Shown here one piece after another: positions 1-64,000 of a stretch of 64,000 bases of DNA. The DNA is taken from the NCBI GenBank assembly GCA_977020255.1, contig CDROCS010000817.1, positions 434,001-498,000 on the forward strand, given 5' to 3'. Both the position numbers and the translations under genes were made by a program. Within the stretch, counting starts at the first letter, position 1; every line of letters starts with the position of its first letter. The stretch comes from Obrimoposthia wandeli (Eukaryota). Under the pieces are notes generated by a model. That model made no database searches. It was not told the DNA's origin and saw only the letters and a program-made list of their open reading frames with translations.

Positions 1-1260
1 AATCAAGCAAAGGTATTAAAGATAGAAGATGAAGAACGTCAAGTTAAGACATTAGGAATTCAGTGGGATTCTCAAGAAGATTATTTCACTTTTAAAACCA
101 AAGTGAATTATGGGATCAATATTAGTAAGTAAGAATTCATAAGTATCTTGTCAACAGTATTTGACCCTTCGGGGTTCGTGAGTCCATTTATTGTGAAAGC
201 GAAGATATTAATGCAAAGAGTATGGTTAAATAGATTAGGTTGAAATGAAAAAATAGAAGGAGATTTAAAGAAAGATATAATGATGTGGCTTTCACAGTGC
301 AAAGAACTATGGGATAAATGGGATAAATAAATGGGACAAATTCCGTGATGGGTCGAAATAAAACCGGATAAAGAGAGAAAGAGAGAGATTCAAGTCTTCG
401 TAGATGCTTCATCAGAAGCTTTTTGATCCGTTGTATATCTAAGGATAAGGAAAAAAGGGAAAGTAAAAGTTATGTTAATAACAGCGAAATCGAAAGTAGC
501 ACCGTTGAAAACAGTGAATATTCTGAGATTGGAATTGATGACCGCATGTGAATGGATTAAACTGGCAAAGGTTATAGCGAGATCGTGGAATGAGAAGATG
601 ATTAGAAGATGATATTCTGGACAGATAGTGAAGATGTGTGAAACAACGGATATAAATCAATAGAGCCATGTACCGACAAAAGAAAACCCATCAGATATTT
701 TATCGCGAGGAGTAAGTGTGAATGAATGTGTTTCTATCAGGAAGTGGTGGAAAGGACCAGAATATTTAAAGAAAACAAAAGAAATGTGGCTGAGAAATAG
801 TAAATTCGAGAAATTTGAGGATACGGAGAAGAAAGTATGTACCTTATTGACATACAAGATGAAATCTGTACATGAAGAAATACTAGAAGTTAAATATATT
901 CTAGTTTGACAAGAATAAAAAGAATAAGAGCTTGGATAGATCGATTTATAGATAATTGTAGAAAGAAAAAAGAAGTGCGGATAAAAGGAAAATTAAAACA
1001 TAAAGAAATGAAAGTATGAGTAAGCTGATCAAAGAAGATCAAAGGAAATATTTTCAGATAGAAAGGAAAAGTTTAATGAAGACTGAGGAAGTCTTGAAAA
1101 ATAACAAAATTTTAAAGTTAAGCCCATATATAGATGAAGGAGGGATTTTAAGAACAAACTCCAGATTAATTCATGCTGAATTCCTAAACTATGAAAACAA
1201 TTTCTCAGTGATATTGTCAGATGAAGGATGGCTAGCAAGGTTAGTAGTGAGTATGTCCAC
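1..1260 (+). pseudogene. BEL/Pao LTR retrotransposon pol relic (RT end, RNase H, pre-integrase region)
   Basis: Frameshifted translation gives KTLGIQWD, LSTVFDPSGFVSPFIVKAKILMQ, FVDASSEA, AKSKVAPLKTVNILRLEL, PTKENPSDILSRG, WWKGPEYL and KLSPYIDEGGILRTNSRL, all characteristic BEL/Pao pol motifs; internal stops; runs off window start. Confidence 0.88.
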
Positions 1261-1269
1261 AAAATATTC

Positions 1270-1545
1270 CCATGATATAACAATAATCATTAGGCAAGGT
1301 TACTTTTTCATGATTGTAGGTATTTATAAATTTGTGTCATATTCTGAGAAGACAGTCTAATTTTCCAATTATATATATTGGTTGTTCAATTGCTGATGTG
1401 ACTTGAGTATTTTCCTTAAAGAGAAGTATTTTTATGTAATTTTAAAAAAGGATTCGTCTAGAATTGTTACGCTTGACCCAGTGTCAATTAAAGGTTTAAG
1501 TTTGTACTCATTAATTTCTACTTTTACATATGTTCATCTATCATT
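1270..1545 (-). pseudogene. Degraded retroviral-type aspartic protease (retropepsin)
   Basis: Minus strand reads YVKVEINEYKLKPLIDTGSSVTILDESFF (DTG at 1477-1485), then after a frameshift TQVTSAIEQPIYIIGKLDCLLRI and a distal YCYIMG segment; stops present. Confidence 0.72.
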
Positions 1546-1699
1546 ATTTTTATCATTTATTGTACATATCTTGGTGCACTTGAGTTTGGAATTATTGTTT
1601 TATTTTTGTATGTTTCTAAATCAGGATATTATGAAGATTCTGTTTTTTTTAAATTTTGACGTCTGTTATTCTTTTAAATTTGTTTCTCACATTTCGTTT

Positions 1700-2745
1700 G
1701 ATAATAGATTTATTGTATTTTGATGATGATTAAAAATAAGATATTTTACTAAAAAAAAGAAACATCCTAAGATTAATTTCCATGTTAATCCACCAACTTT
1801 TTAAAATATAATTGTAGATAAAATTTCATTTAACAAAATTTTAAGCATATATCCCGACTAATCCAGAAAATTCTTAATCAAAAATTTTAAAAATTCCCCA
1901 TATATTTGAAATTTTTTTGAGTAGCTGTTATAAAATAATTGAGACAAATAACTCCATCTGGTACGGATATTTTTATGACTTGGGTTAAAATTCTGTATCT
2001 TATTGTGGAAATAAAATTTATTTCTTAATTTGTATATGTCTTCTTGTTTATAAATTCATTTTGTAAAAAACAAAAGCTCATTATCTGGTTGTATGTCAAT
2101 ATTTTTATTGAAACCGGTTAATTATAATTTTAGTGGTTTGGCAACTATGTCTCTTCTTGGAAGCTAGATCCAAAAATATTCTGAGATTTGGTAATGGGAT
2201 GTCATTATGTTTGAACAATTTGTTTATTTTATGTTAAATGAGTTAAAGAGTATAATTCTAATGATTGACTCAACGAATAATGATTCTTGTAAGAAATTGG
2301 TAATTCTTTAATACATTTTTTGTGATGTGTTAAATATCACTTTTTGACATTGAGAAGTGTATTACACTTCTCCCATTACTTTTCCAAAAGTACCATCAGC
2401 TAAGGGTAACATTGGTGTTATTAATTCCGAATAAGTAACGATAATTGTCTATTTTGTTGCTAAAATCTCATGATTTAATTTACAATCATTCATTATTCTT
2501 TTTCGGTATATTCCTTATATGTCCTTTGTGATAAAATAATAATCTATTTTTTTGTCAAATTTAATTGATGTAGATTTTTCATTATGTATTTTTTGTTACT
2601 TAAATATATTCATTTATAAATTGTTGTGTACATAGAGTGTCCACGACGGGATTCCTCTTTCTTTTTTATTAATCTCATTCCTGAACCAGTAGACATTAGT
2701 AGACATTAAAATAGTTGTAGTTAATTTTTTTAATTTTTCCAGTAC
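1700..2745 (-). pseudogene. Degraded C-terminal half of a class III viral fusion glycoprotein, homologous to the glycoprotein of the LTR element at 28.8-39.4 kb
   Basis: Reads KIDYYF..NDCKLNHEI..PMLPLADGTFGKVMGEV (2365-2415)..CSNIMTSHYQISEYFWI (2168-2217), versus KIDFYY..RDCQLNKEI..PLLPLDEGVFAKTMGEV..CSNIMAPEYQMTNNLWI in ORF 30877-33834. Continues into WGIFK..FSGLVGIY and GGLTWKLILGCFFFLVKYLIF, resembling a membrane-proximal/TM region. Confidence 0.8.
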
Positions 2746-2772
2746 AATATCATCACCATTTTCAATCATAAA

Positions 2773-3116
2773 ATGTCTATCATTGATTTATATAGTGGAT
2801 CACAAACTGATGATGACTTGCCTTATTTCAAGGGAAAAAGTATGATTCAGGATGATTGAGAACACTGGACCGTATAACTTTCCCAATTCTAAAAAGATTG
2901 GGACGTATAGGTGTAAATACAGCTTCTGATATTATAATGAATAAGAAATCTATAATACCTGCATTGAAACAACATGGTATTAATGAAGGTCCCGGGCTTC
3001 TACCTGCAACAACAAAATCACTCAATGGGTTAGTAACTGTAATTATAAAGAAACGTAGATCTAAGAGACCATCACGGGAGGCAAGTAAGCAAAAATGCAG
3101 TGGTAGTATAAAGTAA
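2773..3116 (+). pseudogene. Polinton/Maverick small basic core-like (pVII-type) gene, frameshifted
   Basis: MSIIDLYSGSQTDDDLPYFKGK / LRTLDRITFPILKRLGRIGVNTASDII..KKRRSKR resembles the basic gene found just upstream of Polinton major capsid genes; position next to the MCP agrees. Confidence 0.55.
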
Positions 3117-3148
3117 AGACGGAAAAGAGGTACAATATTTGAGTAAAA

Positions 3149-4163
3149 ATGACAACTGCATACAGTAAATCCAAATTATGTTTGTTTGATAGACCAGCAA
3201 CTCAAATTGTAATTGAGATAGATATTTTGAAGATATTTATCCCATAAATACAATTAACGAAAAAAATCTATCTGCAATTGAATTTAAAATTCCAGGTTAT
3301 CAGATCTTGATTTGAATGATACATTTTTACATGTAAAAATTTAAGTCGTTAAAAAGAATGATGCACCATTAAATGAAGCTGATAATATTACACCAACTAA
3401 TTTCATGTTTCAGACACTGTTTAGAAACTTGGGAGTTTCATTGAATTCTGAGAAAATAGAAGGTGGTAATGATATGTATACTGTAAAATCAATGATAAAA
3501 ACCATTCTTAATTATGGGACCGATACTAAAGAGACATTCCTTTCATGCATTTGATATGACTCGGATGCAGATGAACATAAAAAGTAGATTTCTCGTTCTA
3601 CTAAGTTTGAAATGTGTGGTTCAATTTGTGCAGATTTCGTTGACCAAACCTAAATATATTTTGTCTGATATTGATGTGAGATTGAAATTTGTAATTAATA
3701 ATCTTCAAGTAAGCCTTACATCTGAAAATATAGAAGCTAGGATTCAATTTATAGATGCAAAATTAAAGGTTAGACGTATACGTGTTGAACAATCTGTGCT
3801 TATGGCACATAATATTGGTTTAGAAACTCAAAATGTGATTTATTCATATAAAGTAGACAAAGCACATACATATGTTAAAGGCTCAATGGCTTTTTATAAA
3901 GACAATATATTTGGTGATGAAGTACTACCTAAATTTGTACTTTTTGATTTTCAAACTAGCTCAAAATTATATGGTACTCAAAAATCTGATTCTTCAATAT
4001 TCAATCATTTTGATATTAATACAATGACATACTCTAGAAATACGGATTTCTATGAAACATATAAAGTAGATTTCGAAAATAATTGTTTTACTTTGGCTTA
4101 TGTATAATCCATCATTAGAAACATGGGATATTTATATAAGTACATAAACAATGGTATAACACC
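3149..4163 (+). pseudogene. Polinton/Maverick major capsid protein, 5' part (interrupted by solo LTR)
   Basis: MTTAYSKSKLCLFDRPATQIVIE..DLNDTFLHVK..TPTNFMFQTLFRNLGVSLN..ILNYGTDTKE..SDIDVRLKF..AKLKVRRIRVEQSVLMAHNIGL..DNIFGDEVLPKF..FNHFDIN matches the MCP pattern; several frameshifts and stops. Confidence 0.85.
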
Positions 4164-4601
4164 TGTTAGGATTGGGTTTTGTTAAAATTAAATAATTAAG
4201 TCGAATTTATACTAAAATAAAAATCCTTGAAAACAAGGTTAAAATTAAATAAAATTGAAAATTAGAAGTAAAATATTAAAGTAAAAGGAAAATTGAATAT
4301 TAGAGGACCACGAAGGTCGTGTGTGATGTGTAGGTATATATTGAAGTTTATATCTAACAAAAGGGCCCAAAAAAGATATAGCTCTGAAGATAAGTCATTA
4401 CAAGAAAGAAGATTAATTAGAAAAAGGAAATTTAAAAGAAGAAGTACAAACCGAAATCCAGTCGACGTCAGCAGTCACGTCCCGACAGCTGTTCCTGAAG
4501 TGAGAAAATTAATTAATTTAGTTGAAATAAATACTTTCCGCAGCGAACCAGAAGATTGATTGACAGACCACGTCACCGGGGAAATCAACAGAGCAGTAGA
4601 C

Positions 4602-4609
4602 TATATAAG
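4602..4609 (+). promoter_or_regulatory. Candidate LTR TATA box (TATATAAG)
   Basis: Same octamer lies about 400-450 bp from the LTR start in four LTR variants (4602, 30255/39033 minus, 39915, 57827); position conserved, activity not shown. Confidence 0.55.
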
Positions 4610-4974
4610 TCTACGGAAATCAGCCTATCAAGAGAGCCCAACTCAAGCGATCTACAAGAGAATTCTCGGCAGAAACAATCTTATTCCTGATCTACGGAAA
4701 CGAGCCCAACTCAAGCGATCTACAAGAGAATTCTCGGCAGAAACAATATCATTCCTGATCGAAACCGAACGCCAAGCAGAGGTAAGAAAACAGTTAGAAA
4801 AGAACATCGTTAACACAAACATACAGAAAAGAAACGAGACACGCCAACTGTCAAGGGCGTAAACCACGAATCGGCGGACAGGAAGTCACTGTTCCGAAGA
4901 GACAAGGAGCGCCGGAACTAGGATCCGATCGAGACGGAAATTATCTACAGATTTGGAAGGTGAGCCAGAAGAAT

Positions 4975-6305
4975 TGTAATCGTAAGAAAATTTGACATAA
5001 AGTAATCTTTGTAATCGTAAAAGAATTTGAAATAAAGGAATTTTGTAATCGTAAGAAAATCTGAAATATAGTAAGCTGTGTCGTGAAGACAAATTGAAAT
5101 TTTGTAATCATAAGAGAATTGAAATAAAGTAATCTTTGTAATTGTAAAAGAATTTGAAATAAAGGAATTTTGTAATCGTAAGAAAATCTGAAATATAGTA
5201 AGCTGTGTCGTGAAGACAAATTGAAATTTTGTAATCATAAGAGAATTGAAATAAAGTAATCTTTTTAATCATAAGAGAATTTGAAATAAAGGAATTTTGT
5301 AATTGTAAGAAAATTTGAAATATAGTAATTTGTTGTCGTGAAGACAAATTGAAGTTTTGTAATAGTAATTTGTTGTCGTGAAGACAAATTTAAGTTTTGT
5401 AATAGTAATTGTTGTCGTGAAGACAAATTTAAGTTTGTAATAGTAATTTGTTGTCGTGAAGACAAATTGAAGTTTTGTAATAGTAATTGTTGTCGTGAAG
5501 ACAAATTGAAGTTTTGTAATAGTAATTTGTTGACGTGAAGACAAATTGAAGTTTTGTAATAGTAATTTGTTGTCGTGAAGACAAATTTAAGTTTTGTAAT
5601 AGTAATTGTTGTCGTGAAGACAAATTTAAGTTTGTAATAGTAATTTGTTGTCGTGAAGACAAATTGAAGTTTTGTAATAGTAATTGTTGTCGTGAAGACA
5701 AATTGAAGTTTTGTAATAGTAATTGTTGTCGTGAAGACAAATTGAAGTTTTGTAATAGTAATTGTTGTCGTGAACACAAATTGAAATTTTGTAATAGTAA
5801 TTGTTGTCGTGAAGACAAATTGAAGTTTTGTAATAGTAATTTGTTGTCGTGAAGACAAATTGAAGTTTTGTAATAGTAATTTGTTGTCGTGAAGACAAAT
5901 TTAAGTTTTGTAATAGTAATTGTTGTCGTGAAGACAAATTTAAGTTTGTAATAGTAATTTGTTGTCGTGAAGACAAATTGAAGTTTTGTAATAGTAATTG
6001 TTGTCGTGAAGACAAATTTAAGTTTGTAATAGTAATTTGTTGTCGTGAAGACAAATTGAAGTTTTGTAATAGTAATTGTTGTCGTGAAGACAAATTAAAG
6101 TTTTGTAATAGTAATTGTTGTCGTGAAGACAAATTGAAGTTTTGTAATAGTAATTGTTGTGAAGACAAATTGAAATTTTGTAATAGTAATTGTTGTCGTG
6201 AAGACAAATTGAAGTTTTATAATAGTAATTTGTTGTTGCGAAGACAAATTGGAATTTTGTAATCGTAAGAAAATTTGAAATAAGGTAATCTGTTGTCGTG
6301 AAGAC
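4975..6305. repeat. Minisatellite array inside LTR-C (39-40-bp unit, about 24 copies, plus longer degenerate units)
   Basis: Repeated TGTTGTCGTGAAGACAAATTGAAGTTTTGTAATAGTAATT; accounts for the repetitive ORFs in the track. Confidence 0.95.
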
Positions 6306-6756
6306 ATTTTGGAAACAAACCCTTCAGACTTTTTAGGCTACTTAAATTTTAGAGCAACGGCTCTCTAAAATCAATCCCTATTTTTAGAGTAAAGACTCTA
6401 GTGACTAAAACAAACATAACCGTAAAATCGATACGTGGTTCATCCCCACTTGTGCAGAGACTTACGAAAGTCTTAGGAATTTTACTACAACTTTTTAGAA
6501 AATACGTACGTAAACGTATTGTTCATTTGCCTAGTGTGTTAACAATAAACGATTTCCTACATTAGAAAACGTTGTTTTAAACCCTTCAGTTTAAGAGACG
6601 TCAAACAAACACCTTCAGATAAGCAATTGAGATAGGCAACCATAACACTAAGTAGGCCACGACCAACTTTAAGACCTGCTTCTATTCGAACTCACGTTGG
6701 GGCCCTCCGCACACAAGAGGATCTATACAAGTCTCGTATAGAAACCCCAACACACC

Positions 6757-6950
6757 TAATGATTTCAAAACCAAATATACATTTTTTTCACTTTCGTAAT
6801 GGCCCCTAATTTCAATGTATATCAACAACAATTACCTAGAATGGGTAATTTGAAATTTGATGTAAAGTTTGCTAAAGGTTTGCCTCAACCCGGGGGGCTT
6901 TGACGCTTTTATTTAGTACCGACACTATATACTACTATAATTTATTAACT
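6757..6950 (+). pseudogene. Polinton major capsid protein, 3' part
   Basis: NDFKTKYTFF..MGNLKFDVKFAKGLPQP resembles the MCP C-terminal GNLRLE-KFAKALP motif. Confidence 0.75.
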
Positions 6951-7221
6951 TCCTAAAGTTACTTTGGATTCAAGATATATTTCTTCGAGAAGTCGTTCAG
7001 ATAAATCATTTCTCGATGGAATATGTGAGTAGGTAGAAGGATGGAGTCTAAGCCACTTGACCCCCCCTCCCGCCTCCCCCTAAAGGGTGTCACACCATAA
7101 GGGTGTCTTGCCACACCATAAGGGTATATGTTGCCTCACCTCCGGTGAGGCAACATATACTCTTATGGTGTGACACCCTTTAGGGGGAGGCGGGAGGGGA
7201 GGGGAGGGGAAGTGGTACTTA

Positions 7222-7630
7222 AAGGGTCAAGTGGCTTAGTCTCCACCCTTCTTTTTGAGATATACCACTATGAAAGGGTCAAGTGGCTTAGTCTCCACCC
7301 TTCTTTTTGTGATATACCACTATGAAAGGGTCAAGTGGCTTAGTCTCCACCCTTCTTTTTGTGATATACCACTATGAAAGGGTCAAGTGGCTTAGTCTCC
7401 ACCCTTCTTTTTGTGATATACCACTATGAAAGGATCAAGTGGCTTAGTCTCCACCCTTCTTTTTGTGATCTAGTCTCCACCCTTCTTTTTGTGATATACC
7501 ACTATGAAAGGATCAAGTGGCTTAGTCTCCACCCTTCTTTTTGTGGTCTAGTCTCCACCCTTCTTTTTGGCTAACTACTAATTCAAAGGATCAAGTGGCT
7601 TAGTCTCCACCCTTCTTTTTTGTGACTAGT
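7222..7630. repeat. Subterminal 53-bp tandem repeat (mirrored at ~14420-14730)
   Basis: GAAAGGGTCAAGTGGCTTAGTCTCCACCCTTCTTTTTGTGATATACCACTAT recurs at 53-bp spacing, with truncated variants. Confidence 0.9.
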
Positions 7631-8159
7631 CCATAATGAAAATTTAGGATAAAGTTCACTCTTATCAGTTAAGAAATGTGGTTTTTAACACACACATACA
7701 CTATTTTATGTGAAATTTAAACTAAAGTTCACTCTTATCAGTTAATGAATGTATTACGTAATCACACACATACTATTTTATGTGAAATTTAGATCAAAGT
7801 TTTTCCTAGGCTTACACATTTATAGAATTATGATAAAATTTCTTTAAATAACTTCAATTATATATTAAAATAAAAAATAAAATAAGAAAGAAGTCAGAGA
7901 ATAATACAAAATTAAACACATTTATTATGTAATTTCATAATATCATCTTCAAACTTAAGTGAATAACATTTACAAAGTAAGAAAGTCCATTCTTTATACA
8001 TTCTTTTCGTTTCAACGACTAAGTTACAACGAAATTAATAGAAAATTAGTAAAAATATTAATTTATTTGAATATTTGAATGAGAGTTTGAATAAATGAGA
8101 GGTAGAATGAATGTAAATGAATAAAATTATGCATGCAAGTATGAATGTCATTTACAAGT

Positions 8160-10030
8160 AAGAGTCTTAGCAAGTGAATGTAATTTTAAAATAAGAGTGT
8201 CGATAGTTTGATTGAATGCAAGTGTAATTTAGACTATAAGTAAATTAAAATAGAGTTTTCGTTGAATAAATTATAGTTAGATTCAATGCAAGTATGAATG
8301 CAAGTGAATGATAGTATGAATTTCAATACAAGTAAGTGTCTTAGCAAGTGAATGTAATTTTAAAAATAAGAGTGTCGATAGTTTGATTGAATGCAAGTGT
8401 AATTTAGACTATAAGTAAATTAAAATAGAGTTTACGTTGAATAAATTATAGTTAGACTGAATGCAAGTATGAATGCAAGTGAATGATAGTTTGAATTTCA
8501 ATACAAGTAAGTGTCTTAGCAAGTGAATGTAATTTTAAAAATAAGAGTGTCGATAGTTTGATTGAATGCAAGTGTAATTTAGACTATAAGTAAATTAAAA
8601 TAGAGTTTTCGTTGAATAAATTATAGTTAGATTGAATGCAAGTATGAATGCAAGTGATTGATAGTATGAATGTCAATACAAGTAAGTGTCTTAGCAAGTG
8701 AATGTAATTTAAAAATAAGAGTGTCGATAGTTAGATTGAATGCAAGTGTAATTTAGACTATAAGTAAATTAAAATAGAATTTTCGTTGAATAAATTATAG
8801 TTAGATTGAATGCGAGTATGAATGCAAGTGATTGTTAGTATGAATGTCAATACAAGTAAGTGTCTTAGCAAGAGAATGTAGTTTTAAAAATAAGAGTGTC
8901 GATAGTTTGATTGAATGCAAGTGTAATTTAGACTATAAGTAAATTAAAATAGAGTTTTCGTTGAATAAATTATAGTTAGATTGAATGCAAGTATGAATGC
9001 AAGTGAATGATAGTATGAATTTCAATACAAGTAAGTGTCTTAGCAAGTGAATGTAATTTTAAAAATAAGAGTGTCGATAGTTTGATTGAATGCAAGTGTA
9101 ATTTAGACTATAAGTAAATTAAAATAGAGTTTTCGTTGAATAAATTATAGTTAGATTGAATGCAAGTATGAATGCAAGTGAATGATAGTTTGAATTTTCA
9201 ATACAATTAAGTGTCTTAGCAAGTGAATGTAATTTAAAAATAAGAGTGTCGATAGTTAGATTGAATGCAAGTGTAATTTAGACTATAAGTAAATTAAAAT
9301 AGAATTTTCGTTGAATAAATTATAGTTAGATTGAATGCAAGTATGAATGCAAGTGAATGATAGTATGAATTTCAATACAAGTATGTGTCTTAGCAAGTGA
9401 ATGTAGTTTTAAAAATAAGAGTGTCGATAGTTTGATTGAATGCAAGTGTAATTTAGACTATAAGTAAATTAAAATAGAGTTTTCGTTGAATAAATTATAG
9501 TTAGATTGAATGCAAGTATGAATGCAAGTGATTGATAGTATGAATGTCAATACAAGTAAGTGTCTTAGCAAGAGAATGTAATTTAAAAATAAGAGTGTCG
9601 ATAGTTAGATTGAATGCAAGTGTAATTTAGACTATAAGTAAATTAAAATAGAATTTTCGTTGAATAAATTATAGTTAGATTGAATGCGAGTATGAATGCA
9701 TGTGATTGATAGTATGAATTTCAATACAAGTAAGTGTCTTAGCAAGTGAATGTAATTTAAAAATAAGAGTGTCGATAGTTTGATTGAATGCAAGTGTAAT
9801 TTAGACTATAAGTAAATTAAAATAGAGTTTTCGTTGAATAAATTATAGTTAGATTGAATGCAAGTATGAATGCAAGTGAATGATAGTATGAATTTCAATA
9901 CAAGTAAGTGTCTTAGCAAGTGAATGTAGTTTTAAAAATAAGAGTGTCGATAGTTTGATTGAATGCAAGTGTAATTTAGACTATAAGTAAATTAAAATAG
10001 AGTTTTCGTTGAATAAATTATAGTTAGATT
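8160..10030. repeat. 175-bp satellite-like tandem array, about 11 units (left arm)
   Basis: TAAATTAAAATAGAG recurs at 8241, 8416, 8591, 8765, 8940 and onward at 174-175-bp spacing. Confidence 0.93.
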
Positions 10031-11229
10031 GAATGTAAATGAATACAAGTATACATTCAAGTGAATGCAAATACGAGTAAGAGTTTCAGCAAGTAAATAT
10101 AAAACTATGAATGAGTGACAGTGAAAATAAGAGTGTCGATAGTTTGATTGAATGAGAGTGTAATTTAGACTAGAAATAAATTAAAATAGAGATTTAGTAT
10201 GAATAAAGTTATGTTAAGTTACAGTTAGATTAATAACAAGTAAGCAACTATAAGTAAGCAGTGATATTGAAGTATGTTAAAAATTAGAACGACTAAGTTA
10301 TGGCAAGATTAATAGAAAACAACACCAAATTTGATAGTATGAATGAAAATTAGTAAAATATTAATGTATTTGAATGTATTTGAAAGATAGTTTGAATAAA
10401 TTACAGTTAGATTGAATGCAAATGAATGCAAGTATGATTGAATGCAGGGTCAAGTACAAGTAAGAAAGAATACGCAATATGCAAGTACGAATGCCAATTA
10501 TGAATGAAAATTAGTAAATATAATAATGAATTTGAATAATTAAAATGTCTTATCTCGTTTGATAAAATTCCTTAATTGAAATATTTTAAAATAATTAGTT
10601 TAATTTAAATTCTTTATTTTTAAATAACTTGATTATACAATTATATTCGTAAATATAATTAAAATTATCATTATTCGTTTCTCTTTTTTAACTATTCGAA
10701 ACTGTTTTTATATATATACAAATTTAGTAAATTAACTCAACAACAATTTTTTTTTATTAATTACTTGATATTTTTGCCATTGTCTTATTAATATAATATG
10801 AATATTCAATTTATTTCTTCAAAAATTCATTTTATATGTTAAATAATATTCTTTATCACATTATTGTGATTTTTATCAAGTGATTTTAACCTTAAACTAT
10901 AAAAATATTTTAATTATAAAGTTAGTAGCTGTACCCCGCCCCCTGCATATAACATAAATTTCAAATATAAAGTACTATTAAGTTTATTATTTCGACATTG
11001 TGGTAAGTAATTTTGGTATTAATTGTTTTTAAACTAGATTAACTTCGTATAACCTCATTTTTTTTATCTTAAACTAAAATATATTTTAATATCCTTTTAT
11101 TATATTAATTTATTTTGCTCAAGTATTTTTAAACATTTCAATGTTATATAATAGTTTAATAAAAGTTAATCATTGAATACAAGAACACAAATTCTAATAA
11201 CTTAAAACGTATTAAAGTGAATAAATGCA

Positions 11230-12230
11230 TAAATATATTATGTTTACAAGTAAATTTATAGTAAACGACAGTAAACTATGAATTACTTTTTATGTAATGA
11301 AATATTACAGTATTAACTTACAATATATTAAATTGAAAATATGCAAATTATATTATGTTTACAAGTCAATTTATTGATCAAATCATTAAAATTATGATTA
11401 ATAAGTAAATTTCTTGAAGTTTTGGTTGTAAATTATATTAAAGTAAAAACTTACAACATTTTAAACTGAATATATACAACAACAAATAAATATTGTAGTT
11501 TACAAGTAAATTACTTGAAGTTTTTGTTGTAAAATTATATTAAAGTAATAACTTACAACATATAAATTGAAAATATACCAAAATAAATTATGTTTACAAG
11601 TCTATTTATTGTACAAAACATTAAACTTATGTTTAATAAGTAAACTACTTGAAGTTTTTTGTTGAAAATTATAATAAAGTAATAACTTACAACATATTAA
11701 AGTGAATATATGCATAAATATATTATGTTTACAAGTCAATTTATTGTAAACGATAGTAAACTATCAATTACTTTTTTATATAATGTAATATTATAGTAAT
11801 AACTTACAATATATTAAATTGAAAATATGCAAATTATATTATGTTTACAAGTCAATTTATTGATCAAATCATTAATATTATGATTAATAAGTAAACTACT
11901 TAAAGTTTTTGTTGAAAATTATATTAAAGTAATAACTTACAACATTTTAAACTGAATATATACAACAACAAATAAATATTGTAGTTTACAAGTAAATTAC
12001 TTGAAGTTTTTGTTGTAAATTATATTAAAGTAATAACTTACAACATATTAAATTGAAAATATATCAAAATAAATTATGTTTACAAGTCAATTTATTGTAC
12101 AAAACATTAAACTTATGTTTAATAAGTAAACTACTTGAAGTTTTTGTTGAAAATTATATTAAAGTAATAACTTACAACATTTTAAACTAAATATATACAA
12201 CAACAAATAAATATTGTAGTTTACAAGTAA
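11230..12230. repeat. Degenerate ~120-bp tandem repeat in the central spacer, with ~486-bp higher-order repeat
   Basis: TATTATGTTTACAAGTCAATTTATTG-like and AACTTACAACAT motifs recur; a longer block repeats at ~11349 and ~11835. Confidence 0.75.
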
Positions 12231-13249
12231 ATTTTCGAATGTCTAGTAAACAAAATTAAATAACTCGAAAAAACATTTACTATTCGAAATAATAAACTTA
12301 ATAGTACTTTATATTTGAAATTTATGTTATATGCAGTGGGCGGGGTACAGCTACTAACTTTATAATTAAAATATTTTTATAGTTTAAGGTTAAAATCACT
12401 TGATAAAAACCACAATAATGTGATAAAGAATATTATTTAACATATAAAATGAATTTTTGAAGAAATAAATTGAATATTCATATTATATTAATAAGACAAT
12501 GGCAAAAATATCAAGTAATTAAAAAAAATTGTTGTTGAGTTAATTTACTAAATTTGTATATATATATAAAAACAGTTTCGAATAGTTAAAAAGAGAAACG
12601 AATAATGATAATTTTAATTATATTTACGAATATAATTGTATAATCAAGTTATTTAAAAATAAAGAATTTAAATTAAACTAATTATTTTAAAATATTTCAA
12701 TTAAGGAATTTTATCAAACGAGATAAGACATTTTAATTATTCAAATTCATTATTATATTTACTAATTTTCATTCATAATTGGCATTCGTACTTGCATATT
12801 GCGTATTCTTTCTTACTTGTACTTGACCCTGCATTCAATCATACTTGCATTCATTTGCATTCAATCTAACTGTAATTTATTCAAACTATCTTTCAAATAC
12901 ATTCAAATATATTAATATTTTACTAATTTTCATTCATACTATCAAATTTGGTGTTGTTTTCTATTAATCTTGCCATAACTTAGTCGTTCTAATTTTTTAA
13001 CATACTTCAATATCACTGCTTCCTATAGTTGCTTACTTGTTATTAATCTAACTGTAACTTAACATAACTTTATTCATACTAAAACTCTATTTTAATTTAT
13101 TTCTAGTCTAAATTACACTCTCATTCAATCAAACTATCGACACTCTTATTTTCACTGTCACTCATTCATAGTTTTATATTTACTTGCTGAAACTCTTACT
13201 CGTATTTGCATTCACTTGAATGTATACTTGTATTCATTTACATTCAATC

Positions 13250-13900
13250 TAACTATAATTTATTCAACGAAAACTCTATTTTAATTTACTTATAGTCTAA
13301 ATTACACTTGCATTCAATCAAACTCTCGACACTCTTATTTTTTAAATTACATTCACTTGCTAAGACACTTACTTGTATTGAAATTCATACTAGCATTCAC
13401 TTGCATTCATACTTGCATTCAATCTAACTATAATTTATTCAACGAAAACTCTATTTTAATTTACTTATAGTCTAAATTACACTTGCATTCAATCAAACTA
13501 TCGACACTCTTATTTTTAAATTACATTCACTTGCTAAGACACTTACTTGTATTGAAATTCATACTATCAATCACTTGCATTCATACTCGCATTCAATCTA
13601 ACTATAATTTATTCAACGAAAACTCTATTTTAATTTACTTATAGTCTAAATTACACTTGCATTCAATCAAACTCTCGACACTCTTATTTTTAAAATTACA
13701 TTCACTTGCTAAGACACTTACTTGTATTGAAATTCATACTATCATTCACTTGCATTCATACTTGCATTCAATCTAACTATAATTTATTCAACGAAAACTC
13801 TATTTTAATTTACTTATAGTCTAAATTACACTTGCATTCAATCAAACTATCGACACTCTTATTTTAAAATTACATTCACTTGCTAAGACTCTTACTTGTA
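13250..13900. repeat. Inverted copy of the 175-bp array, about 4 units (right arm)
   Basis: Reverse complement of the 8160-10030 unit. Confidence 0.9.
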
Positions 13901-15292
13901 AATGACATTCATACTTGCATGCATAATTTTATTCATTTACATTCATTCTACCTCTCATTTATTCAAACTCTCATTCAAATATTCAAATAAATTAATATTT
14001 TTAATAATTTTCTATTAATTCCGTTGTAACTTAGTCGTTGAAACGAAAAGAATGTATAAAGAATGGACTTTCTTACTTTGTAAATGTTATTCACTTAAGT
14101 TTGAAGATGATATTATGAAATTACATAATAAATGTGTTTAATTTTGTATTATTCTCTGACTTCTTTCTTATTTTATTTTTTATTTTAATATATAATTGAA
14201 GTTATTTAAAGAAATTTTATCATAATTCTATAAATGTGTAAGCCTAGGAAAAACTTTGATCTAAATTTCACATAAAATAGTATGTGTGTGATTACGTAAT
14301 ACATTCATTAACTGATAAGAGTGAACTTTAGTTTAAATTTCACATAAATAGTGTATGTGTGTGTTAAAAACCACATTTCTTAACTGATAAGAGTGAACTT
14401 TATCCTAAATTTTCATTATGGACTATATCACAAAAAAGAAGGGTGGAGACTAAGCCACTTGATCCTTTGAATTAGTAGTTAGCCAAAAAGAAAGGTGGAG
14501 ACTAGACCACAAAAAGAAGGGTGGAGACTAGATCACAAAAAGAAGGGTGGAGACTAGATCACAAAAAGAAGGGTGGAGACTAGATCACAAAAAGAAGGGT
14601 GGAGACTAAGCCACTTGATCCTTTCATAGTGGTATATCACAAAAAGAAGGGTGGAGACTAAGCCACTTGACCCTTTCATAGTGGTATATCTCAAAAAGAA
14701 GGGTGGAGACTAAGCCACTTGACCCTTTAATCTATGGACGACCACAGTGGTATATCAAAGAAGGATGGAGTCTAAGCCACTTGACCCCCCCTATCCTTCC
14801 CCTCCCCTCCCCTCCCGCCTCCCCCTAAAGGGTGTGACACCCTTTAGGGGGGGGTCAAGTGGCTTAGACTCCATCCTTCTACCTACTTATGTGCTACGAA
14901 TGATAGTCTATCAATTTCAAATATGGCCTTAAAATCCTCCGACAATGTAGTATCAATAGGATAATTTTGCATAGACCCAACGAGCTATTCTTTTTTAATA
15001 TCTGTAATATCTTGATTTGATATTGAATCAAACCATGTTGACGTTGATACCATGAACTTCTCTGGTGTTGCAAGAGAAGTAGAACTATTGCTTCAGGCTC
15101 TTTTTCTGAATTCATTTGAAATTTCTTTAAATTTTCAGCCAGTCGAGTTGAACTTGCTGCTGTTAGTTCCTTTATGCAAGATTTTAAACAAATATTATAT
15201 TCTTTCAATTAAAAAAATCGTTTTTTCGTTTTTTATTGTTGTTTTTTTCATCACTAATCCACCATGAAGTAATTTTATTTATAATAATTTAC

Positions 15293-15630
15293 ATGTATAA
15301 TTAGTACAAGACAGATTTCAAAAATTGGTACGGACCTGCTCGACTCAAAATTCAAAGATGTATACACTCTGGATAAACTTCCTACATTGTTAGAGAGAGG
15401 ATATGTTGTAAATACTCATATATCAAATCTACCAGGAGAACATCGGATTGTGCTATTTTTTACCAAGCATAGAATTCATGTGTTTGATCCATTGGGGGTA
15501 TACTATCCGTCAAAATGAGTTAAACATGTAGAAAATCATTCCAACAAATATATATTTTACAAGAATCAAGCACAACATCTATTAACTAATAATTGTGGAC
15601 CTTTATTTGTATTGTGGTTATACTTACAAT
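15293..15630 (+). pseudogene. Polinton/Maverick adenain-like cysteine protease
   Basis: DVYTLDKLP..YVVNTHISNLPGEHRIVLF..HVFDPLG..NQAQHLLTNNCG retains the His, Asp, Gln and Cys catalytic positions; one internal stop and a 5' frameshift. Confidence 0.85.
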
Positions 15631-16191
15631 AATAATAAATGTTTTAATAAAATTTGATTATGTTTTTATATTCTAAAGTTATTCATTGAGTTTACTATTC
15701 TCCCTTTAAAAATAATTATTCTAAAAATTTGAAAATTATAATTTTAAATTAAAAAGTTTTATTTTCTATTAAATACTTTTTAAAACCATAAAATTAATTT
15801 TTATAATGGATTTTTATATTTAATACAAATTAAATTACAAAGTTTCAAAAATTCTAATTTTTAAACTTTGCCAGCGTAATAAGTTGGTACAAAAACACGC
15901 TCCTATATATATAAACCTTCTCCAGTCTGAAGTTTGTTTATATTTTGAGCTATATATTATCAAATTTATTGAAGCTACCGAATATATCATTCAAGATACA
16001 AAAAGTTATTATCAATCAAAAGTTATTGAAGCTATCAAAAGTTATTTATGATACAGAAATTTATTGACAATCAAAAGTTATCGAAGTTCCCTGAAGTTAT
16101 TCAAACTACAGAATGTGACCATTTTTATTAGTATATCTTTGTGTCTTTATTTTTTGGGTCTATAAATTTTAAAATAAAATTTATCTGATAT

Positions 16192-16264
16192 ATCTTGAGA
16201 CAGTGGCCCGGTCCAAAAGGATGCAAGGCGGCCTAGCTGCGAAAGCAGACCTCGAGATTTTTTT
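16192..16264 (+). ncRNA. Candidate small structured RNA or DNA element (GC-rich multi-stem island ending in T7)
   Basis: Closing stem ATCTTGAG/CTCGAGAT encloses GTCC-AAAA-GGAT and CTGC-GAAA-GCAG hairpins, followed by TTTTTTT; family not recognised. Confidence 0.25.
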
Positions 16265-16656
16265 AACATAATATCAGCAAAAAAATTATAAAATTTAAAT
16301 AATAATAAACGTAGTGTAATTCCACCATTTAAAAATTAATCGGTAGTTTCTAACTCTCCAATAACACATTTAGCCGTCAATACAGATGATGGGCATGCTA
16401 CTAAACTACATAAAAATTATAAACATAATTATTGTACAAATAACAATCATGACAATATCGATGTTAAGATGGAACAATATTTTATTTTAAAAACGGATAC
16501 GTTTGCCCTGAATGTAATATTTTATATTTTTATATGGTGTACATGGATTTTTTTACAATTTATAAATCACATTTAATCGAATTATAAGCATAAACTTCAT
16601 GTTACTGATGTTTTTCAGATAAATAAGTATATATTAAAGATATTATTTCACCTAAA

Positions 16657-17013
16657 ATGTTTTGTTTTGAATTACCATCAAATAGTTTCGAGTTGAATCC
16701 ATGTATTAACAGTGATCCGATGATTGCAGATTCATTCATTTTACCTGGTGAACCATTAGATTTATCTCTAAATAGTAAATATCAACCTCTCTCTGATTTA
16801 GAATTCGATATGTGTAGAGATCTCAATGATCCATTTAATAATCAGCAAATCAATGAATCAGTATATGAAACACTATTTGATATTTTCAATGAACCTTACA
16901 ACTTACATATAAACGAATTTATAGATGAGATGGATGTTTTCAATTTGGTTAAAAACGAATTGATAATACCTTCTGATGATGATACAATACTTGAATTGAT
17001 GTTTAGACTATAG
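16657..17013 (+). CDS. Acidic 118-aa ORF of unknown function within the Polinton relic
   Basis: Open ATG-initiated frame directly upstream of and co-oriented with the pPolB fragment; no recognisable motif. Confidence 0.3.
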   Translation: MFCFELPSNSFELNPCINSDPMIADSFILPGEPLDLSLNSKYQPLSDLEFDMCRDLNDPFNNQQINESVYETLFDIFNEPYNLHINEFIDEMDVFNLVKNELIIPSDDDTILELMFRL

Positions 17014-17049
17014 TTTTGATGAGTTAAACTCACCAAAAATAAATCAAGT

Positions 17050-17500
17050 AGAAAGTAGTGTTCAATCAGATCTTATTTTCGATGTTAGCACATCTAATTT
17101 ATATAAAGTTGAAGTAATTGAGTCTATGAAAACTGATTTACTCAATAAAATAGAATCATTTAGTAGTTGTAAGATTCAATTTGTTGTTAGTGTTCAGTTT
17201 GTTGATGTTAACGAAACTGAAAAGATTTTGTGTATAAGTTGTAAGGGTCGACAGTGTGATGATGAATTTATTAAATTTACTTGTGATAAAATAAATAGTT
17301 ATATTCAAAATTATTCAGAGCAAAGTAGTGCTTGGGTTGTACAGAACATTTTGCAAATTAGTTCTAAATTTACAGCTTTCTCATCTATAACTGGTTCATG
17401 TTAATTTTAACACCAAATACCTTGGAATTAAATGGCGCAACAGTTAATATTCAAAACAATGATAATAAATGTTTTTATATGTCAATCATGAATCTGAACA
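17050..17500 (+). pseudogene. N-terminal fragment of a Polinton-type protein-primed DNA polymerase B
   Basis: KIQFVVSVQF..YSEQSSAWVVQNILQI..SITGSC..ATVNIQNNDNKCF matches the GSGW..GSSYIxLP..INIQNxDxxCF region typical of pPolB N-termini; truncated by LTR-like sequence. Confidence 0.72.
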
Positions 17501-17570
17501 TATTTCAACTGGAAAGTTTCGGTTTCATTACAAAAAATATTTAATCAGTAGCAATGGCCATATATCACGT

Positions 17571-19025
17571 TGTGATAGATTAGAAAAAATTAAATTAAAT
17601 AAATAACATGGTATTTATAGTGAATAAGTGCCCTTCAAAAAATAAAAAGGTTAACAAAATGAAAAAAAATGAAAATATAAATAAATATTACATAAAAATT
17701 TTGAAGACCTTAGAAAACCTTGAAGATTAAGAAGTGAGTATATAAGTAAGTAAAAGTGTAAAACTAAACCGTAGAAGATTTATAAAAAAGAAATAGTAAA
17801 AATATTAAAGTAGTGGAATTTGAACAAGAATTCTATAATACATGTAGAAAGTACCAGAAACACAATATATCGTTCGCTGCAGAAATTGCACATCCAGCTA
17901 TATCAAGTTCAAAAAATTCTACATAACACAATTGCAGAAAGAAGATCTGATTGAATTCCCGCATTTTTGCAGCAGCGGCCTTCCATTAATTCTAGTCGGT
18001 TATAAGGTAAGACTATTTAAACAAGGACATTTAATTTATCTTACACCAAAATACTAGTAATCAAATTAGCCGAAAAAGATACCGGAACGAGCGTTAAAAT
18101 CAAATCAGATTAGAGGAACAGAACTCGACGGGAAAAATCGAATGTGAAGAAATACATTTTCAAGATCGAAACGAACATCCAGAAGGAATTCCTCATGTGC
18201 AGTCGTTTTGTCCGAAGAATTCGGTACCGGGATAAGCAGACGAAACGGAGCCGTGATACTGTCCTTGGAGATAGGAACATTGCGATCACGAGAGACGTTA
18301 CCGGGCCAGATTTACCAAATAAATCTGTGAGAAGATGTAAAAGAAGTTGTTAAAAAGTGAAAGTTTATCAAAGTTATATTGTTTGAGCTTGTAAAAGTTA
18401 TATTTCGTTGCAGTAAAGCTTATCAAAGTTTTATTGTTAAAATAAAAAAATTTAAAGCTCACTAACAGGACTGCGGGAGTAAAAGTGTCAACCTATATGC
18501 CGGAAGTTTCGTAGTATCACCACTGTTTTATTGATATATCTTATAAGTTAGTAAAAATAATGTAGTAGTTAAATATACAGATGAATTTCGTGATTAAAAG
18601 AAAGTGCCCTACTCGAGTCATCTCACTAACGTGTAGGTTTGCCATGAGTTAAATCATGTATTTGGTGTTCCAAGCTCTGGTACGTTCAGAGAGGCATCAC
18701 TATCATTGTTTGGCTTTGGCTCAGTTTCTATTGATTTATGTTTTGGTTTCAACAGACCCTTTTCCGAAATAAACACTAAACAACCGGTTAACCACCCTAA
18801 GCTTACATCACACAACACTAGTTTTAAAGTCCCTTCTAGTTATACTAAACAAAACTCCTTGAATATACCACAAAACAATAGACATAGAACCTTCAGACTT
18901 GAGACACGAACATAGAAGAATAAGAATATGTAGGCCACATCCATCTGTAAGCCCTATCGCTACAGATTTTACGTTGGGGCCTCCATACGAGGATCTAATA
19001 AGAGTTTCAATTAGAAACTCCACCA
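17571..19025 (+). mobile_element. Diverged LTR relic (LTR-E) related to the gag-fusogen family
   Basis: 3' end TAGGCCACATCC..ACGTTGGGGCCTCC..GAGGATCT..AGAAACTCCACCA parallels the family LTR end; TATA-like TTATAAGG near 18000; no TSD found, 5' boundary tentative. Confidence 0.55.
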
Positions 19026-19109
19026 ATTTCATAATTCATAATGGTATTTCCATTCTTGAATTCGTAACATTTCATAATTCGTAATCGTATTTTCATTCTT
19101 ACATTAGCA

Positions 19110-19980
19110 ACAATATTTTCCCCTATTCAATCTACTAAGGATTTGGAGCACAATTTACAAACGAGAAACGAGGCTCCACATAAGTTCACAAACACGAATT
19201 ATTATAAGAAGCACAGAAAATGCAAGAGGGCAAGCGGAGGATCATAGTCGAGGACAAGCGAAAATACAAGCCGAATTAATAACAGTGAGAAATAGCATAA
19301 TACATTTTAATTACTATTTACAATAAATTATCAAACATTGCAGTAAAAAGCATATTTTGTAGAAATAACCCATTAGAACCAGTAAAGTAAATAGCATATT
19401 TTGTGAAAGCAATAAGCTATTGGAAGTAAATTTTGAATCAAAATCAAAAGTTGTTAGACTTAAGAAATAGGAGTGTCGCCGTTAAAGGTTGTTTGTAGAG
19501 TTCTCTAGGTGAGAATTTATAACCGTCTTGTAATAATAATATATCGTTTAAACTAAATCCGAAGGCTTAGCATAAGATTTTTAAGGGAACCACTCACGAC
19601 TCCAGATAGGTCAACGTAAACTGTTAACAACTACGATAACAGCACAAGGCCGAAAATCAACCACTAAGTACTGGCATATTAAGAGAGTTATCGTTGACAC
19701 TGATTGAATCTGGCTTGATTTTGCTTATTTCTGGTCTTCGCTTGGCCAGACTATTTTTAATTTAAAATAAAATTCGGCTTAACCGACTTATTGATTCAGT
19801 CCCCCGCCACACAACGATAGTTTTAGGGACTTTTACGGTATCCTATACACAAATCTTTAACACATCACAAAACCTTCAGATATTAAATAAGTAGGCCACA
19901 TCCAAATGTAAGCCCTATCGCTACAGAACTCACATTGGAGGCCTCCGTATGAGGATTCTAAGTTTAAAGAAACCCCTGAC
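19110..19980 (+). mobile_element. Partial diverged LTR relic (LTR-F)
   Basis: ACCTTCAGAT..AAGTAGGCCACATCC..GGCCTCC..GAGGAT..AGAAACCCCTGACA end motif; 5' part not identified. Confidence 0.5.
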
Positions 19981-20477
19981 AATTGTATTTTTATGAATGT
20001 CATCAAATCCTGGATCTTTTACTGCACAAACTTGGAGATTTAATTTCTGCTGATTCAAAACAGGAGCTGTTTCAAAACGCTTCACCATATACATATTCTT
20101 AAACAATTAGAATAGGACGTTTATGTTAGTGAACTAACTCTAAAATAAGAATGAAAGTTTCAATATTTGATATTTTCTTTTCTGCTATCAAAATGTACAT
20201 TCATAAACATCGACATTTATTATACATTATTTCTTTTCAAATCTAACAACTCTGACTGACTGACAATAAAATTGATTCTGACAGAAATTTCCTTCAACCA
20301 TCTGACTGCATAACTATGTTAGGAATTTTTAAAGTATTTAAAACAATTTTTAAATAAATTAAAATAATATAAATTAAATTAAATTAAATTAATTAATATA
20401 TAAAAATTTCCTTAATAAGAGAAATATTTTTGCAATTAAAATCTTTATGCACTGGCATTTTTATTATCTCTTGTTCA

Positions 20478-20620
20478 ATCCCCGACCGGCTTAACCGGGC
20501 TCATCTGGGAGATGGCATACTTATATTTGACTTCGCGGTGGGCAATTGCCCACGAAGTCAGAGATAAGAAGGGAAGATTCTTCCTTTATCATGTGCCGAC
20601 GACTATCGTCGACACATGGT
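20478..20620 (+). other. Multi-hairpin element, copy 1
   Basis: Consecutive stem-loops at 20521-20567, 20569-20586 and 20591-20617; diverged homolog at 56465-56645 on the minus strand. Confidence 0.6.
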
Positions 20621-22549
20621 ATTAATGTGCACTTATGCACAAAACACACACATATAAATATAAAATCAAAACACACACACTCGTACTCACTTACTCACTT
20701 TCACTCTTCTTTCATCCTCACTACTCATCTTTTCTCATACTCTATTCACGCACTCACTCACTTCTCAGTATGCTCACACACTCACTCTATATTGTGTGTA
20801 TGTGTCTACAGTATAATTTGGGCAGATCTTCCTCGCTGCCACTCGGAAATCCTTTTTCCATCTTGTCAGTTTGTCGGTATGACGACATTCCGTGCTACTG
20901 TCGACTGTCAGATGGTGTCATGCAGGCAGAGATTCTGTACAAGTAGCCAGAACAGTGTGTGTGCAGCAGTTAGATATTTAAGCTACACACTACTTGTTAT
21001 TTGGCATTAGTATTATTATTAAAAATTTATATTTCTGCTGTTCAAAGAAAATTGATAGCATTACCGAAGAATTAACATTGAATTTTTAGATTTTTAGGAC
21101 ATTGGATTTGTGATTTTTGATTTTGGAAACTGAAAGCGACAATTGAGTAACCCGAATTATCAATTTACCTACTAAATTAACAACTATGATTGCAATATCG
21201 ATAACATCCCCACTTGTACTATTCATTCATGACTGGCTATTATATACCCAGACACTCACTCACAATCACACATGTACGCTTGTGCAATTACATAGCTCAA
21301 TATTTTTTTTCTTTTTCGGCTCTATTGGCCAATTCACTTTGAAAGCTAATTGCTGATTAAGCAAAACTTGCTTAATCGGGAATAAGGCATCAACAATATT
21401 AATAAACAAACAATTTGAGCGTACAACATCTGCACATTGTCCCTATGAATCTTGGAAAACATTGTTTACATGAATGGTAGCTTGCACATCCATGCTTTGA
21501 CAATTTGTATATTTTCATGAATTTTCAGCTTTATGCATTCAAAGATTGTTCTAGAGTAAGGGCTTCTTTTTTAGCAGCACCGTACGGATTTATTTTCTCT
21601 TTGGCGGAAACTTTATTTTATTTACAATACTGATGTTCTTGTTTATGAATTTATGCTGATCAAATTAAGTTAAATATTTTTTCTAAACATATACTTACGG
21701 AATCTTTGCAACTTCAAATACACTGTTTTCTTTAATATATTATGTGTAAAATTTATAGTGTTCATGGCGTAAATTCATAAAATAAATGAAATAAATTGAA
21801 CTATTTTATTATATATATATATTGTTATATTGTTATGTGTTGTGATTTGTTTACCTTAAATCCTCTCTTTAATTATTGTAGTTTTATTATTTATGATGTT
21901 TTTATTTTTCTAATTATTATGTCGATTGGGATCATCGATTTTTTAATTAACATACGATGATGGTTTAATTCAATTAGTAGCCTCGCTACAAAGTTGAATT
22001 TTAAAAAAAGTTAATAATTTGAAATTTGAAATAAATCAATTGTTGTGACTTCGTCTTTTTTATTAAAAGACCATCAAGTTACCACTCTAACTCAACTCAA
22101 TTGAACTTCAATACAATATATAAATATAATGTATATTTCTTGATATAACTCAAATTTCTTATTTTTTTATATGAATTTATATTTAATTTAAAGTTTTAAA
22201 TAACTTTTAAATAAGTTTTTATAAATAATCTATACAAATTATTAAATAATGTTCTAATTTTATTAATCTTAATATTGATAATAATTACTCAGTTTCCAAT
22301 TTTTTTAACAATTAAATTTATAAATTTTTAAAATTAAATAAAATCTTATATAAATTTATACAGATTTTAAAACCAAAACTTTTCTGGAGGTAAAAGTTTC
22401 GAGTGGAATTTGTAATAATTCTGAAAAATTTCCAGTAATTTGACTTTTAACAAATTCAATTGTTTCATATGACTAATCAAATTTTAACCTAACCTAAATA
22501 ATATTAATTAATTCATTGTCAAGTTAAATTCTTGGGTACAAATATTTTC

Positions 22550-25100
22550 TCATGCTGCATTTATCAGATAATGAATTAATCTTAAAGACGTATTGCAAAG
22601 TATGCAACATCAAATATGTAATCATTTTAGTGTATTTTTATAAGTTTGGTTATAGGACGAGGCCAATTTTATAAATAAAAATCAAGAAAATTTGAAACTT
22701 CTAAATACTGATATAACTAAACATGAAAGTGAAATAGAGATATCATGTGAAGATCAGGAAGTTGATGAAGAATTGAATGACTATGTGGATGAAGTTGAAT
22801 ATTATGAGGTTGGTGAATTTAACGATTATGTGGTAAATATTTTAAAGAATGTTAATGAAATGGAAACAACAGCTGAGAAATGTTTATCAGAAGCAGAAAT
22901 AATACGTAGGAGTGGGTAATATTTTCCTTGTTGATGCAGATGATTTCAACCTTTTAAGTCCGCGAAACTATTTAAAGGGCGCTTTAGCAGAAGATGTTTT
23001 GAAGCAATTAGAGAACGCCTTCATATCCAGTGTCAATCAGGAGTACATGGAGGTGAGATTTGACTGGATAATATGAACGTTATAATCCGGGTTAGTTAGG
23101 TTATGAGATTGGTAAATGTGTACGTAATATCCAATTTGGGGTGTGTGTGATTACCGTAACCTTCATCTGTAATTGTCTTACCAGGTTTCAGAAAGCTGTA
23201 ACGAATTCTCTTTCATTCCTCCAAGTGGTCGCCATTGTCATCTGTTGGTAAATGCGCGCTTGGGCGTGTTAGGCCTCATCTTTATTCAATCATTGTAACG
23301 ATCTGCGTCCATTATCATACAAAACCTTTTCATCACACGTTACGATTCCCTTAAGATGTAGGCCAGCTTTGTTTCTTGTATGATGAGATATATATACTTC
23401 TAATTTTTGCTTTTCCATTGTCGATTTTGTGGCCTTTTCCTTTCATTCCAATCTCGGGAAATGGTACTACGATCAACATCGGCAAGTTCCCGAAGGGTTT
23501 CATATGTTCTTTCCCCAACAAGAGCTATGCGATGATAAATTATCTACAGTAATAGTGAGCTATGAAACTTTCGTGGCTAAACGCGTAGGGCATATTCAAG
23601 AAGACAATTCTTGAACAATGGCGAATGTTCCATCTCAACAAAATCCAGCGGATATTTTGTTGAGATGGCAGTGACGCATTTCAATTTGCTAAAATTAAAT
23701 TATGGTGGCATGGACCAGAATTTCTAAGGATGACAAAATGATCAACTAGTTCGAGTTTTCAAAACAAGAGTGAATGTGCCGAAAGAAAGAAGCCTGTAAT
23801 ACTTTCATCACTTCAGTTTCAGATGATTTCCATTTGATGATTTATTCCAGTTTTAGTAGATTAGGGAGTTCGAGCTTGGACTATACGATTGATTAATAAT
23901 GGTAAAGTTAGAATGTGGAAACGGATGACTGGGGAATTAAGCCTCGAAGAATTATAATTTAGTGAAATAGAGATATTCAAAGAACATCAAAATAAATATT
24001 TAATCGGTTTGAAAAAGGAAAGAGATCAAACAAACTGTTGAAATTGAACCCAAATTTAGGTGATTATCTACTTATGCGATAAAACTCCAGATTAGTCCAC
24101 TCACAGTTTTTAGATTTTTTTCCCGAAATACCCCATAATTTTGTCAGGAAAAGGTTGGATAACTTGGCCATAAATCAAGGAGGAACTCGAGAAACATTAT
24201 GTGGAGGTTCAATATATATTAGACGTAATATAAGTCCGATTTATGATGCCAAAGATGAGACAACTTATCAGAAAATTGAGAAGCCATGTGTGTCCTGTAC
24301 CAAATTTAGAGCAAGGCCCATGTCTCAAATAATGACAATATTTCCCATATTTCGTTTCGAAGAACCATTACAAGCATTTCGCGGGACCATATTTGACCAA
24401 GCAAGGTAGAGAGAGAACACTTGAAAGACATCCGTTTTTTATTTACTTGTTTACAAACGAGAGCTGGAACTAGCTATGGCCTCGACTCTGACGCATTTGT
24501 TAGGGATTTGGAGTGATTTATATGTAGGCGTGGTCGAATAGATAGCTGTATATCAGATGATGCGGAGAATGTGGGAACTGAAGTTGATGGACTTAAGATA
24601 CAGAAGGAAATGGCAATCAACAGGATTAGATGGATATATAATCCACCCAGAGCACCACATTTTGGCGGAATTTTCGAGACTGGTAAAGTCGGTGAACCGA
24701 GCCATGCATAATTTCTTGAACACTGCCGAGGTTACGGATGAGGAATTAATCACAGTTTTGATAGAACAGCTGGTGAATTCAATACCAACTAGTTTGAAAG
24801 GAACAAGTGAAGGTGATTCTGAAGCGTTGACTCTAAACCATTCATCAAAAGCTCATTTGAAATTAAAATAGGACTAATGGGCCGTTGGAGGTTGATTCAA
24901 GAGCTTAACAAACATTTATGGAATCGATTTATGGAAGTAGTTCCACAATGAGTTGTCCATCATAAGTGGTATGAGAAATGAAAGAGGAACTTGGCTGTTA
25001 GGAATGTTTATCGAATTGATGTCAGATAGTGATGGTAAGGTTATGGTTGCGAGAATAAGAAGTCAGGGCAATTCAAAAGTTCTGATGGATAATTGCAGGT
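22550..25100 (+). pseudogene. BEL/Pao retrotransposon relic (gag N-terminal piece, RNase H, integrase), internally deleted
   Basis: Acidic gag-like 22692-22919; VPSQQNPADIL..LWWHGPEFL; KPCVSCTKFRARPMSQIM; LFTCLQTRA; IRWIYNPPRAPHFGGIFERLVKSV. Confidence 0.85.
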
Positions 25101-26499
25101 TAAGGTTTTGAGTGTAGAATTTAAGTATTAAGAGGCGGCGTTGAGATTAGCTTTGAAACGAGTAGTTTGTATGTTGGTGTGCGGAATATGGAGGATGATG
25201 ATCATGGAGGGACATGGTCGAAATTACTTATGCCATGTACTTATAGTATGGTTCAGCAAACTTGTGTTGGTCCAATCAAGCGGCCTTCGTGTTTAGACGC
25301 GTGCTGATGCGCTTGTTTATAGACAGGTATTGTGTGACCATTGTTAAGGTCGAGTTTCATAAGTAGATTCGAGGTTGTTTTGTTTATGATCTATGCGGTA
25401 AAGAAACGCCCTGTAGCAAATAGAAGACTGATTTGTAAAATCTTTATTTTTTAATTGTTGCCTTTTCGAAAATTTCGTTAGGAGGTGTGTTTTGTGCTAT
25501 GGATAATCCTCCGTTGGGTGTGACATCTAAGGATCCGAGAAAGGTAAAAACCTGCCATTTCCCATGCAGCCTTCTGAGGGGTCAGAGTGTCTTCCTGCTG
25601 AGGAGTGGGACGTGGAGTCGCAGTTCCATGACCTCTTCGATGCGTGGATCAAAGCAGGGTGGAGCTTGGGTCGTGTTCTTCGAACCTGCAACTGATGTAC
25701 ATATTGCTGAGGATTTCGGGGCTTTGAATAACCATCTGAGTCTTCTTTGACGAGAAAAGAGCTTTTCAACTATTGATCTCGGAAAAATTCCCACAATTTT
25801 AAAATCTTTTTCAACTAAACATAAACAATACCAAAATGTTTTTTGTGAACGCTTTCAATTTTTGACGGACAAGGTTATCGGTAATATTAATTAGAAAACT
25901 ACTATTGTATGTCTACATTATTTTAGTTTGTTCAAAAACGCAATCAAATATTTACAAAAAACTTAAATTTTGTGATTTTAAGATTACACATAGCCGGACT
26001 TAGGAAAAGCATTAAATAGAAAAATGTTTAAAATGCAAGTTTTATTTCTAGTTCATAATTTAGTTTAAAGCTGTTAAAGACCAAATTCAGAAAATATTTA
26101 TACCTTTAAAATTTTAGAAGGCCTAATATTTTGGGTTTTGAAAATTATTATCGAAAGTTTATAAACAGTTACACGAAATACTTGGTGGTTATATAAAACC
26201 TACTTATAAAAAATAAGAGGCTCCAAACACTTCATTCCATACAAATGCTGGAGCCAGGTCAAAAAATTGATTTTATAAATAATTAATTTTTATAACCCGC
26301 AATGGCTAAAACTACTACACTATGTTTCTCCATATCTCCCCTTTGACTTTATCCAGTCAACACAAGCAAGGCATGAAAACACAATTGCAAAGGCAGCAGC
26401 AAAACATAAAAATCAGATGCATCTGACAACTATTAAATCCGTCGAGAGACAGAAGACATGAACAAATTTTATTACCTTCATTTTTACAATAAACGGACT

Positions 26500-28789
26500 C
26501 TGAGTTCGAATTGCTGACAGCCCCACGATCAGAATCAAACTTTTGTTACAACAAATTCACTTCCTGAAAAAAGACGATCCATCCGCTGAGACATCTATGG
26601 AAAGGCACAGTGGCGACCTGGATCCCTAACCTTCAGTTAACTCAACCAATACGACAAAAGTGTCGTAGTACCCTCTTCACTTTCTTTCGGTTAATAAAGA
26701 AGCAACACGTCCCACTCCATTCGTTCCCTAAACAGTGTTAACTATCTTTTCCAAAGGCCATGCTCCACGTTCATTCTTTTTATCCAAAACCACGTCTCCT
26801 CTTTCCAACAGACTTTTCTCTTCAAATCTCCTCCATCTCGCGCGCAACCTTCCTGATAAATCTCTATAAAATTCAGTGGCTCAAATTAAAAAATGATTTT
26901 GTGTCAAAGCTTCACACTCCTTCTTTTCCATTTACTTTCTACCAATGGGCCATGAATTCACCAACTGCTCAACCTCTTTTAAATTGTCACCAACTCCTCG
27001 TAGGTCACATCTGATTCCAAAGCCCGAGCAATTATCTTTGCTAACTTTACTCCTACACTAGCCACCATTAACTGTAATCTCGGTATACTTATAACTTTTA
27101 ATGCTGAACCTTCGAATTGGCAGCAACAAATTCTAAACGACTTATAACATTTGTCTGTCTTAAATAAGTTACCGAACCATATGCATCTTTATACGCGTCG
27201 GAAAACACATGTATTTCCTCGCCTAGGCCCATTTTTCTAATTAAAGAATGTGGTATATTAACTGTTTCTAACTTTGCACAGCCTTCGATCCACTTTCTCG
27301 CATTCCTATCAATACTTTCTAAAACTTCTTTGTCCCATCCTACTCCCGAAGTCCAAAGCTCTTGCATTATTATCTTGGCTCGCATCAACAAAACACATTG
27401 GATCAAAAACATGAAATAACAAACTTACGAAATTTATTTTCGTTATCTTTTCAACCTTTGTTAACTCAATATTAAACTTAAATACATCTTCGTTACACGG
27501 CCAATTCATGCTGCCAAGTTCTTGTGATCTTCAATCTTTATCTTTGTGCTCTGTCCTCTTCAGATATTTCCGCCAACACGGATTTGCTAGTCGTTGCCCA
27601 TTTTCAGGTTACCCTTCTTGCTCTTTCCATAATTCTTTTAATTCTATCGTCAGGCCCAGTCCAGACTATCATCCATATAGGAAAACTTTAGCACTGTATC
27701 CGCAGTCCTCTGAAAAACTTCCTGATTAATTTCTGCATGATACCAACTGAGCCAAGAACGGTGATGTGTGAAATCCAAAAACTAAACGACAATACTCACA
27801 AGTACTAACATCTTCCATATCGTTACCCCATAAAAATCGGTGTCACAAACGATCTACTGATTTCAATGACACCTGTAAATACATTTCCGATATTTCACAA
27901 ACCATGCCATTTCAAACTTACGAAAACGCAAATATATAACAAATAAATCTTCTTGAAGTTTTTGTCCATCTTATATCTTGTCATTTAAAAAACTCCTTGG
28001 CACTTTTCGGTAGCGTCAAATACTATCCGAACTTTCATTGTTTCTTTATCTCTTCTTACTACTGGAAAATGCGGAATCAGCCACTTTGTATATTTTCTTT
28101 TTTCTACATTGATTTTTCATACATAACCTTTTTTGATTTGATCTTCTATTGTTGAGATGTATTCCCTTTTCAATTGTAGATTTATATTAAGTCTACGTTC
28201 AATTCCATATAACCGAGTTCTAGTCATTTCTTCATTAGTCAGGATGTTTTTCGAATCCTGCTTCCATGGTATTCTTACCATATATCTTCCATTTTTCAAC
28301 TAATTGTCTTATCCATGACATTCTTGTCATTAATCTACTGTTGTTCAAATAGGGAAATAAGTTCTTCTATTTACCAAAACTTTCTCACTTACTCTTCCAA
28401 TCGAGTGTCAGCATGAAATGTCTTTATAAAATTAGTAATGAAAATCTAATTGAATTTAAATTAGTCCGCTTTGGTTCCACCATCTTCCACTTAATCACTT
28501 GGAAATTCCCAGACACTTCCTTTACAGCCAACGCGTTAATCTTGTCTTTAACTTTATATCTATGTTCAAGATCGTTATATCTATAGGCATTGCGTTCATT
28601 CCCTCAGTCCATCCACCAATAACACTGACTGGAACCCAAGTAGATTTCCATTCAACTGCCATTCGCGCGCAATATCAAGACTTACATAACTTGTGGTGCT
28701 TGCGTCATCTAGTAGAGCATTTACCTGATGAGCTCTTTCTCTACTTTCTAATATAATTGGCACCGTCCACAACGTCATCACTTCTTGTC
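26500..28789 (-). pseudogene. BEL/Pao pol relic (protease, RT, RNase H); host of LTR element A
   Basis: ALLDDASTTSYVS protease; GRYMVRIPWKQD; IPHFPV..KVRIVFDA; FDPMCFV..RAKIIMQELWTSGVGWD; IHVFSDAYKDAYGSVTYLR; many stops. Confidence 0.88.
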
Positions 28790-28793
28790 GTAT

Positions 28794-30657
28794 TGTTGGG
28801 GTTTCTATACGAAACTTGGTACAGATCCTCTTATGTGCGGAGGGCCCCAACGTGAGTTCGATTAGAAGCAGGTCTTAAAGTTGGTCGTGGCCTACTTAGT
28901 GTTATGGTTGCCTAATCTCTTGTACTATCTGAAGGTATTTGATTTGATGTCTCTTATTCTGAAGGGTGCAAAACAACTTGTTCTAATGTAGGAAATTGTT
29001 TATTTGTAATTCACGTAACTAACACAACAATACGTTTATGTACGTATTTCTAAAAAGTATGATAAAATTCCTAGGACTTCTGTAAGTCTCTACAAGAAGT
29101 GGGGATGAACCACGTATCGATTTTACGTTCAGGTGATTAAGCTTTTAGGTTTATTCTTCTTACTTAGGTTGGTTAATCTATAACGCAACTCTCTTAAATT
29201 TCTTCGCTCCTACTTCTTATATCTAGATAAAGTTTCTTGATTCCTTAACTCTATCTGCTGTGTGTTTGACCCCGAATTGTCCACTGTGAACAATGGGTCT
29301 CCTAAAAACCTAATTGTCAAAGATGACAATGAAAACTTACTCCGAATTGTCAACTACGGACAATGAATGAACCGAATTGTCAGCTAGGGACAATGAGTCT
29401 TACCGAATTGTCAACTAGGGACAATGAGTATTTGTCCGAATTGTCAACTAGGGACAATGAATGAACCGAATTGTCAGCTAGGGACAATGAGTCTTACGGA
29501 AAAAAGTCTGGTATAATTCCTAATTGTCGCTGGGGACAATGAATAAAATAGATGATCTTAATTGCCAACTAGGGACAATGATTAGGTTAATGAGTCAGCA
29601 ATCCTAATTGCCAGCTAGGGGCAATGAATGTGTTTACTAGGTTAAAATTTAGAATTACCAACAAGGGGTAATGAAGGTATCCTAATTGCCAACTAGGGGC
29701 AATGAATGCTCTAGTCGGTTGGCTTACCAATACGCTGCGACTAGTGCGGCTTCCGGTGCAGGATCCGTATGGAGCGCTTGCGAGTCTGGCGGAACCGTCC
29801 TCAAAGTCAACTGTAGCTTTCGACTTCTTCCGCGCTTTTCACTTCTTTCGAACCTTTCAATCTGGATACCGACTCGACTTTCAACACTGATTCGATATTC
29901 AAATATTGGTTCAACTTCAATTTCGGATTCGATATTTCAATATTGGTTCAACTTCAATTACGGATTCGATATTACAATTTGGTTCAACTTCAATTACGGA
30001 TTCGATATTACAATTTGGTTCAACTTCAATTACGGATTCGATATTACAATTTGGTTCAACTTCAATTACGGATTCGATATTACAATTTGGTTCAACTTTT
30101 CACACTGATCTAAATAATTTTAACTCTACCTATTCCCAATCACCACTTACCGATTCGTGGTCGAGGGGATTGTCTTCTGTCTAATTGCTTCTTCTTTTTT
30201 CCAGTCGACTCTGTAGTTGATTCCGTATTTGTGTTTTCTGTTTTGGCGATCTGCCTTATATAGAGGCAAGTCTGTCAATCAAATCGACAGCTGCTTAATG
30301 GTCGCGGGAATTCACTTGAATTCTTCTGGAATATATCTGAAATTTATTAACCTTATTGCACTTAAAATGTGCTTACCTTTTCCTGATTGACGTCTCTTAA
30401 TTGACGTTTCTAATTGATCCTTTTTTCTGTAATTAATTCTAAATTGTTCGCTTTTTGGGTTAATTAATTCAACTTATATACATCTCACATTATACACGAC
30501 CTTCGTGGTCCTCCTAATTTTTACCCTAACTTCCACTAATTTCAATTCTAAAACTAAAATTAATATTTAATTTAATTTTCAACCTTGCTTTCAAGGATTT
30601 TTATTTTAGTATTTAATCGACTAAAATATTTAAATTTCTTAATTCTCAAACCTAACA
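28794..30657 (-). repeat. 3' LTR of element A (1864 bp)
   Basis: Direct repeat of 37571-39435; by eye only two substitutions and one 1-bp indel; contains a degenerate ~30-bp array (29270-29700) and a 36-bp array (~29905-30100). Confidence 0.96.
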
Positions 30658-30876
30658 TACCTCGGGGGTTCCAAAAAAGTTACGTCCCCGGAACGTATCG
30701 ATTTTACTTATACAAGCCTCTGGCTGTTGATTTTAGGTTCATCCCTACAAAATCAATCATTCAACTTCAACAAACATGCCCAAAACAAAATTTCTCAAAA
30801 TCCCGGTTTTTAGTGGGAAACATAATGTATAATTTGGAGCAAGTCTCAAACCATACATTATTACTTATACACAAAA

Positions 30877-33834
30877 CTACATGAGTAAACAAGGATTAGG
30901 AAGGAAAGAAGGGAGGAAAGGATTCAACGTTGTCAATTGTCGTAAGTTAGGTCTATTGTAATTGTCGGCTGGTTCCGACTGGCCAGGTAACGTTATCCAT
31001 AGATTATTCGTCATCTGATATTCAGGTGCCATTATATTAGAGCAGCTGATTTCTTTAGTTGGAGTGTCTTTTGGAAGTAACATTCTCGTGATTGGTTCAA
31101 CAAAAAGATCTTTTAAATTATACGTTACTGCCAATTCACTCGTACATCGATCTGTTTTCCTCAACTGTACCTCTACTTTATTACACTTGTAAGTATACAA
31201 TACTTCTCCCATGGTTTTAGCAAATACTCCTTCATCCAAGGGTAATAATGGTGCTACCATGTCTGGATTCGTAATAGCTAATGCTAACTTTGTTCTTACG
31301 ATCTCTTTGTTTAGCTGGCAATCTCTTTCGATCATCATCCGATATAACTGTTCCATTTGCATCAATCCTTTATGATAATAGAAATCAATTTTATTATTAA
31401 AATACGTGTGTAGCTGCATATCTTTAGGTTTTAGCTTGGTTTCTGCCAATGCTATTGCTTCTTTGGACAAAACTATTCCTGGATAGTTTGTAGTACTAAC
31501 AGTCATTCCGCATCGCGCTTTGTTTTTCTTTTTAATAAATATCAATCCTTCTTCTATTGATGTTGCCATTAATAGTGTAGGTGTTTTTGTCATTGGAATT
31601 GGTCTTGTTTCATTGAGCAATCCCTTTCCAACTTTATTATACAGGAATCCTTCTCCATCTTTATTATACAGGAATCCTTTTATTTTTTTAAAGCTAATAT
31701 CTTTCAAAAATACTAAAGAGCATTGCTTCGGATTTATGTTATACACAATTGTGGATTCGCCTGTGAAACAAGATGTATCTGTCATTTTACATTCTGGATA
31801 CTTCATCATTAGTTGTGTCTTTTTATCAAAATTGGCGGTCCATGTTTTTAATTCGATTTTGTAAGTTACATCCATTACTAACTCGGCTACTTTGGTTCCA
31901 CGCACGTTTTTTGTTTCTCCGTCACAAGATCCATCGGCCCATCGTTGTCCGACTCTCGTGACTGTTTCGTATCGTCTCACTCCAATTTTTACATCAGGTT
32001 TGTAATTCTTGTCTACCTCTATCGTTCCCGTTCGAAATGCGTCTTCGCAATCTCTCGGCAAAACCTTATGTGCCTTGTACGGTGTGGTAGGTGTGATTTC
32101 TGACATAAAACTTCTATGGCCACAATAGAATTCGTGATAACTTGAATGGATTGAACATTCTTTCACTTCTACTTGTACTTTATCAACATCCTGATACACA
32201 AAGTAGTTTTCAACACCTTTAACTTCTAGTTTTGACGGTTGTGACTCTGGACAGTCTTCGCTGTCAAGCAGTGAATACTTTTGTCCCATCTTTGGTATGC
32301 TACAGTCGTATGCTATCAATCCTGATGCCTGTTGCATTCCCATAAACATTACTAACATCATCATCATCATTGTTGTGGACATATTTGGTTGATTGTTTCT
32401 CTCTTTCGGACGGTATTGTTTATTTTCCTTTTGACGATTCTCATGACATTGTTCGTCATCGTCTTCATTCATTTCCACAATGGTTTTAGCGTAGTCACTT
32501 AATTTTGCCCAACCTCCGTTTTCGTCAATTCGTCTCTGTAATACATTCTCTATCAAGTACATCGCTTCATTTATTCCTTGTTTGACTTCGTGAGGTTGGC
32601 TCGTTCGTTCCGTCAATTGGAAACATAGATATGTGATCGCTGTAATTAACTTTTTATTTGTAGTCTGGTTTCCACATAGTCTCGCTAAAACTTCACCGTC
32701 ATAAAATCTATCTATCGATGCATGGTATACATGATTCGCAGTCATTCTCTTTACTGCAGACATCTGTGATCTGACTGCTTTAGTCAAATTGTCTGTTATA
32801 TCGGTTGTTTCATCTCTGTACATTTTAAACAACTTCGGCTTCACTTGCCTGAGAATTCCCGTAAGTATATCTTTACTACTTGGAGTTTCCGAATTCATAT
32901 CACCTCTGATATCTTCATTCCTCTCTGCACTATACTGCTCTAATGACGCTGCTAACTGTCCAATACTTAGATGTCTCTCTTCATCAGTTTGTGGTGCAGT
33001 TAGAACATTTCGTAATATACTTTCGCCTTTTCTAGGTCTTCCAGGTCCTCTTCGAAAATACTGATACTCAGCTTGATTCTCTCCTGGATCATACGTTTCA
33101 CCATTATACTGTATATCTTGACTTGGTCCTTCTTCATGGCCAATCTCTTCATTTTGTCGCATCATTTGCTCTGCTTGTCTATCTTTGTATGCAGCATGCC
33201 AAATTGGTGAGTCCAAATCTACAATCTCGGAGACTTCGTCTTCTCCTACTAGTTGGGTTACGGTTTCGTTTTGTCGCACTTGGTTAGCTGTATCCGTGAC
33301 TTCATCTTGTCTGATTGGAATTATATCTGGTTCTGGTGGCACCTCGACCACTGGAGTTGTCAACTCATTTTCTAAATTCATGTCTTGTAATTCAGCTACG
33401 TACGGTTCTGGTGTGGATGTCTTGTTCCAAGCTTCAGCTACATCATTATCTCCGCTTTCGCTTGAACTGTCTAAAATTTCTATAGGCGTTTTTATCATTT
33501 CTAACGCAGAATTCAATATCTCGGTTAATCCTTCATTATCTACTAACTCTTGACGTCCTACAGTGATGACATCAATTTTTTCCTCTAATTCATTTCCTAT
33601 CGGATATCCACACTCGACTGGTACGTCCTCATCATCTAGTGATCTCCCTTTATAATGGAACAACATATTCATTCCATCAATTTCGAGTTTCTCGGCCAAT
33701 TTTTTTCGAATCGTTTTCATTGTTTGATACACGTTAGGTTTTTCATGTATTATCTGTCCGGAAATTAATCGAAGTGAAATTTTCATCGTTCCTTTTTGGT
33801 TTGATTTCTGTACATAACGACCATAACCTTTCAA
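30877..33834 (-). CDS. Multidomain ORF: ubiquitin-like domain, acidic linker, AT-hook, Bcl-2-like domain, internal signal sequence, truncated class III fusion glycoprotein
   Basis: 985 open codons, first ATG at 33786. Ubl MKISLRLISGQ..LFHYKGRSLDDED; RRGPGRPRK; LQRRIDENGGWAKLSDY; MMMMMLVMFMGMQQASG then LIAYDC..FYCGHRS..DGSCDG..MGEVLYTYKC..LFVEPITRML, a Cys and motif pattern like chuvirus-type G proteins. Confidence 0.88.
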   Translation of the reverse strand: MKGYGRYVQKSNQKGTMKISLRLISGQIIHEKPNVYQTMKTIRKKLAEKLEIDGMNMLFHYKGRSLDDEDVPVECGYPIGNELEEKIDVITVGRQELVDNEGLTEILNSALEMIKTPIEILDSSSESGDNDVAEAWNKTSTPEPYVAELQDMNLENELTTPVVEVPPEPDIIPIRQDEVTDTANQVRQNETVTQLVGEDEVSEIVDLDSPIWHAAYKDRQAEQMMRQNEEIGHEEGPSQDIQYNGETYDPGENQAEYQYFRRGPGRPRKGESILRNVLTAPQTDEERHLSIGQLAASLEQYSAERNEDIRGDMNSETPSSKDILTGILRQVKPKLFKMYRDETTDITDNLTKAVRSQMSAVKRMTANHVYHASIDRFYDGEVLARLCGNQTTNKKLITAITYLCFQLTERTSQPHEVKQGINEAMYLIENVLQRRIDENGGWAKLSDYAKTIVEMNEDDDEQCHENRQKENKQYRPKERNNQPNMSTTMMMMMLVMFMGMQQASGLIAYDCSIPKMGQKYSLLDSEDCPESQPSKLEVKGVENYFVYQDVDKVQVEVKECSIHSSYHEFYCGHRSFMSEITPTTPYKAHKVLPRDCEDAFRTGTIEVDKNYKPDVKIGVRRYETVTRVGQRWADGSCDGETKNVRGTKVAELVMDVTYKIELKTWTANFDKKTQLMMKYPECKMTDTSCFTGESTIVYNINPKQCSLVFLKDISFKKIKGFLYNKDGEGFLYNKVGKGLLNETRPIPMTKTPTLLMATSIEEGLIFIKKKNKARCGMTVSTTNYPGIVLSKEAIALAETKLKPKDMQLHTYFNNKIDFYYHKGLMQMEQLYRMMIERDCQLNKEIVRTKLALAITNPDMVAPLLPLDEGVFAKTMGEVLYTYKCNKVEVQLRKTDRCTSELAVTYNLKDLFVEPITRMLLPKDTPTKEISCSNIMAPEYQMTNNLWITLPGQSEPADNYNRPNLRQLTTLNPFLPSFLPNPCLLM

Positions 33835-33849
33835 TAATCCTCGGGGTAC

Positions 33850-35919
33850 TTATTTGTAACCCAAGTTATCATGGCTATGTTTAACCAATTCTGCTCGCAC
33901 TTCTTCCAATCGGTGCACTTTAATTGTTTGCAATTTGGCCAAAACTTCTGGAGCTTCACTCGTTTCATCTAACGGTTGATTCAACGTTTCCTTAGCTTCA
34001 CTAATTATCTTTTTTACATTTTCCATACTCATAGCATTTCTCGCTGCTTCTACATGATCAGTCATAGGTTGTGCGTTACACGTTTTCTCTATTGGTGTCT
34101 CATACGCTTCTAATATTCTATTCATTAAATCGTTCATCTCTTCTCTCGAGTGTAGACTTTTCTCTTGTTTCGACAACGTAGATGAATTCGCCATCTTTGT
34201 ATGTGGTGAATCTTTAATTATTCCCAACATTCGTTCAAATTTACTATCACTATCTTCAAAATCTATTTCGCGTCGAAGCTCGGTTTCGCGATTCCTATCA
34301 CTGTCATCGCTTACATAACTAAAATTTCCTTTCGGTTTCGGCGAACTCTCACGACTACTTGTCTTGTCGACATTATTATTATTATATCTACCAGAATTAT
34401 TATATCTCTCAGCTCCTTGCTGTCCTACGTAATTATTGTATCTCTCAGCTCCTTGCTGTCTGTCTGCATAGTTATTGTATCTACCTGGTGACTGTTGTCT
34501 ATCTGTATACTGATTATTCAGTCTCCATGGCTGTGGAGTATATCCACCACCTCTATTCCATGGCGGAGGTGAATTATATCCTCTATAATTATTTCCAAAA
34601 TTATTATTACCGAAATTATTATTTCCAAATCTGTTAGTTCCGAACTCTTTGTTTCTCGTACAATCTCTCGAATAGTGACCCATTTGTTTACACGTGTAAC
34701 ACATTATTCTCCCTCGAATATCTATCTTATTTTGTTCATCTTCGAACTGCACTCGACGACTATTCTGTCTATTATCATAGCGCCCTTTAAAATCATTTCT
34801 TCGGAAATTCGATTCAAAACCGCTTCCTCGATTATTGAATCTTCCGTCGCTATTTCCTGTATTATTTCCAAATCGAGAGTCACTTCGCTCTCCTCTGTTG
34901 GTGTTATAATTCCTATCGTCTCCTCTCCAAGGTTGGCGATTTCCTGAATTATCTCTATTAAATCTATTCCTGGAATCATCTCTATTTCTACTCCACGAAT
35001 CATTATTATTTCTACCTCTTGAATCATCTCGATTCCTGTTCCAAGACTCACTATTATTTCTACCTCTGGAATCATCTCGATTCCTACTTCGGAAATTATC
35101 TCTATTTCCGTTACTGGATTCATCTACTTTTTCAAACTTATTTTGTCCATAATTTCGATTCTGAAAATTACTCGGTTCTGTTTTATTCACAAAGACCTTT
35201 GTCTTATCGTCGTCAGCTGCAGTCATTGCGTAAATTGCCAATGCTGCATTATTTTTTATATTTTTCTCAATCTCTCTCGCCTTTCGTACGGCGTTATCAA
35301 AATCATTTGTATCTGATACTGCTAATAACACTTTAATATCCTTTTTCAATCCTCCTCTAAATATATCTAACAAAACCTCTGCCATTTCATTTTGGTTTCG
35401 GTCATTTTCCGCTACTTGTGCTTCTTGAGGTACAGGAATACCGTCCTGATTTCTCATTATTCTTCTTGGGTACGCTCTTGCGGCCAAGGTTCTCAAAACA
35501 TACGCGTATTCATTCACGCCTTCATCATGTTTCTGTTTCCGTTCTCTCATGAGTCGCTTATTTACTTTGGCTAAGTCTCCTAATACCAATTTTCCAATAA
35601 AAGCATTTTCTAACGTTGGCCAATCTATGCGTTCTGCTTCTGTCAAATGTTTATACACTTCAAGTGCTAATCCGGTTAAATGTGCCTGTACTCGGACACA
35701 TTTTTCTTTATCGTTCCATCCTTGAACATCCGCACAACTCGAATATTCTGCGAGGAAGTCACAAATACTTTCCTCATCTCCTTTAAACTTTGTAATCTGC
35801 AATGATCCTGAAAAATTGGGTCTCAACGTCGCATTTAAAGCTTGTGCCAACTGCTCGGCATTCATTTCACCTACATTATTTCCTGCATTAATATCTGGTG
35901 GAGCTCCTTGGTGAGCCAT
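33850..35919 (-). CDS. gag: Ty3/Gypsy-type Gag, 689 aa from the first ATG
   Basis: KFKGDEESICDFLAEYSSCADVQGWNDKEK capsid-like region, RKQKHDEGVNEY, RDDSRGRN repeats, CCHC knuckle CYTCKQMGHYSRDC at 34660-34701. Confidence 0.92.
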   Translation of the reverse strand: MAHQGAPPDINAGNNVGEMNAEQLAQALNATLRPNFSGSLQITKFKGDEESICDFLAEYSSCADVQGWNDKEKCVRVQAHLTGLALEVYKHLTEAERIDWPTLENAFIGKLVLGDLAKVNKRLMRERKQKHDEGVNEYAYVLRTLAARAYPRRIMRNQDGIPVPQEAQVAENDRNQNEMAEVLLDIFRGGLKKDIKVLLAVSDTNDFDNAVRKAREIEKNIKNNAALAIYAMTAADDDKTKVFVNKTEPSNFQNRNYGQNKFEKVDESSNGNRDNFRSRNRDDSRGRNNSESWNRNRDDSRGRNNNDSWSRNRDDSRNRFNRDNSGNRQPWRGDDRNYNTNRGERSDSRFGNNTGNSDGRFNNRGSGFESNFRRNDFKGRYDNRQNSRRVQFEDEQNKIDIRGRIMCYTCKQMGHYSRDCTRNKEFGTNRFGNNNFGNNNFGNNYRGYNSPPPWNRGGGYTPQPWRLNNQYTDRQQSPGRYNNYADRQQGAERYNNYVGQQGAERYNNSGRYNNNNVDKTSSRESSPKPKGNFSYVSDDSDRNRETELRREIDFEDSDSKFERMLGIIKDSPHTKMANSSTLSKQEKSLHSREEMNDLMNRILEAYETPIEKTCNAQPMTDHVEAARNAMSMENVKKIISEAKETLNQPLDETSEAPEVLAKLQTIKVHRLEEVRAELVKHSHDNLGYK

Positions 35920-36454
35920 ATCTTCAACTATATCGTCTTCAACTATTCCTTCAATATTATTTACTTGAACTTCTTCAATCACTACTGGATTGGCAATTTC
36001 AATTTCTTCTGGGTTTTGAACTTCAAGATTATCAATTTCTTCTGGGTTTATGTCACCAAATAACTCAGTCAGCTCAAAACTGTCGGTTGAAACTGCTGAT
36101 TGATCAACGTCTCTTTCTGATACGTTTTCTTCGACTCTAGTCTTTTCTGTTACTTTGTTATCTGTTTGGGGAACCTGTTCAATTCGGTCAACTTTATTAT
36201 TATTTGTCTCTTCCTTGGGAATCTGGCTTTGTCTTCTAGTATTAAACGTGGGTCCTTTTCTATTATCCGTTGTCTTATCAATTATGTATTCGTTTACGAT
36301 ATCAATTTACTTATTATTTTTTATCTTATTTCACAATTCTTATTTTACGATTTTTTATCTCTTTAATTAGTTCGAGGACAGAGTCTCCCGACTTAACTTA
36401 TTCAATTAATTACTTCGAGTATCAATCCACTCGATTCTCACTTATCAAATTTAC

Positions 36455-37200
36455 TGACTCGAGGAACAAATCCACTCGACTTCTCAAAAACTTATCGAAT
36501 TCTTACTTCGAGGAACAAATCTACCCGATTTCTCAAAAACTTATCAAATTCTTAACTTCGAGGAACAAATCTACCCGATTTCTCAAAAACTTATCAAATT
36601 CTTAACTTCGAGGAACAAATCTACCCGATTTCTCAAAAACTTATTAAATTCTTAACTTCGAGGAACAAATCTACCCGATTTCTCAAAAACTTATCAAATT
36701 CTTAACTTCGAGGAACAAATCTACCCGATTTCTCAACACTTATCAAATTCTTAACTTCGAGGAACAAATCTACTCGATTTCTCAAAACCTATCAAATTCT
36801 TAACTTCGAGGAACAAATCTACTCGATTTCTCAAAACTTATCAAATTCTTAACTTCGAGGAACAAATCTACCCGATTTCTCAAAAACTTATCAAATTCTT
36901 AACTTCGAGGAACAAATCTACTCGATTTCTCAAAACTTATCAAATTCTTAACTTCGAGGAACAAATCTACCCGATTTCTCAAAAACTTATCAAATTCTTA
37001 ACTTCGAGGAACAAATCTACTCGATTTCTCAAAACTTATCAAATTCTTAACTTCGAGGAACAAATCTACCCGATTTCTCAAAAACTTATCAAATTCTTAA
37101 CTTCGAGGAACAAATCTACTCGATTTCTCAAAACTTATCAAATTCTTAACTTCGAGGAACAAATCTACTCGATTTCTCAACACTTATCAAATTCTTATCT
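36455..37200. repeat. 49-50-bp tandem array (about 15 units) in the 5' leader of element A
   Basis: AACTTCGAGGAACAAATCTACCCGATTTCTCAAAAACTTATCAAATTCTT at 36554, 36604, 36654 and onward. Confidence 0.95.
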
Positions 37201-37515
37201 CAATTTACTTATATCTTCTTCTGAAACTTATTCTAAATTTGCTTATATCTTCTTCTGAAACTTATTCTCAATTGTCTATATTCTTCTGCTGAAACTTATT
37301 CTCAATTTATCTGAAACTTATTCTCAATTTATCTGAAACTTATTCTTAATATCTGAAACTTATTCTTAATATCTGAAACTTATTCTTAATATCTGAAACT
37401 TATTCTTAATATCTGTACTTATTTTATTTACCTGAAACTTATTCTCAATTATCTGAAACTTATCCGAACTTATTCTATTTACCTGAAACTTATTCTCAAT
37501 TATCTGAAACTTATC
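37200..37515. repeat. ~20-bp tandem array in the leader next to the PBS
   Basis: CTGAAACTTATTCTCAATTTAT-like units; equivalent array at ~59875-60110 in copy B. Confidence 0.9.
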
Positions 37516-37543
37516 TACGTGAATTCGCTGTGTCCGATGAGCT

Positions 37544-37562
37544 ATCCTCACTCGGGGCACCA
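37544..37562 (-). other. Primer-binding site complementary to the 3' end of elongator tRNA-Met
   Basis: TGGTGCCCCGAGTGAGGAT, 8 nt after the LTR end; the eukaryotic elongator tRNA-Met 3' end (..ATCCTCACACGGGGCACCA) matches at all but one position. Confidence 0.85.
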
Positions 37563-37570
37563 CTTTAATA

Positions 37571-39435
37571 TGTTGGGGTTTCTATACGAAACTTGGTACA
37601 GATCCTCTTATGTGCGGAGGGCCCCAACGTGAGTTCGATTAGAAGCAGGTCTTAAAGTTGGTCGTGGCCTACTTAGTGTTATGGTTGCCTAATCTCTTGT
37701 ACTATCTGAAGGTATTTGATTTGATGTCTCTTATTCTGAAGGGTGCAAAACAACTTGTTCTAATGTAGGAAATTGTTTATTTGTAATTCACGTAACTAAC
37801 ACAACAATACGTTTATGTACGTATTTCTAAAAAGTATGATAAAATTCCTAGGACTTCTGTAAGTCTCTACAAGAAGTGGGGATGAACCACGTATCGATTT
37901 TACGTTCAGGTGATTAAGCTTTTAGGTTTATTCTTCTTACTTAGGTTGGTTAATCTATAACGCAACTCTCTTAAATTTCTTCGCTCCTACTTCTTATATC
38001 TAGATAAAGTTTCTTGATTCCTTAACTCTATCTGCTGTGTGTTTGACCCCGAATTGTCCACTGTGAACAATGGGTCTCCTAAAAACCTAATTGTCAAAGA
38101 TGACAATGAAAACTTACTCCGAATTGTCAACTACGGACAATGAATGAACCGAATTGTCAGCTAGGGACAATGAGTCTTACCGAATTGTCAACTAAGGACA
38201 ATGAGTATTTGTCCGAATTGTCAACTAGGGACAATGAATGAACCGAATTGTCAGCTAGGGACAATGAGTCTTACGGGAAAAAAGTCTGGTATAATTCCTA
38301 ATTGTCGCTGGGGACAATGAATAAAATAGATGATCTTAATTGCCAACTAGGGACAATGATTAGGTTAATGAGTCAGCAATCCTAATTGCCAGCTAGGGGC
38401 AATGAATGTGTTTACTAGGTTAAAATTTAGAATTACCAACAAGGGGTAATGAAGGTATCCTAATTGCCAACTAGGGGCAATGAATGCTCTAGTCGGTTGG
38501 CTTACCAATACGCTGCGACTAGTGCGGCTTCCGATGCAGGATCCGTATGGAGCGCTTGCGAGTCTGGCGGAACCGTCCTCAAAGTCAACTGTAGCTTTCG
38601 ACTTCTTCCGCGCTTTTCACTTCTTTCGAACCTTTCAATCTGGATACCGACTCGACTTTCAACACTGATTCGATATTCAAATATTGGTTCAACTTCAATT
38701 TCGGATTCGATATTTCAATATTGGTTCAACTTCAATTACGGATTCGATATTACAATTTGGTTCAACTTCAATTACGGATTCGATATTACAATTTGGTTCA
38801 ACTTCAATTACGGATTCGATATTACAATTTGGTTCAACTTCAATTACGGATTCGATATTACAATTTGGTTCAACTTTTCACACTGATCTAAATAATTTTA
38901 ACTCTACCTATTCCCAATCACCACTTACCGATTCGTGGTCGAGGGGATTGTCTTCTGTCTAATTGCTTCTTCTTTTTTCCAGTCGACTCTGTAGTTGATT
39001 CCGTATTTGTGTTTTCTGTTTTGGCGATCTGCCTTATATAGAGGCAAGTCTGTCAATCAAATCGACAGCTGCTTAATGGTCGCGGGAATTCACTTGAATT
39101 CTTCTGGAATATATCTGAAATTTATTAACCTTATTGCACTTAAAATGTGCTTACCTTTTCCTGATTGACGTCTCTTAATTGACGTTTCTAATTGATCCTT
39201 TTTTCTGTAATTAATTCTAAATTGTTCGCTTTTTGGGTTAATTAATTCAACTTATATACATCTCACATTATACACGACCTTCGTGGTCCTCCTAATTTTT
39301 ACCCTAACTTCCACTAATTTCAATTCTAAAACTAAAATTAATATTTAATTTAATTTTCAACCTTGCTTTCAAGGATTTTTATTTTAGTATTTAATCGACT
39401 AAAATATTTAAATTTCTTAATTCTCAAACCTAACA
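37571..39435 (-). repeat. 5' LTR of element A (1865 bp)
   Basis: Sense strand starts TGTTAGG and ends CCCCAACA, followed by the PBS. Confidence 0.96.
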
Positions 39436-39461
39436 GTATCTTGTTACTTTTTTAATACTTG

Positions 39462-40500
39462 TGTTAGGATTAGGATTTTCAAAATTAATTAATTATTTAA
39501 ATAGAAAAATTTAACCTTAAAAGCAAGGCTGAATAAAATAAAATTAATAAATAAATTTCTAAATTAAAACAAAATTGGATTGAATAAATTTCAATAAGTT
39601 AAGGACATTGAGAGGTCGTGTGTGATGTTAAGTATATAAGGTATTTTAGAAAATTAAAAACCCAGAAAAAATTACAAGTAGTATGAAGACCAAAATAAAA
39701 TAGCAGAAACCCAATTAAGCTTTCAGTTGCAGAAACACGCTGGGAATCTGTCAGTTGCCAATGTCGGGTAAGTGCATTAGTTACTTCGGTGAGTTTATTT
39801 TCACTGAGGATAGCAATTATGACGGGAGGAGCGCATGCACATTGTTAGTTGCTGGGAAGCAGCCAGCTGATTTTATTCTATGGTCTCGATTGAGAAACGG
39901 CAGATGTCGTATCTTATATAAGGCGAAAACAGCCACTTGAAGACAGAGATTGTGACACGGGCGGACTTATTCGGAAAAATGAGAAATCGCCAGAGCTAGA
40001 AAAAGATAGGTAAAGTTAGAAATAAAACACAAAAGTAATGAGATTCCAAATATTTTCAAAGAAAACGTATCAGATCTCATCGCTAAACAACTAGCAGCTG
40101 GACGAACAGATCGCATTACTGAGCAATACGGAGCAACTCGTATCTCGGATCAGATCTCATCGCGGAACCACTAGGAACGGATCTTGGTGAGAAAATTGAT
40201 TTAAGTCGATATATTGATAAAATTGAATTGTCCTGAATTATTTCGTGAATCATTTCGTGAATTATATAAAGTCGATAATCGGCACAAAAAAAAAGTCCAT
40301 ATAGCGATGAATTTGAATTTATTTTAAATCGTTACGTTGAATTGTTAGGATTTTGAACATAAAATCAATTTGAAAATCATTTGAATATAAAAGTAGTTTT
40401 CCGATAAATATTGTAAAGAAAAAAAATTATTGACATAGTAGTGACGTAGAAACAAGGTTATAATATCCACTAAAGGTACATTATTCGATTTGGATTTGAC
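39462..40500 (+). mobile_element. Related LTR 5' fragment (LTR-D), opposite orientation, 26 bp from element A
   Basis: TGTTAGG start, AAAGCAAGG and AGGTCGTGTGTGATG motifs, TATATAAG at 39915; conserved 3' end not found, right boundary uncertain. Confidence 0.65.
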
Positions 40501-42299
40501 GAGTCCGATAGGAAACTAACAACTAGACAAGAACGTAGAATCCGTTCTCTAACCTACTAGACAGAAAATTAAAATCAATATGTTAAGGGCATCCACAAGT
40601 TAATGTGGGACACTGCTTCTGCATCAACTGGAGCTTTATTATGAACTTCAGCCTAACTCTGTTCGTAGCCCAATCTGCAACACGAACCCAAGGCAACCGT
40701 TTATTCAAAAAAATTATATATTTTAAAGATAATTTTATGCCTTTCAGCCTATTTAAAATTTACCTTTCCTCCTTCAGGCATTCAATTATTGTCTCTAACA
40801 TTTACCTTACAAAATCTGAGCAACAGGTGACAGCTTATAAAACGCTTGGGTAAAGACAGACAGGTTATTTACCATTTCGGATAACCATAAATCACGAGTC
40901 CATGTTAATTTTGGGATCATTGTCACCTGCCAGAGTCTCACCACGTCGTCACGAAGCTCCGAAGTCGCGCTACTGCCCGCTCCAAAATGCTTTCTCAGCT
41001 CCAACCGGAAAGAACGTATCCCGTGCTCCCAAGAGAGCCTCGCTTGGCACATGACGCCGAAGCCTCGCTGGTCCCGTCATCGGCCCAGACATCAAAGTCC
41101 TGTTCGAGACAGCCCCATCCGTCGTCCTTGTTCTTCAAGGAACGCTCCGGACTCAATACTATTCACAACAATTCATGGCTACAAAAAATTGGTCATAACA
41201 AGACATTTAGAAGCATTGTAGAAAGAATCTAAGGAATCCAATATATTAAAAACTATCCTTTAACCTAGATGCAGATTTGAATCTTTAACTCAATGGAGTT
41301 TCAGGTTGTAACACTATCCTAAATTACAGAGTGCTCAATAAATATTTATACATATATATTCAATTTAAAAATTCAGCTTTATTTGATATTGGGATCCTAT
41401 AGATGTTTTGCATATTTAAATACTTGAGTTTGTTGGTAAATACTTTTCTGAGTGTTTGAGCGTTTTTTCTTCTCTATTGATATTAAAATTGTATTCATTA
41501 GTTGATGTACATCGCTTATGGTGATAATATGAAAATTTTTAAAAATAGATATCAATTTATAAGATTTTCATTACAGCTTTTAATTGAACAAAATAACTTT
41601 GATAATAATGAGACGTGCAAAGAATTCATTTTAATATATTCAACTAGACTTTCAAAATGATCTATTATACAATGTCCAAGAATGTGTTTTTAAGATATTG
41701 CACATGGTTCTAAATAAAGGTGTAAAATTAAATTAAAAGTGAAAGTAAAACTGTGCATTTAAAAAAGCTTGTGTTTGCTGTCAGTTTGAGAAAAAATAAA
41801 AAAAGGAAACTCGTAAATAAGTGTTTTTTAATAAAGAATCCAGTTTATTTATTTTAATTATCAATAGAATATACGAATCTGAGTAAGATAGATATAGGAA
41901 AAGATAGGGCACCAGAATAATGAGCATTCATAAAGCGATTGAAAAGGAAATTTTCGAGTTGCAATTTCTTGAAGCTGTTACGTTTATGCGCAAATTTTTT
42001 ATTTATCCATCTATCTTTTATGAAACATAAACTTAAATAATAATGCAGTTTCTTCAAGAGTAATCTATGTGTGATGTTCAGCTAGAGAAATATTACTTAA
42101 AAACACCATAGATAGGTTTATTTATTATTTTCAAATGACAAATTATTGTGCAATACATTAAAAAAAAAACGAAAAAATTGAAAATTAAGAGAACAGTTTT
42201 TTATTTAAATTATGTTTGACTTTTTAAGAAATTTAACTTATTTATTTATATCCACAAAATTTATTTTTAGAGAAAGACAACACATAAAGTATTAAGTTA

Positions 42300-42800
42300 T
42301 TGTTCTTAAAGTCCTGCAGCGAAATGATATCGTTCATAGCACTGGTCCATGCGTGTTCATGGTACAAACGCGATATTTCTTGCTTGAATTTAGGTTAGTT
42401 GCAGAAACTGGAATTCGGTAGATGTAATGTCCTTCCACCCACAGAACATGGTTACTGTTGGTCGCTGGTGCATCTTGTGGTAGGTCTTCAGACTCGTGGC
42501 GGTCGTCTGGTGGAAGAATAATGAGCATTCAATGTTGCATTTTGTAGCTCGCATAACACCAGTGTCTGTCCATTTCACCTTTACTAGAATGATATTCCAC
42601 AATTGCCAAAGATTTCTTGACCTCACCCATTCCTTTCCTTCTCACTCGAGCTTTGACCTCGAATGTTATAAAGGCGGTCCATGTAAAGAATGTAGATGTC
42701 TTTGTGACCAAAATAAATGTGAAGTTCAAAGTTTAATGATAGTAGCAGAATTTCCGTCAGTCACCGCAACGTATTCCAAAAGGCTATCCGTTTTGGCAAC
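42300..42800 (-). pseudogene. piggyBac transposase C-terminal relic
   Basis: KKSLAIVEYHSSKGEMDR (cf. KPxxIxxYNxxMGGVD), then GHYIYRIP..KKYRVC..ISFRCRT, resembling the Cys-rich tail. Confidence 0.65.
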
Positions 42801-43899
42801 ATGATTTCAAAAACATGAAGTTCAGATTTGAATAATCGATCAGCATACATAAACGCTTAAGCAGTGCTTTTTGTGTAATACAAATAATGAAAAGGTCATT
42901 TTGTGTGCTATTAAAACTCATATATATCAAGATATTAGCAACGACGACGAATTCCCGTTCCAAACCGCTAAGTGGTTAAGAAAAAGGTATTTATTAAATT
43001 AACACACTTTAACTACGGCGAAAGACAATATTACAAAGCAATTTACAATATTAAAAATTGGAGACTAAATTATATATATATCATATATCACAATAAAAAT
43101 TAAGAAAAACTCTTAAATCATTCGTGGTATATTTCGGAAATTCCTTAAAACTAAAATATTCGCGTATTGGTCATTGACATGTCTTATTATGATCAACCGT
43201 CATTTAATTGGAGTGTTCCAGTATAAACTTTATTAGATAAATATTTGACAAAATTGAATTACTTACAATTAACAGTACATAATCCCCATTCAAAAATATT
43301 AATTAGGTTATTGCCAGTGGTAGAAACTAAGACTTGCAAATAGACTTTCAATTCTTTATTTACTTTGCGAACAGGCAAATTAAACGACCGATTTAAATGA
43401 AGACGATCAAAATTAGGTAGCTTTATTAGCAAAACATTGATTAAGAACACCAAATCAATCGGGAAAATAAAACCAAATGGATAAGCCTCGACGAGAACCC
43501 TGCCAGGATATAAATAGACTGGGCTTTACTATGGTAGCGTCACAACAGACAAACAGAGAGAAAGAGACAGTGTGGAGATATAGCCAAAGAGATTTACTAA
43601 GGATGGTGAGAATTAGTCACAGAATCAAGAGCGCTCGTTGTAGTTATTGTTGTCAGGGTTACTAGGTCTCCTGGGATGTAGGTCGTTGGCGGACTTGTTC
43701 CGCATTATTGTTCCCGGTCCTGTGCATGAGCAAAGAAAGATTAACTCAGAGAATCGCAACGACAGACTGGAGCTATAAAGTTGTTGCAAATATATTTTGG
43801 TTCCAGATTGAATAATTTCAATTTTAAAACTTTATATTAAATGATTAAAAAATATGATATATATTTTTATAAGGAGTAAATCGAAGCTAAAAACATGTA

Positions 43900-44500
43900 A
43901 AAACCCTCGACTCGAAGGATTTGAATTTAAAGCTTTGTTGATTGTAGACAATATATCGAATCGTCCAATTTTGGACCATCAAATTTAAAATTTTGTTATC
44001 TGCCACTTAATATATCACTTCGATCATTCAACCCATTGATCTAGGAATAATCGCAACATTTAAGACTACGTGGAGCAAAAATTCCAGTATATTTTAGATG
44101 AAATGATGAATGATAAAAACACATTAACGGTCATCATCTCCCTTCAATCCATCGACTCTGGACGGTTGTTGGCGAACACTTTGCCCGGAACATGTTACAA
44201 CCGAGAATGCCAACATCATAACTTTTGCAAATCAAGTCGGCGAAGAAGGATTCGATAAAATTTCAATCACAGATATCGACGAATTTGACGGTGGATAAAG
44301 CTCTTAGCGAAGACGAACTCATTGGATTTGCCTGTTACACTCGATCCGAAACAAAATAGTAGAGAAAATGACGAAGAGGTCCATACGCTCACTGCAGACC
44401 TAATTAAGAAGAGTTTCAATTGGCGGTAAATCGGGGAATTATTTTAGTATGCATGAACGAGCTGAAAAGTTTCAACATGAACTGAAATTTTTGATGAGTA
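43900..44500 (+). pseudogene. Tigger/pogo transposase relic
   Basis: KALLIVDNISNRP..CYLPLN..SIIQPIDLGIIATFK matches the pogo DDE pattern KALLILDN..FLPPNTTSxIQPMDQGII. Confidence 0.8.
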
Positions 44501-45109
44501 ATTACCCGAAAATTATTTAACAGCTTAAACTAAATGGCTAAATCCACATCAGCACCAATTATGCACGAATAAAACGTCAAAACCATTTAGAGCTATGTCG
44601 AAGTTTCTCGTAAACGAGTTCATGTTGCCAGAAAGTGGCAGCTATTAAAGATGATGTTGAATATTAAAATTGGTTTTGTCAAGTTATTTCTTGAATTATT
44701 GGCATGTTTTTTCATATTTTTTTTAAAATTAAATTCTTTTCCTTTTTAACCACTTGTTAGTGCTTTTAGGTCTGGAAACTTTCTTCCATTTTTCTATGGT
44801 TCTGGTATCCTTTTACGTGAATTTTATGGGAACATATTTATTGCCTAAAAACATAATTAGGTCATTTTAATTTGATAGATTGATTAACCCTTTTGTTGTT
44901 GTTTTAGTAACACGATAACTTCGAGATAAACGCCAGTATGTTAGGCATGCTACTTTAATTATGTTAATCATTTAACCAAAGAGATGAAGCAATGTTGAAA
45001 GGAAATCTTATATTATATTACTGAACATCGAGAAGTAAATCATCTTTATAGTACATTCCGCTTATCACCAGGGATCCCTGCTGCAGGGAGTACGCAGTCT
45101 CTGAGACAC

Positions 45110-45384
45110 TTACTTGACATCGACGGTGGGCACCTCGCCATCAGGACTGCCTGGTGCAGTGTTATCTCCCTGGGCCTCACTGATCACGGACTGGCCATTG
45201 CCCGGGGCTGCAGAGGTCAGCGGAATAGCTGTGTCCTTGTTGTCCTCATCTGCGGCAACGTCGTAGTTGGTCTTGTTCTTGTTCTGGGTCCGGATCTGAT
45301 AGTGCTCGTAGGCCAAGATCGCAGTCACCAGGATCACCACCTCCGCCACGATGCCCATGAATGGGTAGAGCGCTGCCCATCTGT
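45110..45384 (-). CDS. Basigin/neuroplastin (CD147)-family gene: transmembrane and cytoplasmic exon
   Basis: Acceptor tgcAG at 45385-45386, phase 1; reads DRWAALYPFMGIVAEVVILVTAILAYEH with the family's intramembrane Glu (cf. ALWPFLGIVAEVLVL). Confidence 0.9.
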
Positions 45385-45961
45385 CTGCATGAATTCATGG
45401 GTCAGGTTCAGACTAAACTTCAGGTCTTATACTCCGGTATTCAGCACTTTTTAGATTATGTTGCTGTTCGAGACTCCGATTGCGATTACACATTTCCTTG
45501 TTAAAGGTTCCAGGGCCAGTGTTAGAGCCACTGAGGAGTTCTGCTTACAGGATCTACTTATTTGCCTTAAATGCCGCCCTAGAATCATTTGGGTCACCTA
45601 TGAACACCTAGTGTATTTTCCTTATTTTAATATTGTATTATGGGAATTTTAAAAATGTTCTGTTTGAACATAAACCCAGATTATAAAATGTTGATAATAT
45701 AATTCAAAAGATTCACCACCAACAGAAGTTATACTGATGAGAAAAAAAGCATAGACTAAAATTCAACTGTTTAAAATTTATAATTGTATTTTAATATTGG
45801 TTAAATACAAAACTATTCATTCGCGAAAAACCTGAATTTGTGTGTGCAAAAATACATATGAACTACAATTAAATTTAGAATAGATGTAACAAAACACAAG
45901 CTCATTAAAATGTATATTTAAAACATCTAATCAAATAAGCCAAATTCCAACAGTTTCTTAA

Positions 45962-46174
45962 GCCATTAATGCCGACACGTACGATTTCCTACAACTAGTA
46001 TTATAATTTAAATTAAAAATGCTGTAAAAACAACTATTTAATATTACTGGTCTATTTAAAGCTAAGTTACATGATGGACATATTCAAATCGCCCTTCTTT
46101 TAAAATTCATGCAGTATTGCCATATTTAAAAGTTAAACAAAGCTGTGTCATATTTTAATTCCGGCATGAATGGG
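45962..46174. mobile_element. Short non-autonomous piggyBac-type MITE
   Basis: TTAA on both sides; imperfect TIRs GCCATTAATGCCG / CGGCATGAATGGG. Confidence 0.6.
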
Positions 46175-49100
46175 TTAATAATCATTGGAGTATTCTCGAT
46201 TCTTTATTATGGCCCGTACTCGAAAATTCATTGACAGGCACATTTTCTTTAATTGCGAGGCTGGAATTTAAAAAATTGTATTTAAAAGAAAAATATACAT
46301 AAGCAGAAGTACTTGTCAACAATCTTTGATCTAAACAAACATTACTTATTCAGTTAACCTTTTTTGATTTTGTGTAACAATTTAGTAATTTTTACTTTAA
46401 AAAATGAACATTAAAAATATTTTAAATGGTTTTTTCACTATTTTTCCAACTTTGAGCTAACTTTCTTTTTAAAATTTTTATGACTAAATCGGCAAATTCC
46501 ATATACAGTAATGAATTAAAATTATTTGAAACCAAGATGAGAAAAATAAAAACCTTTCTGTCTTATATAATTTACTTCAAATGTCTTTGGAAAGATGGTC
46601 TTTTGTTGATTTTAAATTCACTTCACTCAGTATAACTTGTGGAGATAATGCTGTTCTTCATATTCTTTAGTTTATGTTTGCTTTTGAATATCAGTTGATT
46701 GCGGGAAATATACTAAGATAAACAATGAAAATTAGAGGTAAGCATATTGTTTGAAAATGTAAATAACAGCAAAGTTACATTATTTTATCTTGAAAACATT
46801 TTGGAAAACGAATAAAATTGACTTTTTGAATCAAGATCCTGTGATAGAGATACTCAACACTCACGAGTGTGTAGATGTGCAGATTGATAATAGTCAGGCG
46901 AAGCTCTAATTCAGACACACGGAGTGATTGCGTAACTATTTAATGGTGCCAATCAACGAGAAAAACCACAAATTGCTCACACATGAAATACATACTGCGA
47001 CAGATTCATAGGCCCGTGAAAAAGGGATGTGAATAAACAAATTCCAGAAAGACAAATTGTCACGTTAACAAATTAGAATAACTTAGGATTTTAATCAGAT
47101 TCTCCATTATTTTTATTTGTAAACAATCACTAGAACTGACATTTCCAATAAAAAAGTTTAAAAAGTAATATGATCTGATTGTTTGTAAGAATTTTAAAGA
47201 AAAGTTCATCAAATTTATTATTTAATAACATTTGAGCATATACATGACAGATGTAATAAAAATTGTCAAAAGTACTTTTAATGAATAATAAAAGCCTAGT
47301 TTAGGAAATTCTGTTAAATCTTTTTACACGTATTGTAATTGCATTGTACCCGTACAGTTTAATATAGAAGACTCCAAGTCGTTCCTGGTTGAAGTGTCTC
47401 CGTATCTTAGCTTCACTCCTTCACCACGATTTAGCGGCTCTGAATCATTTGTTTATAACTGACAGCGGGTCTAAGTCGAACAACACTGTGTCCTCCCCGC
47501 TTGAGAGTGATAAACATAGAATGGTTTACACATCAATACATACACTCGTTCACAGCTGATTGACACAGTTTGCCAAGTCCGACAAGACCTTATTTGCGAG
47601 TGTCTCGATCCGTGTGAAGGTCACCAATACCACCACCTTCCTCAAGGTTTGTATTTGGGACCCCTAACAACAGTCATTAGTTTCATAGTTTCATCTTAGT
47701 AACTTTTTAATGTAGATTTTCAAGTGTATCAAATACCTATCGTAATATATATAGTAAAACACCATCAGCACTACTTACAAAGGAACAGAAAAATATTTTA
47801 AAATCTGTTTTAATTATACTCATTTAATGTTCAACAGACAGGAAATTCTAAACGTCATTTCTAAAATATATCGATAACCAATAAGTGAAATGCAGCATTA
47901 GCTACTGCTGTAAGCAGATTGTTTGCAATAAACACGAAAATGGAAGTTAGTAAAAGAGTGAAAAATAGTTGGGTTAATTCCTGAAAGCAGACTCTACAAT
48001 GTCTGAATATAAGGAAATATTAAAACCGCATTTCTTCTATAAATCGTCTAGCCTCTATTAACTATTAATAGTAAAGATTGACGTTTTTTAATATTTAAAA
48101 TCAGATTTAATTTTGGATCAGTAAGAATTTCCTTTATTTTTCATTTTTGGCCGTCTCGAGCCTGGTACAGTGAGCAGGTATATGCGTCTTAGGAGAAGCG
48201 ATCACTACAGATTAGTTAAGAAGTTCTCAAATCACAAACTGGGATGGAATATTTGAAATTATATTAATTATATATTTGTGCCTTTTTAAATACATTATTG
48301 TAATTTACAGAGCTAGAAAAAATTTTAACAGATAATCTGTAAAGAAAGAAATATGTTTTCACCTTGATATAAAGTTTTAAAAACGATTCAAAACTGAATT
48401 TAGTTTGGAATGCAAATTTGCAAATCTAACGAAACAGAATCTATTATTGTTACAAGTATGTCTGCGTAAGAGACCCACCGGGCGAATTGAAAGTAGCGCT
48501 CGCCTTACATAATGTCGTTACACAAACCAGTGAAAACAGATAAAGGCAGGCCAAAAATGGACACAAACGAGTGTCAATACAAAACTTAGTTGAACCAATT
48601 AAAGTACACGTCGTTAGTTAAGCAACTTTCACATTAATCCATCAGTCCAGGCCGTCATATTATGATTTAAAATCCAGTCCATTGAAATACACTGTGATCA
48701 ATTTTTAATCGACATAAACTTGACATCTTGTATATTGAAATAGTTTTTGTTTAAATAAATAGAACCAATAAAAATCAAAGCTTTAGTAAATTGTATTACT
48801 ATCCGATATAATGTACGGTATCCCTAACCGGTTAATATGCACCAATGACTTTTACAAGCATAGCTTTTTTCGGCATCACCCGTATGAATAGGGAGGAATT
48901 ACAAAGACATTGAAGAAAAAGCCACAGATTTTGATCATATTTAAAATTTTAATTATTTACTTCATATTCATTATTTTACCAGCCATATTTATACTTAATT
49001 TAATGTTAGTTTAGTTTAAAGTAGTCAGAAATGTAAGCTCATTTCGAAAATTTCAAGTATGAAGGTTGAAACATCGAAATCATTTAATACCAAATCGACT

Positions 49101-49341
49101 ACAAAAGGTAAATTTAATTCCTCTTTAAAATTGAAAAATACCCCGATGAACATAATACAAAATAACTTGATTTGTTTATATCTTTAATAATGTTTTGAGA
49201 GCTAGTATTTTAGAATTGATTAAAGCAGAAGAATTCTAGAATAAGGAACAAAGATCGGTCAGTGGCTATAGTTGTCAGAAACAGTATAATGATCTTAACA
49301 AAGGCCAATTCAAACCTCCTATAAGTGTGGTCAGTACTCAC

Positions 49342-49692
49342 CTTTGACATTAACCTTCACGGCTGCGAAGTCCTCCTTTCCATCAGATTTCAGCTGGCAT
49401 ACATAAATTCCGATGTCTGAGCTCTTGAGAGAGCGGATGAAGAGAGTGTCATTTGTCTTCTTGCTCTCTTTACCTGACGTAATCTCGATGCGATCGTCGT
49501 TGTCGGCTGTGATGATGGTTGCGTTGTTGAAAGTGAGATTTCCGGGCTTGGTGGGGTCATTGAATCCGGAAGAGAGCTTCATCCAGACAATCTCCGTCAG
49601 ATTGGGATAGGCATCGTACAGACAGGTGATCCGCATTGGGTCACCTTCCAGACCAAGACGAGGCTTTTGAAATTTCTTAGCCAGCGGAACCA
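49342..49692 (-). CDS. Basigin-family gene: membrane-proximal Ig domain exon
   Basis: AG and GTGAGT boundaries, phase 1-1; EGDPMRITC..IVWMK..LFIRSLKSSDIGIYVCQL is a canonical Ig pattern; splices in frame to give KVNVK-D-RWAAL. Confidence 0.9.
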
Positions 49693-51105
49693 CTGACGAG
49701 ATTAAACAAATTTAGGAATCACTTATAAAATATTAAAGAAACATGTGATTTACACATTTTATAACCTTTCTTGTTTGAGGATAATTCACTATATCAGGGC
49801 TGGGGAACTGTTTTGTTTTAAAGGCCCCATTGACAATGCTCATTACTCAAACGACCACTTGCGATAGTTTTGAATATTTTTATACTCATTTTACAATCAT
49901 TGGCTACTTAACTACATTTATAATTTACAAGAAAATATATATAAAGATAGACAATTTATCGTTCAATTACGTTTTGCTCATCTAATGAGATTGCTTTTGT
50001 TGAGCCTCCATCGGGTTGTTTTGAGGTTGAAAAGCTAGCTTCTAAGTAATGTTATGCTTATCAAAATCATGAATCTCATCATATTCATTTATCAATGAGT
50101 CTATAACTGTTTGGTATCTTTTAAAATATTCACAAATATATTCATTATTTTCTTTCAATACTTTTGCTAGCTAGGGAAAATAATTTTCTCAATTATTTGG
50201 TTTGCAAACAATGATTTAAATAAAGTTAACTTCTTTCTAAATTCCTGAAGTTTTAATTTAATGATTTATGTTTACCCTACATCGAAATATATAACTCATT
50301 TTATTTTGACATAATATCACACAGAATTGCAGCATCTTGAAAGAAATTAACATTTGATCATTCATAATTCTGATAATTTCTCACGTAGACAAAATTTTGA
50401 CAAAGACTTGGCCTTGTGATAACCAGCGCACTTTCGAATGATAGGGAAAATCTACACTGACAATCTCATCATCCAACGTGAGCATGTCTCAAACGGGCGG
50501 TGCTTCAGCATTTGCTCGGATAAAGTTTACTATACCAACAACCTTATGTAAAGTGTCATTAATAATGACGTGTTAGAACAGAGATTTTGCTGATGTAAAA
50601 TACAATGAAATTAAATAAGAGCATTCTCATTTAAGAGTTTTTTTAGATATGCAACGAATCCTTCATTCTTTCCAGTATAGATGGAACACCATCTGCGCAC
50701 ACACGAACTAAATCTGTGAAATTCAGTCCTATTTCATGGGATTTCTCTTCGAAGTTGTTGAAAACATCAATTCCATATGTCCTTCCCTTTAGGGTGGCTA
50801 AAGCAAGTAATTCTTTCAATTTAGAGTATAAGAAAATAATTTAAATACACCAAAAAGAGATGTTTAAATTTATTATAATTCCCAAAAGCGAAATATGTAA
50901 TTTTTAAATGTTTCTATTTTTAGAAGATTTAGATAATTAGGCGTACAAATTATCAAAGAAATACAAAGTGATTTATTATTATGATTAAAGATTATAAAGA
51001 TAAATTTAGTCGTAAAAGATTACAGTAAAGCCAATAATCATAATAAAAATAATACACTACTAATCTCTAATTTCAGCATAACATAATATCAACCAAGGCA
51101 CTCAC

Positions 51106-51477
51106 CAGTTATATATGAAGAACACACGTAAGATTCCGAACCGATTTTCAGTGTTAACTCATAAACTCCTGGAATAACATTTATAGCTTTATAGAATCTG
51201 ATAGTTAGAGTAATATTGCTGTTATTTTGTTCTTGGACAACATAGATTTGATTTTTAGTTGTGACTTTTGAACTTGAGTCTAAAATTTCAAATTTCTGAT
51301 CTTTATCATTAACCGTCATCGTTAATTCTTCTTTTGTCACTGCTTTCTGATGACCTAATAAATCAAATTGCAAGAAAATTGAAGCTGTTTCATTTCTTAT
51401 GAATGTATCAAAACTTAATTCTTCAACTTTAACTGATTGTTTCTCAACTGGTATCGATGCATTATTTGATGAAACAA
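51106..51477 (-). CDS. Basigin-family gene: putative upstream Ig-like exon lacking the canonical disulfide
   Basis: 372-bp open exon, tttatgtAG acceptor and GTGAGT donor, phase 1-1, in frame with the next exon (SSYIT-V-VPLAKK); NITLTIR..PGVYELTL; signal-peptide exon not located. Confidence 0.7.
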
Positions 51478-54049
51478 CTACATAAAATAAATATTATAGA
51501 AATAAATAATAGATATCTTACATAAAACCGCATCTAAAGGATAGTATAAGCAAAGGAGGAATAATAACTTAATCAGCATAATGTAGCAATTCAGTAATTA
51601 GTAAATAAGGTAATTTTAGAGGTTAAAATAAGACTTAAGAAAAATATAAATTTTAATACTCACATGATATTAGTAAATTTAATATTAACTTTAGAAAATC
51701 TGTTAAACTGAGTTGATAAATACTTAGAATTCAACAGAATATTGTTTTTTTTTAATATATTATTAGTATCCACATTACTCAATTTATAAGTTTTGAAAAA
51801 ATGAAAATTGACTAGATATACTTAACTACAATAAAAGTCTTTATAAACATAATTAAAATTATTAGTTAACTAAATAAAATTATTAAAAGAAAATATTAAA
51901 AACAAATATTATAATAATAAGAACAGTAAAATCAAAATTAATAAAAATTAAATATCACAGAAATATCATACAATACCAAAGAAATGATTTCATTTTATGC
52001 ATAAAATCATCAATTAAAAGTGAGAATATTGAAAACTTTATATTTAAATTAATTTTTAAAAAGAAGTTAGCCTGTCAAAAATTTATCAAAATCATTGCAT
52101 CTATTGCCACTAAATGATTAACAAAAACCAAATCATAATTGGATTTCTAGATATTTTGTGTAATTTATTTTATTTAAATTGACCTACAAAACTTTAAATA
52201 ATTTTCTTTTGAATTTCATTAATGTAAATTTCAACTAAACATAATTTTAATTAAAAAAAAATTATTTTGTATAGCAATTCTAAATAAAAATGTCAACTTA
52301 TAGAAAATAATTTAAATCAAAATAAATTTCCCAAAAATTTCTATATACATATATTATTGTTCAAGAATTTAATCAAAAGCGTGTCAAGCTACTTAATGAA
52401 ATTCTTGACATATTTACATTGGTTTTATCATTTTCTTAGTTTTATCAAATTTTTCAATCTCCATATCTAACAGAAATTTTTAACACTACTAAACAATGCC
52501 GAAATCATTTTAAGTCTTGTAACTGTAATAAAAAAATCTGTCTATCATCTTTCATTACAACAGAACCTAAGACCAGTTTGTTTCTATTTTCACATTATTG
52601 TTGTATTTGTTTTAAACTAATTACTTCTGATCTTCAATTTCTTCAAGCAATCAAATGCTTAATTTTACTTGAACCAATTCATTTATCATTTTTATTCGTA
52701 ATTATTCCTATTAATATTTTATGAATATATCTATATTTTTAAAGCTATTTTACACTGAAAATGTTGCAAACTTGTTTGATTTCAGATTCCAAATAAATAA
52801 TTTATTTTAATAAAAATAAAAAACCCTTTAGATTCTGCATTGATTTATATATTTTTCAAAAAATAGTAGTTTTATTTTAACAAATACATTTTTAAACGAA
52901 ACTTTTAACTTTCATAGTATAAATTAGCATTGACAAATTAATATTATGTAAACAAAAATTATAATTTTATTAAAGATGGTTATAATTATAAAAAATATAT
53001 GATTAATACCTAAATTTAGTGGGAATATCAGAAACTACGAAGATTGATCGGTATACAATTGAGAAAAGTTGCAAAAATTCAAGTTAATTGCATTTTTTAA
53101 TTATCTAAACATTTAATATTTTATCATAAACCAACACTATATTAAGATGTTTCCATGACAGTATAAAATAAAGCATTTTAAAGTAAACTCCAATTTTATT
53201 ACTTTTTAAATTTAAATTCTCCAAAATTTGAAATGTTTATTGGGTTATTATAAAATAAAAATGACATTGAAATTTTAAAATAGTTATGCTTTTGAAATTT
53301 TTTTTATTTCTTATATGACTTGAAGAAAATTTTAAATTATTAGAAAAATTAATGGTATAATGTATTTAAAATTATTATTATTTATTAAAATAATCTGTAA
53401 TATTTTTCATTTTTCATTCATAAATTTATGTTGACTGAAATTAACATTTATTGTATCAATAATTTTTAAGAAACTAAATTCAAATTAAAAATCAAAAAAT
53501 TATATATATTTTTTAAAAACTTGATTATTTTTTAATTTCAAAAAGTTTAATTACGAATTTGATTTCCATATGTCAGTTTAATTGGAAAAAGTCATACGCA
53601 TATTCAGTAAACTTGATAATTACAGGGGTGTTCAGGTTATACTCCTGAACAACCATATACAAATAAATTAAATACTTGTATATAAAGCATTCATAAATAT
53701 AACATTTAAAATAGAATTTAGAATTTATCTTTACTCAAAAATTTAAAAAGTAAAAAAAACTACAGAAGCTCGTTTATTTCATTAAAATTCATGACGAATT
53801 CATCTAAACAATTTCAAATCACTTGAAAAACGCAAAATCATATTTAAAATAAAATAATTGAATTCTTAATGGAAATAATATAGCAGTTAATTTCACAAAA
53901 TCCTATATTCCTTTTGAACCGGTATATTTTTGAGGACTTCGTAGTATGTTATATCTTCTAATCCACTGTGTGTTAAAATATTTGACTTTTGGTCTTTATA
54001 AATACATGTTGTGTCAAACGAATTGTATTTATAAAATCCCATATTTGAT

Positions 54050-54700
54050 TTCTACAGCACATTTGTTGCAATGATACTCAATCTCAAAGGTCTTTTTAAC
54101 CAATTTGCAGGTTAGTTATTTAAAATATATTACTGCGGTCTTTAAATCTTCTTTATTATCAAATTTTATATTTTAACATTTTCATCATGCGTTTATAGAT
54201 AAATACCTAATTTTATCAAGTCCGAACTGTAAAGAGGGTCAGGTTGTAAAATCAATTGACTTTTCAATTGTTTTCTTTTTCAATCCACTTGAGTATACAG
54301 TACTGTTATCGTGCAGAAAGTATACATTTGGAACTTGTACTTTTCTTTTATTCTTTCATGCCATTTATACCAGCTCAAAGTAATATTGAAATGTGATTTA
54401 AATATTAAAAGTCAAACAAATTCCACAAATCTTTAACATATCATAAATAGTATCTTTACTGACATAGAGTTGAACTGACTATTCCCTCTATGATATACTG
54501 CTTTCACTTTAAATCATTTTTATTAACTTCTCCGTCGTATTTTCTTTTAATTTCTCGACGTCTTCTACACCTTTCATCATTGCTCACTTTCATCCTACAA
54601 TTCACATATTCATTGAACCAGTGATAAATTGTTACCTTGTGTGGAAACTGTTCGCAATAATCAACGTTTAAATCATGCAATATTATTCTTTTGACATTTC
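54050..54700 (-). pseudogene. Highly degraded mariner-like transposase relic
   Basis: VTIYHWFNEY (cf. TVYxWF), FLHDNS (cf. LHDNA) and a YSPDL-like segment in the expected order; many stops. Confidence 0.5.
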
Positions 54701-56464
54701 TTTTAAACCATTAAATTTAATTTCACTGCAATATTCGACGCTAAATTATACTATACAAATTTATAGAAATAAACAAACATGAATCAGCAGGGGAAAAATT
54801 AGTGTCTGAACAAATTTGTTTATATGAATATGGTTTATTTTGATAATTAAAGTTTATTTCTATGATAATTGTAAGAATTATTAGGCATACTTAGTATAAT
54901 AATAAAAAAATCATCTCTAAAGACAGTACTGGATTAATTTATCTTCAACTATCTATTTGTATTTATTTTCCACATCATTGTATTCATATGCTTTTCCACA
55001 TTGTTTATCTAATATGAATTATATAGAAATAAATTCTAGGAATATTGAGTATTTAGATCACATTTGTTGATGCGGGTTTAAAGATAATCTATTCAGTTTT
55101 CTACAAATTACAACGTCTGTTTATGATCCAATAACACACTAAAACATCATACATAACTTACAACAAATCCCATACAATTAACACGGCTATTTTTAACCTA
55201 CTATTCATAAACACACACCATCAACAAGCTAAGCAGTAAAGTGCATCAAATTAGGTTCTAATTAGCAATTTTGAATTAATGTGATTTGATGAATAACTCA
55301 TTATTGCTGATTAGAAAATAATTATCAACTTGTTATTTCTAACAGTCAATCAGAACATTAGAATTTATAATATAATTTAACACGCTACAATTATTTTCTT
55401 AAGTATACAAATTTGGTTCAAATTAAACAGTAAGCCAAAATTGCAACAACAAAAATACAACACACGGAGCCTTCTATCGTACTCAACGCGTCTGGGGTAG
55501 AAAAGGGTACGGAAATGTTCGTATAGTAAAAGTAGTTGGTTTGTTTTCGAAAAGATTTTCATACTTAAATCTGAGCTACGATAGTGTTTGACCCAAATAA
55601 TTTGAAAATATCCATAGTTAATTACTTATATGGTTGATATTTTGACGGTATATGAGGGAGACAAGTAAAAACAGAATATCTACATTTTAAATCCATTTAT
55701 TCACAATTCCGTATTTCAAACAACTGGTTTTTTATTTTTTTTTCAAATTCAAATTACCAGACTTCTTTTTTCAATTCAATATTTAAAACTAAACCATCAA
55801 TTTTTTAGTTTTAATTCATCATCATATAATTATTATCCATACCTTCCCAAAACATCCTACTTCAGGTCAGAACAGTAGGTAGATATGTTCGGTCTAAAAC
55901 ACTCTCTTCCCGGAGGGGCTATCACTATCCTTTAAAACCGTGCATGTGAGTGGAGTGAAATTTCATGAATGTGTGTCTAATCCACCCCACCTGAAGAGGT
56001 GTACCCTCACCAATTTCATTACGTTACTTTAAATTTAACCTCCAATGTCAAAGGTGATTAGAAAAGATCACGGGAATCCATATTGATAATAAATCAACAA
56101 TTGCTTCTTGGAAAATATATTGAACAGCAAAGTTTTTTTTCTTTAATGATATAATTTGTAACTAAAAACGTCTGGTAAATTTCTGCCAACACTGCAGTTA
56201 AATAAGGGAGACACACACACATACATACATACATACAGGAACAGAAATAGTCAGAATATATCGAAGTCTGAGAATCGGCTGGATAGTCCGAGAGATATGA
56301 TAAAATCGTTGTCAGGAGATAGAAAGGGGAGGCTGTTTTTGCTGTCACCTTAGCAGTGAGTCCAGCTCGTGATCAGTTTGGTCTGGATGGAGAAATACCC
56401 AATTTCCGACAGGTAGGCAGGGGATAATGTGGACTGGGAAGAGAGCAGAGATTAAATTTGTGTC

Positions 56465-56645
56465 GTTCGCAGATCGAACTGAATCAAGTTAGTCCAGTCG
56501 ATCTGCGATCGAATCTCAAACAGTGACATTCTTCTGTCACTTTTATCTCTGTCTTCGCGGAAATAACTACCGCAAAGTCAGAGATAACCTGCCGTTCCTC
56601 TGACGAGCCCGACAGGGCGAAACCGGTGATAAGCCGGTCGGGAAC
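56465..56645 (-). other. Multi-hairpin element, copy 2
   Basis: Shares CCCGACCGGCTTA, GGGCTC and TGACTT.GCGGT..CGAAG.CAGAGATAA with 20478-20620; stems at 56543-56587, 56522-56541 and 56467-56508. Confidence 0.6.
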
Positions 56646-56932
56646 TGACCAAAATAAAAGGATTCTAAAAATGTGTATCGAATGCACTTTTTAATTAATT
56701 AAACTTAACAGACGAGATTTCAAATAATACTTCTATGTAAATATATTACTACAATTTTTAAGAAAGATTTTAGATTAATATATTACTACATGTATGTTAA
56801 AATATCTAGGTCAGATTTATATAATTTATAAAAAAATAAAATAAAATGCGATTAAGTCAGATTTATATAATTTATAGGTGAAAAATAAAAAAATAAGAGA
56901 CAAAATCTATTTCAAAGCATTTATTAAATCAA

Positions 56933-57232
56933 TCAAACATAAAACACGATATTAGCTTCATTCAAAGTCCAAAGAGGCTGTATTTTCCCGTCATCAGCAT
57001 AATATCCATTGAGACATATTGAAATATTCCATAGTTCTTCATCTAAAATAGGATCCATCAAATAACCTAGATCATCTCTAAAAGCCAGACTGTGATCAGT
57101 TTCAAGCTGGAAAGAATTTCCTTCGTATACATAATCAGGTATGTAATATCCCAAAATATTTTTCAATTGATCAATATCAGATTTTGTTAAAATTTCGATT
57201 AAATATTTATTTTCCTCTTTTGATATTTTCAC
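56933..57232 (-). CDS. 99-aa ORF of unknown function (no ATG start; possible relic)
   Basis: Protein-like composition in very AT-rich DNA; no family recognised. Confidence 0.25.
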   Translation of the reverse strand: MKISKEENKYLIEILTKSDIDQLKNILGYYIPDYVYEGNSFQLETDHSLAFRDDLGYLMDPILDEELWNISICLNGYYADDGKIQPLWTLNEANIVFYV

Positions 57233-57969
57233 AGGATTCCTAACTCGTATATTTTGATGTTTTTTCCTTTTGAAATTCTTTCTAGATAATAAAAATTTCT
57301 CAGAAGAAGATTCATTCTAAAATAAAGAGACTTTTTAAAAAATAATGTTTGTAAAAAAATACATATAAGATACTGTTAGGTTTAGGAATTAAAAAATTAA
57401 AATAATAAATTGATTTTATAGTAAAATGAAAATCCTTGAAAGCAAGGTTAGAATTAAATAAATTTTAAAATCAAAATTAACATTATTTGAAGTTTAAATA
57501 AGATTAAATGTTAGAAGACCACGAAGGTCGTGTATGATGCGTTGTGTATATAAGTTAATTTTAAAGGAAACAAAAGTGCAAACTAATAAGCAAAAAATAA
57601 TCAGAAAAAGAAATTAATTAAGAAAGGAAAAGAAGTGATTAATAAAGAAAAACCACGTCAGCAGAAAGAAGATTGACAGCAAGAAACGTCAGCAAGAGTA
57701 AGCACATTTTTAGTGCAATTGATTTACCTAAATTGAAATTTAGCAGCTGTCGCCAATTCCTAAATTGCTCAGGAAATTGTTTGCTGAGTGACAACAACAC
57801 AATCCATTAAGCAGCTGTTGCCAGACTATATAAGTCTTTAGGAAAACCTATTACACACACACAGAAAAGCAATTTTAGCCGAGACGAGGATTGAGTCAGC
57901 GGAAAAAACTCTGGTGAGCGCTCCTAATTTTGAGCCTACATTAATTGCTAGAATTACAGAATTGGAAAC

Positions 57970-58450
57970 AAAAGCCACTATCCTCCAGTTCAATTCTCGA
58001 CCGAATAAGCCGTCGCAGCAAAAGCCACTATACTCCAGTTCAATTCTCGACCGAATAAGCCGTCGCAGCAAAAGCCACTATACTCCAGTTCAATTCTCGA
58101 CCGAATAAGCCGTCGCAGCAAAAGCCACTATCCCCCAGTTCAATTCTCGACCGAATAAGCCGTCGCAGCAAAAGCCACTATACTCCAGTTCAATTCTCGA
58201 CCGAATAAGCCGTCGCAGCAAAAGCCACTATACTCCAGTTCAATTCTCGACCGAATAAGCCGTCGCAGCAAAAGCCACTATCCCCCAGTTCAATTCTCGA
58301 CCGAATAAGCCGTCGCAGCAAAAGCCACTATACTCCAGTTCAATTCTCGACCGAATAAGCCGTCGCAGCAAAAGCCACTATCCCCCAGTTCAATTCTCGA
58401 CCGAATAAGCCGTCGCAGCAAAAGCCACTATCCTCCAGTTCAATTCTCGA
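57970..58450. repeat. 50-bp tandem array (about 10 units) in LTR-B
   Basis: AAAGCCACTATACTCCAGTTCAATTCTCGACCGAATAAGCCGTCGCAGCA at exact 50-bp spacing. Confidence 0.95.
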
Positions 58451-58519
58451 CCAAATAAACAGACGCTGCAACTTTGGAATTGAGATAGGTGAGAGGAGAG
58501 TAATAGGCTAGGGTTTTAA

Positions 58520-59300
58520 AATAATTTCACATTTTCCAATTGTAAAAGGAGTTTTAACCTCCATTGATTTGATTTTCATATTTCCAATTTTAAAAGGAGT
58601 TTTAACCTCCATTGATTTGATTTTCATATTTCCCCATTTGTAAAAGGAGTTTTAACCTCCATTGATTTGATTTTCATATTTCCCAATTTTAAAAGGAGTT
58701 TTAACCTCCATTGATTTGATTTTCATATTTCCAATTTTAAAAGGAGTTTTAACCTCCATTGATTTGATTTTCATATTTCCCAATTGTAAAAGGAGTTTTA
58801 ACCTCCATTGATTTGATTTTCATATTTCCAATTTTAAAAGGAGTTTTAACCTCCATTGATTTGATTTTCATATTTCCCCATTTGTAAAAGGAGTTTTAAC
58901 CTCCATTGATTTGATTTTCATATTTCCCAATTGTAAAAGGAGTTTTAACCTCCATTGATTTGATTTTCATATTTCCAATTTTAAAAGGAGTTTTAACCTC
59001 CATTGATTTGATTTTCATATTTCCCAATTTTAAAAGGAGTTTTAATCTCCATTGATTTGATTTTCATATTTCCCAATTTTAAAAGGAGTTTTAACCTCCA
59101 TTGATTTGATTTTCATATTTCCCAATTTTAAAAGGAGTTTTAACCTCCATTGATTTGATTTTCATATTTCCAATTTTAAAAGGAGTTTTAACCTCCATTG
59201 ATTTGATTTTCATATTTCCCAATTTTAAAAGGAGTTTTAACCTCCATTGATTTGATTTTCATATTTCCCAAATTTAAAAGGAGTTTTTGACCTCCATTGA
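58520..59300. repeat. 48-50-bp tandem array (about 16 units) in LTR-B
   Basis: AAAAGGAGTTTTAACCTCCATTGATTTGATTTTCATATTTCCCAATTTT repeated. Confidence 0.95.
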
Positions 59301-59829
59301 TCTGCAATTTATTAAAGTTTGTCCAACTTTAAGGAAGCTTTTACATCACCACCTTTATTGACATAAAATTAAAGGTTTAACCTCAAAAGTTAAAGCCGAC
59401 AGTAGAGTTAATTTGATTTGAAAAATCTATAACGTGAGCTTATTCTCGAGTCACAGGAACAACTCTAAAATCTCGATCACCCTTAGCGTAAAATCGATAC
59501 GTGGTTCATCCCCACTTGTGTAGAGACTTACAGAAGTCTTAGGAATTTTTACCATACTTTTTAGAAGATACGTACATAAACGTATTGTTGTGTTTTAGTC
59601 TAGTGTGTTACCAATAAACGATTTCCTACATTAGAAAACGTTGTTTTAAACCCTTCAGAATAAGAGACGTCAAACAAACACCTTCAGATAAGAAATAGAG
59701 ATAGGCAACCATAGCACTAAGTAGGCCACGACCAACTTTAAGACCTGCTTCTATTCGAACTCACGTTGGGGCCCTCCGCACACAAGAGGATCTATACAAG
59801 TCTCGTATAGAAACCCCAACATATTAAAG

Positions 59830-59848
59830 TGGTGCCCCGAGTGAGGAT
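59830..59848 (+). other. Primer-binding site (elongator tRNA-Met) of element B
   Basis: TGGTGCCCCGAGTGAGGAT after the same TATTAAAG spacer as in element A. Confidence 0.85.
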
Positions 59849-60658
59849 AGCTCGTCGGACACAGCGAATTCACATATAATAAGTTTCAGATAAATTGAGA
59901 ATAAGTTTCAGATAAATAGAATAAGTTTCAGATAAATTGAGAATAAGTTTCAGATAAATAGAATAAGTTTCAGATAAATTGAGAATAAGTTTCAGACAAA
60001 TTGAGAATAAGTTTCAGCAGAAGAATATAGACAATTGAGAATAAGTTTCAGAAGAAGATATAAGCAAATTTAGAATAAGTTTCAGAAGAAAATATAAGTA
60101 AATTGAGATAAGAATTTGAATAAGTTGAGAAATCGAGTAGATTTGTTCCTCGAAGTTAAGAATTTGATAAAGTTGAGAATCGAGTGGATTGATACTCGAA
60201 GTAATTAATTGAATAGGTTAAGTCGGGAGACGTGTCCTCGAACTAATTAAAGAGATAAGAAATCGTAAAATAAGAATTGTGAAATAAGGTAAAATAATAA
60301 ATAAATTGATATCGTAAACGAATACATAATTGATAAGCCAACGGATAATAGAAAAGGACCCGCGTATAATACTAGAAGACAAAGTCAGATTCCCCAGGAA
60401 GAGATAAATAATAATTAAGTTAACCGAATTGAACAGGTTCCCCAAACAGATAACAAAGTAACAGAAAAGACTAGAGTCGAAGAAAACGTATCAGAAAGAG
60501 ACGTTGATCAATCAGCGGTTTCAACCGACAGTTTTAATTTGACTGAATTATTTGGTGACATAAACCCAGAAGAATTTTAAATTGCCAATCCAGTAGTGAT
60601 TGAGGAAGTTCAATTGAATAATCTTGAAGAAATAGTTGAAGAGGATATAGCTGAAAAT

Positions 60659-63600
60659 ATGGCTCACCCAGGAGCTCAAGCAGATAATAATGCAGGAAAT
60701 AATGTAGGTGACATGAATGCCGAACAGTTGGCACAAGCCCTAAATGCGACGTTGAGACCCAACTTTTCAGGATCATTGCAGATTACAAAGTTTAAAGGAG
60801 ATGAGGAAAGTATTTGTGACTTCCTCGCAGAATATTCGAGTTGTGCAGATGTTCAAGGATGGAACGATAAAGAAAAATGTGTCCGAGTACAGGCACACTT
60901 AACCGGATTAGCACTTGAAGTGTATAAACATTTGACAGAAGCAGAACGTTTAGACTGGCCAACGTTGGAAAATGTTTTTATTGGAAAATTGGTATTAGGA
61001 GACTTAGCCAAAGTAAATAAGCGACTCATGAGAGAACGGAAACAGAAACATGATGAAGGCGTGAATGAATACGCGTATGTTTTGAGAACCTTGGCCGCAA
61101 GAGCGTACCCAAGAAGAATAATAAGAACTCCAGAAGGTATTCCTGTAGCTCAAGAAGCACAAGTAGCGGAAAATGACCGGAACCAAAATGAAATGGCAAA
61201 GGTTTTGTTAGATATATTTAGAGGAGGACTGAAAAAAGATATTAAAGTATTATTGGCTCTATCGGATACAAATGATTTTGATAACGCCGTGCGAAAGGCG
61301 AGAGAGATTGAGAAAAATATAAAAAATAACGCAGCATTGGCATTTTACGCAATGACTGCAGGTGACGACGATAAGACAAAGGTATTCGTGAATAAAACAG
61401 AACCGAGTAATTTTCAGAACCGAAATTATGGACAAAATAAGTTTGAAAAAGTAGATGAATCCAGTAACGGAAACAGAGATAATTTCCGAAGTAGGAATCG
61501 AGATGATTCCAGAGGTAGAAATAATAGTGAGTCTTGGAACAGGAATCGAGGTGATTCAAGAGGTAGAAATAGTAATGATTCGTGGAATAGAAATAGAGAT
61601 GATTCCAGGAATAGATTTAATAGAGATAATTCAGGAAATCGCCAACCTTGGAGAGGAGACGATAGGAATTATAACGCAAACAGAGGAGAGTGAAGTGACT
61701 CTCGATTTGGGAATAATACAGGAAGTAGTGACGGAAGATTCAATAATCGAGGAAGCGGTTTTGAATCGAATTTCCGAAGAAATGATTTTAGAGGACGCTA
61801 TGATAATAGACAGAATAGTCGTCGAGTACAGTTCGAAGATGAACAAAATACGATAGATATTCGAGGGAGAATAATGTGTTACACGTGTAAACAAATGGGT
61901 CACTATTCGAGAGATTGTACGAGAAGTAAAGAGTTCGGAACTAACAGATTTGGAAATAATAATTTCGGTAATAATAATTTTGGAAATAATTATAGAGGAT
62001 ATAATTCACCCCCGCCATGGAATAGAGGTGGTGGATATACTCCACAGCCACGGAGACCGAATAATCAGTATACAGATAGACAACAGTCACCAGGTAGATA
62101 CAATAACTATGCAGACAGACAGCAAGGAGCTGAGAGATACAATAATTACGTAGGACAGCAAGGAGCTGAGAGATATAATAATTCCGGTAGATATAATAAT
62201 AATAATGTTGACAAGACAAATAGTCGCGAGAGTTCGCCGAAACCGAAAGGAAATTTTAGTTATGTAAACGATGACAGCGATAGGAATCGCGAGACCGAAC
62301 TTCGACGCGAAATAGATTTTGAAGATAGTGATAGTAAATTTGAACGAATGTTGGGAATACTTAAAGATTCACCACATACAAAGATGGCGAATTCATCTAC
62401 GTTGTCGAAATAAGAAAAAAGTCTACACTCGAGAGAAGAGATGAATGATTTAATGAATCAAATACTAGAAGCGTATGAGACACCAATAGAGAAAACGTGT
62501 AACGCACAACCTATGACCGATCATGTAGAAGCAGCAAGAAATGCTACGAGTATGGAAAATGTAAAAAAGATAATTAGTGAAGCTAAGGAGACGTTGAATC
62601 AACCGTTAGACGAAACGAGTGAAGCTCCAGAAGTTTTGGCCAAATTACAAACAATTAAAGTGCACAGATTGGAAGAAGTGCGAGCAGAATTGGTTAAACA
62701 TAGTCATGATAACTTGGGTTACAAAGAAGTACCACGAGGATTATTGAAAGGTTATGGTCGCTACGTACAGAGATCAAACCAAAAAGGAACGATGAAAATT
62801 TCACTTCGATTAATTTCCGGACAGATAATACATGAAAAACTTAACGTGTATCAGACAATGAAAACTATTCGAAAAAAGTTGGCCGAGAAACTTGAAATTG
62901 ATGGAATGAATATGTTGTTCCATTATAAAGGGAGATCACTAGATGATGAGGACGTACCAGTCGAGTGTGGATATCCGATAGGAAATGAATTAGAGGAAAA
63001 AATTGATGTCATCACTGTAGGACGACAAGAGTTAGTAGATAATGAAGGATTAACGGAGATATTGAACTCTGCGTTAGAAATGATAAAAACGCCTATAGAA
63101 ATTTTAGACAGTTCAAGCGAAAGCGGAGATAATGATGTAGCTGAAGCTTGGAACAAGACATCCACACCAGAACCGTACGTAGCTGAATTACAAGACATGA
63201 ATTTAGAAAATGAGTTGACAACTCCAGTGGTCGAGGTACCACCAGAACCAGATATAATTCAAATCAGACAAGATGAAGTCGCGGATACAGCTAACCAAGC
63301 GAGACAAACCGAAAACGTAACCCAACTAGTAGGAGAAGACGAAATCTCCGAAATTGTAGATTTAGATTCACCAATTTGGCATGCTGCATACAAAGATAGA
63401 CAAGCAGAGCAGATGATGCGACAAAATGAAGAGATTGGCCATGAAGAAGGACCAAGTCAAGAGATACAGTATAATGGTGAACCGTATGATCCAGGAGAGA
63501 ATCAAACTGAGTATCAGTATTTTCGAAGAGGACCTGGAAGACCTAGAAAGGATGGAAGTATATTACGAAATGTTTTAACTGCACCACAAACTGATGAGGA

Positions 63601-64000
63601 GAGACATCTAAGCATTGGACAGTTAGCAGCGTCATTAGAGCAGTATAGTGCAGAGAGGAATGAAGATATCAGAGGTGATATGAATTCAGAAGCTCCAAGT
63701 AGTAAAGATATACTTACGGGAATTCTCAGGCAAGTGAAGCCGAAGTTGTTCAAAATGTACAGAGATGAAACAACCGATATAACAGACAATTTGACTAAAG
63801 CAGTTAGATCACAAATGTCTGCAGTAAAGAGAATGACTGCGAATCATGTATACCATGCATCAATAGATAGATTTTACGACGGTGAAGTTTTAGCGAGATT
63901 ATGTGGAAACCAGACTACAAATAAAAAGTTAATTACAGCAATCACATATCTATGTTTCCAATTGACGGAACGAACGAGCCAACCTCACGAAGTCAAACAA
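60659..64000 (+). pseudogene. gag: Gag-Ubl-AT-hook-Bcl-2-like polyprotein of element B with two premature stops; incomplete at window end
   Basis: Collinear with element A; TGA at 61691 (CGA in A) and TAA at 62411 (CAA in A); GAA at 62726 where A has its gag stop; frame then open to 64000. Confidence 0.9.

Follow-up and report, generated by a model that had tools for sequence, protein, structure and literature searches.

The window analysed here is a stretch of 64,000 nucleotides from Obrimoposthia wandeli (contig CDROCS010000817.1, positions 434,001 to 498,000), and close to its left end the minus strand carries a decayed fusion glycoprotein followed by a retropepsin. Does this relic preserve the layout of a single LTR element in which env stands before pol, and if so, to which family did that element belong? 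The original prediction, made from the sequence of the window, took the relic for a decayed relative of element A, a truncated LTR element on the same strand (Table 1).

Table 1. Position of the relic, its neighbours and the A-family copies in the window.
Feature	Position	Strand	Remarks
3' part of a 5.66-kb BEL/Pao insertion (whole element: G000 C817:429624-435282)	1..1282	+	7-nt inverted ends
Decayed retropepsin, family B relic	1283..1533	-	BEL insertion cuts near the C-terminal end
Decayed C-terminal half of Monjiviricetes/gB-type fusion glycoprotein with membrane anchor, family B	1732..2750	-	anchor at about 1900-1732
Decayed gene, homologous to an ORF of Polinton-like elements	3164..4161	+	beyond the relic's upstream end
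Element A	28794..39435	-	LTRs 28794-30657 and 37571-39435, 99.8% identical; 4-bp target-site duplication
ORF2 of A: Ubl, Bcl-2-like, truncated fusogen	30877-33849	-	
Deletion junction of A	30984..30989	-	6-nt microhomology; loss of 12.75 kb compared with a full-length copy
gag of A	33850-36306	-	
Second A-family copy	59461..64000	+	runs off the window end

The relic forms one collinear piece, a decayed Monjiviricetes-type fusogen with its anchor and then a retropepsin. Positions 2559-2158 (minus strand) match ORF2 of element A with 39% identity over 141 aa (E 6e-22), and the full-length A-family polyprotein carries the match on to 1681 (31% over 320 aa, E 2e-35), taking in the hydrophobic C-terminal part and anchor that are absent from A. 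When stops are read as X, the relic frame matches PF24664 (Monjiviricetes_fusion) at E 1.6e-10, whereas the gag-asp_proteas match in this frame is weak (E 0.019, below the cut-off). The sequence LIDTGSSVTIL, which contains the DTG motif, lies at 1491-1459 in the same frame as the fusogen, and the protease of family B (below) matches 1542-1276 with 48% identity over 95 aa (E 3e-15; the runner-up match in the window has E 0.22). Protein alignments and Pfam thus bear out the pairing of a glycoprotein homolog, complete with the hydrophobic part that A lacks, and a retropepsin behind it. The two had been placed about 60 codons apart within positions 1270-2745; the spacing is indeed close, but 66 codons separate the end of the hydrophobic segment from the first protease strand (82 from the catalytic Asp), and the true limits are 1283-2750.

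The relic abuts a BEL fragment, as had been proposed: Pfam identifies Peptidase_A17 of the BEL/Pao neighbour at window 1-840 (plus strand, E 9e-31), and the whole 5.66-kb element retains remnants of gag, protease, RT and RNase H. Past this element the relic copy picks up again at C817:429622, 5 nt further along the B element (77.8% identity over 907 nt). At about C817:429622-428300 lie the protease end together with the RT N-terminal half (55% over B residues 1390-1685) and a fragment of integrase (B residues 2183-2277); a C-terminal piece is also left, and internal deletions separate the parts. The BEL element is unrelated and arrived later, splitting the relic within its protease, and the two together give a clean nested-insertion history. 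Since the RT and integrase remnants resume beyond BEL, the relic copy itself has the order env-PR-RT-IN. Close to where its gag region begins, the BEL element encodes a ubiquitin domain (PF00240, E 5e-08; L025:6996-7343). On the other side of the relic, the decayed gene homologous to an ORF of Polinton-like elements has no Pfam match; its context suggests a capsid.

In two families of the genome, one ORF flanked by near-identical LTRs encodes Gag-env-PR-RT-RH-IN in this order, and a further natural frame of 1,072 aa runs from the env tail to IN. Family B, to which the relic belongs, is compact. One B copy measures 13.9 kb between LTRs that agree at 1437 of 1440 aligned columns; another has a single ORF of 2,889 aa, which encodes Gag, fusogen (residues 619-1270; PF24664, E 5e-91), protease (1305-1395), RT (1614-1771), RNase H (1861-1964) and integrase (2073-2245). 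Hydrophobic segments at 610-639 and 1178-1198 flank the ectodomain. Ubl, Bcl-2-like, BIR, RING and phosphatase domains have no match in family B, which is a compact sister family and no Burro (see below) in the strict sense. Searching the genome with the natural env-tail and protease frame of B returned protein hits at 96-100% in all 135 cases scored. The order env-PR-RT is present in each of ten B loci that were fetched (the five top DNA hits and five chosen from the 135 for long frames); integrase is displaced in one of them and not reached in another. Upstream of the 3' LTR, family B also has an ORF of its own for a DEDD exonuclease of 391 aa (L081:329-1501; RNase_T, E 6e-07), and ORFs of this type are reported from rotifer LTR elements (PMC5408684). 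Window positions 20495-20787 are a decayed piece of a family-B LTR (71% identical). The second A-family copy of the window is interrupted just behind its integrase by a B-like element with a 1,693-aa frame (L092, G000 C817:508233-515311).

Family A is larger. Its full-length element spans 24.2 kb with a 4-bp target-site duplication and LTRs identical at 2297 of 2302 aligned columns, and has a single ORF of 5,496 aa between stop codons (5,361 if counted from the first Met) in the order Gag-Ubl-Bcl2-like-env-PR-BIR-RING-PR-RT-RH-IN followed by two phosphatase domains. Pfam detects, in sequence, CCHC, fusogen (PF24664, E 7e-85), protease, BIR, RING, second protease, RT, RNase H, integrase and two DSPc stretches, after which come several hydrophobic segments. 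This order is kept in all six full-length loci fetched, which were picked for long frames (neither the A nor the B loci are random samples); the window's second copy, which continues for a further 7.9 kb past the window with env-PR-BIR-RING-PR-RT-RH-IN, is the same as far as integrase. The autonomous form of the family had been predicted as Gag-[Ubl, Bcl-2-like]-fusogen-PR-RT-RH-IN. Up to the protease this agrees with the six loci and the second copy; in the remainder the order holds, but two proteases flank a BIR-RING module and the phosphatase domains follow integrase. Env thus lies upstream of pol in the relic copy, in 7/7 A loci and in 10/10 B loci, and none of these loci has pol before the glycoprotein.

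The added domains of family A are identified with differing confidence. BIR and RING lie between env and RT in six of six copies (PF00653, E 6e-10; PF13920, E 4e-11). Support for the Ubl after Gag is weak but consistent: ubiquitin variants match at E 0.012-0.06 and one repeat protein at E 2.7e-12, while Pfam has no match for the Ubl of A. The segment before env is only suggested to be Bcl-2-like, by a helical model (pLDDT 42) for which eight of the ten top Foldseek rows are Bcl-2-fold proteins (best E 0.11, none at E<=0.001); an Atlas search on it favoured DUF6532. The two phosphatase domains occupy ORF residues of about 4275-4590 (L013, G000 C6912). The HCx5R motif is kept in domain 1 of all six A copies and is absent from domain 2 in all five of these copies in which the site was read. 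Between the polyprotein end and the 3' LTR of this element (G000 C6912:35965-37140) there are two short ORFs of 178 and 101 aa that look RING-like by eye.

Element A itself (PF24664 in its glycoprotein, E 2e-61) is 97.7% identical to the full element over 5,967 nt and derives from it by a single internal deletion of 12.75 kb, from mid-fusogen to near the 3' end, with a 6-nt microhomology at the junction; the original prediction had a deletion from mid-fusogen to the 3' end. Its glycoprotein finds 95 scored hits in the genome, all at 98-100% (96-100% spanning the A and B searches). The junction is spanned by one of 40 scored hits, namely A itself, with only the best candidates scored; A is therefore not regarded as a multicopy non-autonomous family, although rare sisters are possible. 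Programmed readthrough between gag and ORF2 of A was also rejected, the intervening stop being a private lesion of A that is missing from the full-length copies read.

Protein identity between A and B is 47% over pol and 36% over env-PR, and at the DNA level they share only three patches (64-67%); hence they are sister families and not one. Each of the 15 cysteines in the fusogen region of A has its counterpart in B at one constant offset, with the proteins about 36-41% identical. That the relic is an old copy of A's own family, showing what A has lost, would fit its 31-39% protein identity to A's fusogen, anchor included. Blastn, however, finds no match of the relic to an A-family element, while its DNA match to family B is 77%; B has one protease after env where A has two flanking BIR-RING, and at the DNA level the two families share just the three patches at 64-67%. 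Membership of family A, which the original prediction had assumed, is consequently ruled out as extremely improbable: the relic is family B, without Ubl, Bcl-2-like or BIR, and the part missing from A is supplied by A's own full-length copies. It is still less credible, to the point of being negligible, that glycoprotein and protease are two separate insertions adjoining by chance. The surroundings, a nest of BEL, Polinton-like and LTR fragments, and the 22 stops in the 486 codons of the relic make such an accident conceivable, but the relic aligns with family-B copies over 1,565 columns in a single collinear alignment with no gap above 24 nt, so that no LTR end or separate insertion lies between env and PR. 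A genome DNA search with the relic, in which 40 candidates were scored, gave 39 other loci with 75-78% identity over all or most of the env-PR boundary. The continuous alignment to family B excludes separate insertions, and the one-insertion origin proposed at the outset stands.

Relatives outside this genome have the same layout. Among 105 public long polyproteins, 14 carry env before PR-RT-RH-IN in one ORF, and in six of these 14 two proteases separate env from RT. A segment of ~90 aa between PR and RT, on which Pfam is silent, is conserved in A, B and the 14 public relatives; from its position it may be dUTPase-like. An RT-RH tree was calculated with FastTree from 67 rows (37 others, either short or redundant hits from a single arachnid, were left out); no named Burro protein is among the 105 public hits or in the tree. 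A and B group with the 14 env-upstream polyproteins and two unlabelled rows (SH-like 99), and this group sits in an unresolved node with Caenorhabditis Cer sequences; P0047, a protein with a Pfam-labelled env, falls outside the group. Eight of the env-upstream polyproteins (P0001, P0002, P0004-P0006, P0008, P0009, P0013) have an extra protease-like domain after integrase. Ankyrin repeats occur in P0010, P0026 and P0040, and an Ig-like domain in P0019.

The relic is thus very probably a broken copy of a Ty3/gypsy LTR element with the fusogen in frame between gag and pol, whose intact relatives likely make enveloped particles from a self-cleaving polyprotein. From established knowledge of viral polyproteins, Gag would be made in the cytosol, and the hydrophobic segment just before the ectodomain would act as an internal signal sequence that is cut by signal peptidase (the putative segment of A lies under the hydropathy threshold used). 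The cysteine-rich ectodomain would then enter the ER, the anchor would bring the chain back to the cytosol, and the retropepsin directly after the anchor would free RT, RH and IN. By sequence (PF24664) the glycoprotein is of HSV/gB type and chuvirus-related; as to a putative class III fold, its ectodomain has no match in a PDB sequence search, and a single-sequence AlphaFold model reaches pLDDT 32. With one ORF, Gag, Env and Pol should be made in equal amounts, which is unusual for retroelements. This, and the many broken copies, could mean that the order is real but that the fusogen is now anchored cargo without a role in entry, or that most pol is made from a message from which env has been spliced or processed out. 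We consider this unlikely: the putative signal segment, the anchor and every cysteine persist in two families that are only 36-41% identical, and the 14 public relatives across the clade retain env as well. Under the preferred reading of a self-cleaving polyprotein, the two proteases of family A would flank and free the IAP module, which would guard the host cell against apoptosis; this role is modelled on the IAP of Burro1, reported to protect planarian stem cells (as cited in PMC13465017).

Env before pol is already published, and A and B are two further families with this order. The premise that env lies downstream of pol accordingly has exceptions of the same kind (PMC6431247, PMC13524379). 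In planarian Burro (GYPSM1), whose polyproteins measure 4,873 and 5,140 aa, Gag is accompanied by ubiquitin/SUMO-like and BCL2 domains, by an env that sits in frame behind BCL2 and ahead of PR, by BIR and by a dUTPase-like segment; it is described as the first element with env placed in frame between gag and pol (PMC6431247). Family A resembles it in having one ORF of ~5,000 aa in a giant LTR element, Gag with CCHC, Ubl and then a putative BCL2-like domain, a mononegavirus-type env in frame between BCL2 and PR, BIR, and PR-RT-RH-IN (PMC6431247). It differs in size (24.2 kb against >30 kb), in having one CCHC by Pfam, in the two proteases that flank BIR-RING, and in the two phosphatase domains after IN, which the accessible text of PMC6431247 does not mention. 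MATH and ankyrin, present in S. mediterranea Burro1, have no Pfam match across the whole A-family ORF; in another planarian, too, the element's ORF is without MATH (PMC6431247). Family B differs from Burro more strongly, being without Ubl, BCL2 and BIR cargo and, at 13.9 kb, not giant.

GAG-ENV-POL elements with a gB-type env have been described from Nematoda, Bryozoa and Platyhelminthes; nine flatworm elements are listed, six of them from Schmidtea mediterranea, and an earlier nematode report is credited (PMC13524379). These errantiviruses share with A and B a Ty3/gypsy pol, a chuvirus-related glycoprotein before pol, multicopy state and a place near Cer on pol trees. A and B are set beside them by description and not by a match to named rows, and the main text of PMC13524379, in its accessible parts, makes no mention of a single, in-frame or fused ORF, of ubiquitin or of Bcl-2. 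In mosquitoes, LTR elements of the BEL/Pao group have taken up a glycoprotein of the same class, the Chuviridae type (PMC7642597), but their pol is BEL/Pao and not Ty3/gypsy. The presence of A and B in one genome, both with recent copies, indicates that the core gag-env-pol design is separable from the added domains.

The same genome has multicopy Polinton-like elements (also L095-L112) that carry intronless genes for a BIR-RING IAP, TBP and a dual-specificity phosphatase. One such stretch, C900:641094-647630 (L063:94-6631), encodes an integrase and an A32-like ATPase, with the BIR, RING, TBP and DSPc genes on one strand. Among the best 20 of 150 BIR matches, a search that would miss spliced host IAPs, the Polinton-borne IAPs are the closest relatives found of the A-family IAP module: 18 of the 20 loci adjoin a TBP, ATPase or integrase gene of Polinton type, the remaining two presumably being host survivin and BIRC6. 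The A-family linker plus RING matches 13 of the 20 at 37-56% (best E 9e-37), compared with E 1.5e-12 for the best public protein. The A-family and Polinton-like phosphatases are 30% identical, which is weak evidence of kinship, and a search for a host phosphatase donor returned only A-family copies in the 25 loci fetched of 150 matches. It is possible, and we propose it tentatively, that the IAP module, and perhaps the phosphatase, passed in one direction or the other between the Burro-like family and a Polinton-like DNA virus in this genome, as cargo exchanged between a retroelement and a DNA virus; family B would then be the cargo-free form of the lineage. Capture of the IAP by both from a host gene may be an alternative. 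Literature searches found no phosphatase cargo after integrase in such elements and no IAP in Polintons (PMC8097293 and PMC6338049 included, by word in their accessible text); the original Burro paper, the Burro1 IAP paper or their supplements may cover both. Were such an IAP of Polinton origin, a transposon gene that benefits the host would go back to a DNA virus. Between the relic and element A, the window also holds a large inverted-repeat element (7705-14348) with 175-nt tandem arrays in both arms.

Follow-up and report, generated by a model that had tools for sequence, protein, structure and literature searches.

The window analysed here is a 64,000-nucleotide stretch of an Obrimoposthia wandeli contig (CDROCS010000817.1, positions 434,001 to 498,000), and it holds the broken genes of a dead Polinton, all on the plus strand. 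These include a small gene upstream of the capsid (2743-3065), assigned as PW by its position in the published gene order, the main part of the major capsid gene (3143-4161), a late capsid piece (6763-6900) that follows a solo LTR (4164-6752), and an adenovirus-type protease gene (15297-15629). A further piece (17126-17496) matches residues 149-275 of a 1,224-aa ORF in locus L008 and is probably polymerase B, judging by size and position. Look-alike clusters of the capsid carry the DJR-like family PF21738 on 15-30% of their members. A protease homologue in locus L006 matches PF00770 at 3.4e-06; the window piece itself falls below detection for that family. Pfam named none of the 11 Polinton and target pieces of the window and gave no credible name to any of eight capsid homologues, and a PDB sequence search returned nothing credible. 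Comparison of the capsid piece with longer proteins found no homologue among 269 candidates, none of 13 and none of 53 candidate stretches in viral_contigs held a capsid relative, and an all-against-representatives search gave 164 matches. The window is also rich in LTR elements, which end in TG..CA and have 4-bp duplications.

Between the capsid and protease genes lies a gene-less element of 7,860 bp (7028-14887), built mostly as a mirror image. Its two flanks are consecutive Polinton genes in the order found in relatives, and the capsid and protease pieces on either side bear out the claim of the initial annotation that it sits within a dead Polinton. The sequence directly interrupted is a distinct remnant of about 480 bp lodged between those two genes: a broken minus-strand frame whose left part (6900-7021) and right part (14894-15260, the right limit being approximate) are in register across the duplication, the right part being a low-copy repeat with a depth level of its own. 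The remnant may be hAT-like by motif; it had no Pfam match, and a homologue search supported this identity in none of 96 candidates. The dead Polinton appears from its sequence to be a landing place only. It has nothing in common with the element beyond AT-rich chance matches, and no inverted repeats were found between its left and right flanks.

The ends of the element are precise. Copies of TATGTG flank it at 7022-7027 and 14888-14893 (both on the plus strand), and its termini read AGTAGG..CCTACT, with a perfect terminal inverted repeat of 40 bp. Among the seven boundary offsets from -3 to +3, only 7028/14887 yields both a terminal inverted repeat and a flanking duplication, and among duplication lengths of 2-14 only 6 fits at this one copy. 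Two random 6-mers of the window are equal by chance at a rate of 5.9e-4, and the terminal 33-mer occurs twice in the window versus zero expected. The duplication length was thus measured at one copy; the loose-end letters of contigs at other copies represent a consensus only. The 6-bp duplication and 5'-AGT..ACT-3' termini noted earlier were therefore both recovered. The accompanying description of these ends as a Maverick signature holds in part: AG..CT termini and a 6-bp duplication fit published criteria, but AGTAGG has five of the six letters of (AGT)2 and matches none of the three vertebrate Maverick motifs exactly.

The left arm (7028-10995, plus strand; 3,968 bp) begins with AGTAGG and contains, from the outside inward, a terminal hairpin, a subterminal 52/26/78-bp array (7221-7631, plus strand) with a 17-bp core present nine times, a 73-bp repeat in 2.2 copies (7640-7801, plus strand), and a 175-bp tandem array of 11.8 copies (8138-10216, plus strand) whose full units are 1-13 positions apart. 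The cores of the subterminal array are candidate protein-binding sites. The right arm (12284-14887, minus strand; 2,604 bp) carries the same modules: 4.0 copies of the 175-bp unit (13226-13915), 2.2 copies of a 72-bp unit (14252-14412), and a 26/52-bp array (14421-14728). Each terminal hairpin is a nested palindrome, set off from the end by an unpaired tail of 7 nt. The left one (7035-7252, about 218 bp, plus strand), whose terminal ~30 bp are the 52-bp array unit in inverted form, folds at -100.6 kcal/mol (z -18.3), and the right one (14759-14880, about 122 bp, minus strand), a shorter version of it, folds at -46.6 kcal/mol (z -11.7); in neither case was any of 200 shuffles equally stable.

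Aligned with a few bases of overhang, the arms show 2,562 matches and 35 mismatches plus indels. Their non-tandem parts have 1,507 matches and 7 mismatches over 1,514 positions, with 7 gap events, and the difference in length lies mainly in the 175-bp array; once the 175-bp arrays are removed, the arms still share about 1.9 kb. The non-palindromic centre (10996-12283; 1,288 bp, 17% GC) has no real likeness to the arms and consists in bulk of a composite 486/235/135-bp tandem repeat (11195-12233). Earlier arm lengths of about 4.0 and 2.6 kb were confirmed, and two related statements need qualifying: the element is not almost fully palindromic, as the arms account for 84% of it, and the arms are near-identical in their non-tandem parts but differ in their terminal hairpins as well as in repeat number. 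Both arms end on the inner side in the self-complementary TCGA, for which the chance odds are about 1 in 16. That the centre was inserted at the tip of what had been a perfect palindrome was kept as a lead only, the centre having no transposon ends.

No genes were found in the element, in keeping with the initial annotation; its longest stop-to-stop frame is 69 codons. A tblastn search at E 1e-3 with 457 ORFs from 38 Polinton-type loci gave no match within it, an Rfam search gave none, and neither arms nor centre held a gene remnant pointing to a parent. Polymerase B, integrase, capsid, ATPase and protease, which mark an autonomous Polinton, are all missing, and its length compares with 12-25 kb for such elements. 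Towards its inner end, the left arm carries a GC-box-like CCCCGCCC followed by an AT-rich run (10934-10953, plus strand), mirrored at 12338-12345 and facing the centre. CCCCGCCC occurs once per arm and nowhere else in the window, and together with the AT-rich run it has what we take to be a resemblance to a promoter; a promoter scan of the inner arm end, which covers bacterial promoters only, found 3 versus 3.1 expected.

We compared the outer ~940 bp of one arm with contigs from four runs (X1-X4), all from one sample that is possibly the same source as the window. Among the matches listed, 99 contigs of X1 have loose ends directly behind 14887 (median 255 letters, agreement 0.39), as do 33 contigs of X3, with flanks that differ from one another, and the run contigs also include a paralogous empty site. 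The element belongs to an abundant, dispersed and mobile family with precise ends. It is a real insertion rather than a fold-back artefact, and the earlier claim that it is recent is supported, the element being young. Loose ends before 14112 (23 contigs in X2, 20 in X3) reveal family relatives whose likeness is confined to the outer ~775 bp, which is within the usual range for a Maverick repeat; the loose-end motif of this subfamily does not occur in the window. Joints retaining only the last 20-23 bp, each on a single contig, may be mis-placements among repeats and were set aside. Depth at the terminus in X2-X4 was 5-15 times below that of the arm interior, unlike X1; library bias is the likely cause, and these values carry no weight here.

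The same contigs speak to Polintons in the sample and to the history of the arms. Depth peaks at a conserved protease motif (15414-15474) at 66,438 in X1 versus 1,405-5,938 in neighbouring bins, and loose ends before 15411 (14 contigs in X2, 9 in X4) can be read by eye as protease codons that keep the frame, which suggests further Polinton families at higher abundance. At position 14307, the two arms carry the same letter, one found in about 20% of the family depth, a pattern that templating of one arm by the other would produce, at this one site. At three of the four listed arm sites at which this copy differs from most of the family, the right arm alone differs, which indicates ordinary post-insertion mutation, with no sign of ongoing homogenisation.

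On sequence grounds, AG..CT ends with a 6-bp duplication seem to fit Polintons best among the families checked. Repbase groups non-autonomous elements by termini and duplication length, the rule being a terminal 11 bp in common with an autonomous family from the same genome (PMC4455052). Vertebrate Mavericks, in the accessible part of one survey, have (AGT)2 or (AG)3 ends, a 6-bp duplication and, in intact copies, inverted repeats of 46-1,447 bp (PMC8097293); repeats measure 744 bp in C. elegans and 584 bp in Anolis. As far as the available portions of the sources extend, the element resembles Polintons in its AG..CT ends, near (AGT)2, its 6-bp duplication, its long inverted repeats and its animal host (PMC8097293, PMC3014272, bioRxiv 10.1101/2024.01.15.575659). 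In the same partial accounts, however, Polintons bear genes, measure 12.7-24.6 kb and have repeats of 46-1,447 bp, whereas the element is gene-less, 7.9 kb long and has arms of 2.6-4.0 kb; the AGTAGG end and nested terminal hairpins are its own. Elements labelled as N or non-autonomous Polinton relatives, such as Polinton-N1A_NV (PMC11296320) and Tlr1 (PMC5499653), encode a capsid protein according to the parts of those reports at hand, and the element has no gene. Our literature search found no description of a gene-less palindromic Polinton-type element.

Taken together, these features make it probable that the element depends on a Polinton, whether by fold-back replication or as a plain derivative. 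The Maverick-dependent foldback or satellite first proposed thus stands as to its non-autonomous foldback build and its fitting ends and duplication, but the loci compared yielded no autonomous element with matching ends. The element shared no sequence with 39 fetched loci apart from one AT-rich 26-bp match, and 14 metagenome loci with related Polintons that were inspected showed neither a clear terminus nor any likeness to it. An 18-mer core matched viral_contigs once (L001), with no further likeness, and this match was dismissed as chance.

Our leading reading, held tentatively and at slightly less than even confidence, is a gene-less Polinton/Maverick satellite whose palindrome is made and maintained by the helper's mode of copying. 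A copy would leave the chromosome as a linear molecule, and the helper's protein-primed polymerase would begin at the AGTAGG end, displacing one strand. The displaced strand could fold on itself over about 2.6 kb, remaking a duplex end that could be primed again. One arm would thereby template the other, keeping the two similar even as copy number in the 175-bp and 52/26-bp arrays changes by slippage. The helper's retrovirus-like integrase would insert the copy with a 6-bp stagger, and the subterminal array may provide repeated binding sites for it. The palindrome may have originated by copy-back of one parental end, or by inward growth of the parent's inverted repeat, the genes being lost. 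The dead copy in the window supports this version, since it places Polintons in the genome; the modular arm with tandem repeats counts against it, because such arms arise in foldbacks without any polymerase. Maverick replication and transposition are described by a sequence-based model, and we know of no experimental demonstration. Snap-back genomes are known in a helper-dependent linear DNA virus, adeno-associated virus, where they are self-complementary, carry a replication end at each terminus and, if asymmetric, contain a loop (PMC8235507); those are transient by-products, whereas the element is a fixed, integrating, high-copy family, and the likeness is one of build alone. A wider proposal, which we regard as possible though doubtful, is that gene-less snap-back satellites of polintoviruses recur: hairpin-capped, out-replicating the helper through its polymerase, integrated by its integrase, perhaps packaged in its capsid and outnumbering it, as defective interfering parasites.

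Alternatively, the element may be a plain Polinton derivative, an internal deletion with long or recombination-grown repeats that is moved by the integrase, the polymerase being optional and the palindrome without a role. The ends and duplication fit this equally well, inward repeat growth by tandem expansion and internal recruitment has been described for Galileo, tandem arrays take up roughly half of the left arm, and some relatives share only the outer ~775 bp. We nevertheless consider it fairly unlikely, as the arms without their 175-bp arrays still exceed the Maverick maximum of 1,447 bp and the centre has no trace of a gene.

A cut-and-paste foldback moved by another DDE transposase (an unusual hAT, Mutator, P or Kolobok element, or an undescribed lineage), with the Polinton site a matter of chance, is in our view rather improbable. 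Such foldbacks are typically very abundant and have repeated subterminal cores, and the long modular repeats, internal arrays and non-coding middle that define them are all present. Drosophila FB, Galileo, Tetris and Tm1 share this plan, with variable arrays, unequal arms and no autonomy, and modular arms with internal tandem repeats arise in several superfamilies without a polymerase (PMC4079207, PMC3573991). Arms are shorter in Tetris (up to 1,735 bp) and Galileo (up to about 1.2 kb) than the 2.6-4.0 kb here, and published foldbacks, in the portions of the sources at hand, leave 7 bp (P family, Galileo) or 8-10 bp (Mutator, Tetris), against 6 bp with AG..CT ends here. That duplication is known from one copy, and duplications of Mutator and hAT relatives range over 4-10 bp in the available text of PMC10045372. 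The same text gives IS3EU/GingerRoot, the other group of eukaryotic DNA transposons that leaves 6 bp, ends of TA..TA or TG..CA, which do not fit. Shifting the boundary two bases inward does produce TA..TA ends, but with no duplication and in conflict with the loose ends at 14887. Kolobok AG..CT ends accompany TTAA targets, and hAT ends begin with CA or TA.

Head-to-head LTR or other repeat units, or a host palindrome formed by break-induced amplification, are very improbable: some insect gypsy-type LTRs start with AGT and the window is LTR-rich, but a single 6-bp duplication encloses the whole element, the repeats are inverted with AG..CT ends where the window's LTR elements have TG..CA and 4-bp duplications, and numerous contigs break off precisely at the outer end. 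The assembly or read fold-back artefact raised in the initial annotation is hardly credible, for although no contig among the matches listed spans the compared stretch and no long read crossing the entire element was encountered, the arms differ in substitutions, array number and terminal hairpin, the right-arm 175-bp unit R2 is three positions off its nearest left unit, and the unique centre, the flanking duplication, the consecutive Polinton genes and the paralogous empty site all argue against it.

A young, abundant, gene-less family offers hundreds or more natural records of what its enzymes need in cis, and with its precise ends it records how two ends stay alike, making the strand-displacement model testable from one genome. 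Kilobase palindromes this abundant are also likely to give rise to rearrangements, satellite arrays, double-stranded RNA and errors of assembly. Should another transposase be what moves it, this would be a large foldback of the ordinary kind whose duplication length is unusual. If it is Polinton-dependent, Polintons would join the superfamilies that give rise to foldbacks; and if the snap-back satellite reading is true, the 7.9-kb size would show that the class is not tied to full genome length, and the minimal origin and integrase site of Mavericks could be read off the conserved ends.

The gene-less transposon with Maverick-type ends under study here (the element) was borne out at 7028-14887 by self-comparison and arm alignment, with a left arm at 7028-10995, a right arm at 12284-14887, and a centre of 1,288 bp. 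The initial annotation had called it almost fully palindromic; the arms are indeed inverted, and they make up 84% of its length rather than all of it. The proposed 6-bp target site duplication, TATGTG, is present at both flanks. Across seven boundary offsets tested, inverted repeat and duplication occurred together only at 7028/14887, and the chance of two 6-mers of the window being equal is 5.9e-4. The longest open frame is 69 codons, which agrees with the earlier description of the element as gene-free and excludes an autonomous Polinton. An Rfam search of the element gave no match.

Each end starts with a 7-nt tail, AGTAGGT, followed inward by a terminal hairpin that forms because the terminal ~30 bp repeats, in inverted orientation, the unit of the adjacent inner array. 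Folding energies were -100.6 kcal/mol for the left hairpin and -46.6 kcal/mol for the right, with 0 of 200 shuffles equally stable in either case. Further inward lie a 52/26-bp array (17-bp core in nine copies on the left and eight on the right), a dimer of a 72/73-bp unit, a unique AT-rich stretch, an array of 175-bp units (11.8 copies in the left arm versus 4.0 in the right), and, innermost, a second unique stretch that closes with a GC-box-like motif, which occurs once per arm and is absent from the rest of the window. The centre (17% GC) is largely composite tandem repeat and showed no real likeness to the arms when compared with them. GC skew is mirror-symmetric around the centre of the element.

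An assembly fold-back artefact is ruled out by substitutions and gaps between the arms and by the unlike build of the left and right terminal hairpins. Outside the tandem arrays, the arms show 7 substitutions in 1,514 positions and 7 small gaps, a near identity that upholds the idea of a recent insertion, and the 175-bp units of the right arm have 0 to 3 differences from their nearest left-arm units. Among the best-supported 40 of 255 difference rows, there were four arm sites where the right arm of the window copy carries a letter other than that of the family majority; at three of these (14426, 14493, and 14745) the left arm has the majority letter, and at 14307 both arms have the same minority letter. 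The arm differences and this site pattern are consistent with a real insertion that has mutated slightly since. The element is thus a genuine young insertion and no artefact.

The stretch is contained in four public sequencing runs (X1 to X4, kept as contigs) from one sample and one study; the window may itself derive from these runs, so they are not independent of it. Contigs were compared with 13950-15750 at 85% likeness, a segment covering the outer ~940 bp of one arm, and 25,920 X1 contigs matched. Contig parts diverging from the window (loose ends) start exactly behind 14887 in 99 X1 contigs, with a median length of 255 letters and an agreement of 0.39, and in 33 X3 contigs, so the element ends precisely and is then followed by many unlike flanks. 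In X1, summed depth, which is not equal to copy number, was 0.46-3.5 million over the arm versus 163-6,956 over the flank, one flank bin excepted, and the longest single pieces had a depth of 40-50. Dividing depth by 45, allowing for up to 31-fold overcounting by overlapping contigs, and assuming a word length of 31, we obtained rough bounds of 740-37,000 arm ends, which corresponds to between several hundred and more than ten thousand elements. On this evidence from the outer ~940 bp of the arm, the element belongs to an abundant dispersed family. Two contigs (X1 record 1 and X2 record 9, with 19 differences) begin to match the window exactly at 14888, and the 278 letters ahead of that point are non-element sequence, which reveals a paralogous empty site. 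In 23 X2 and 20 X3 contigs, loose ends before 14112 point to relatives that have no more than the outer ~775 bp of the arm in common with the element; this subfamily continues past 14112 into other sequence, possibly a helper end (that is, the end of an autonomous Polinton) or a nested insertion.

The surroundings hold the remains of a Polinton. Frame 3499-4104 matches 164 proteins, many of 400-445 aa, whose look-alike clusters carry PF21738 (double-jelly-roll) on 15-30% of members. Mapping 38 metagenome loci with such capsids onto the window revealed a small gene (2743-3065), the capsid (3143-4161 and 6763-6900), a protease (15297-15629; its homologue matches PF00770), and part of a 1,224-aa ORF (17126-17496). 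Stops or frameshifts interrupt every one of these genes, marking a dead Polinton. The capsid gene is split by a solo LTR at 4164-6752 (TG..CA ends, duplication CACC, 39-bp and 127-bp arrays) of a family related to the window's LTR elements. In relatives such as the metagenome loci L006-L011, the protease directly follows the capsid with a gap of a few tens of bases; in the window, the two are separated, besides the element, by ~480 bp of other sequence with its own depth level. The element is inserted inside this remnant, and the minus-strand frame of the remnant continues in register on both sides of the duplication. The suggested insertion into a dead Polinton therefore stands as to the wider setting, and the immediate target is a separate remnant between capsid and protease. 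We take this remnant to resemble a hAT transposase; Pfam and the homologue candidates gave no confirming match to hAT. No sequence common to the element and the dead Polinton was found, nor were the termini of the latter, making this neighbor a landing place and not a proven parent.

The remainder of the window holds other mobile sequences. A very young LTR element at 28794-39435 (minus strand; LTRs identical at 1,862 of 1,864 positions; 4-bp duplication GTAT) has one gag-like frame containing a zinc knuckle and another frame, of 990 aa, containing a fusion glycoprotein domain of Monjiviricetes type (E 2.3e-61). As no reverse-transcriptase or integrase motifs were found in its six frames, it is apparently an envelope-bearing LTR element without pol. 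A second copy of this family at 57374-64000 (plus strand), ~95% identical over 60109-64000, is cut by the window end and has stops in the long frame at positions differing from the first copy. Bel/Pao retrotransposon remnants lie at 27101-27424 (with Peptidase_A17) and, by resemblance only, at 400-1357. Probable host exons lie at 49334-49711, with an immunoglobulin domain, and 51092-51493 (both minus strand).

The element falls within the structural definition of a foldback element, and tests for Mutator, P, IS3EU, and LTR membership were negative. It is mobile and gene-less with precise ends, and its 6-bp duplication was measured at one copy. Vertebrate Mavericks have 6-bp duplications, ends of (AGT)2, (AG)3, or (AC)3A, and repeats of 46-1,447 bp (PMC8097293). 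Ginger makes 4-5 bp duplications, and IS3EU/GingerRoot shares the 6-bp duplication but has TA..TA or TG..CA ends (PMC10045372). In Repbase, non-autonomous elements are classified from the length of their duplication and their first 11 bases (PMC4455052). By these published criteria, a Polinton integrase is the best mover, and we consider it quite probable that one moved the element.

The literature searched, including passages of PMC6431247, PMC5499653, PMC8504770, PMC12166591, and bioRxiv 10.64898/2026.10.13.758929, yielded no account of palindromic Polinton derivatives without genes; annotated gene-less Polinton-N families may exist in Repbase, Dfam, or subscription journals, which lay outside the search. 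One source describes Polintons with 744-bp repeats and repeat-only remnants, without mention of gene-less palindromes (bioRxiv 10.1101/2024.01.15.575659), and another reports non-autonomous Polinton copies as apparently absent from Anolis (PMC3014272). Polinton-N1A_NV carries a capsid (PMC11296320), whereas the element has no gene.

How such a palindrome might be maintained can be outlined. The helper's protein-primed polymerase would displace one strand of the element, and the displaced strand could fold back over a length of 2.6 kb, which would restore an end that can be primed and let one arm template the other. Arrays would slip during copying, and the helper integrase would return the element to the genome. 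A strand-displacement model of Polintons was reportedly proposed by Kapitonov and Jurka in 2006. The snap-back genomes of adeno-associated virus offer a precedent for the build (PMC8235507). Alternatively, according to PMC4079207 and PMC3573991, foldback builds arise in cut-and-paste families via array growth and recruited internal sequence, so the palindrome alone needs no polymerase.

As to possible helpers, X1 depth peaks at 66,438 over 15414-15474, on a conserved protease motif, at ~1/10 of the element's depth at its peak position, and loose ends before 15411 (14 X2 and 9 X4 contigs) by eye contain in-frame protease codons. This points to other Polinton families of higher abundance in the sample, which are candidate helpers. 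Separately, six metagenome contigs (L003, L006, L008, L017, L034, and L035) hold apparently intact Polinton gene blocks with, by motif and order, ATPase, integrase, capsids, and protease; their capsids are at best 42-45% identical to that of the window. Taken together, the element is a real, young, high-copy, gene-less foldback element. Of the initial proposal of a Maverick-dependent foldback or satellite, the foldback build, the AG..CT ends, and the 6-bp duplication at this copy hold, the end motif AGTAGG agreeing with (AGT)2 at 5 of 6 letters, and the element is most likely a Polinton-dependent satellite.

What the first reader, a model, noticed from the sequence alone, without database searches (positions are those of the whole stretch)
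28794..39435. Recently mobile pol-less LTR element encoding a Gag-Ubl-Bcl-2-like-fusogen polyprotein
Seen: near-identical LTRs (three differences noticed), intact TSD and PBS, Gag with a CCHC knuckle, and a downstream in-frame ORF with ubiquitin-like, AT-hook, Bcl-2-like and class III glycoprotein segments; no PR, RT, RH or IN. A second copy and a solo LTR in the same 64 kb show family activity. Established: chuvirus G or gB-like env capture is known for some LTR elements. I know of no LTR element fusing such a glycoprotein to Gag through Ubl and Bcl-2-like modules. Inference: a virus-like retroelement lineage with host-manipulating cargo, here as a derivative mobilised in trans.
Basis: partly seen in the sequence, partly recalled or inferred. 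Interest (0 to 1): 0.93.

Follow-up and report, generated by a model that had tools for sequence, protein, structure and literature searches.

The report
Truncated Burro-like planarian-type retrovirus copy
This is a recently inserted but defective copy of a giant Gypsy-type endogenous retrovirus whose odd gene order (Gag, ubiquitin-like, Bcl-2-like, viral envelope protein, then the enzymes) was already described for the planarian 'Burro' elements, so it is real and well preserved but not a new kind of element.

Summary
A 10,642-bp LTR element lies on the minus strand at 28794-39435. Its two 1.86-kb LTRs differ at three positions. It has TG..CA ends, a 4-bp target-site duplication, a PBS-like site and a Gag with one CCHC knuckle. 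A same-frame downstream reading frame carries a ubiquitin/SUMO-like domain, an AT-hook, a Bcl-2-fold domain and a Monjiviricetes-type fusion glycoprotein. There is no PR, RT, RH or IN.

The claim of novelty does not hold. Four relatives from public assemblies carry the same modules in the same order. They continue downstream into retropepsin domains and a Gypsy-type RT-RNaseH-integrase, and two of them also carry ankyrin repeats. One relative has all of this in a single 3,419-aa frame. This order (Gag, SUMO-like, BCL2-like, env in frame between gag and pol) was published for the planarian Burro elements (PMC6431247).

The window copy is a 3'-deleted derivative. One deletion removed the envelope's membrane anchor and all enzymes, and one in-frame stop separates Gag from the rest. 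Two copies in the window differ with dN/dS 0.16, so the cargo modules evolved under constraint. Whether the deletion came before integration (trans-mobilised subfamily), arose during it, or came after it cannot be decided from one window. Interest is modest.

The parts
28794..39435 (-). Whole LTR element (10,642 bp), a 3'-deleted Burro-like Gypsy-type provirus
   Evidence: LTR pair, TG..CA termini and TSD
37571..39435 (-). 5' LTR (1,865 bp), containing 36-bp and roughly 100-bp internal tandem repeats
   Evidence: 99.84% identical to the 3' LTR; repeats
28794..30657 (-). 3' LTR (1,864 bp)
39436..39439 (-). Target-site duplication ATAC, 5' side of the element
28790..28793 (-). Target-site duplication ATAC, 3' side of the element
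37545..37562 (-). PBS-like 18-mer beginning TGG, 8 nt downstream of the 5' LTR
   Evidence: identical in copy 2; the tRNA partner was not identified
36388..37514 (-). Leader region with an array of 49-50-bp tandem repeats between the PBS and gag
30877..35982 (-). Single reading frame Gag-Ubl-AT-hook-Bcl-2-like-signal-glycoprotein. It is broken by one in-frame stop (between the Gag and Ubl parts) and by one 3' deletion that removed the end of the glycoprotein and all downstream genes. There are no frameshifts.
35203..35802 (-). Gag N-terminal capsid-like region, conserved with the relative L001
   Evidence: tblastn 25-27% identity to L001 gag, E=1e-22; the L001 region gives a weak Retrotrans_gag match, E=0.0077; no PDB hit by sequence
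34657..34701 (-). CCHC zinc knuckle of Gag
   Evidence: Pfam PF00098 E=7e-6
33535..33786 (-). Ubiquitin/SUMO-like beta-grasp domain. It starts with its own ATG and has no C-terminal di-glycine.
33013..33051 (-). AT-hook (GRP core) inside an acidic linker, which is probably disordered
32401..32883 (-). Bcl-2-fold helical domain with a BH2-like GGW motif
   Evidence: Pfam Bcl-2 is the top hit at E=0.092; a 4-sequence profile hits Bcl-xL, Bcl-2 and Bax at E about 0.01; AF2 pLDDT 81.5, pTM 0.77; Foldseek PDB top 50 are all Bcl-2 family, TM 0.5-0.7; BFVD top hits are viral Bcl-2 homologues
32320..32382 (-). Met-rich hydrophobic segment (signal-peptide-like) between the Bcl-2-like domain and the glycoprotein ectodomain
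   Evidence: An aligned hydrophobic segment is present in L001, L003 and L004; the cleavage role is inferred
30988..32319 (-). Glycoprotein ectodomain, Monjiviricetes_fusion family. It is incomplete: the match reaches profile position 444 of 653 and there is no membrane anchor.
57374..64000 (+). Second copy, cut by the window end. Its 5' LTR is 57374-59821 and its PBS is 59830-59847.
60581..64000 (+). Copy 2 gag-Ubl-(part of Bcl-2-like) frame. It has two in-frame stops in gag, has no indels relative to copy 1, and stays open across the gag/Ubl junction.
4164..6752 (+). Solo LTR of the same family (2,589 bp) with TSD CACC. Its ends are conserved, and its middle is filled with 39-bp and 127-bp tandem arrays.

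Best explanation
The region is a young, defective provirus of a Burro-like lineage of giant Ty3/Gypsy-type (Metaviridae) endogenous retroviruses. This kind is known from planarian flatworms. In the family, one long reading frame (or a few) encodes, in order: Gag (capsid-like region plus CCHC), a ubiquitin/SUMO-like domain, an AT-hook linker, a Bcl-2-fold domain, a signal-like hydrophobic segment, a mononegavirus/chuvirus-type envelope glycoprotein with a C-terminal membrane anchor, several retropepsin domains (with ankyrin repeats in some members), and RT-RNaseH-integrase. An exonuclease ORF follows. The window copy keeps the cis parts (both LTRs, PBS, repeat-rich leader) and the coding part from gag to mid-envelope. 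One deletion removed the rest of the envelope gene and all enzymes. One in-frame stop now separates Gag from the Ubl part. It therefore cannot reverse-transcribe or integrate itself and cannot make an anchored envelope protein. Near-identical LTRs and an intact target duplication show that it integrated recently. The enzymes for that came from a complete relative (inferred). Shown: the anatomy, the domain identities, the family gene order in relatives, the truncation, and purifying selection between the two window copies. Inferred: the source of the enzymes; that the hydrophobic segment sends the envelope ectodomain into the ER while Gag-Ubl-Bcl-2 stays cytosolic; that the Ubl and Bcl-2-like modules act on host ubiquitin/SUMO and cell-death pathways; and that the host is a planarian.
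For: LTR pair, TSD and PBS. Domain tests. Relatives at 31-37% identity align from the Bcl-2-like domain through the glycoprotein. L001 has gag, CCHC and Ubl in one ORF, followed by Bcl-2-like, G and two retropepsin domains in a 1,582-aa ORF, then an ankyrin ORF. L002 has Ubl plus AT-hook, then G, PR, Ank-PR and RT-RH-IN. L004 has Ubl, Bcl-2-like, G, PR domains, RT, RH and IN in one open 3,419-aa frame. The relatives' G proteins have a C-terminal hydrophobic anchor and the window copy has none. The window contains no PR, RT, IN or Ank homology of this family. [quoted passage not shown] Copy 1 versus copy 2: 1,135 gap-free codons, dN/dS 0.16 overall, 0.05 in the Ubl, and 0 non-synonymous against 7 synonymous changes in the Bcl-2-like part. 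Window G+C is 20-39%, which fits the >70% A/T planarian genome (PMC11410931).
Against: No Burro reference sequence could be compared, so family identity rests on shared architecture and not on measured sequence similarity. The copy and its relatives lack several motifs listed for Burro1 (MATH_TRAF_C, AIR1, Smc, BIR, dUTPase). Gag has one CCHC knuckle where Burro has two or three. The relatives' internal regions look nearer 15-18 kb than 25 kb. The host species is not identified, and the relatives come from unlabelled ENA and JGI assemblies. The Gag capsid fold is not confirmed. The class III fold of the glycoprotein was not modelled.
Confidence: 0.8

Rival explanations
1. The truncated form is a non-autonomous subfamily. 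The deletion predates this insertion, and copies with the same internal structure have been repeatedly mobilised in trans by complete relatives.
For: The insertion is very young (3 LTR differences). The cis elements are retained. An intact gag frame would still be useful for packaging. Purifying selection acted on gag, Ubl and Bcl-2-like between two copies that differ by dS 0.12. A second family member and a solo LTR lie within 64 kb.
Against: Only one copy with this structure is visible. Copy 2 runs off the window before the informative point, so it is unknown whether it shares the deletion. The low dN/dS is equally expected if both copies descend from complete, active masters.
Confidence: 0.4
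2. This is a dead-on-arrival copy. A complete parent was transcribed, and the deletion arose by template switching during the reverse transcription that produced this very insertion.
For: Internally deleted new copies are a common by-product of LTR-element replication (established knowledge). This would explain a young insertion with a unique structure without invoking a subfamily.
Against: There is no direct evidence. It cannot be told apart from the other two scenarios using one locus.
Confidence: 0.3
3. This was a complete provirus that lost its 3' internal half by a genomic deletion after integration.
For: The repeat-rich, A/T-rich surroundings with many tandem arrays favour deletions.
Against: Little time has passed since integration (0.1% LTR substitution divergence). 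The deletion stops short of the 3' LTR and leaves about 220 bp of non-coding sequence, so it is not an LTR-LTR recombination product.
Confidence: 0.2
4. One reading: a new pol-less retroelement lineage built around a dedicated Gag-Ubl-Bcl-2-fusogen polyprotein.
For: The modules are in one frame, and the Ubl and Bcl-2-like parts are under constraint.
Against: Relatives continue from the same glycoprotein into PR, RT, RH and IN. The glycoprotein here is cut before its anchor. The architecture is published. The stop after Gag is absent in copy 2 and in L001, so programmed read-through is unlikely.
Confidence: 0.03
5. A host-domesticated gene (Gag plus an anti-apoptotic module) that merely sits between old LTRs.
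For: dN/dS is below 1. A host benefit has been reported for another anti-apoptotic Burro1 module, B-IAP (Lee et al. 2026, as cited in PMC13465017).
Against: Near-identical LTRs and an intact target duplication indicate a new insertion, not an old fixed locus. A paralogous copy lies 18 kb away. There is no evidence of orthology or fixation.
Confidence: 0.03

Closest known systems
Burro / GYPSM1 giant Gypsy-like LTR retrotransposons of planarians (Jurka 2007; Grohme et al. 2018; Arkhipova and Yushenova 2019, PMC6431247)
   Same: N-terminal Gag with a CCHC knuckle. A SUMO/ubiquitin-like module immediately upstream of a BCL2-like module. A mononegavirus-type env lies between BCL2 and PR, in frame and upstream of pol. 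Relatives carry ankyrin repeats and a Gypsy-type RT-RH-IN. Tandem repeats occur inside the element. LTRs are long. The genomic background is A/T-rich.
   Different: This copy has lost everything from mid-env onward. Neither the copy nor its relatives show MATH_TRAF_C, AIR1, Smc, BIR or dUTPase motifs. It has one CCHC knuckle where Burro has two or three. The relatives look smaller (about 15-18 kb internal) than Burro1 (up to 25 kb). Sequence identity to the Burro references was not measured.
Anakin (BEL-Pao elements with a captured chuvirus glycoprotein, mosquitoes; PMC7642597)
   Same: An LTR element carrying a Jingchuvirales/mononegavirus-type glycoprotein as env. Many defective and pol-less derivatives and solo LTRs exist.
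   Different: Anakin has a BEL-Pao pol with env downstream of pol, and no Ubl or Bcl-2-like modules. Here the relatives' pol is Gypsy-type (RVT_1, RT_RNaseH, Integrase_H2C2, rve) and env lies upstream of PR.
Large retrotransposon derivatives and other non-autonomous LTR elements
   Same: LTRs, PBS and leader are kept, and the enzymes are missing.
   Different: This copy still carries gag and recognisable cargo and env coding sequence. Propagation as a subfamily is not shown.
Viral Bcl-2 homologues of large DNA viruses (gammaherpesvirus, iridovirus and asfarvirus vBcl-2)
   Same: A Bcl-2 fold encoded by a virus-like genome. These are the best structural matches in BFVD.
   Different: Here the domain is embedded in a retroelement polyprotein directly upstream of the env signal segment. 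Any anti- or pro-apoptotic activity is untested.

Membership tests
LTR retrotransposon / endogenous retrovirus (general) | Two direct LTRs with TG..CA ends, flanked by a short target-site duplication | tested here: met
   1,864/1,865-bp LTRs at 99.84% identity; 4-bp duplication ATAC
LTR retrotransposon / endogenous retrovirus (general) | Primer-binding site next to the 5' LTR that is complementary to a host tRNA 3' end | tested here: inconclusive
   A TGG-initiated 18-mer lies 8 nt after the LTR and is identical in copy 2. There is no tRNA gene in the window to compare it with.
LTR retrotransposon / endogenous retrovirus (general) | PR-RT-RH-IN coding capacity (autonomy) | tested here: not met
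   No such Pfam domain in either frame. No tblastn match to the relatives' PR, Ank or pol anywhere in the window.
Burro-like giant Gypsy elements (planarians) | N-terminal Gag with retrotrans_gag and CCHC knuckle(s) | tested here: met
   zf-CCHC E=7e-6. The capsid-like region is homologous to L001 gag, which gives a weak Retrotrans_gag match. There is one knuckle only.
Burro-like giant Gypsy elements (planarians) | Ubi2/SUMO-like module upstream of a BCL2-like module | tested here: met
   Ubl. Bcl-2 fold. The order Ubl, then AT-hook, then Bcl-2-like is seen in the window, L001, L002 and L004.
Burro-like giant Gypsy elements (planarians) | Mononegavirus-type env between BCL2-like and PR, in frame and upstream of pol | tested here: met
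   The window shows Bcl-2-like, signal segment and PF24664 in one frame. The continuation from env into PR and pol is shown in the relatives L001 and L004, not in this truncated copy.
Burro-like giant Gypsy elements (planarians) | Gypsy-type RT-RH-IN | tested here: not met
   Deleted in this copy. Present in the relatives L002 and L004 (RVT_1, RT_RNaseH, Integrase_H2C2, rve).
Burro-like giant Gypsy elements (planarians) | Extra motifs of Burro1 (MATH_TRAF_C, AIR1, Smc, BIR, ankyrin, dUTPase) and a size above 30 kb | tested here: not met
   None in the window copy. Only ankyrin repeats are seen, in the relatives L001 and L002. The element is 10.6 kb.
Burro-like giant Gypsy elements (planarians) | Sequence similarity to the Burro-1..4/GYPSM1 references; planarian host | not testable with these tools
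   No reference sequence or eukaryotic genome collection was available. Only the base composition (20-39% G+C) fits a planarian.
Anakin (BEL-Pao plus chuvirus G) | BEL-Pao type pol with env downstream of pol | tested here: not met
   The relatives' pol is Gypsy-type and lies downstream of env. The Pao peptidase fragment at 27101-27424 lies outside the element.
Bcl-2 family | Bcl-2 helical-bundle fold | tested here: met
   AF2 with a 5-row alignment: pLDDT 81.5, pTM 0.77. Foldseek PDB top 50 hits are all Bcl-2, Bcl-xL, Bcl-w, Mcl-1, Bax or viral Bcl-2, prob 1.0. Caveats: the alignment is shallow, and the five models ranged from pLDDT 51 to 81.
Bcl-2 family | BH1/BH2 sequence motifs at Pfam significance | tested here: inconclusive
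   Pfam Bcl-2 is the top hit but scores 13.7 bits against a cut-off of 31.4. The profile versus PDB gives E about 0.01, carried by the BH2-like GGW motif.
Bcl-2 family | Regulation of apoptosis through BH3-groove interactions | not testable with these tools
   No functional data
Ubiquitin-like (beta-grasp) modifiers | Ubiquitin/SUMO sequence profile | tested here: met
   The profile of three relatives versus PDB hits ubiquitin and SUMO at E from 5e-22 to 1e-4. A SUMO-like repeat protein is the only hit among 1.84 billion representatives.
Ubiquitin-like (beta-grasp) modifiers | C-terminal di-glycine for conjugation or protease release | tested here: not met
   No GG at the end of the domain in the window, L001 or L002
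Class III viral fusion glycoproteins (rhabdovirus G / gB / gp64 type) | Membership of a mononegavirus/jingchuvirus G family | tested here: met
   PF24664 E=2.3e-61
Class III viral fusion glycoproteins (rhabdovirus G / gB / gp64 type) | Class III three-dimensional fold | not tested
There were no PDB hits by sequence. Published modelling of chuvirus G on gB templates is only an indirect lead.
Class III viral fusion glycoproteins (rhabdovirus G / gB / gp64 type) | Complete ectodomain with a C-terminal membrane anchor | tested here: not met
   The match ends at profile position 444 of 653. There is no hydrophobic anchor, unlike P0002-P0005.

The most novel reading that the evidence does not exclude
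The hydrophobic segment right after the Bcl-2-like domain may do two jobs. It could be the signal that sends the envelope ectodomain into the ER. After signal-peptidase cleavage, it could also be the membrane tail-anchor of a retroelement-encoded Bcl-2 homologue. Pol-less copies like this one might then persist as expression vehicles for a Gag-Ubl-Bcl-2 cargo that modulates host cell survival. This would parallel the host benefit reported for the Burro1 B-IAP module.
Probability: 0.12. Interest if true: 0.65.

Novelty: new member of a known kind. Interest (0 to 1): 0.3.

Why it matters
The element shows that retroviruses of invertebrates can carry host-manipulating cargo (SUMO/ubiquitin-like and Bcl-2-like modules) and place a captured RNA-virus envelope gene upstream of pol. 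That was already reported for the planarian Burro elements. This analysis adds three things. First, a structure-level confirmation of the Bcl-2 fold. Second, evidence that the Ubl and Bcl-2-like modules evolve under purifying selection. Third, four relatives in public assemblies, one with an uninterrupted 3,419-aa frame, which show the same module order in smaller elements that lack several Burro1 motifs. For genome annotation, gag-plus-env fragments of this type should be filed as truncated Burro-like proviruses and not as a new class.

Tried and rejected
- Word-indexed protein search with the first 500 residues of the downstream frame found nothing.
- The exhaustive HMMER search of the Ubl-to-Bcl-2 part gave only a SUMO-like repeat protein.
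- Single-sequence AF2 of the helical domain was unusable at pLDDT 43. It was repeated with a 5-row alignment.
- Exact look-ups of the window's Gag and downstream protein in assembly collections found nothing on record, so the host could not be named.
- A profile search with the Bcl-2-plus-G alignment gave only one further distant G.
- The IMG/VR scan found no relative. The LTR-end-plus-PBS pattern in JGI metagenomes gave no match.
- Sequence searches of the G part and of the Gag capsid-like part against PDB gave no meaningful hits.
- The LTR-end and PBS motifs are not conserved in the relatives' contigs.
- Rfam and tRNA scans of the window found nothing.
- Troyka was considered and rejected. 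It has CG..CG termini and 3-bp duplications, whereas this element has TG..CA and 4 bp.
- Programmed stop read-through was considered and rejected, because copy 2 and L001 lack the stop.
- The Grohme 2018 and Lee 2026 papers are not held.

I treated this as a coordinate error and re-sent the row as an exact substring of P0002. (2) While counting stops in copy 2, I read the bounds of its open frames from my own ORF table and so worked with their places in my reasoning. Those places are not given in this report.


Full report
1. OBSERVATION

A repeat scan and a pairwise BLAST show two direct repeats, 28794-30657 and 37571-39435. They align over 1,865 columns at 99.84% identity with 2 mismatches and 1 gap. 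The coding strand is the minus strand. Read on that strand, the element begins TGTTAGG and ends CCCAACA. It is flanked on both sides by ATAC, a 4-bp target-site duplication. Eight bases inside the 5' LTR lies an 18-mer starting TGG (37545-37562). It recurs unchanged in the second copy. I could not test which tRNA it matches, because the window has no tRNA gene. No clear polypurine tract lies immediately before the 3' LTR. Between the PBS and gag is a 1.6-kb leader with a 49-50-bp tandem array.

2. CODING CONTENT OF THE WINDOW COPY

- One reading frame runs from 35982 down to 30877 and is interrupted by a single in-frame stop.
- The part before the stop is Gag. It has a capsid-like N-terminal region, long Asn/Arg/Gly-rich low-complexity stretches, one CCHC knuckle (Pfam E=7e-6) and a conserved C-terminal region.
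- The part after the stop starts, at its own ATG, with a ubiquitin-like domain.
- An acidic linker of about 220 residues follows (48 Asp+Glu), with an AT-hook (GRP core).
- Next come a helical domain, a Met-rich hydrophobic segment, and a glycoprotein ectodomain that matches Pfam PF24664 (Monjiviricetes_fusion) at E=2.3e-61.
- No PR, RT, RNase H or integrase domain is present. tblastn with the relatives' enzyme regions finds nothing anywhere in the window.

Ubl:
- Alone, it scores only Pfam ubiquitin E=0.005.
- The one hit among 1.84 billion representative proteins is a protein made of Rad60-SLD/SUMO-like repeats (E=2.7e-12).
- A profile of the window domain plus two relatives hits ubiquitin and SUMO chains in PDB, with E from 5e-22 for polyubiquitin to about 1e-4 for single domains.
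- It has no terminal di-glycine.

AT-hook:
- The GRP core sits at the equivalent place in the window, L001 and L002.
- Pfam AT_hook scores E=0.027 in L002.

Bcl-2-like domain:
- Alone, Pfam Bcl-2 is the top hit but falls below threshold (E=0.092).
- A four-sequence profile returns almost only Bcl-xL, Bcl-2 and Bax from PDB (best E=0.0097), aligned on the BH2-like GGW motif.
- AF2 on a single sequence failed (pLDDT 43).
- With a 5-row alignment it gave pLDDT 81.5 and pTM 0.77.
- All top 50 Foldseek hits in PDB are Bcl-2 family members, cellular and viral (prob 1.0, TM 0.5-0.7). The top BFVD hits are herpesvirus, iridovirus and asfarvirus Bcl-2 homologues.
- The alignment is shallow and the five models varied, so I rate the fold as well supported and the function as untested.

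Class III fusogen:
- Family membership (PF24664) is firm.
- The three-dimensional class was not tested (searches gave no PDB sequence hits).
- Published modelling of chuvirus G on gB templates is only a lead.

4. RELATIVES AND THE FAMILY GENE ORDER

The glycoprotein part found three proteins from one ENA assembly. A pattern scan found one JGI metagenome contig. Homology to the window frame begins at the Bcl-2-like domain and runs through the glycoprotein at 31-37% identity.

- L001: gag, CCHC and Ubl form one 949-aa ORF. A 1,582-aa ORF follows with Bcl-2-like, signal segment, G (profile positions 5-616 of 653) and two retropepsin-like domains. An ankyrin-repeat ORF comes next.
- L002: the order is Ubl plus AT-hook, G, a two-retropepsin ORF, an ankyrin-plus-retropepsin ORF, and a 1,515-aa RT-RNaseH-integrase of Gypsy type.
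- L004: Ubl, Bcl-2-like, G, retropepsins, RT, RNase H and integrase are one uninterrupted 3,419-aa frame. A separate ORF with an RNase_T exonuclease domain follows.

All relatives' glycoproteins have a C-terminal hydrophobic anchor. The window frame has none, and its Pfam match stops at profile position 444 of 653. The window element is therefore a 3'-deleted copy. One deletion removed the end of env and everything up to about 220 bp before the 3' LTR.

5. COMPARISON WITH THE LITERATURE

Arkhipova and Yushenova (2019, PMC6431247) summarise the planarian Burro elements (GYPSM1 of Jurka 2007; Grohme et al. 2018). They describe:
- a typical Gag with retrotrans_gag and two or three CCHC knuckles;
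- a BCL2-like motif;
- ankyrin repeats, BIR, dUTPase, and PR-RT-RH-IN;
- internal tandem repeats.

This is the module order found here.

Differences from Burro1:
- The window copy and its relatives show no MATH_TRAF_C, AIR1, Smc, BIR or dUTPase.
- There is only one knuckle.
- The relatives appear smaller.

I could not compare sequences with the Burro references, and I could not name the host. The window's 20-39% G+C fits the >70% A/T planarian genome. Anakin (BEL-Pao plus chuvirus G, env after pol) and Troyka (CG..CG ends, 3-bp duplications) do not fit.

6. FAMILY ACTIVITY IN THE WINDOW

- Copy 2 (57374-64000, plus strand) is cut by the window end. It has a 2,448-bp 5' LTR, the same PBS, and a coding region 94.8% identical to copy 1.
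- Over 1,135 codons the two copies align without any gap.
- Copy 2 has two in-frame stops in gag and none at the gag/Ubl junction. Copy 1 has one, at that junction.
- L001 is also continuous across the junction. The stop in copy 1 is therefore more likely a mutation than a programmed read-through site.
- dN/dS between the copies is 0.16 overall. By region: Gag N-terminal 0.23; Gag C-terminal 0.06; Ubl 0.05; linker 0.21; Bcl-2-like part 0 non-synonymous against 7 synonymous changes. The lineages leading to both copies were under protein-level constraint, cargo modules included.
- A solo LTR (4164-6752) has its own duplication, CACC.
- The three LTR versions share about 200-370 bp at each end, but different tandem arrays fill their middles.

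7. HOW IT MOST LIKELY WORKS

Shown: the copy has the cis elements and gag, but no enzymes and no anchored envelope.

Inferred:
- It was reverse-transcribed and integrated by enzymes from a complete relative.
- In complete elements, translation of the long frame keeps Gag-Ubl-AT-hook-Bcl-2 on the cytosolic side. The hydrophobic segment inserts the following ectodomain into the ER, and the retropepsins process the rest.
- The Ubl and Bcl-2-like modules plausibly act on host SUMO/ubiquitin and cell-death pathways, as suggested for Burro. This is in line with the reported anti-apoptotic role of the Burro1 B-IAP module (Lee et al. 2026, cited second-hand from PMC13465017).

Three origins of the deletion remain open: a non-autonomous subfamily (about 0.4), template switching during the founding reverse transcription (about 0.3), and post-integration loss (about 0.2).

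Age: with 2 substitutions in 1,864 bp, the insertion is very young. An absolute age would need a planarian mutation rate that I do not have.

8. VERDICT

The novelty claim is not supported. This is a new (or perhaps already catalogued) member of a known kind, present here as a defective copy. Interest is 0.3.

9. DECLARED SLIPS

I corrected the coordinates to an exact substring of that recorded protein and re-sent it.

(b) In working out the number of stops in copy 2, I read open-frame bounds from my own ORF table. The places are not reported.

Consensus lines printed by the alignment tool were not used.

Noticed in passing
window 1681-2571 (-): A separate fragment of a related glycoprotein gene. 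It is 32-33% identical to the C-terminal part of the relatives' G, the very part missing from the main element. It has no adjacent gag or pol of the family and is probably an older remnant.
   Followed up: partly
window 27101-27424 (-): A fragment of a BEL-Pao element (Peptidase_A17, E=1.3e-16) lies 1.4 kb outside the 3' LTR. It is unrelated to the Gypsy-type family of the finding.
   Followed up: partly
window 39462-39638 (+): A 177-bp stretch that is 71% identical to the first 177 bp of the solo LTR lies in the opposite orientation, only 26 bp from the element's 5' end. The element may have landed next to an older LTR fragment of its own family.
   Followed up: partly
window 39436-39442 and 57367-57373: The 7 bases immediately upstream of the 5' LTR are the same (AAGATAC) for the main element and for copy 2, although the flanks are otherwise unrelated. 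This could be a target-site preference or chance. The solo LTR does not share it.
   Followed up: partly
window 4164-6752, 28794-30657, 57374-59821: The three LTR versions share only their terminal 200-370 bp. Their centres hold different tandem arrays (units of 36, 39, 49-50 and 127 bp), which gives LTR lengths of 1.86, 2.45 and 2.59 kb.
   Followed up: partly
window 7221-7636, 8009-10055, 11286-12254, 13241-13889: Satellite-like arrays (units of 52/78, 175 and about 235 bp) lie in very A/T-rich DNA (G+C down to 20%). The 175-bp array has strong G-over-C skew.
   Followed up: no
window 49334-49711 (-): An open stretch encoding an immunoglobulin-type domain (Ig_3/V-set, E about 1e-7), probably an exon of a host gene. 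A possible transmembrane exon lies at 45113-45394 (-).
   Followed up: no
L004 10617-12107; L002 19578-20084; L001 1-2340: The relatives carry an extra ORF with an RNase_T-type 3'-5' exonuclease domain downstream of pol. In L001 it lies upstream of gag, which suggests a tandem or permuted contig. The text I read on Burro does not mention it.
   Followed up: partly
L001 7961-12709; L002 11271-14964; L004 23-10282: Between env and RT the relatives have two or three tandem retropepsin-like domains, and L001 and L002 also have ankyrin repeats there. That is an unusually redundant protease region.
   Followed up: no
L004 23-10282: A JGI metagenome contig (Ga0209893_1000090) carries an uninterrupted 3,419-aa frame from Ubl to integrase. 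It is 59-69% identical to the ENA contig L002, so the lineage is present in at least two unrelated public data sets of unknown host.
   Followed up: partly

Follow-up and report, generated by a model that had tools for sequence, protein, structure and literature searches.

A divergent Bcl-2-like domain kept under purifying selection in the polyprotein of a Burro-like giant LTR retrotransposon from a probable marine triclad

Two copies of one retroelement in the window

The window, i.e. the whole 64,000-nucleotide stretch of DNA that was analysed, holds two copies of one LTR retroelement. Copy A lies on the minus strand and copy B on the plus strand, the latter extending past the window end through env, IAP and pol. 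The features are as follows.

28790-28793 and 39436-39439: 4-bp target-site duplication flanking copy A
28794-30657, minus: 3' LTR of copy A, 1,864 bp, TG...CA ends
30877-33849, minus: 990-codon frame that holds the peptides quoted in the earlier note
30984-30992, minus: deletion junction with ~9 nt of microhomology
30993-32319, minus: Env, chuvirus/Monjiviricetes-type fusion glycoprotein (PF24664, E 2.3e-61), truncated in copy A
32320-32382, minus: signal-peptide-like hydrophobic segment between the Bcl-2-like domain and Env, judged by eye
32482-32874, minus: Bcl-2-like domain, residues 326-456 of the 990-codon frame
32509-32541, minus: BH2-like LQRRIDENGGW
32650-32661, minus: TNKK at the BH1 position
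33028-33054, minus: motif which we take, from its sequence, to be AT-hook-like
33553-33786, minus: ubiquitin-like domain (Pfam PF00240, E 0.0055, 16.9 bits, under the cut-off)
33850-36306, minus: gag frame, 818 codons, terminating in a stop in copy A
34657-34701, minus: single CCHC knuckle within gag
37544-37562, minus: primer binding site (PBS), 19 nt, 8 nt from the LTR
37571-39435, minus: 5' LTR of copy A, 1,865 bp, TG...CA ends, internal tandem arrays
57374-59821, plus: 5' LTR region of copy B, an LTR variant with like ends and different internal arrays
60109-64000, plus: internal region of copy B, sharing 94.8% identity with copy A and carrying stops of its own
63704-64000, plus: first 99 residues of the Bcl-2-like domain of copy B, unchanged

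The LTR pair of copy A (2 mismatches and 1 gap between its members), the TG...CA ends and the target-site duplication bear out the earlier note's claim that the segment is carried by an LTR retroelement; the quoted peptides and the segment itself proved equally real. The PBS can pair with the 3' end, CCA included, of the host tRNA-Met(CAT). This tRNA end has 53 matches in the genome, and ARAGORN recovered 7 tRNA-Met genes in genome locus L139 and 0 in locus L138. The order within copy A is gag, stop, ubiquitin-like domain, acidic linker, AT-hook-like motif, Bcl-2-like domain, signal-like segment and shortened Env. No C-terminal Gly-Gly was seen in the ubiquitin-like domain, and the signal-peptide-like segment scores under the hydropathy threshold of 1.6. 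Conservation of the domain in copy B, also reported earlier, holds for the part inside the window and goes beyond it, as the 34 residues tested just past the window end are 100% identical.

Compared with a full copy of the element, copy A has suffered an internal deletion of ~12.7 kb. Lost with it are the terminal part of env and the whole of pol, together with the IAP, the phosphatase and the RING-H2 ORFs. The deletion junction has 1 match genome-wide, and all 30 env-selected loci (30 of the 89 listed matches) diverge from copy A at one common point. The junction between gag and the next frame is open in 52/52 other copies that cover it (59 examined, 7 not covering). Given the single junction and the absence of the stop from those 52 copies, copy A is a young, unique and broken deletion derivative of a 23.6-kb element, and is itself probably a dead passenger. 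An amplified non-autonomous subfamily was rejected because the junction occurs once in the genome, and programmed read-through of the stop was rejected because the frame is open in all covering copies.

Full-length elements and their cargo

Full copies elsewhere in the genome measure ~23.6 kb (one is 23,577 bp from LTR to LTR) and possess open frames of 4,335, 5,220 and 5,478 codons. Pfam domain calls, made on one full polyprotein and on the continuation of copy B, gave the order Gag, ubiquitin-like, Bcl-2-like, Env, protease, BIR/RING (IAP), second protease, RT, RNase H, integrase and dual-specificity phosphatase, with Env in frame between gag on one side and pol on the other. In other copies Env spans positions 4-632 of the PF24664 model, and its membrane segment lies at polyprotein residue ~1858. 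The BIR (E 9e-13) and the IAP-type RING (E 3e-12) both exceed their cut-offs and share one frame with the Bcl-2-like domain. The phosphatase (E 2e-36), whose HCxxGxxR site is intact, is followed by ~1,000 residues without an assigned domain, containing four hydrophobic segments. Downstream of the polyprotein and on the same strand there are three small RING-H2 ORFs, all over the zf-RING_2 cut-off and present in 4/4 full copies that reach this region, although some are broken.

The PR-RT-RH-IN order, the Ty3-type RNase H, the H2C2 integrase, the TG...CA LTRs, the tRNA PBS and the short target-site duplication are those of Ty3/Gypsy LTR retrotransposons, and the element is a Burro-like giant member of this group. 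A BEL/Pao element with a chuvirus glycoprotein, of the 'Anakin' kind, was rejected on the basis of the Ty3-type pol and the 4-bp duplication.

Searches that allowed 2 mismatches yielded 6,367 genome matches for a 30-mer in the Bcl-2-like domain and 6,800 for a 30-mer in RT (reversed controls 0), so that the element is present in at least 6,367 copies. A protein search scored the best 150 of 10,898 candidates, all identical. At 23.6 kb per copy the element would make up 11-19% of the 1.35-Gb assembly, which is an upper-side estimate, because some copies are incomplete and the assembly also includes bacterial contigs.

A related family is nested just 3' of the integrase of copy B. Its one frame holds gag, env, protease and RT, with a signal-peptide-like segment at the equivalent position; there is just one protease, and the ubiquitin-like, Bcl-2-like and IAP modules are all absent. 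Considering this cargo-free sister, the cargo was most likely added to a pre-existing gag-env-pol chassis, the IAP being placed between duplicated proteases; alternatively, the sister family may have lost it.

The host

Mitochondrial-type COX1 was found on 8 contigs, and the 3 examined read under table 9, with AAA at a conserved Asn and ATA at a conserved Ile. The best database matches of this COX1 are triclads at 73-75% identity, with none closer, and Schmidtea Bcl2-2 shares 81% identity with one Bcl-2 gene of the host. In a COX1 tree of 23 rows the host falls among the triclads (support 93/95), beside the marine triclad Miroplana (84/93), on a long branch and with no dugesiid included. The host is thus a triclad with little doubt. 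The mitochondrial gene order is nad1-cox1-cox3-nad4L-nad4-atp6-nad6-nad5-cob-cox2-nad3-nad2, in which nad4L, nad6 and nad2 were assigned by eye. It differs from the order of the Continenticola, which, according to the accessible parts of PMC13059034 and PMC9176356, is conserved within that group and varies within the Maricola. Furthermore, the metagenomes of three marine or sediment studies contain pieces with ~97-99% identity to the element (27, 7 and 3 of 30 bins). It is therefore probable that the host is marine (Maricola).

Homology of the domain to Bcl-2

Bcl-2 is the top Pfam family for the window segment (E 0.039, 14.7-14.9 bits), and the match improves for an older copy with 84% identity to it (model positions 6-100, E 7.1e-4, 20.5 bits). 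The family (PF00452) matches 6/6 aligned copies at E<=1, and none of them reaches the curated cut-off of 31.4 bits. A genome-wide PF00452 search gave 16 matches, with the older element copy ranked last. We also compared 7 element copies by hhalign with 12 flatworm Bcl-2 sequences, namely Schmidtea Bcl2-2 and 11 of the host's 15 loci, the other 4 being near-duplicates. This yielded 62 collinear columns across BH1 and BH2 with a score of 27.3, at a reported probability of 27%; 0/200 column shuffles scored as high (maximum 20.4), and the reversed profile scored 14.8. In addition, the host Bcl-2 profile scores all 7 element sequences, with E values from 6e-6 to 2e-3.

The BH1 and BH2 placements of the earlier note agree with these profile alignments, and the absence of NWGR that it reported applies to the element family, T[N/S]KK standing in its place in nearly all of 60 copies. 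More explicitly, the Trp/Gly/Arg positions of BH1 are Asn or Ser/Lys/Lys in 59/60 copies, with one Met at the last. The BH2 pattern of the Bcl-2 family is W-x4-GGW. Its first Trp is replaced by Arg, Gln or His in 60/60 copies, and the GGW is kept in 59/59 copies covered. There is no hydrophobic anchor directly after BH2; the signal-like segment begins ~43 residues past the GGW.

A PDB sequence search with the domain returned no Bcl-2 structure at E<=10, and its matches (stathmin-like and others) were dismissed as helical noise. The ESM Atlas gave no Bcl-2 cluster, the neighbours being phage hypothetical and integrase SAM-like clusters of low recognition. The lone match in a search of 1.84 billion representatives, a CUB-like repeat protein that has a 21-residue word in common, was rejected as chance. 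As to outside relatives, 0/229 candidates were confirmed in the region search among proteins of 1,734-4,950 aa, none of 245 and 87 pattern matches in metagenome and viral contigs, respectively, and no Burro sequences were returned. The host genome contains 15 Bcl-2-family loci, plus BH3-like exons, and none of these genes stands out as donor (best E 0.02 against the element profile). Taken as a profile-based assignment, the domain is likely homologous to Bcl-2, and should be called Bcl-2-like rather than a canonical member.

Selection on the domain

Against two old copies the domain shows a dN/dS of 0.05 and 0.06, the lowest among the segments scored in that comparison, at a dS of 1.3-1.4 that is near saturation. 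Among the 30 env-selected copies, shared variants give a dN/dS of 0.06 and singletons 0.44. Among full copies, where one reference was set against 3-4 others and counts are small, pN/pS was 0.03 for the Bcl-2-like domain, 0.02 for the integrase, 0.06 for the ubiquitin-like domain and 0.10 for the phosphatase, followed by Env (0.18), RT (0.21), BIR (0.22) and RING (0.40). The domain is under strong purifying selection, with a dN/dS of 0.03-0.06 at three divergence depths. Being constrained as tightly as the integrase, it does something for the element and matters to the element lineage; purifying selection attests to some function for the element without identifying it.

Proposed function and alternatives

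The domain lies in the single frame after Gag and the ubiquitin-like domain and before Env. We consider it about an even bet (roughly 0.5) that it is a captured, far-diverged Bcl-2-family domain, which acts as a polyprotein module that keeps the host cell alive or unalarmed during replication. In such a scheme, for which membrane topology and cleavage were judged by eye, one giant polyprotein would be made with the Bcl-2-like domain as one of its modules. The hydrophobic segment ~43 residues after the GGW would direct Env into the ER, and the Env membrane segment would bring the chain back to the cytosol for the proteases, the IAP and pol. Cuts by signal peptidase and the element's protease could then leave the Env signal segment as a tail anchor of the Bcl-2-like domain, which would thus sit on the ER membrane, facing the cytosol. 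Through a rewired groove, with T[N/S]KK in place of NWGR, the domain may there contact a host regulator of death or stress, either a Bax/Bak-like or BH3-only protein or an ER/autophagy partner, and act upstream of the caspase block by the IAP.

The earlier suggestion of a captured death regulator thus stands as far as a divergent Bcl-2-like domain, kept under selection beside a clear IAP in full-length copies, is concerned, and is weakened by the BH1 Gly and Arg positions, which are both Lys. These two residues are important for Bcl-2-family interactions and BH3 binding (PMC9027176, accessible part), which makes classical BH3 capture by the element domain doubtful. One alternative, unlikely as a whole yet the strongest of the rivals, is that the Bcl-2 fold now serves as a scaffold for blocking innate or stress signalling instead of binding BH3 motifs. 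The poxvirus proteins A46, A52, B14 and K7 use Bcl-2 folds as signalling-blocking scaffolds. Such a role would fit the fixed loss of the BH1 Gly/Arg and the BH2 Trp, whose replacements are under strong selection, and also the accompanying phosphatase, in which the HCxxGxxR site is intact, and the three RING-H2 ORFs. However, the BH1-BH2 spacing and the GGW have been retained. Moreover, the altered BH1 (SPGR) of ORFV125 lowers BH3 binding but does not abolish it, according to the accessible part of PMC9027176.

Somewhat less likely still, the domain may not be a Bcl-2 homologue at all, but an unrelated helical domain whose NGGW is a chance resemblance. The sub-threshold scores, the hhalign probability and the lack of PDB or Atlas support are consistent with this, and Nipped-B_C also matches 5/6 aligned copies, weakly. 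On the other hand, the older copy matches positions 6-100 of the Bcl-2 model, the hhalign score is not reached by shuffling, and the accessible part of PMC6431247 places a BCL2-like motif of Burro in the same slot, between the ubiquitin-like domain and Env. That a Bcl-2-derived domain has become a structural part of the element cycle, as a membrane tether between Gag and the Env signal or as a processing spacer, seems improbable. Within the half of the polyprotein that contains Gag, the domain directly precedes the signal-like segment of Env, and its constraint equals that of the integrase, but the sister family lacks such a domain at that place, so the chassis can do without it. Finally, a decaying captured fragment without function, as the broken window copy with its stop before the domain's frame and its large deletion might suggest, is refuted at the family level by the low dN/dS at all three depths.

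Relation to known systems

The earlier note took the vBcl-2 proteins of large DNA viruses as its model, but the closest precedent is found in the Burro elements. These are described in the accessible part of PMC6431247 as having Gag, a ubiquitin/SUMO-like and a BCL2-like motif, an in-frame Env between gag and pol, and a BIR, with the BCL2-like motif credited to Grohme 2018; the core observation is therefore already known. The earlier note had missed this description, and also that copy A derives by deletion from a 23.6-kb element. As far as these elements are described there, Burro1-4/GYPSM1 of Schmidtea mediterranea and the Burro-like element of Dugesia tigrina likewise have thousands of copies, one ~5,000-aa polyprotein and a triclad host, and share the CCHC Gag, the ubiquitin/SUMO-like, BCL2-like and mononegavirus-like Env parts in frame, and the BIR. 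Burro exceeds 30 kb and has two or three knuckles, whereas the present element has 23.6 kb and one. The same source reports MATH/TRAF and ankyrin motifs in S. mediterranea Burro and a MATH outside ORF1 in D. tigrina, so that this trait is not universal; neither domain gave a Pfam match at E<=0.5 along one full polyprotein here. The dUTPase-like region between protease and RT also lacked a Pfam match, although the published Burro call used HHpred. Conversely, the phosphatase after the integrase, the two proteases around the IAP and the three RING-H2 ORFs are not named in section 7 of PMC6431247. The kinship with Burro is judged from the architecture as described, and Grohme 2018 or Lee 2026 may report some of these differences.

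In the accessible part of PMC13465017, Lee et al. 2026 are cited for the protection of planarian stem cells by the BIR-RING protein of Burro1 (B-IAP), whose range is given as Geoplanidae and Dugesiidae. This is likewise BIR and RING cargo of a giant planarian LTR element, and the IAP is named as the active part, while the burro and apoptosis passages are silent on the Bcl-2-like domain. BURRO1 is piRNA-controlled (PMC8532177, accessible part). Transposons are not mentioned in the accessible part of PMC11209288, nor Burro in that of the Dugesia genome preprint, and none of the papers listed under Burro was on a marine triclad element or on a test of the Bcl-2-like domain.

KsBcl-2 and ORFV125 of herpes- and poxviruses are, like the element domain, divergent and short, with an altered BH1 in ORFV125, but as described in the accessible part of PMC9027176 they are stand-alone DNA-virus genes that keep Gly-Arg, which the element domain has lost. 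The latter furthermore differs from viral Bcl-2 in being a polyprotein module with no canonical tail anchor. With host flatworm Bcl-2 (15 loci; Schmidtea Bcl2-2) it has the collinear BH1-BH2 region and the GGW in common, whereas most host genes retain a W/PGR-type BH1 and the BH2 Trp position.

The phosphatase, the RING-H2 trio, the two IAP-flanking proteases, the selection evidence and a triclad host that is probably marine and lies outside the reported range were not found in the accessible literature, and the very high copy number also sets the element apart. A wider reading, tentative and less likely than the one favoured above, is that a Burro-type element making up at least a tenth of the assembly of a marine triclad carries a layered anti-death and anti-stress kit (Bcl-2-like domain, IAP, ubiquitin-like domain, phosphatase and three RING-H2 ligases), with a lysine-lined, rewired groove and the Env signal peptide as anchor. 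Such a kit would resemble those of large DNA viruses, but within one LTR element.

The stem-cell survival aided by the Burro1 IAP is, as reported, a rare case of transposon-host mutualism, and the neighbouring Bcl-2-like module has so far merely been named in the accessible literature. With its 131 residues and fixed BH1/BH2 changes this domain is a defined object for testing, and as the genome also holds a cargo-free sister, the benefit of the cargo (6,400 or more copies) can be compared directly. The probable marine host would push the origin of the cargo to earlier than the reported range suggests. If the wider reading is true, the capture of Bcl-2 and IAP predates the split between marine and freshwater/land triclads, or the element has crossed between them.

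Additional modules of the full-length copies and a relative without cargo

Full-length copies of the cargo family (the family of copies A and B) carry further coding sequence 3' of the integrase, and a smaller Gypsy family lies nested in copy B. The features, by locus (L-numbers), are:

L089:6534-7969, minus strand: three RING-H2 ORFs in tandem, immediately 3' of the polyprotein stop
L091 residues ~3050-3177 and L092:1-2790: dual-specificity phosphatase, C-terminal to the integrase, with the stretch that follows it
L080:233-8634: smaller gag-env-pol Gypsy family, 3' of copy B's integrase

The RING-H2 ORFs encode ~105-120 aa each and share 35-38% identity with one another; the trio recurs in L081, L086 and L092 and is missing from copy A. 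The phosphatase has an intact catalytic motif and is followed by ~1,000 residues that include several hydrophobic segments and match no Pfam family. The L080 family, with Env in frame and a single protease, lacks the death-regulator cargo, and its identity to the cargo family is 37% in Env and ~40% in RT.

Insertion site of copy A and other repeats of the window

Window 27101-27424 (minus strand) and about 28350-28790: degraded BEL/Pao element (hit to Peptidase_A17 at E 1e-16)
Window 7167-14841: extensive inverted structure, made up of 52-bp and 175-bp tandem arrays flanking AT-rich repeats
Window 6421-6752: LTR-end fragment, 87-93% match to the end of the cargo element's LTR

Copy A adjoins the decayed BEL/Pao element and was probably inserted within it. 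A canonical polypurine tract ahead of the 3' LTR is absent from copy A (window 30658-30672), as it is from one full copy; the short word CCCCGAGG is present at this point and recurs at the gag junction (33838-33849). The inverted structure is foldback-like, and the LTR-end fragment, adjoined by 34/39-bp arrays (4974-6268), is possibly a further LTR variant.

Host genes and composition of the assembly

Near-whole mitochondrial genomes are embedded in large contigs of the host assembly (C652, C109, C2590 and five more), representing either NUMTs or chimeric joins. Contig C5352 holds a second animal mitochondrion, unrelated to the first and apparently molluscan, and bacterial contigs are numerous. 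The host features are:

Window 49334-49711, minus strand: immunoglobulin-domain exon of a host gene
G000:C2252:200-11858 and G000:C2837:586194-598329: primer tRNA-Met gene, repeated in tandem arrays

The C2252 array has a period of about 284 bp, and primer tRNA-Met matches number 53 genome-wide. The host has at least 15 Bcl-2-family loci (L031-L045, L129, L131), among them pairs of Bax/Bak-like loci, located on C723 and on C147, that include BH3-like exons.

Follow-up and report, generated by a model that had tools for sequence, protein, structure and literature searches.

The window, a stretch of 64,000 nucleotides from Obrimoposthia wandeli, holds two copies of one LTR retrotransposon, and the first of them (copy A, minus strand) raises the question of what a TAA codon does in the middle of its long reading frame. 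The frame extends from 36306 to 30877 and is broken once, by the TAA at 33852-33850. This sole in-frame stop separates open stretches of 818 and 990 codons, the second of which continues in the same frame into ORF2. An interpretation of the letters without database searches (the sequence-only reading) had offered a private nonsense mutation in A or, alternatively, a stop that in one subfamily works as Gag terminator or readthrough site. Since the stop is no commoner than at comparable codons, it is most likely a disabling mutation and not a translation switch. We assign a probability of about 0.88 to the view that one copy of an abundant single-frame Ty3/gypsy element here carries a nonsense change that is ordinary and without function.

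One reading frame in copies A and B

Copy B is inverted relative to A, starts near 57374 and carries the sense codon GAA at 62726-62728, as quoted in the sequence-only reading. Its stops at 61691-61693 and 62411-62413 were confirmed, and copy A reads Arg (CGA) and Gln (CAA) at these places; a third stop at 60578-60580 had been overlooked. From this reciprocal pattern of stops it follows that gag and ORF2 form a single frame, as had been proposed. The copies are 96% alike, with 134 differences in 3,439 ungapped bases; at the codon level, 72 differences are synonymous and 56 non-synonymous (stops counted). A sequencing error in the sense codon of B can be dismissed because the same 29-mer is present at 3,826 places in the assembly. 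In 25 cleaner copies, obtained by dropping four indel-rich ones, pN/pS was 0.19 and 0.10 in the part ahead of the site, 0.14 and 0.20 in the part that follows, with similar values in stop carriers. On both sides of the site this fits one constrained frame, as expected.

Several further repeats were observed around these copies. Outside the window, copy B is split by an insert of ~14.2 kb (G000:C817:505903-520071, loci L087 and L088), within which lies another gypsy element, with gag, env, protease and RT in one frame of 1,693 aa of its own (pol DNA 64-66% identity). A solo LTR of the family, with a 4-bp duplication, is located at 4164-6752 (plus strand). Similarity among the three family LTRs (solo, A and B) is confined to their ends, ~190-250 nt on the 5′ side (72-77%) and 340-380 nt on the 3′ side (87-93%); no match longer than 100 nt was found between their middles, though the coding DNA of A and B is so similar. 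A palindrome of ~6.6 kb at 7700-14350, with arms 99-100% complementary, consists partly of a 175-bp satellite.

Anatomy of copy A and its deletion

Copy A is a 10.6-kb LTR element, the features of which are collected in Table 1 together with those of copy B.

Table 1. Coordinates of the features of copies A and B within the window.
Feature	Position	Strand	Evidence or remark
Copy A, target-site duplication, 4 bp	39436..39439 (5′ side); same bases at 28790-28793	-	
Copy A, 5′ LTR, 1,865 nt, TG...CA	37571..39435	-	99.84% alike to 3′ LTR (2 mismatches, 1 gap)
Copy A, primer-binding site, 8 nt past LTR	37544..37562	-	complementary to host tRNA-Met(CAT) 3′ end
Copy A, 49-50-bp tandem repeats in 5′ leader	36388..37278	-	
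Copy A, 129 open ATG-free codons upstream of first ATG	35920..36306	-	weak constraint, pN/pS 0.67
Copy A, Gag part, 689 codons: capsid-like region and one CCHC knuckle (~34701-34657)	33853..35919	-	PF00098 E 8e-6; PF03732 E 0.002 (under curated cut-off)
Copy A, TAA, codon 690 from first ATG	33850..33852	-	most probably a background nonsense change
Copy A, ubiquitin-like domain (weak match), ~19 codons past stop	33607..33795	-	PF00240 E 0.008 (under cut-off); ubiquitin variants E 0.012
Copy A, possible Bcl-2-like domain (weak)	32509..32697	-	PF00452 E 0.058, best match, far under cut-off
Copy A, Env: Monjiviricetes-type fusion glycoprotein, ends before membrane anchor	30984..32310	-	PF24664 E 2e-61
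Copy A, deletion junction, env joined to 3′ untranslated region, 9-10 nt overlap	30984..30993	-	~12.4-12.7 kb lost
Copy A, 3′ LTR	28794..30657	-	99.84% alike to 5′ LTR
Copy B, 5′ LTR; only ends resemble LTR of A	57374..59821	+	primer-binding site at 59830
Copy B, coding region, leaves window	60291..64000	+	stops 60578, 61691, 62411; sense codon 62726

From the near identity of its LTRs we conclude that copy A is young. The pattern of the tRNA-Met(CAT) 3′ end occurs at 55 places in the genome, and ARAGORN predicted seven tRNA-Met genes in one of two loci scanned. Tandem arrays of tRNA-Met(CAT) type were observed at G000:C2252:1-11857 (period of ~284 bp) and C2837:586194-598328, and these arrays are the likely source of the primer. 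Before the 3′ LTR (30700-30658, minus strand) no clear polypurine tract could be recognized by eye, the region containing a G-run, a T-run and a C-run. In the LTR of A, a donor-like GTAAGT motif (near 38929) and a TATA-like box (near 39041) were also recognized by eye. Of 39 other copies, 11 keep the frame open over more than 800 codons upstream of the site, and their first ATG is always in the same place; the ATG-free codons ahead of it could reflect a non-AUG start or a spliced leader.

Behind the stop, the Bcl-2-like candidate remains weak. A single-sequence fold model reached a pLDDT of 41, which is uninformative, and PDB sequence matches for the region were noise. A search for homologues of 33849-32350 gave none at near or longer lengths and one marginal match of 21 residues among representatives. 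An Atlas match of the Bcl-2-like region to DUF6532 was rejected for its low recognition score.

The end of the frame of A is a product of a deletion. Of 40 other copies, 37 track A up to 30981-30987 and then enter sequence absent from A; the remaining three diverge earlier. The final bases of A correspond to sequence that in full copies lies 12.4-12.7 kb further on, in the 3′ untranslated region. The 30-mer across the junction has one occurrence in the genome with up to one mismatch allowed. The env anchor and all of pol are lost from copy A: a hydrophobic stretch at codons 1740-1775 of another copy, taken as the anchor, has no counterpart in A, and the last ~35 codons of A's frame derive from the 3′ untranslated region. 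The ORF of 1,680 aa (35919-30877), presented in the sequence-only reading as the consensus, is therefore A's own truncation, because the deletion joins env to the 3′ untranslated region; the arithmetic holds for copy A alone.

Copy A contains 16 codons found in none of 35 other copies, in comparison to ~3 predicted from the LTR divergence, a prediction with a wide error. Accordingly, the stop may predate the insertion, and A would then have been mobilised in trans. Copy A probably represents a recent dead-end, non-autonomous insertion: either the transcript behind it was defective beforehand and was copied by enzymes of other family members, or pol was lost in the course of that reverse transcription. 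Its transcription, if any, would yield at most the Gag part of 689 codons.

It is quite unlikely that the TAA is a consensus error of the assembly and not the base of the animal. Error-rich contigs do exist, as 4 of 29 sampled copies sit in contigs that give them 17 to 169 frameshifting indels each, and a single-base call in a family of thousands of copies may be mis-polished. The region of A, however, is clean, with no frameshift across 1,643 codons and LTRs that differ at 3 of 1,865 places, and the same stop is found in ten other copies at background rate. Among the pieces listed from contigs of four sequencing runs, compared at 95% and 100% likeness, none crossed 33852 with A's letters; rare variants drop out of contigs, the individual may differ, and this check is weakened by A's letter at 33874, which itself is rare (0 of 40 other copies).

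Frequency, carriers and context of the stop

The codon was tabulated over the genome assembly (G000, 1.35 Gb) by counting exact 29-mers that differ only in its first letter. The stop occurred 11 times, the sense form of copy B 3,826 times and the two remaining first letters 12 and 0 times, which gives a stop frequency of 11/3,849 or 0.286%. More than 99% of the copies thus read through the codon, and a stop in most copies, which would have spoken against a continuous frame, was not encountered. For comparison, three control codons of the same codon type and flanking bases were picked from five candidates for their conserved flanks. The stop was present in 4 of 3,920 matches at 33948 (0.10%), in 12 of 4,196 at 32169 in env (0.29%) and in 25 of 5,088 at 35640 in the capsid region (0.49%), the highest of the controls. 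Pooled, the controls amount to 0.311%, and no enrichment at the site over these three codons was found (Fisher P = 1.0). All these counts are lower bounds because exact matching misses copies with any further change in the 29-mer. Indirectly, 5.2-7.5 stop carriers were expected from the single-copy changes of the sampled copies, compared to the 11 observed; this slight excess corresponds to a Poisson P of 0.05 (for 6.2) or 0.14 (for 7.5). The direct control codons are the fairer yardstick.

The carriers were compared with other copies in a sample comprising the ten other stop copies, the continuation of copy B and 29 sense copies, which were hand-picked, mostly off contig ends, from the first 100 sense matches in contig order. 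A tree of 28 sense and 11 stop copies, for which the site was masked and the error-rich locus L078 left out, revealed no subfamily of stop carriers. The 11 stop copies correspond to 11 changes on this tree, and shuffled labels need 9.9 on average. Stop copies differ by 3.2% among themselves and by 3.0% from sense copies, the nearest neighbour of copy A (1.3%) is a sense copy, and the stop is found on both common downstream haplotypes. On a first tree, in which the comparators were the 29 most A-like copies and B, five stop copies had grouped with B. This grouping was rejected as a sampling artefact because it was lost once the comparators came in contig order. Of the two explanations offered at the outset, the nonsense mutation in A is consequently retained, though not as a strictly private one, as 11 copies carry it independently.

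Decay is also common elsewhere in the frame. Among the 29 copies with a sense codon at the site, 26 have other stops or frameshifts within the same 1,643 codons. In the sense copies, 19,260 codons observed ahead of the site included 20 stops and 26,785 beyond it included 25; L078 contributed 21 of these 45. Apart from the site, 3 of 11 stop copies and 3 of 29 sense copies are open over the 1,643 codons (Fisher P 0.32).

Besides the slight excess over the indirect estimate and the share of otherwise open copies among the carriers, a further point speaks against mere decay: the stop is plausibly placed, after the Gag part, just before the ubiquitin-like domain and with AA preceding it. Copies with the stop might be tolerated or even favoured as suppliers of free Gag in a family without another evident way to make more Gag than Pol. 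Defective copies that stop after Gag, the young and pol-less A included, would then act as Gag-only helpers and provide the surplus capsid protein that other elements obtain by frameshifting or readthrough. The boundary position of the stop fits such a role, as does the youth of A together with the apparent age of most of its rare changes, which points to recent packaging of its transcript or that of its parent. Furthermore, neither a 2A-like motif nor a family-wide frameshift was seen. Nevertheless, we regard this supply of Gag as very unlikely, both for the stop itself and for the helper role of A and its like. The stop is not enriched over the controls and is commoner in the capsid region, where it cannot give useful Gag; the carriers form no clade, and the deletion of A is single-copy, meaning that A has not spread. 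An in-frame, slippery-like heptamer was noted at 34327.

The surroundings of the TAA were also considered with regard to programmed readthrough in a subfamily, of the kind known from Tj1/Tosmo and murine leukaemia virus. In-frame stops after gag are known from Ty3/gypsy elements: in Tj1, Tcry1 and Tosmo1-3 of fission yeasts, a conserved TGA with a strictly conserved 8-bp context stands directly before pol (10.1101/2022.12.06.519325). According to the same source, C, CT or CTAG after TGA makes the stop permissive, and AA just before a stop favours readthrough in yeast. Copy A shares with these elements the in-frame stop after gag and the preceding AA, its context being AAA-TAA-G, and this upstream AA is the sole feature fitting a leaky context. 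In contrast to them, it has TAA followed by G, in 0.29% of the copies and far from pol, the first protease-like domain following ~1,230 codons past the stop. In the context of tobacco mosaic virus (TMV), G after the stop abolished readthrough (PMC2754532). No stabilising 3′ RNA structure was found in the 100 nt past the TAA, which fold no better than shuffles (z +0.40, pseudoknots left out of the model), and sense copies have identical bases downstream. With a control-level frequency, no subfamily of carriers and no 3′ structure, the functional terminator or readthrough site is not supported, and programmed readthrough in particular is extremely unlikely.

The frame of the family and its relatives

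Full copies of the family measure ~23.9 kb and have a frame of 5,357-5,360 codons, a length derived from the coordinates of three copies; no copy of the family was seen open end to end. The order of domains is Gag, ubiquitin-like, probably Bcl-2-like, fusion glycoprotein, protease-like, BIR, RING, protease, RT, RNase H, integrase and two phosphatases. Two overlapping natural open frames, each read within a stretch of one copy, cover large parts of it. One of 2,414 aa in locus L061 crosses the site and contains the knuckle, env, the protease-like domain, BIR and the start of RING; the other, of 2,087 aa in L093, contains RING, protease, RT, RNase H, integrase and the first phosphatase, with a second phosphatase-like domain after it. 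BIR (PF00653, E 3e-12) and RING (PF13920, E 4e-10) are flanked by two aspartic-protease-like domains, both with D[ST]G (L061 aa 1922-2011, L093 aa 260-348). Behind the integrase lie two dual-specificity phosphatase domains together with several predicted membrane segments (L081 4758-7607, L095 3682-7995, L093 6158-9445). On the pol side no family-wide frameshift was detected, and the breaks lie at different places in each copy: three of six compared copies have one near position 4,400 of L093, which L093 itself and the other three lack, and one at 6,157 is private to L093.

With TG...CA LTRs, a target-site duplication, a tRNA primer-binding site, the pol order PR-RT-RNase H-integrase and an RT nearest to Ty3, the family is a Ty3/gypsy LTR retrotransposon. 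It is young and comprises roughly 4,000-5,000 copies. We infer that it makes one polyprotein, which is probably cut by its own proteases and in which env would be threaded through the membrane internally.

Yeast Ty3, in which gag and pol are joined by a frameshift, is not known to carry env or cargo domains. Among solved structures, its Gag-Pol (PDB 7q5b, 4ol8) is nearest to the part of a family copy that comprises RT, RNase H and integrase (E 1e-128), and the order of these domains is the same. In layout, the family resembles the giant gypsy-like Burro/GYPSM1 LTR elements known from planarians, whose single ORF measures 4,873 and 5,140 aa and in which Gag, Ubi2/SUMO-like, BCL2-like and BIR domains are described and env stands in frame between gag and pol (PMC6431247). 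Shared features are the single very long ORF (~5,360 codons here), a CCHC Gag, a mononegavirus-type env that stands in frame between gag and pol, the BIR and RING domains, and thousands of copies. Candidate counterparts of the ubiquitin/SUMO-like and BCL2-like motifs are weak here, with Pfam E 0.008 and 0.058, under the cut-offs. Further sources on Burro are a 2026 study of the BIR-RING region (Burro1 B-IAP), cited in PMC13465017, and PMC11410931, which mentions the size of Burro. In contrast to Burro, the element measures ~24 kb and not >30 kb, one knuckle was detected compared to two or three, and MATH/TRAF, ankyrin and dUTPase gave no Pfam match at E 0.01 in the family frame. The two dual-specificity phosphatases after integrase and the second protease-like domain are absent from section 7 of PMC6431247; the phosphatases may be included in other Burro lists. 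As far as these sources go, the layout with Gag, env and pol in a single frame and with IAP cargo is largely published for Burro elements.

The outcome is mainly negative: the stop most probably reflects decay and not recoding, and the ORF of 1,680 aa is a side effect of the deletion in one copy. The stop does not explain how Gag and Pol are balanced in a frame of 5,360 codons with an internal env. The family itself, Burro-like, young, present in ~4,000-5,000 copies and equipped with phosphatase and IAP cargo, is of moderate interest.
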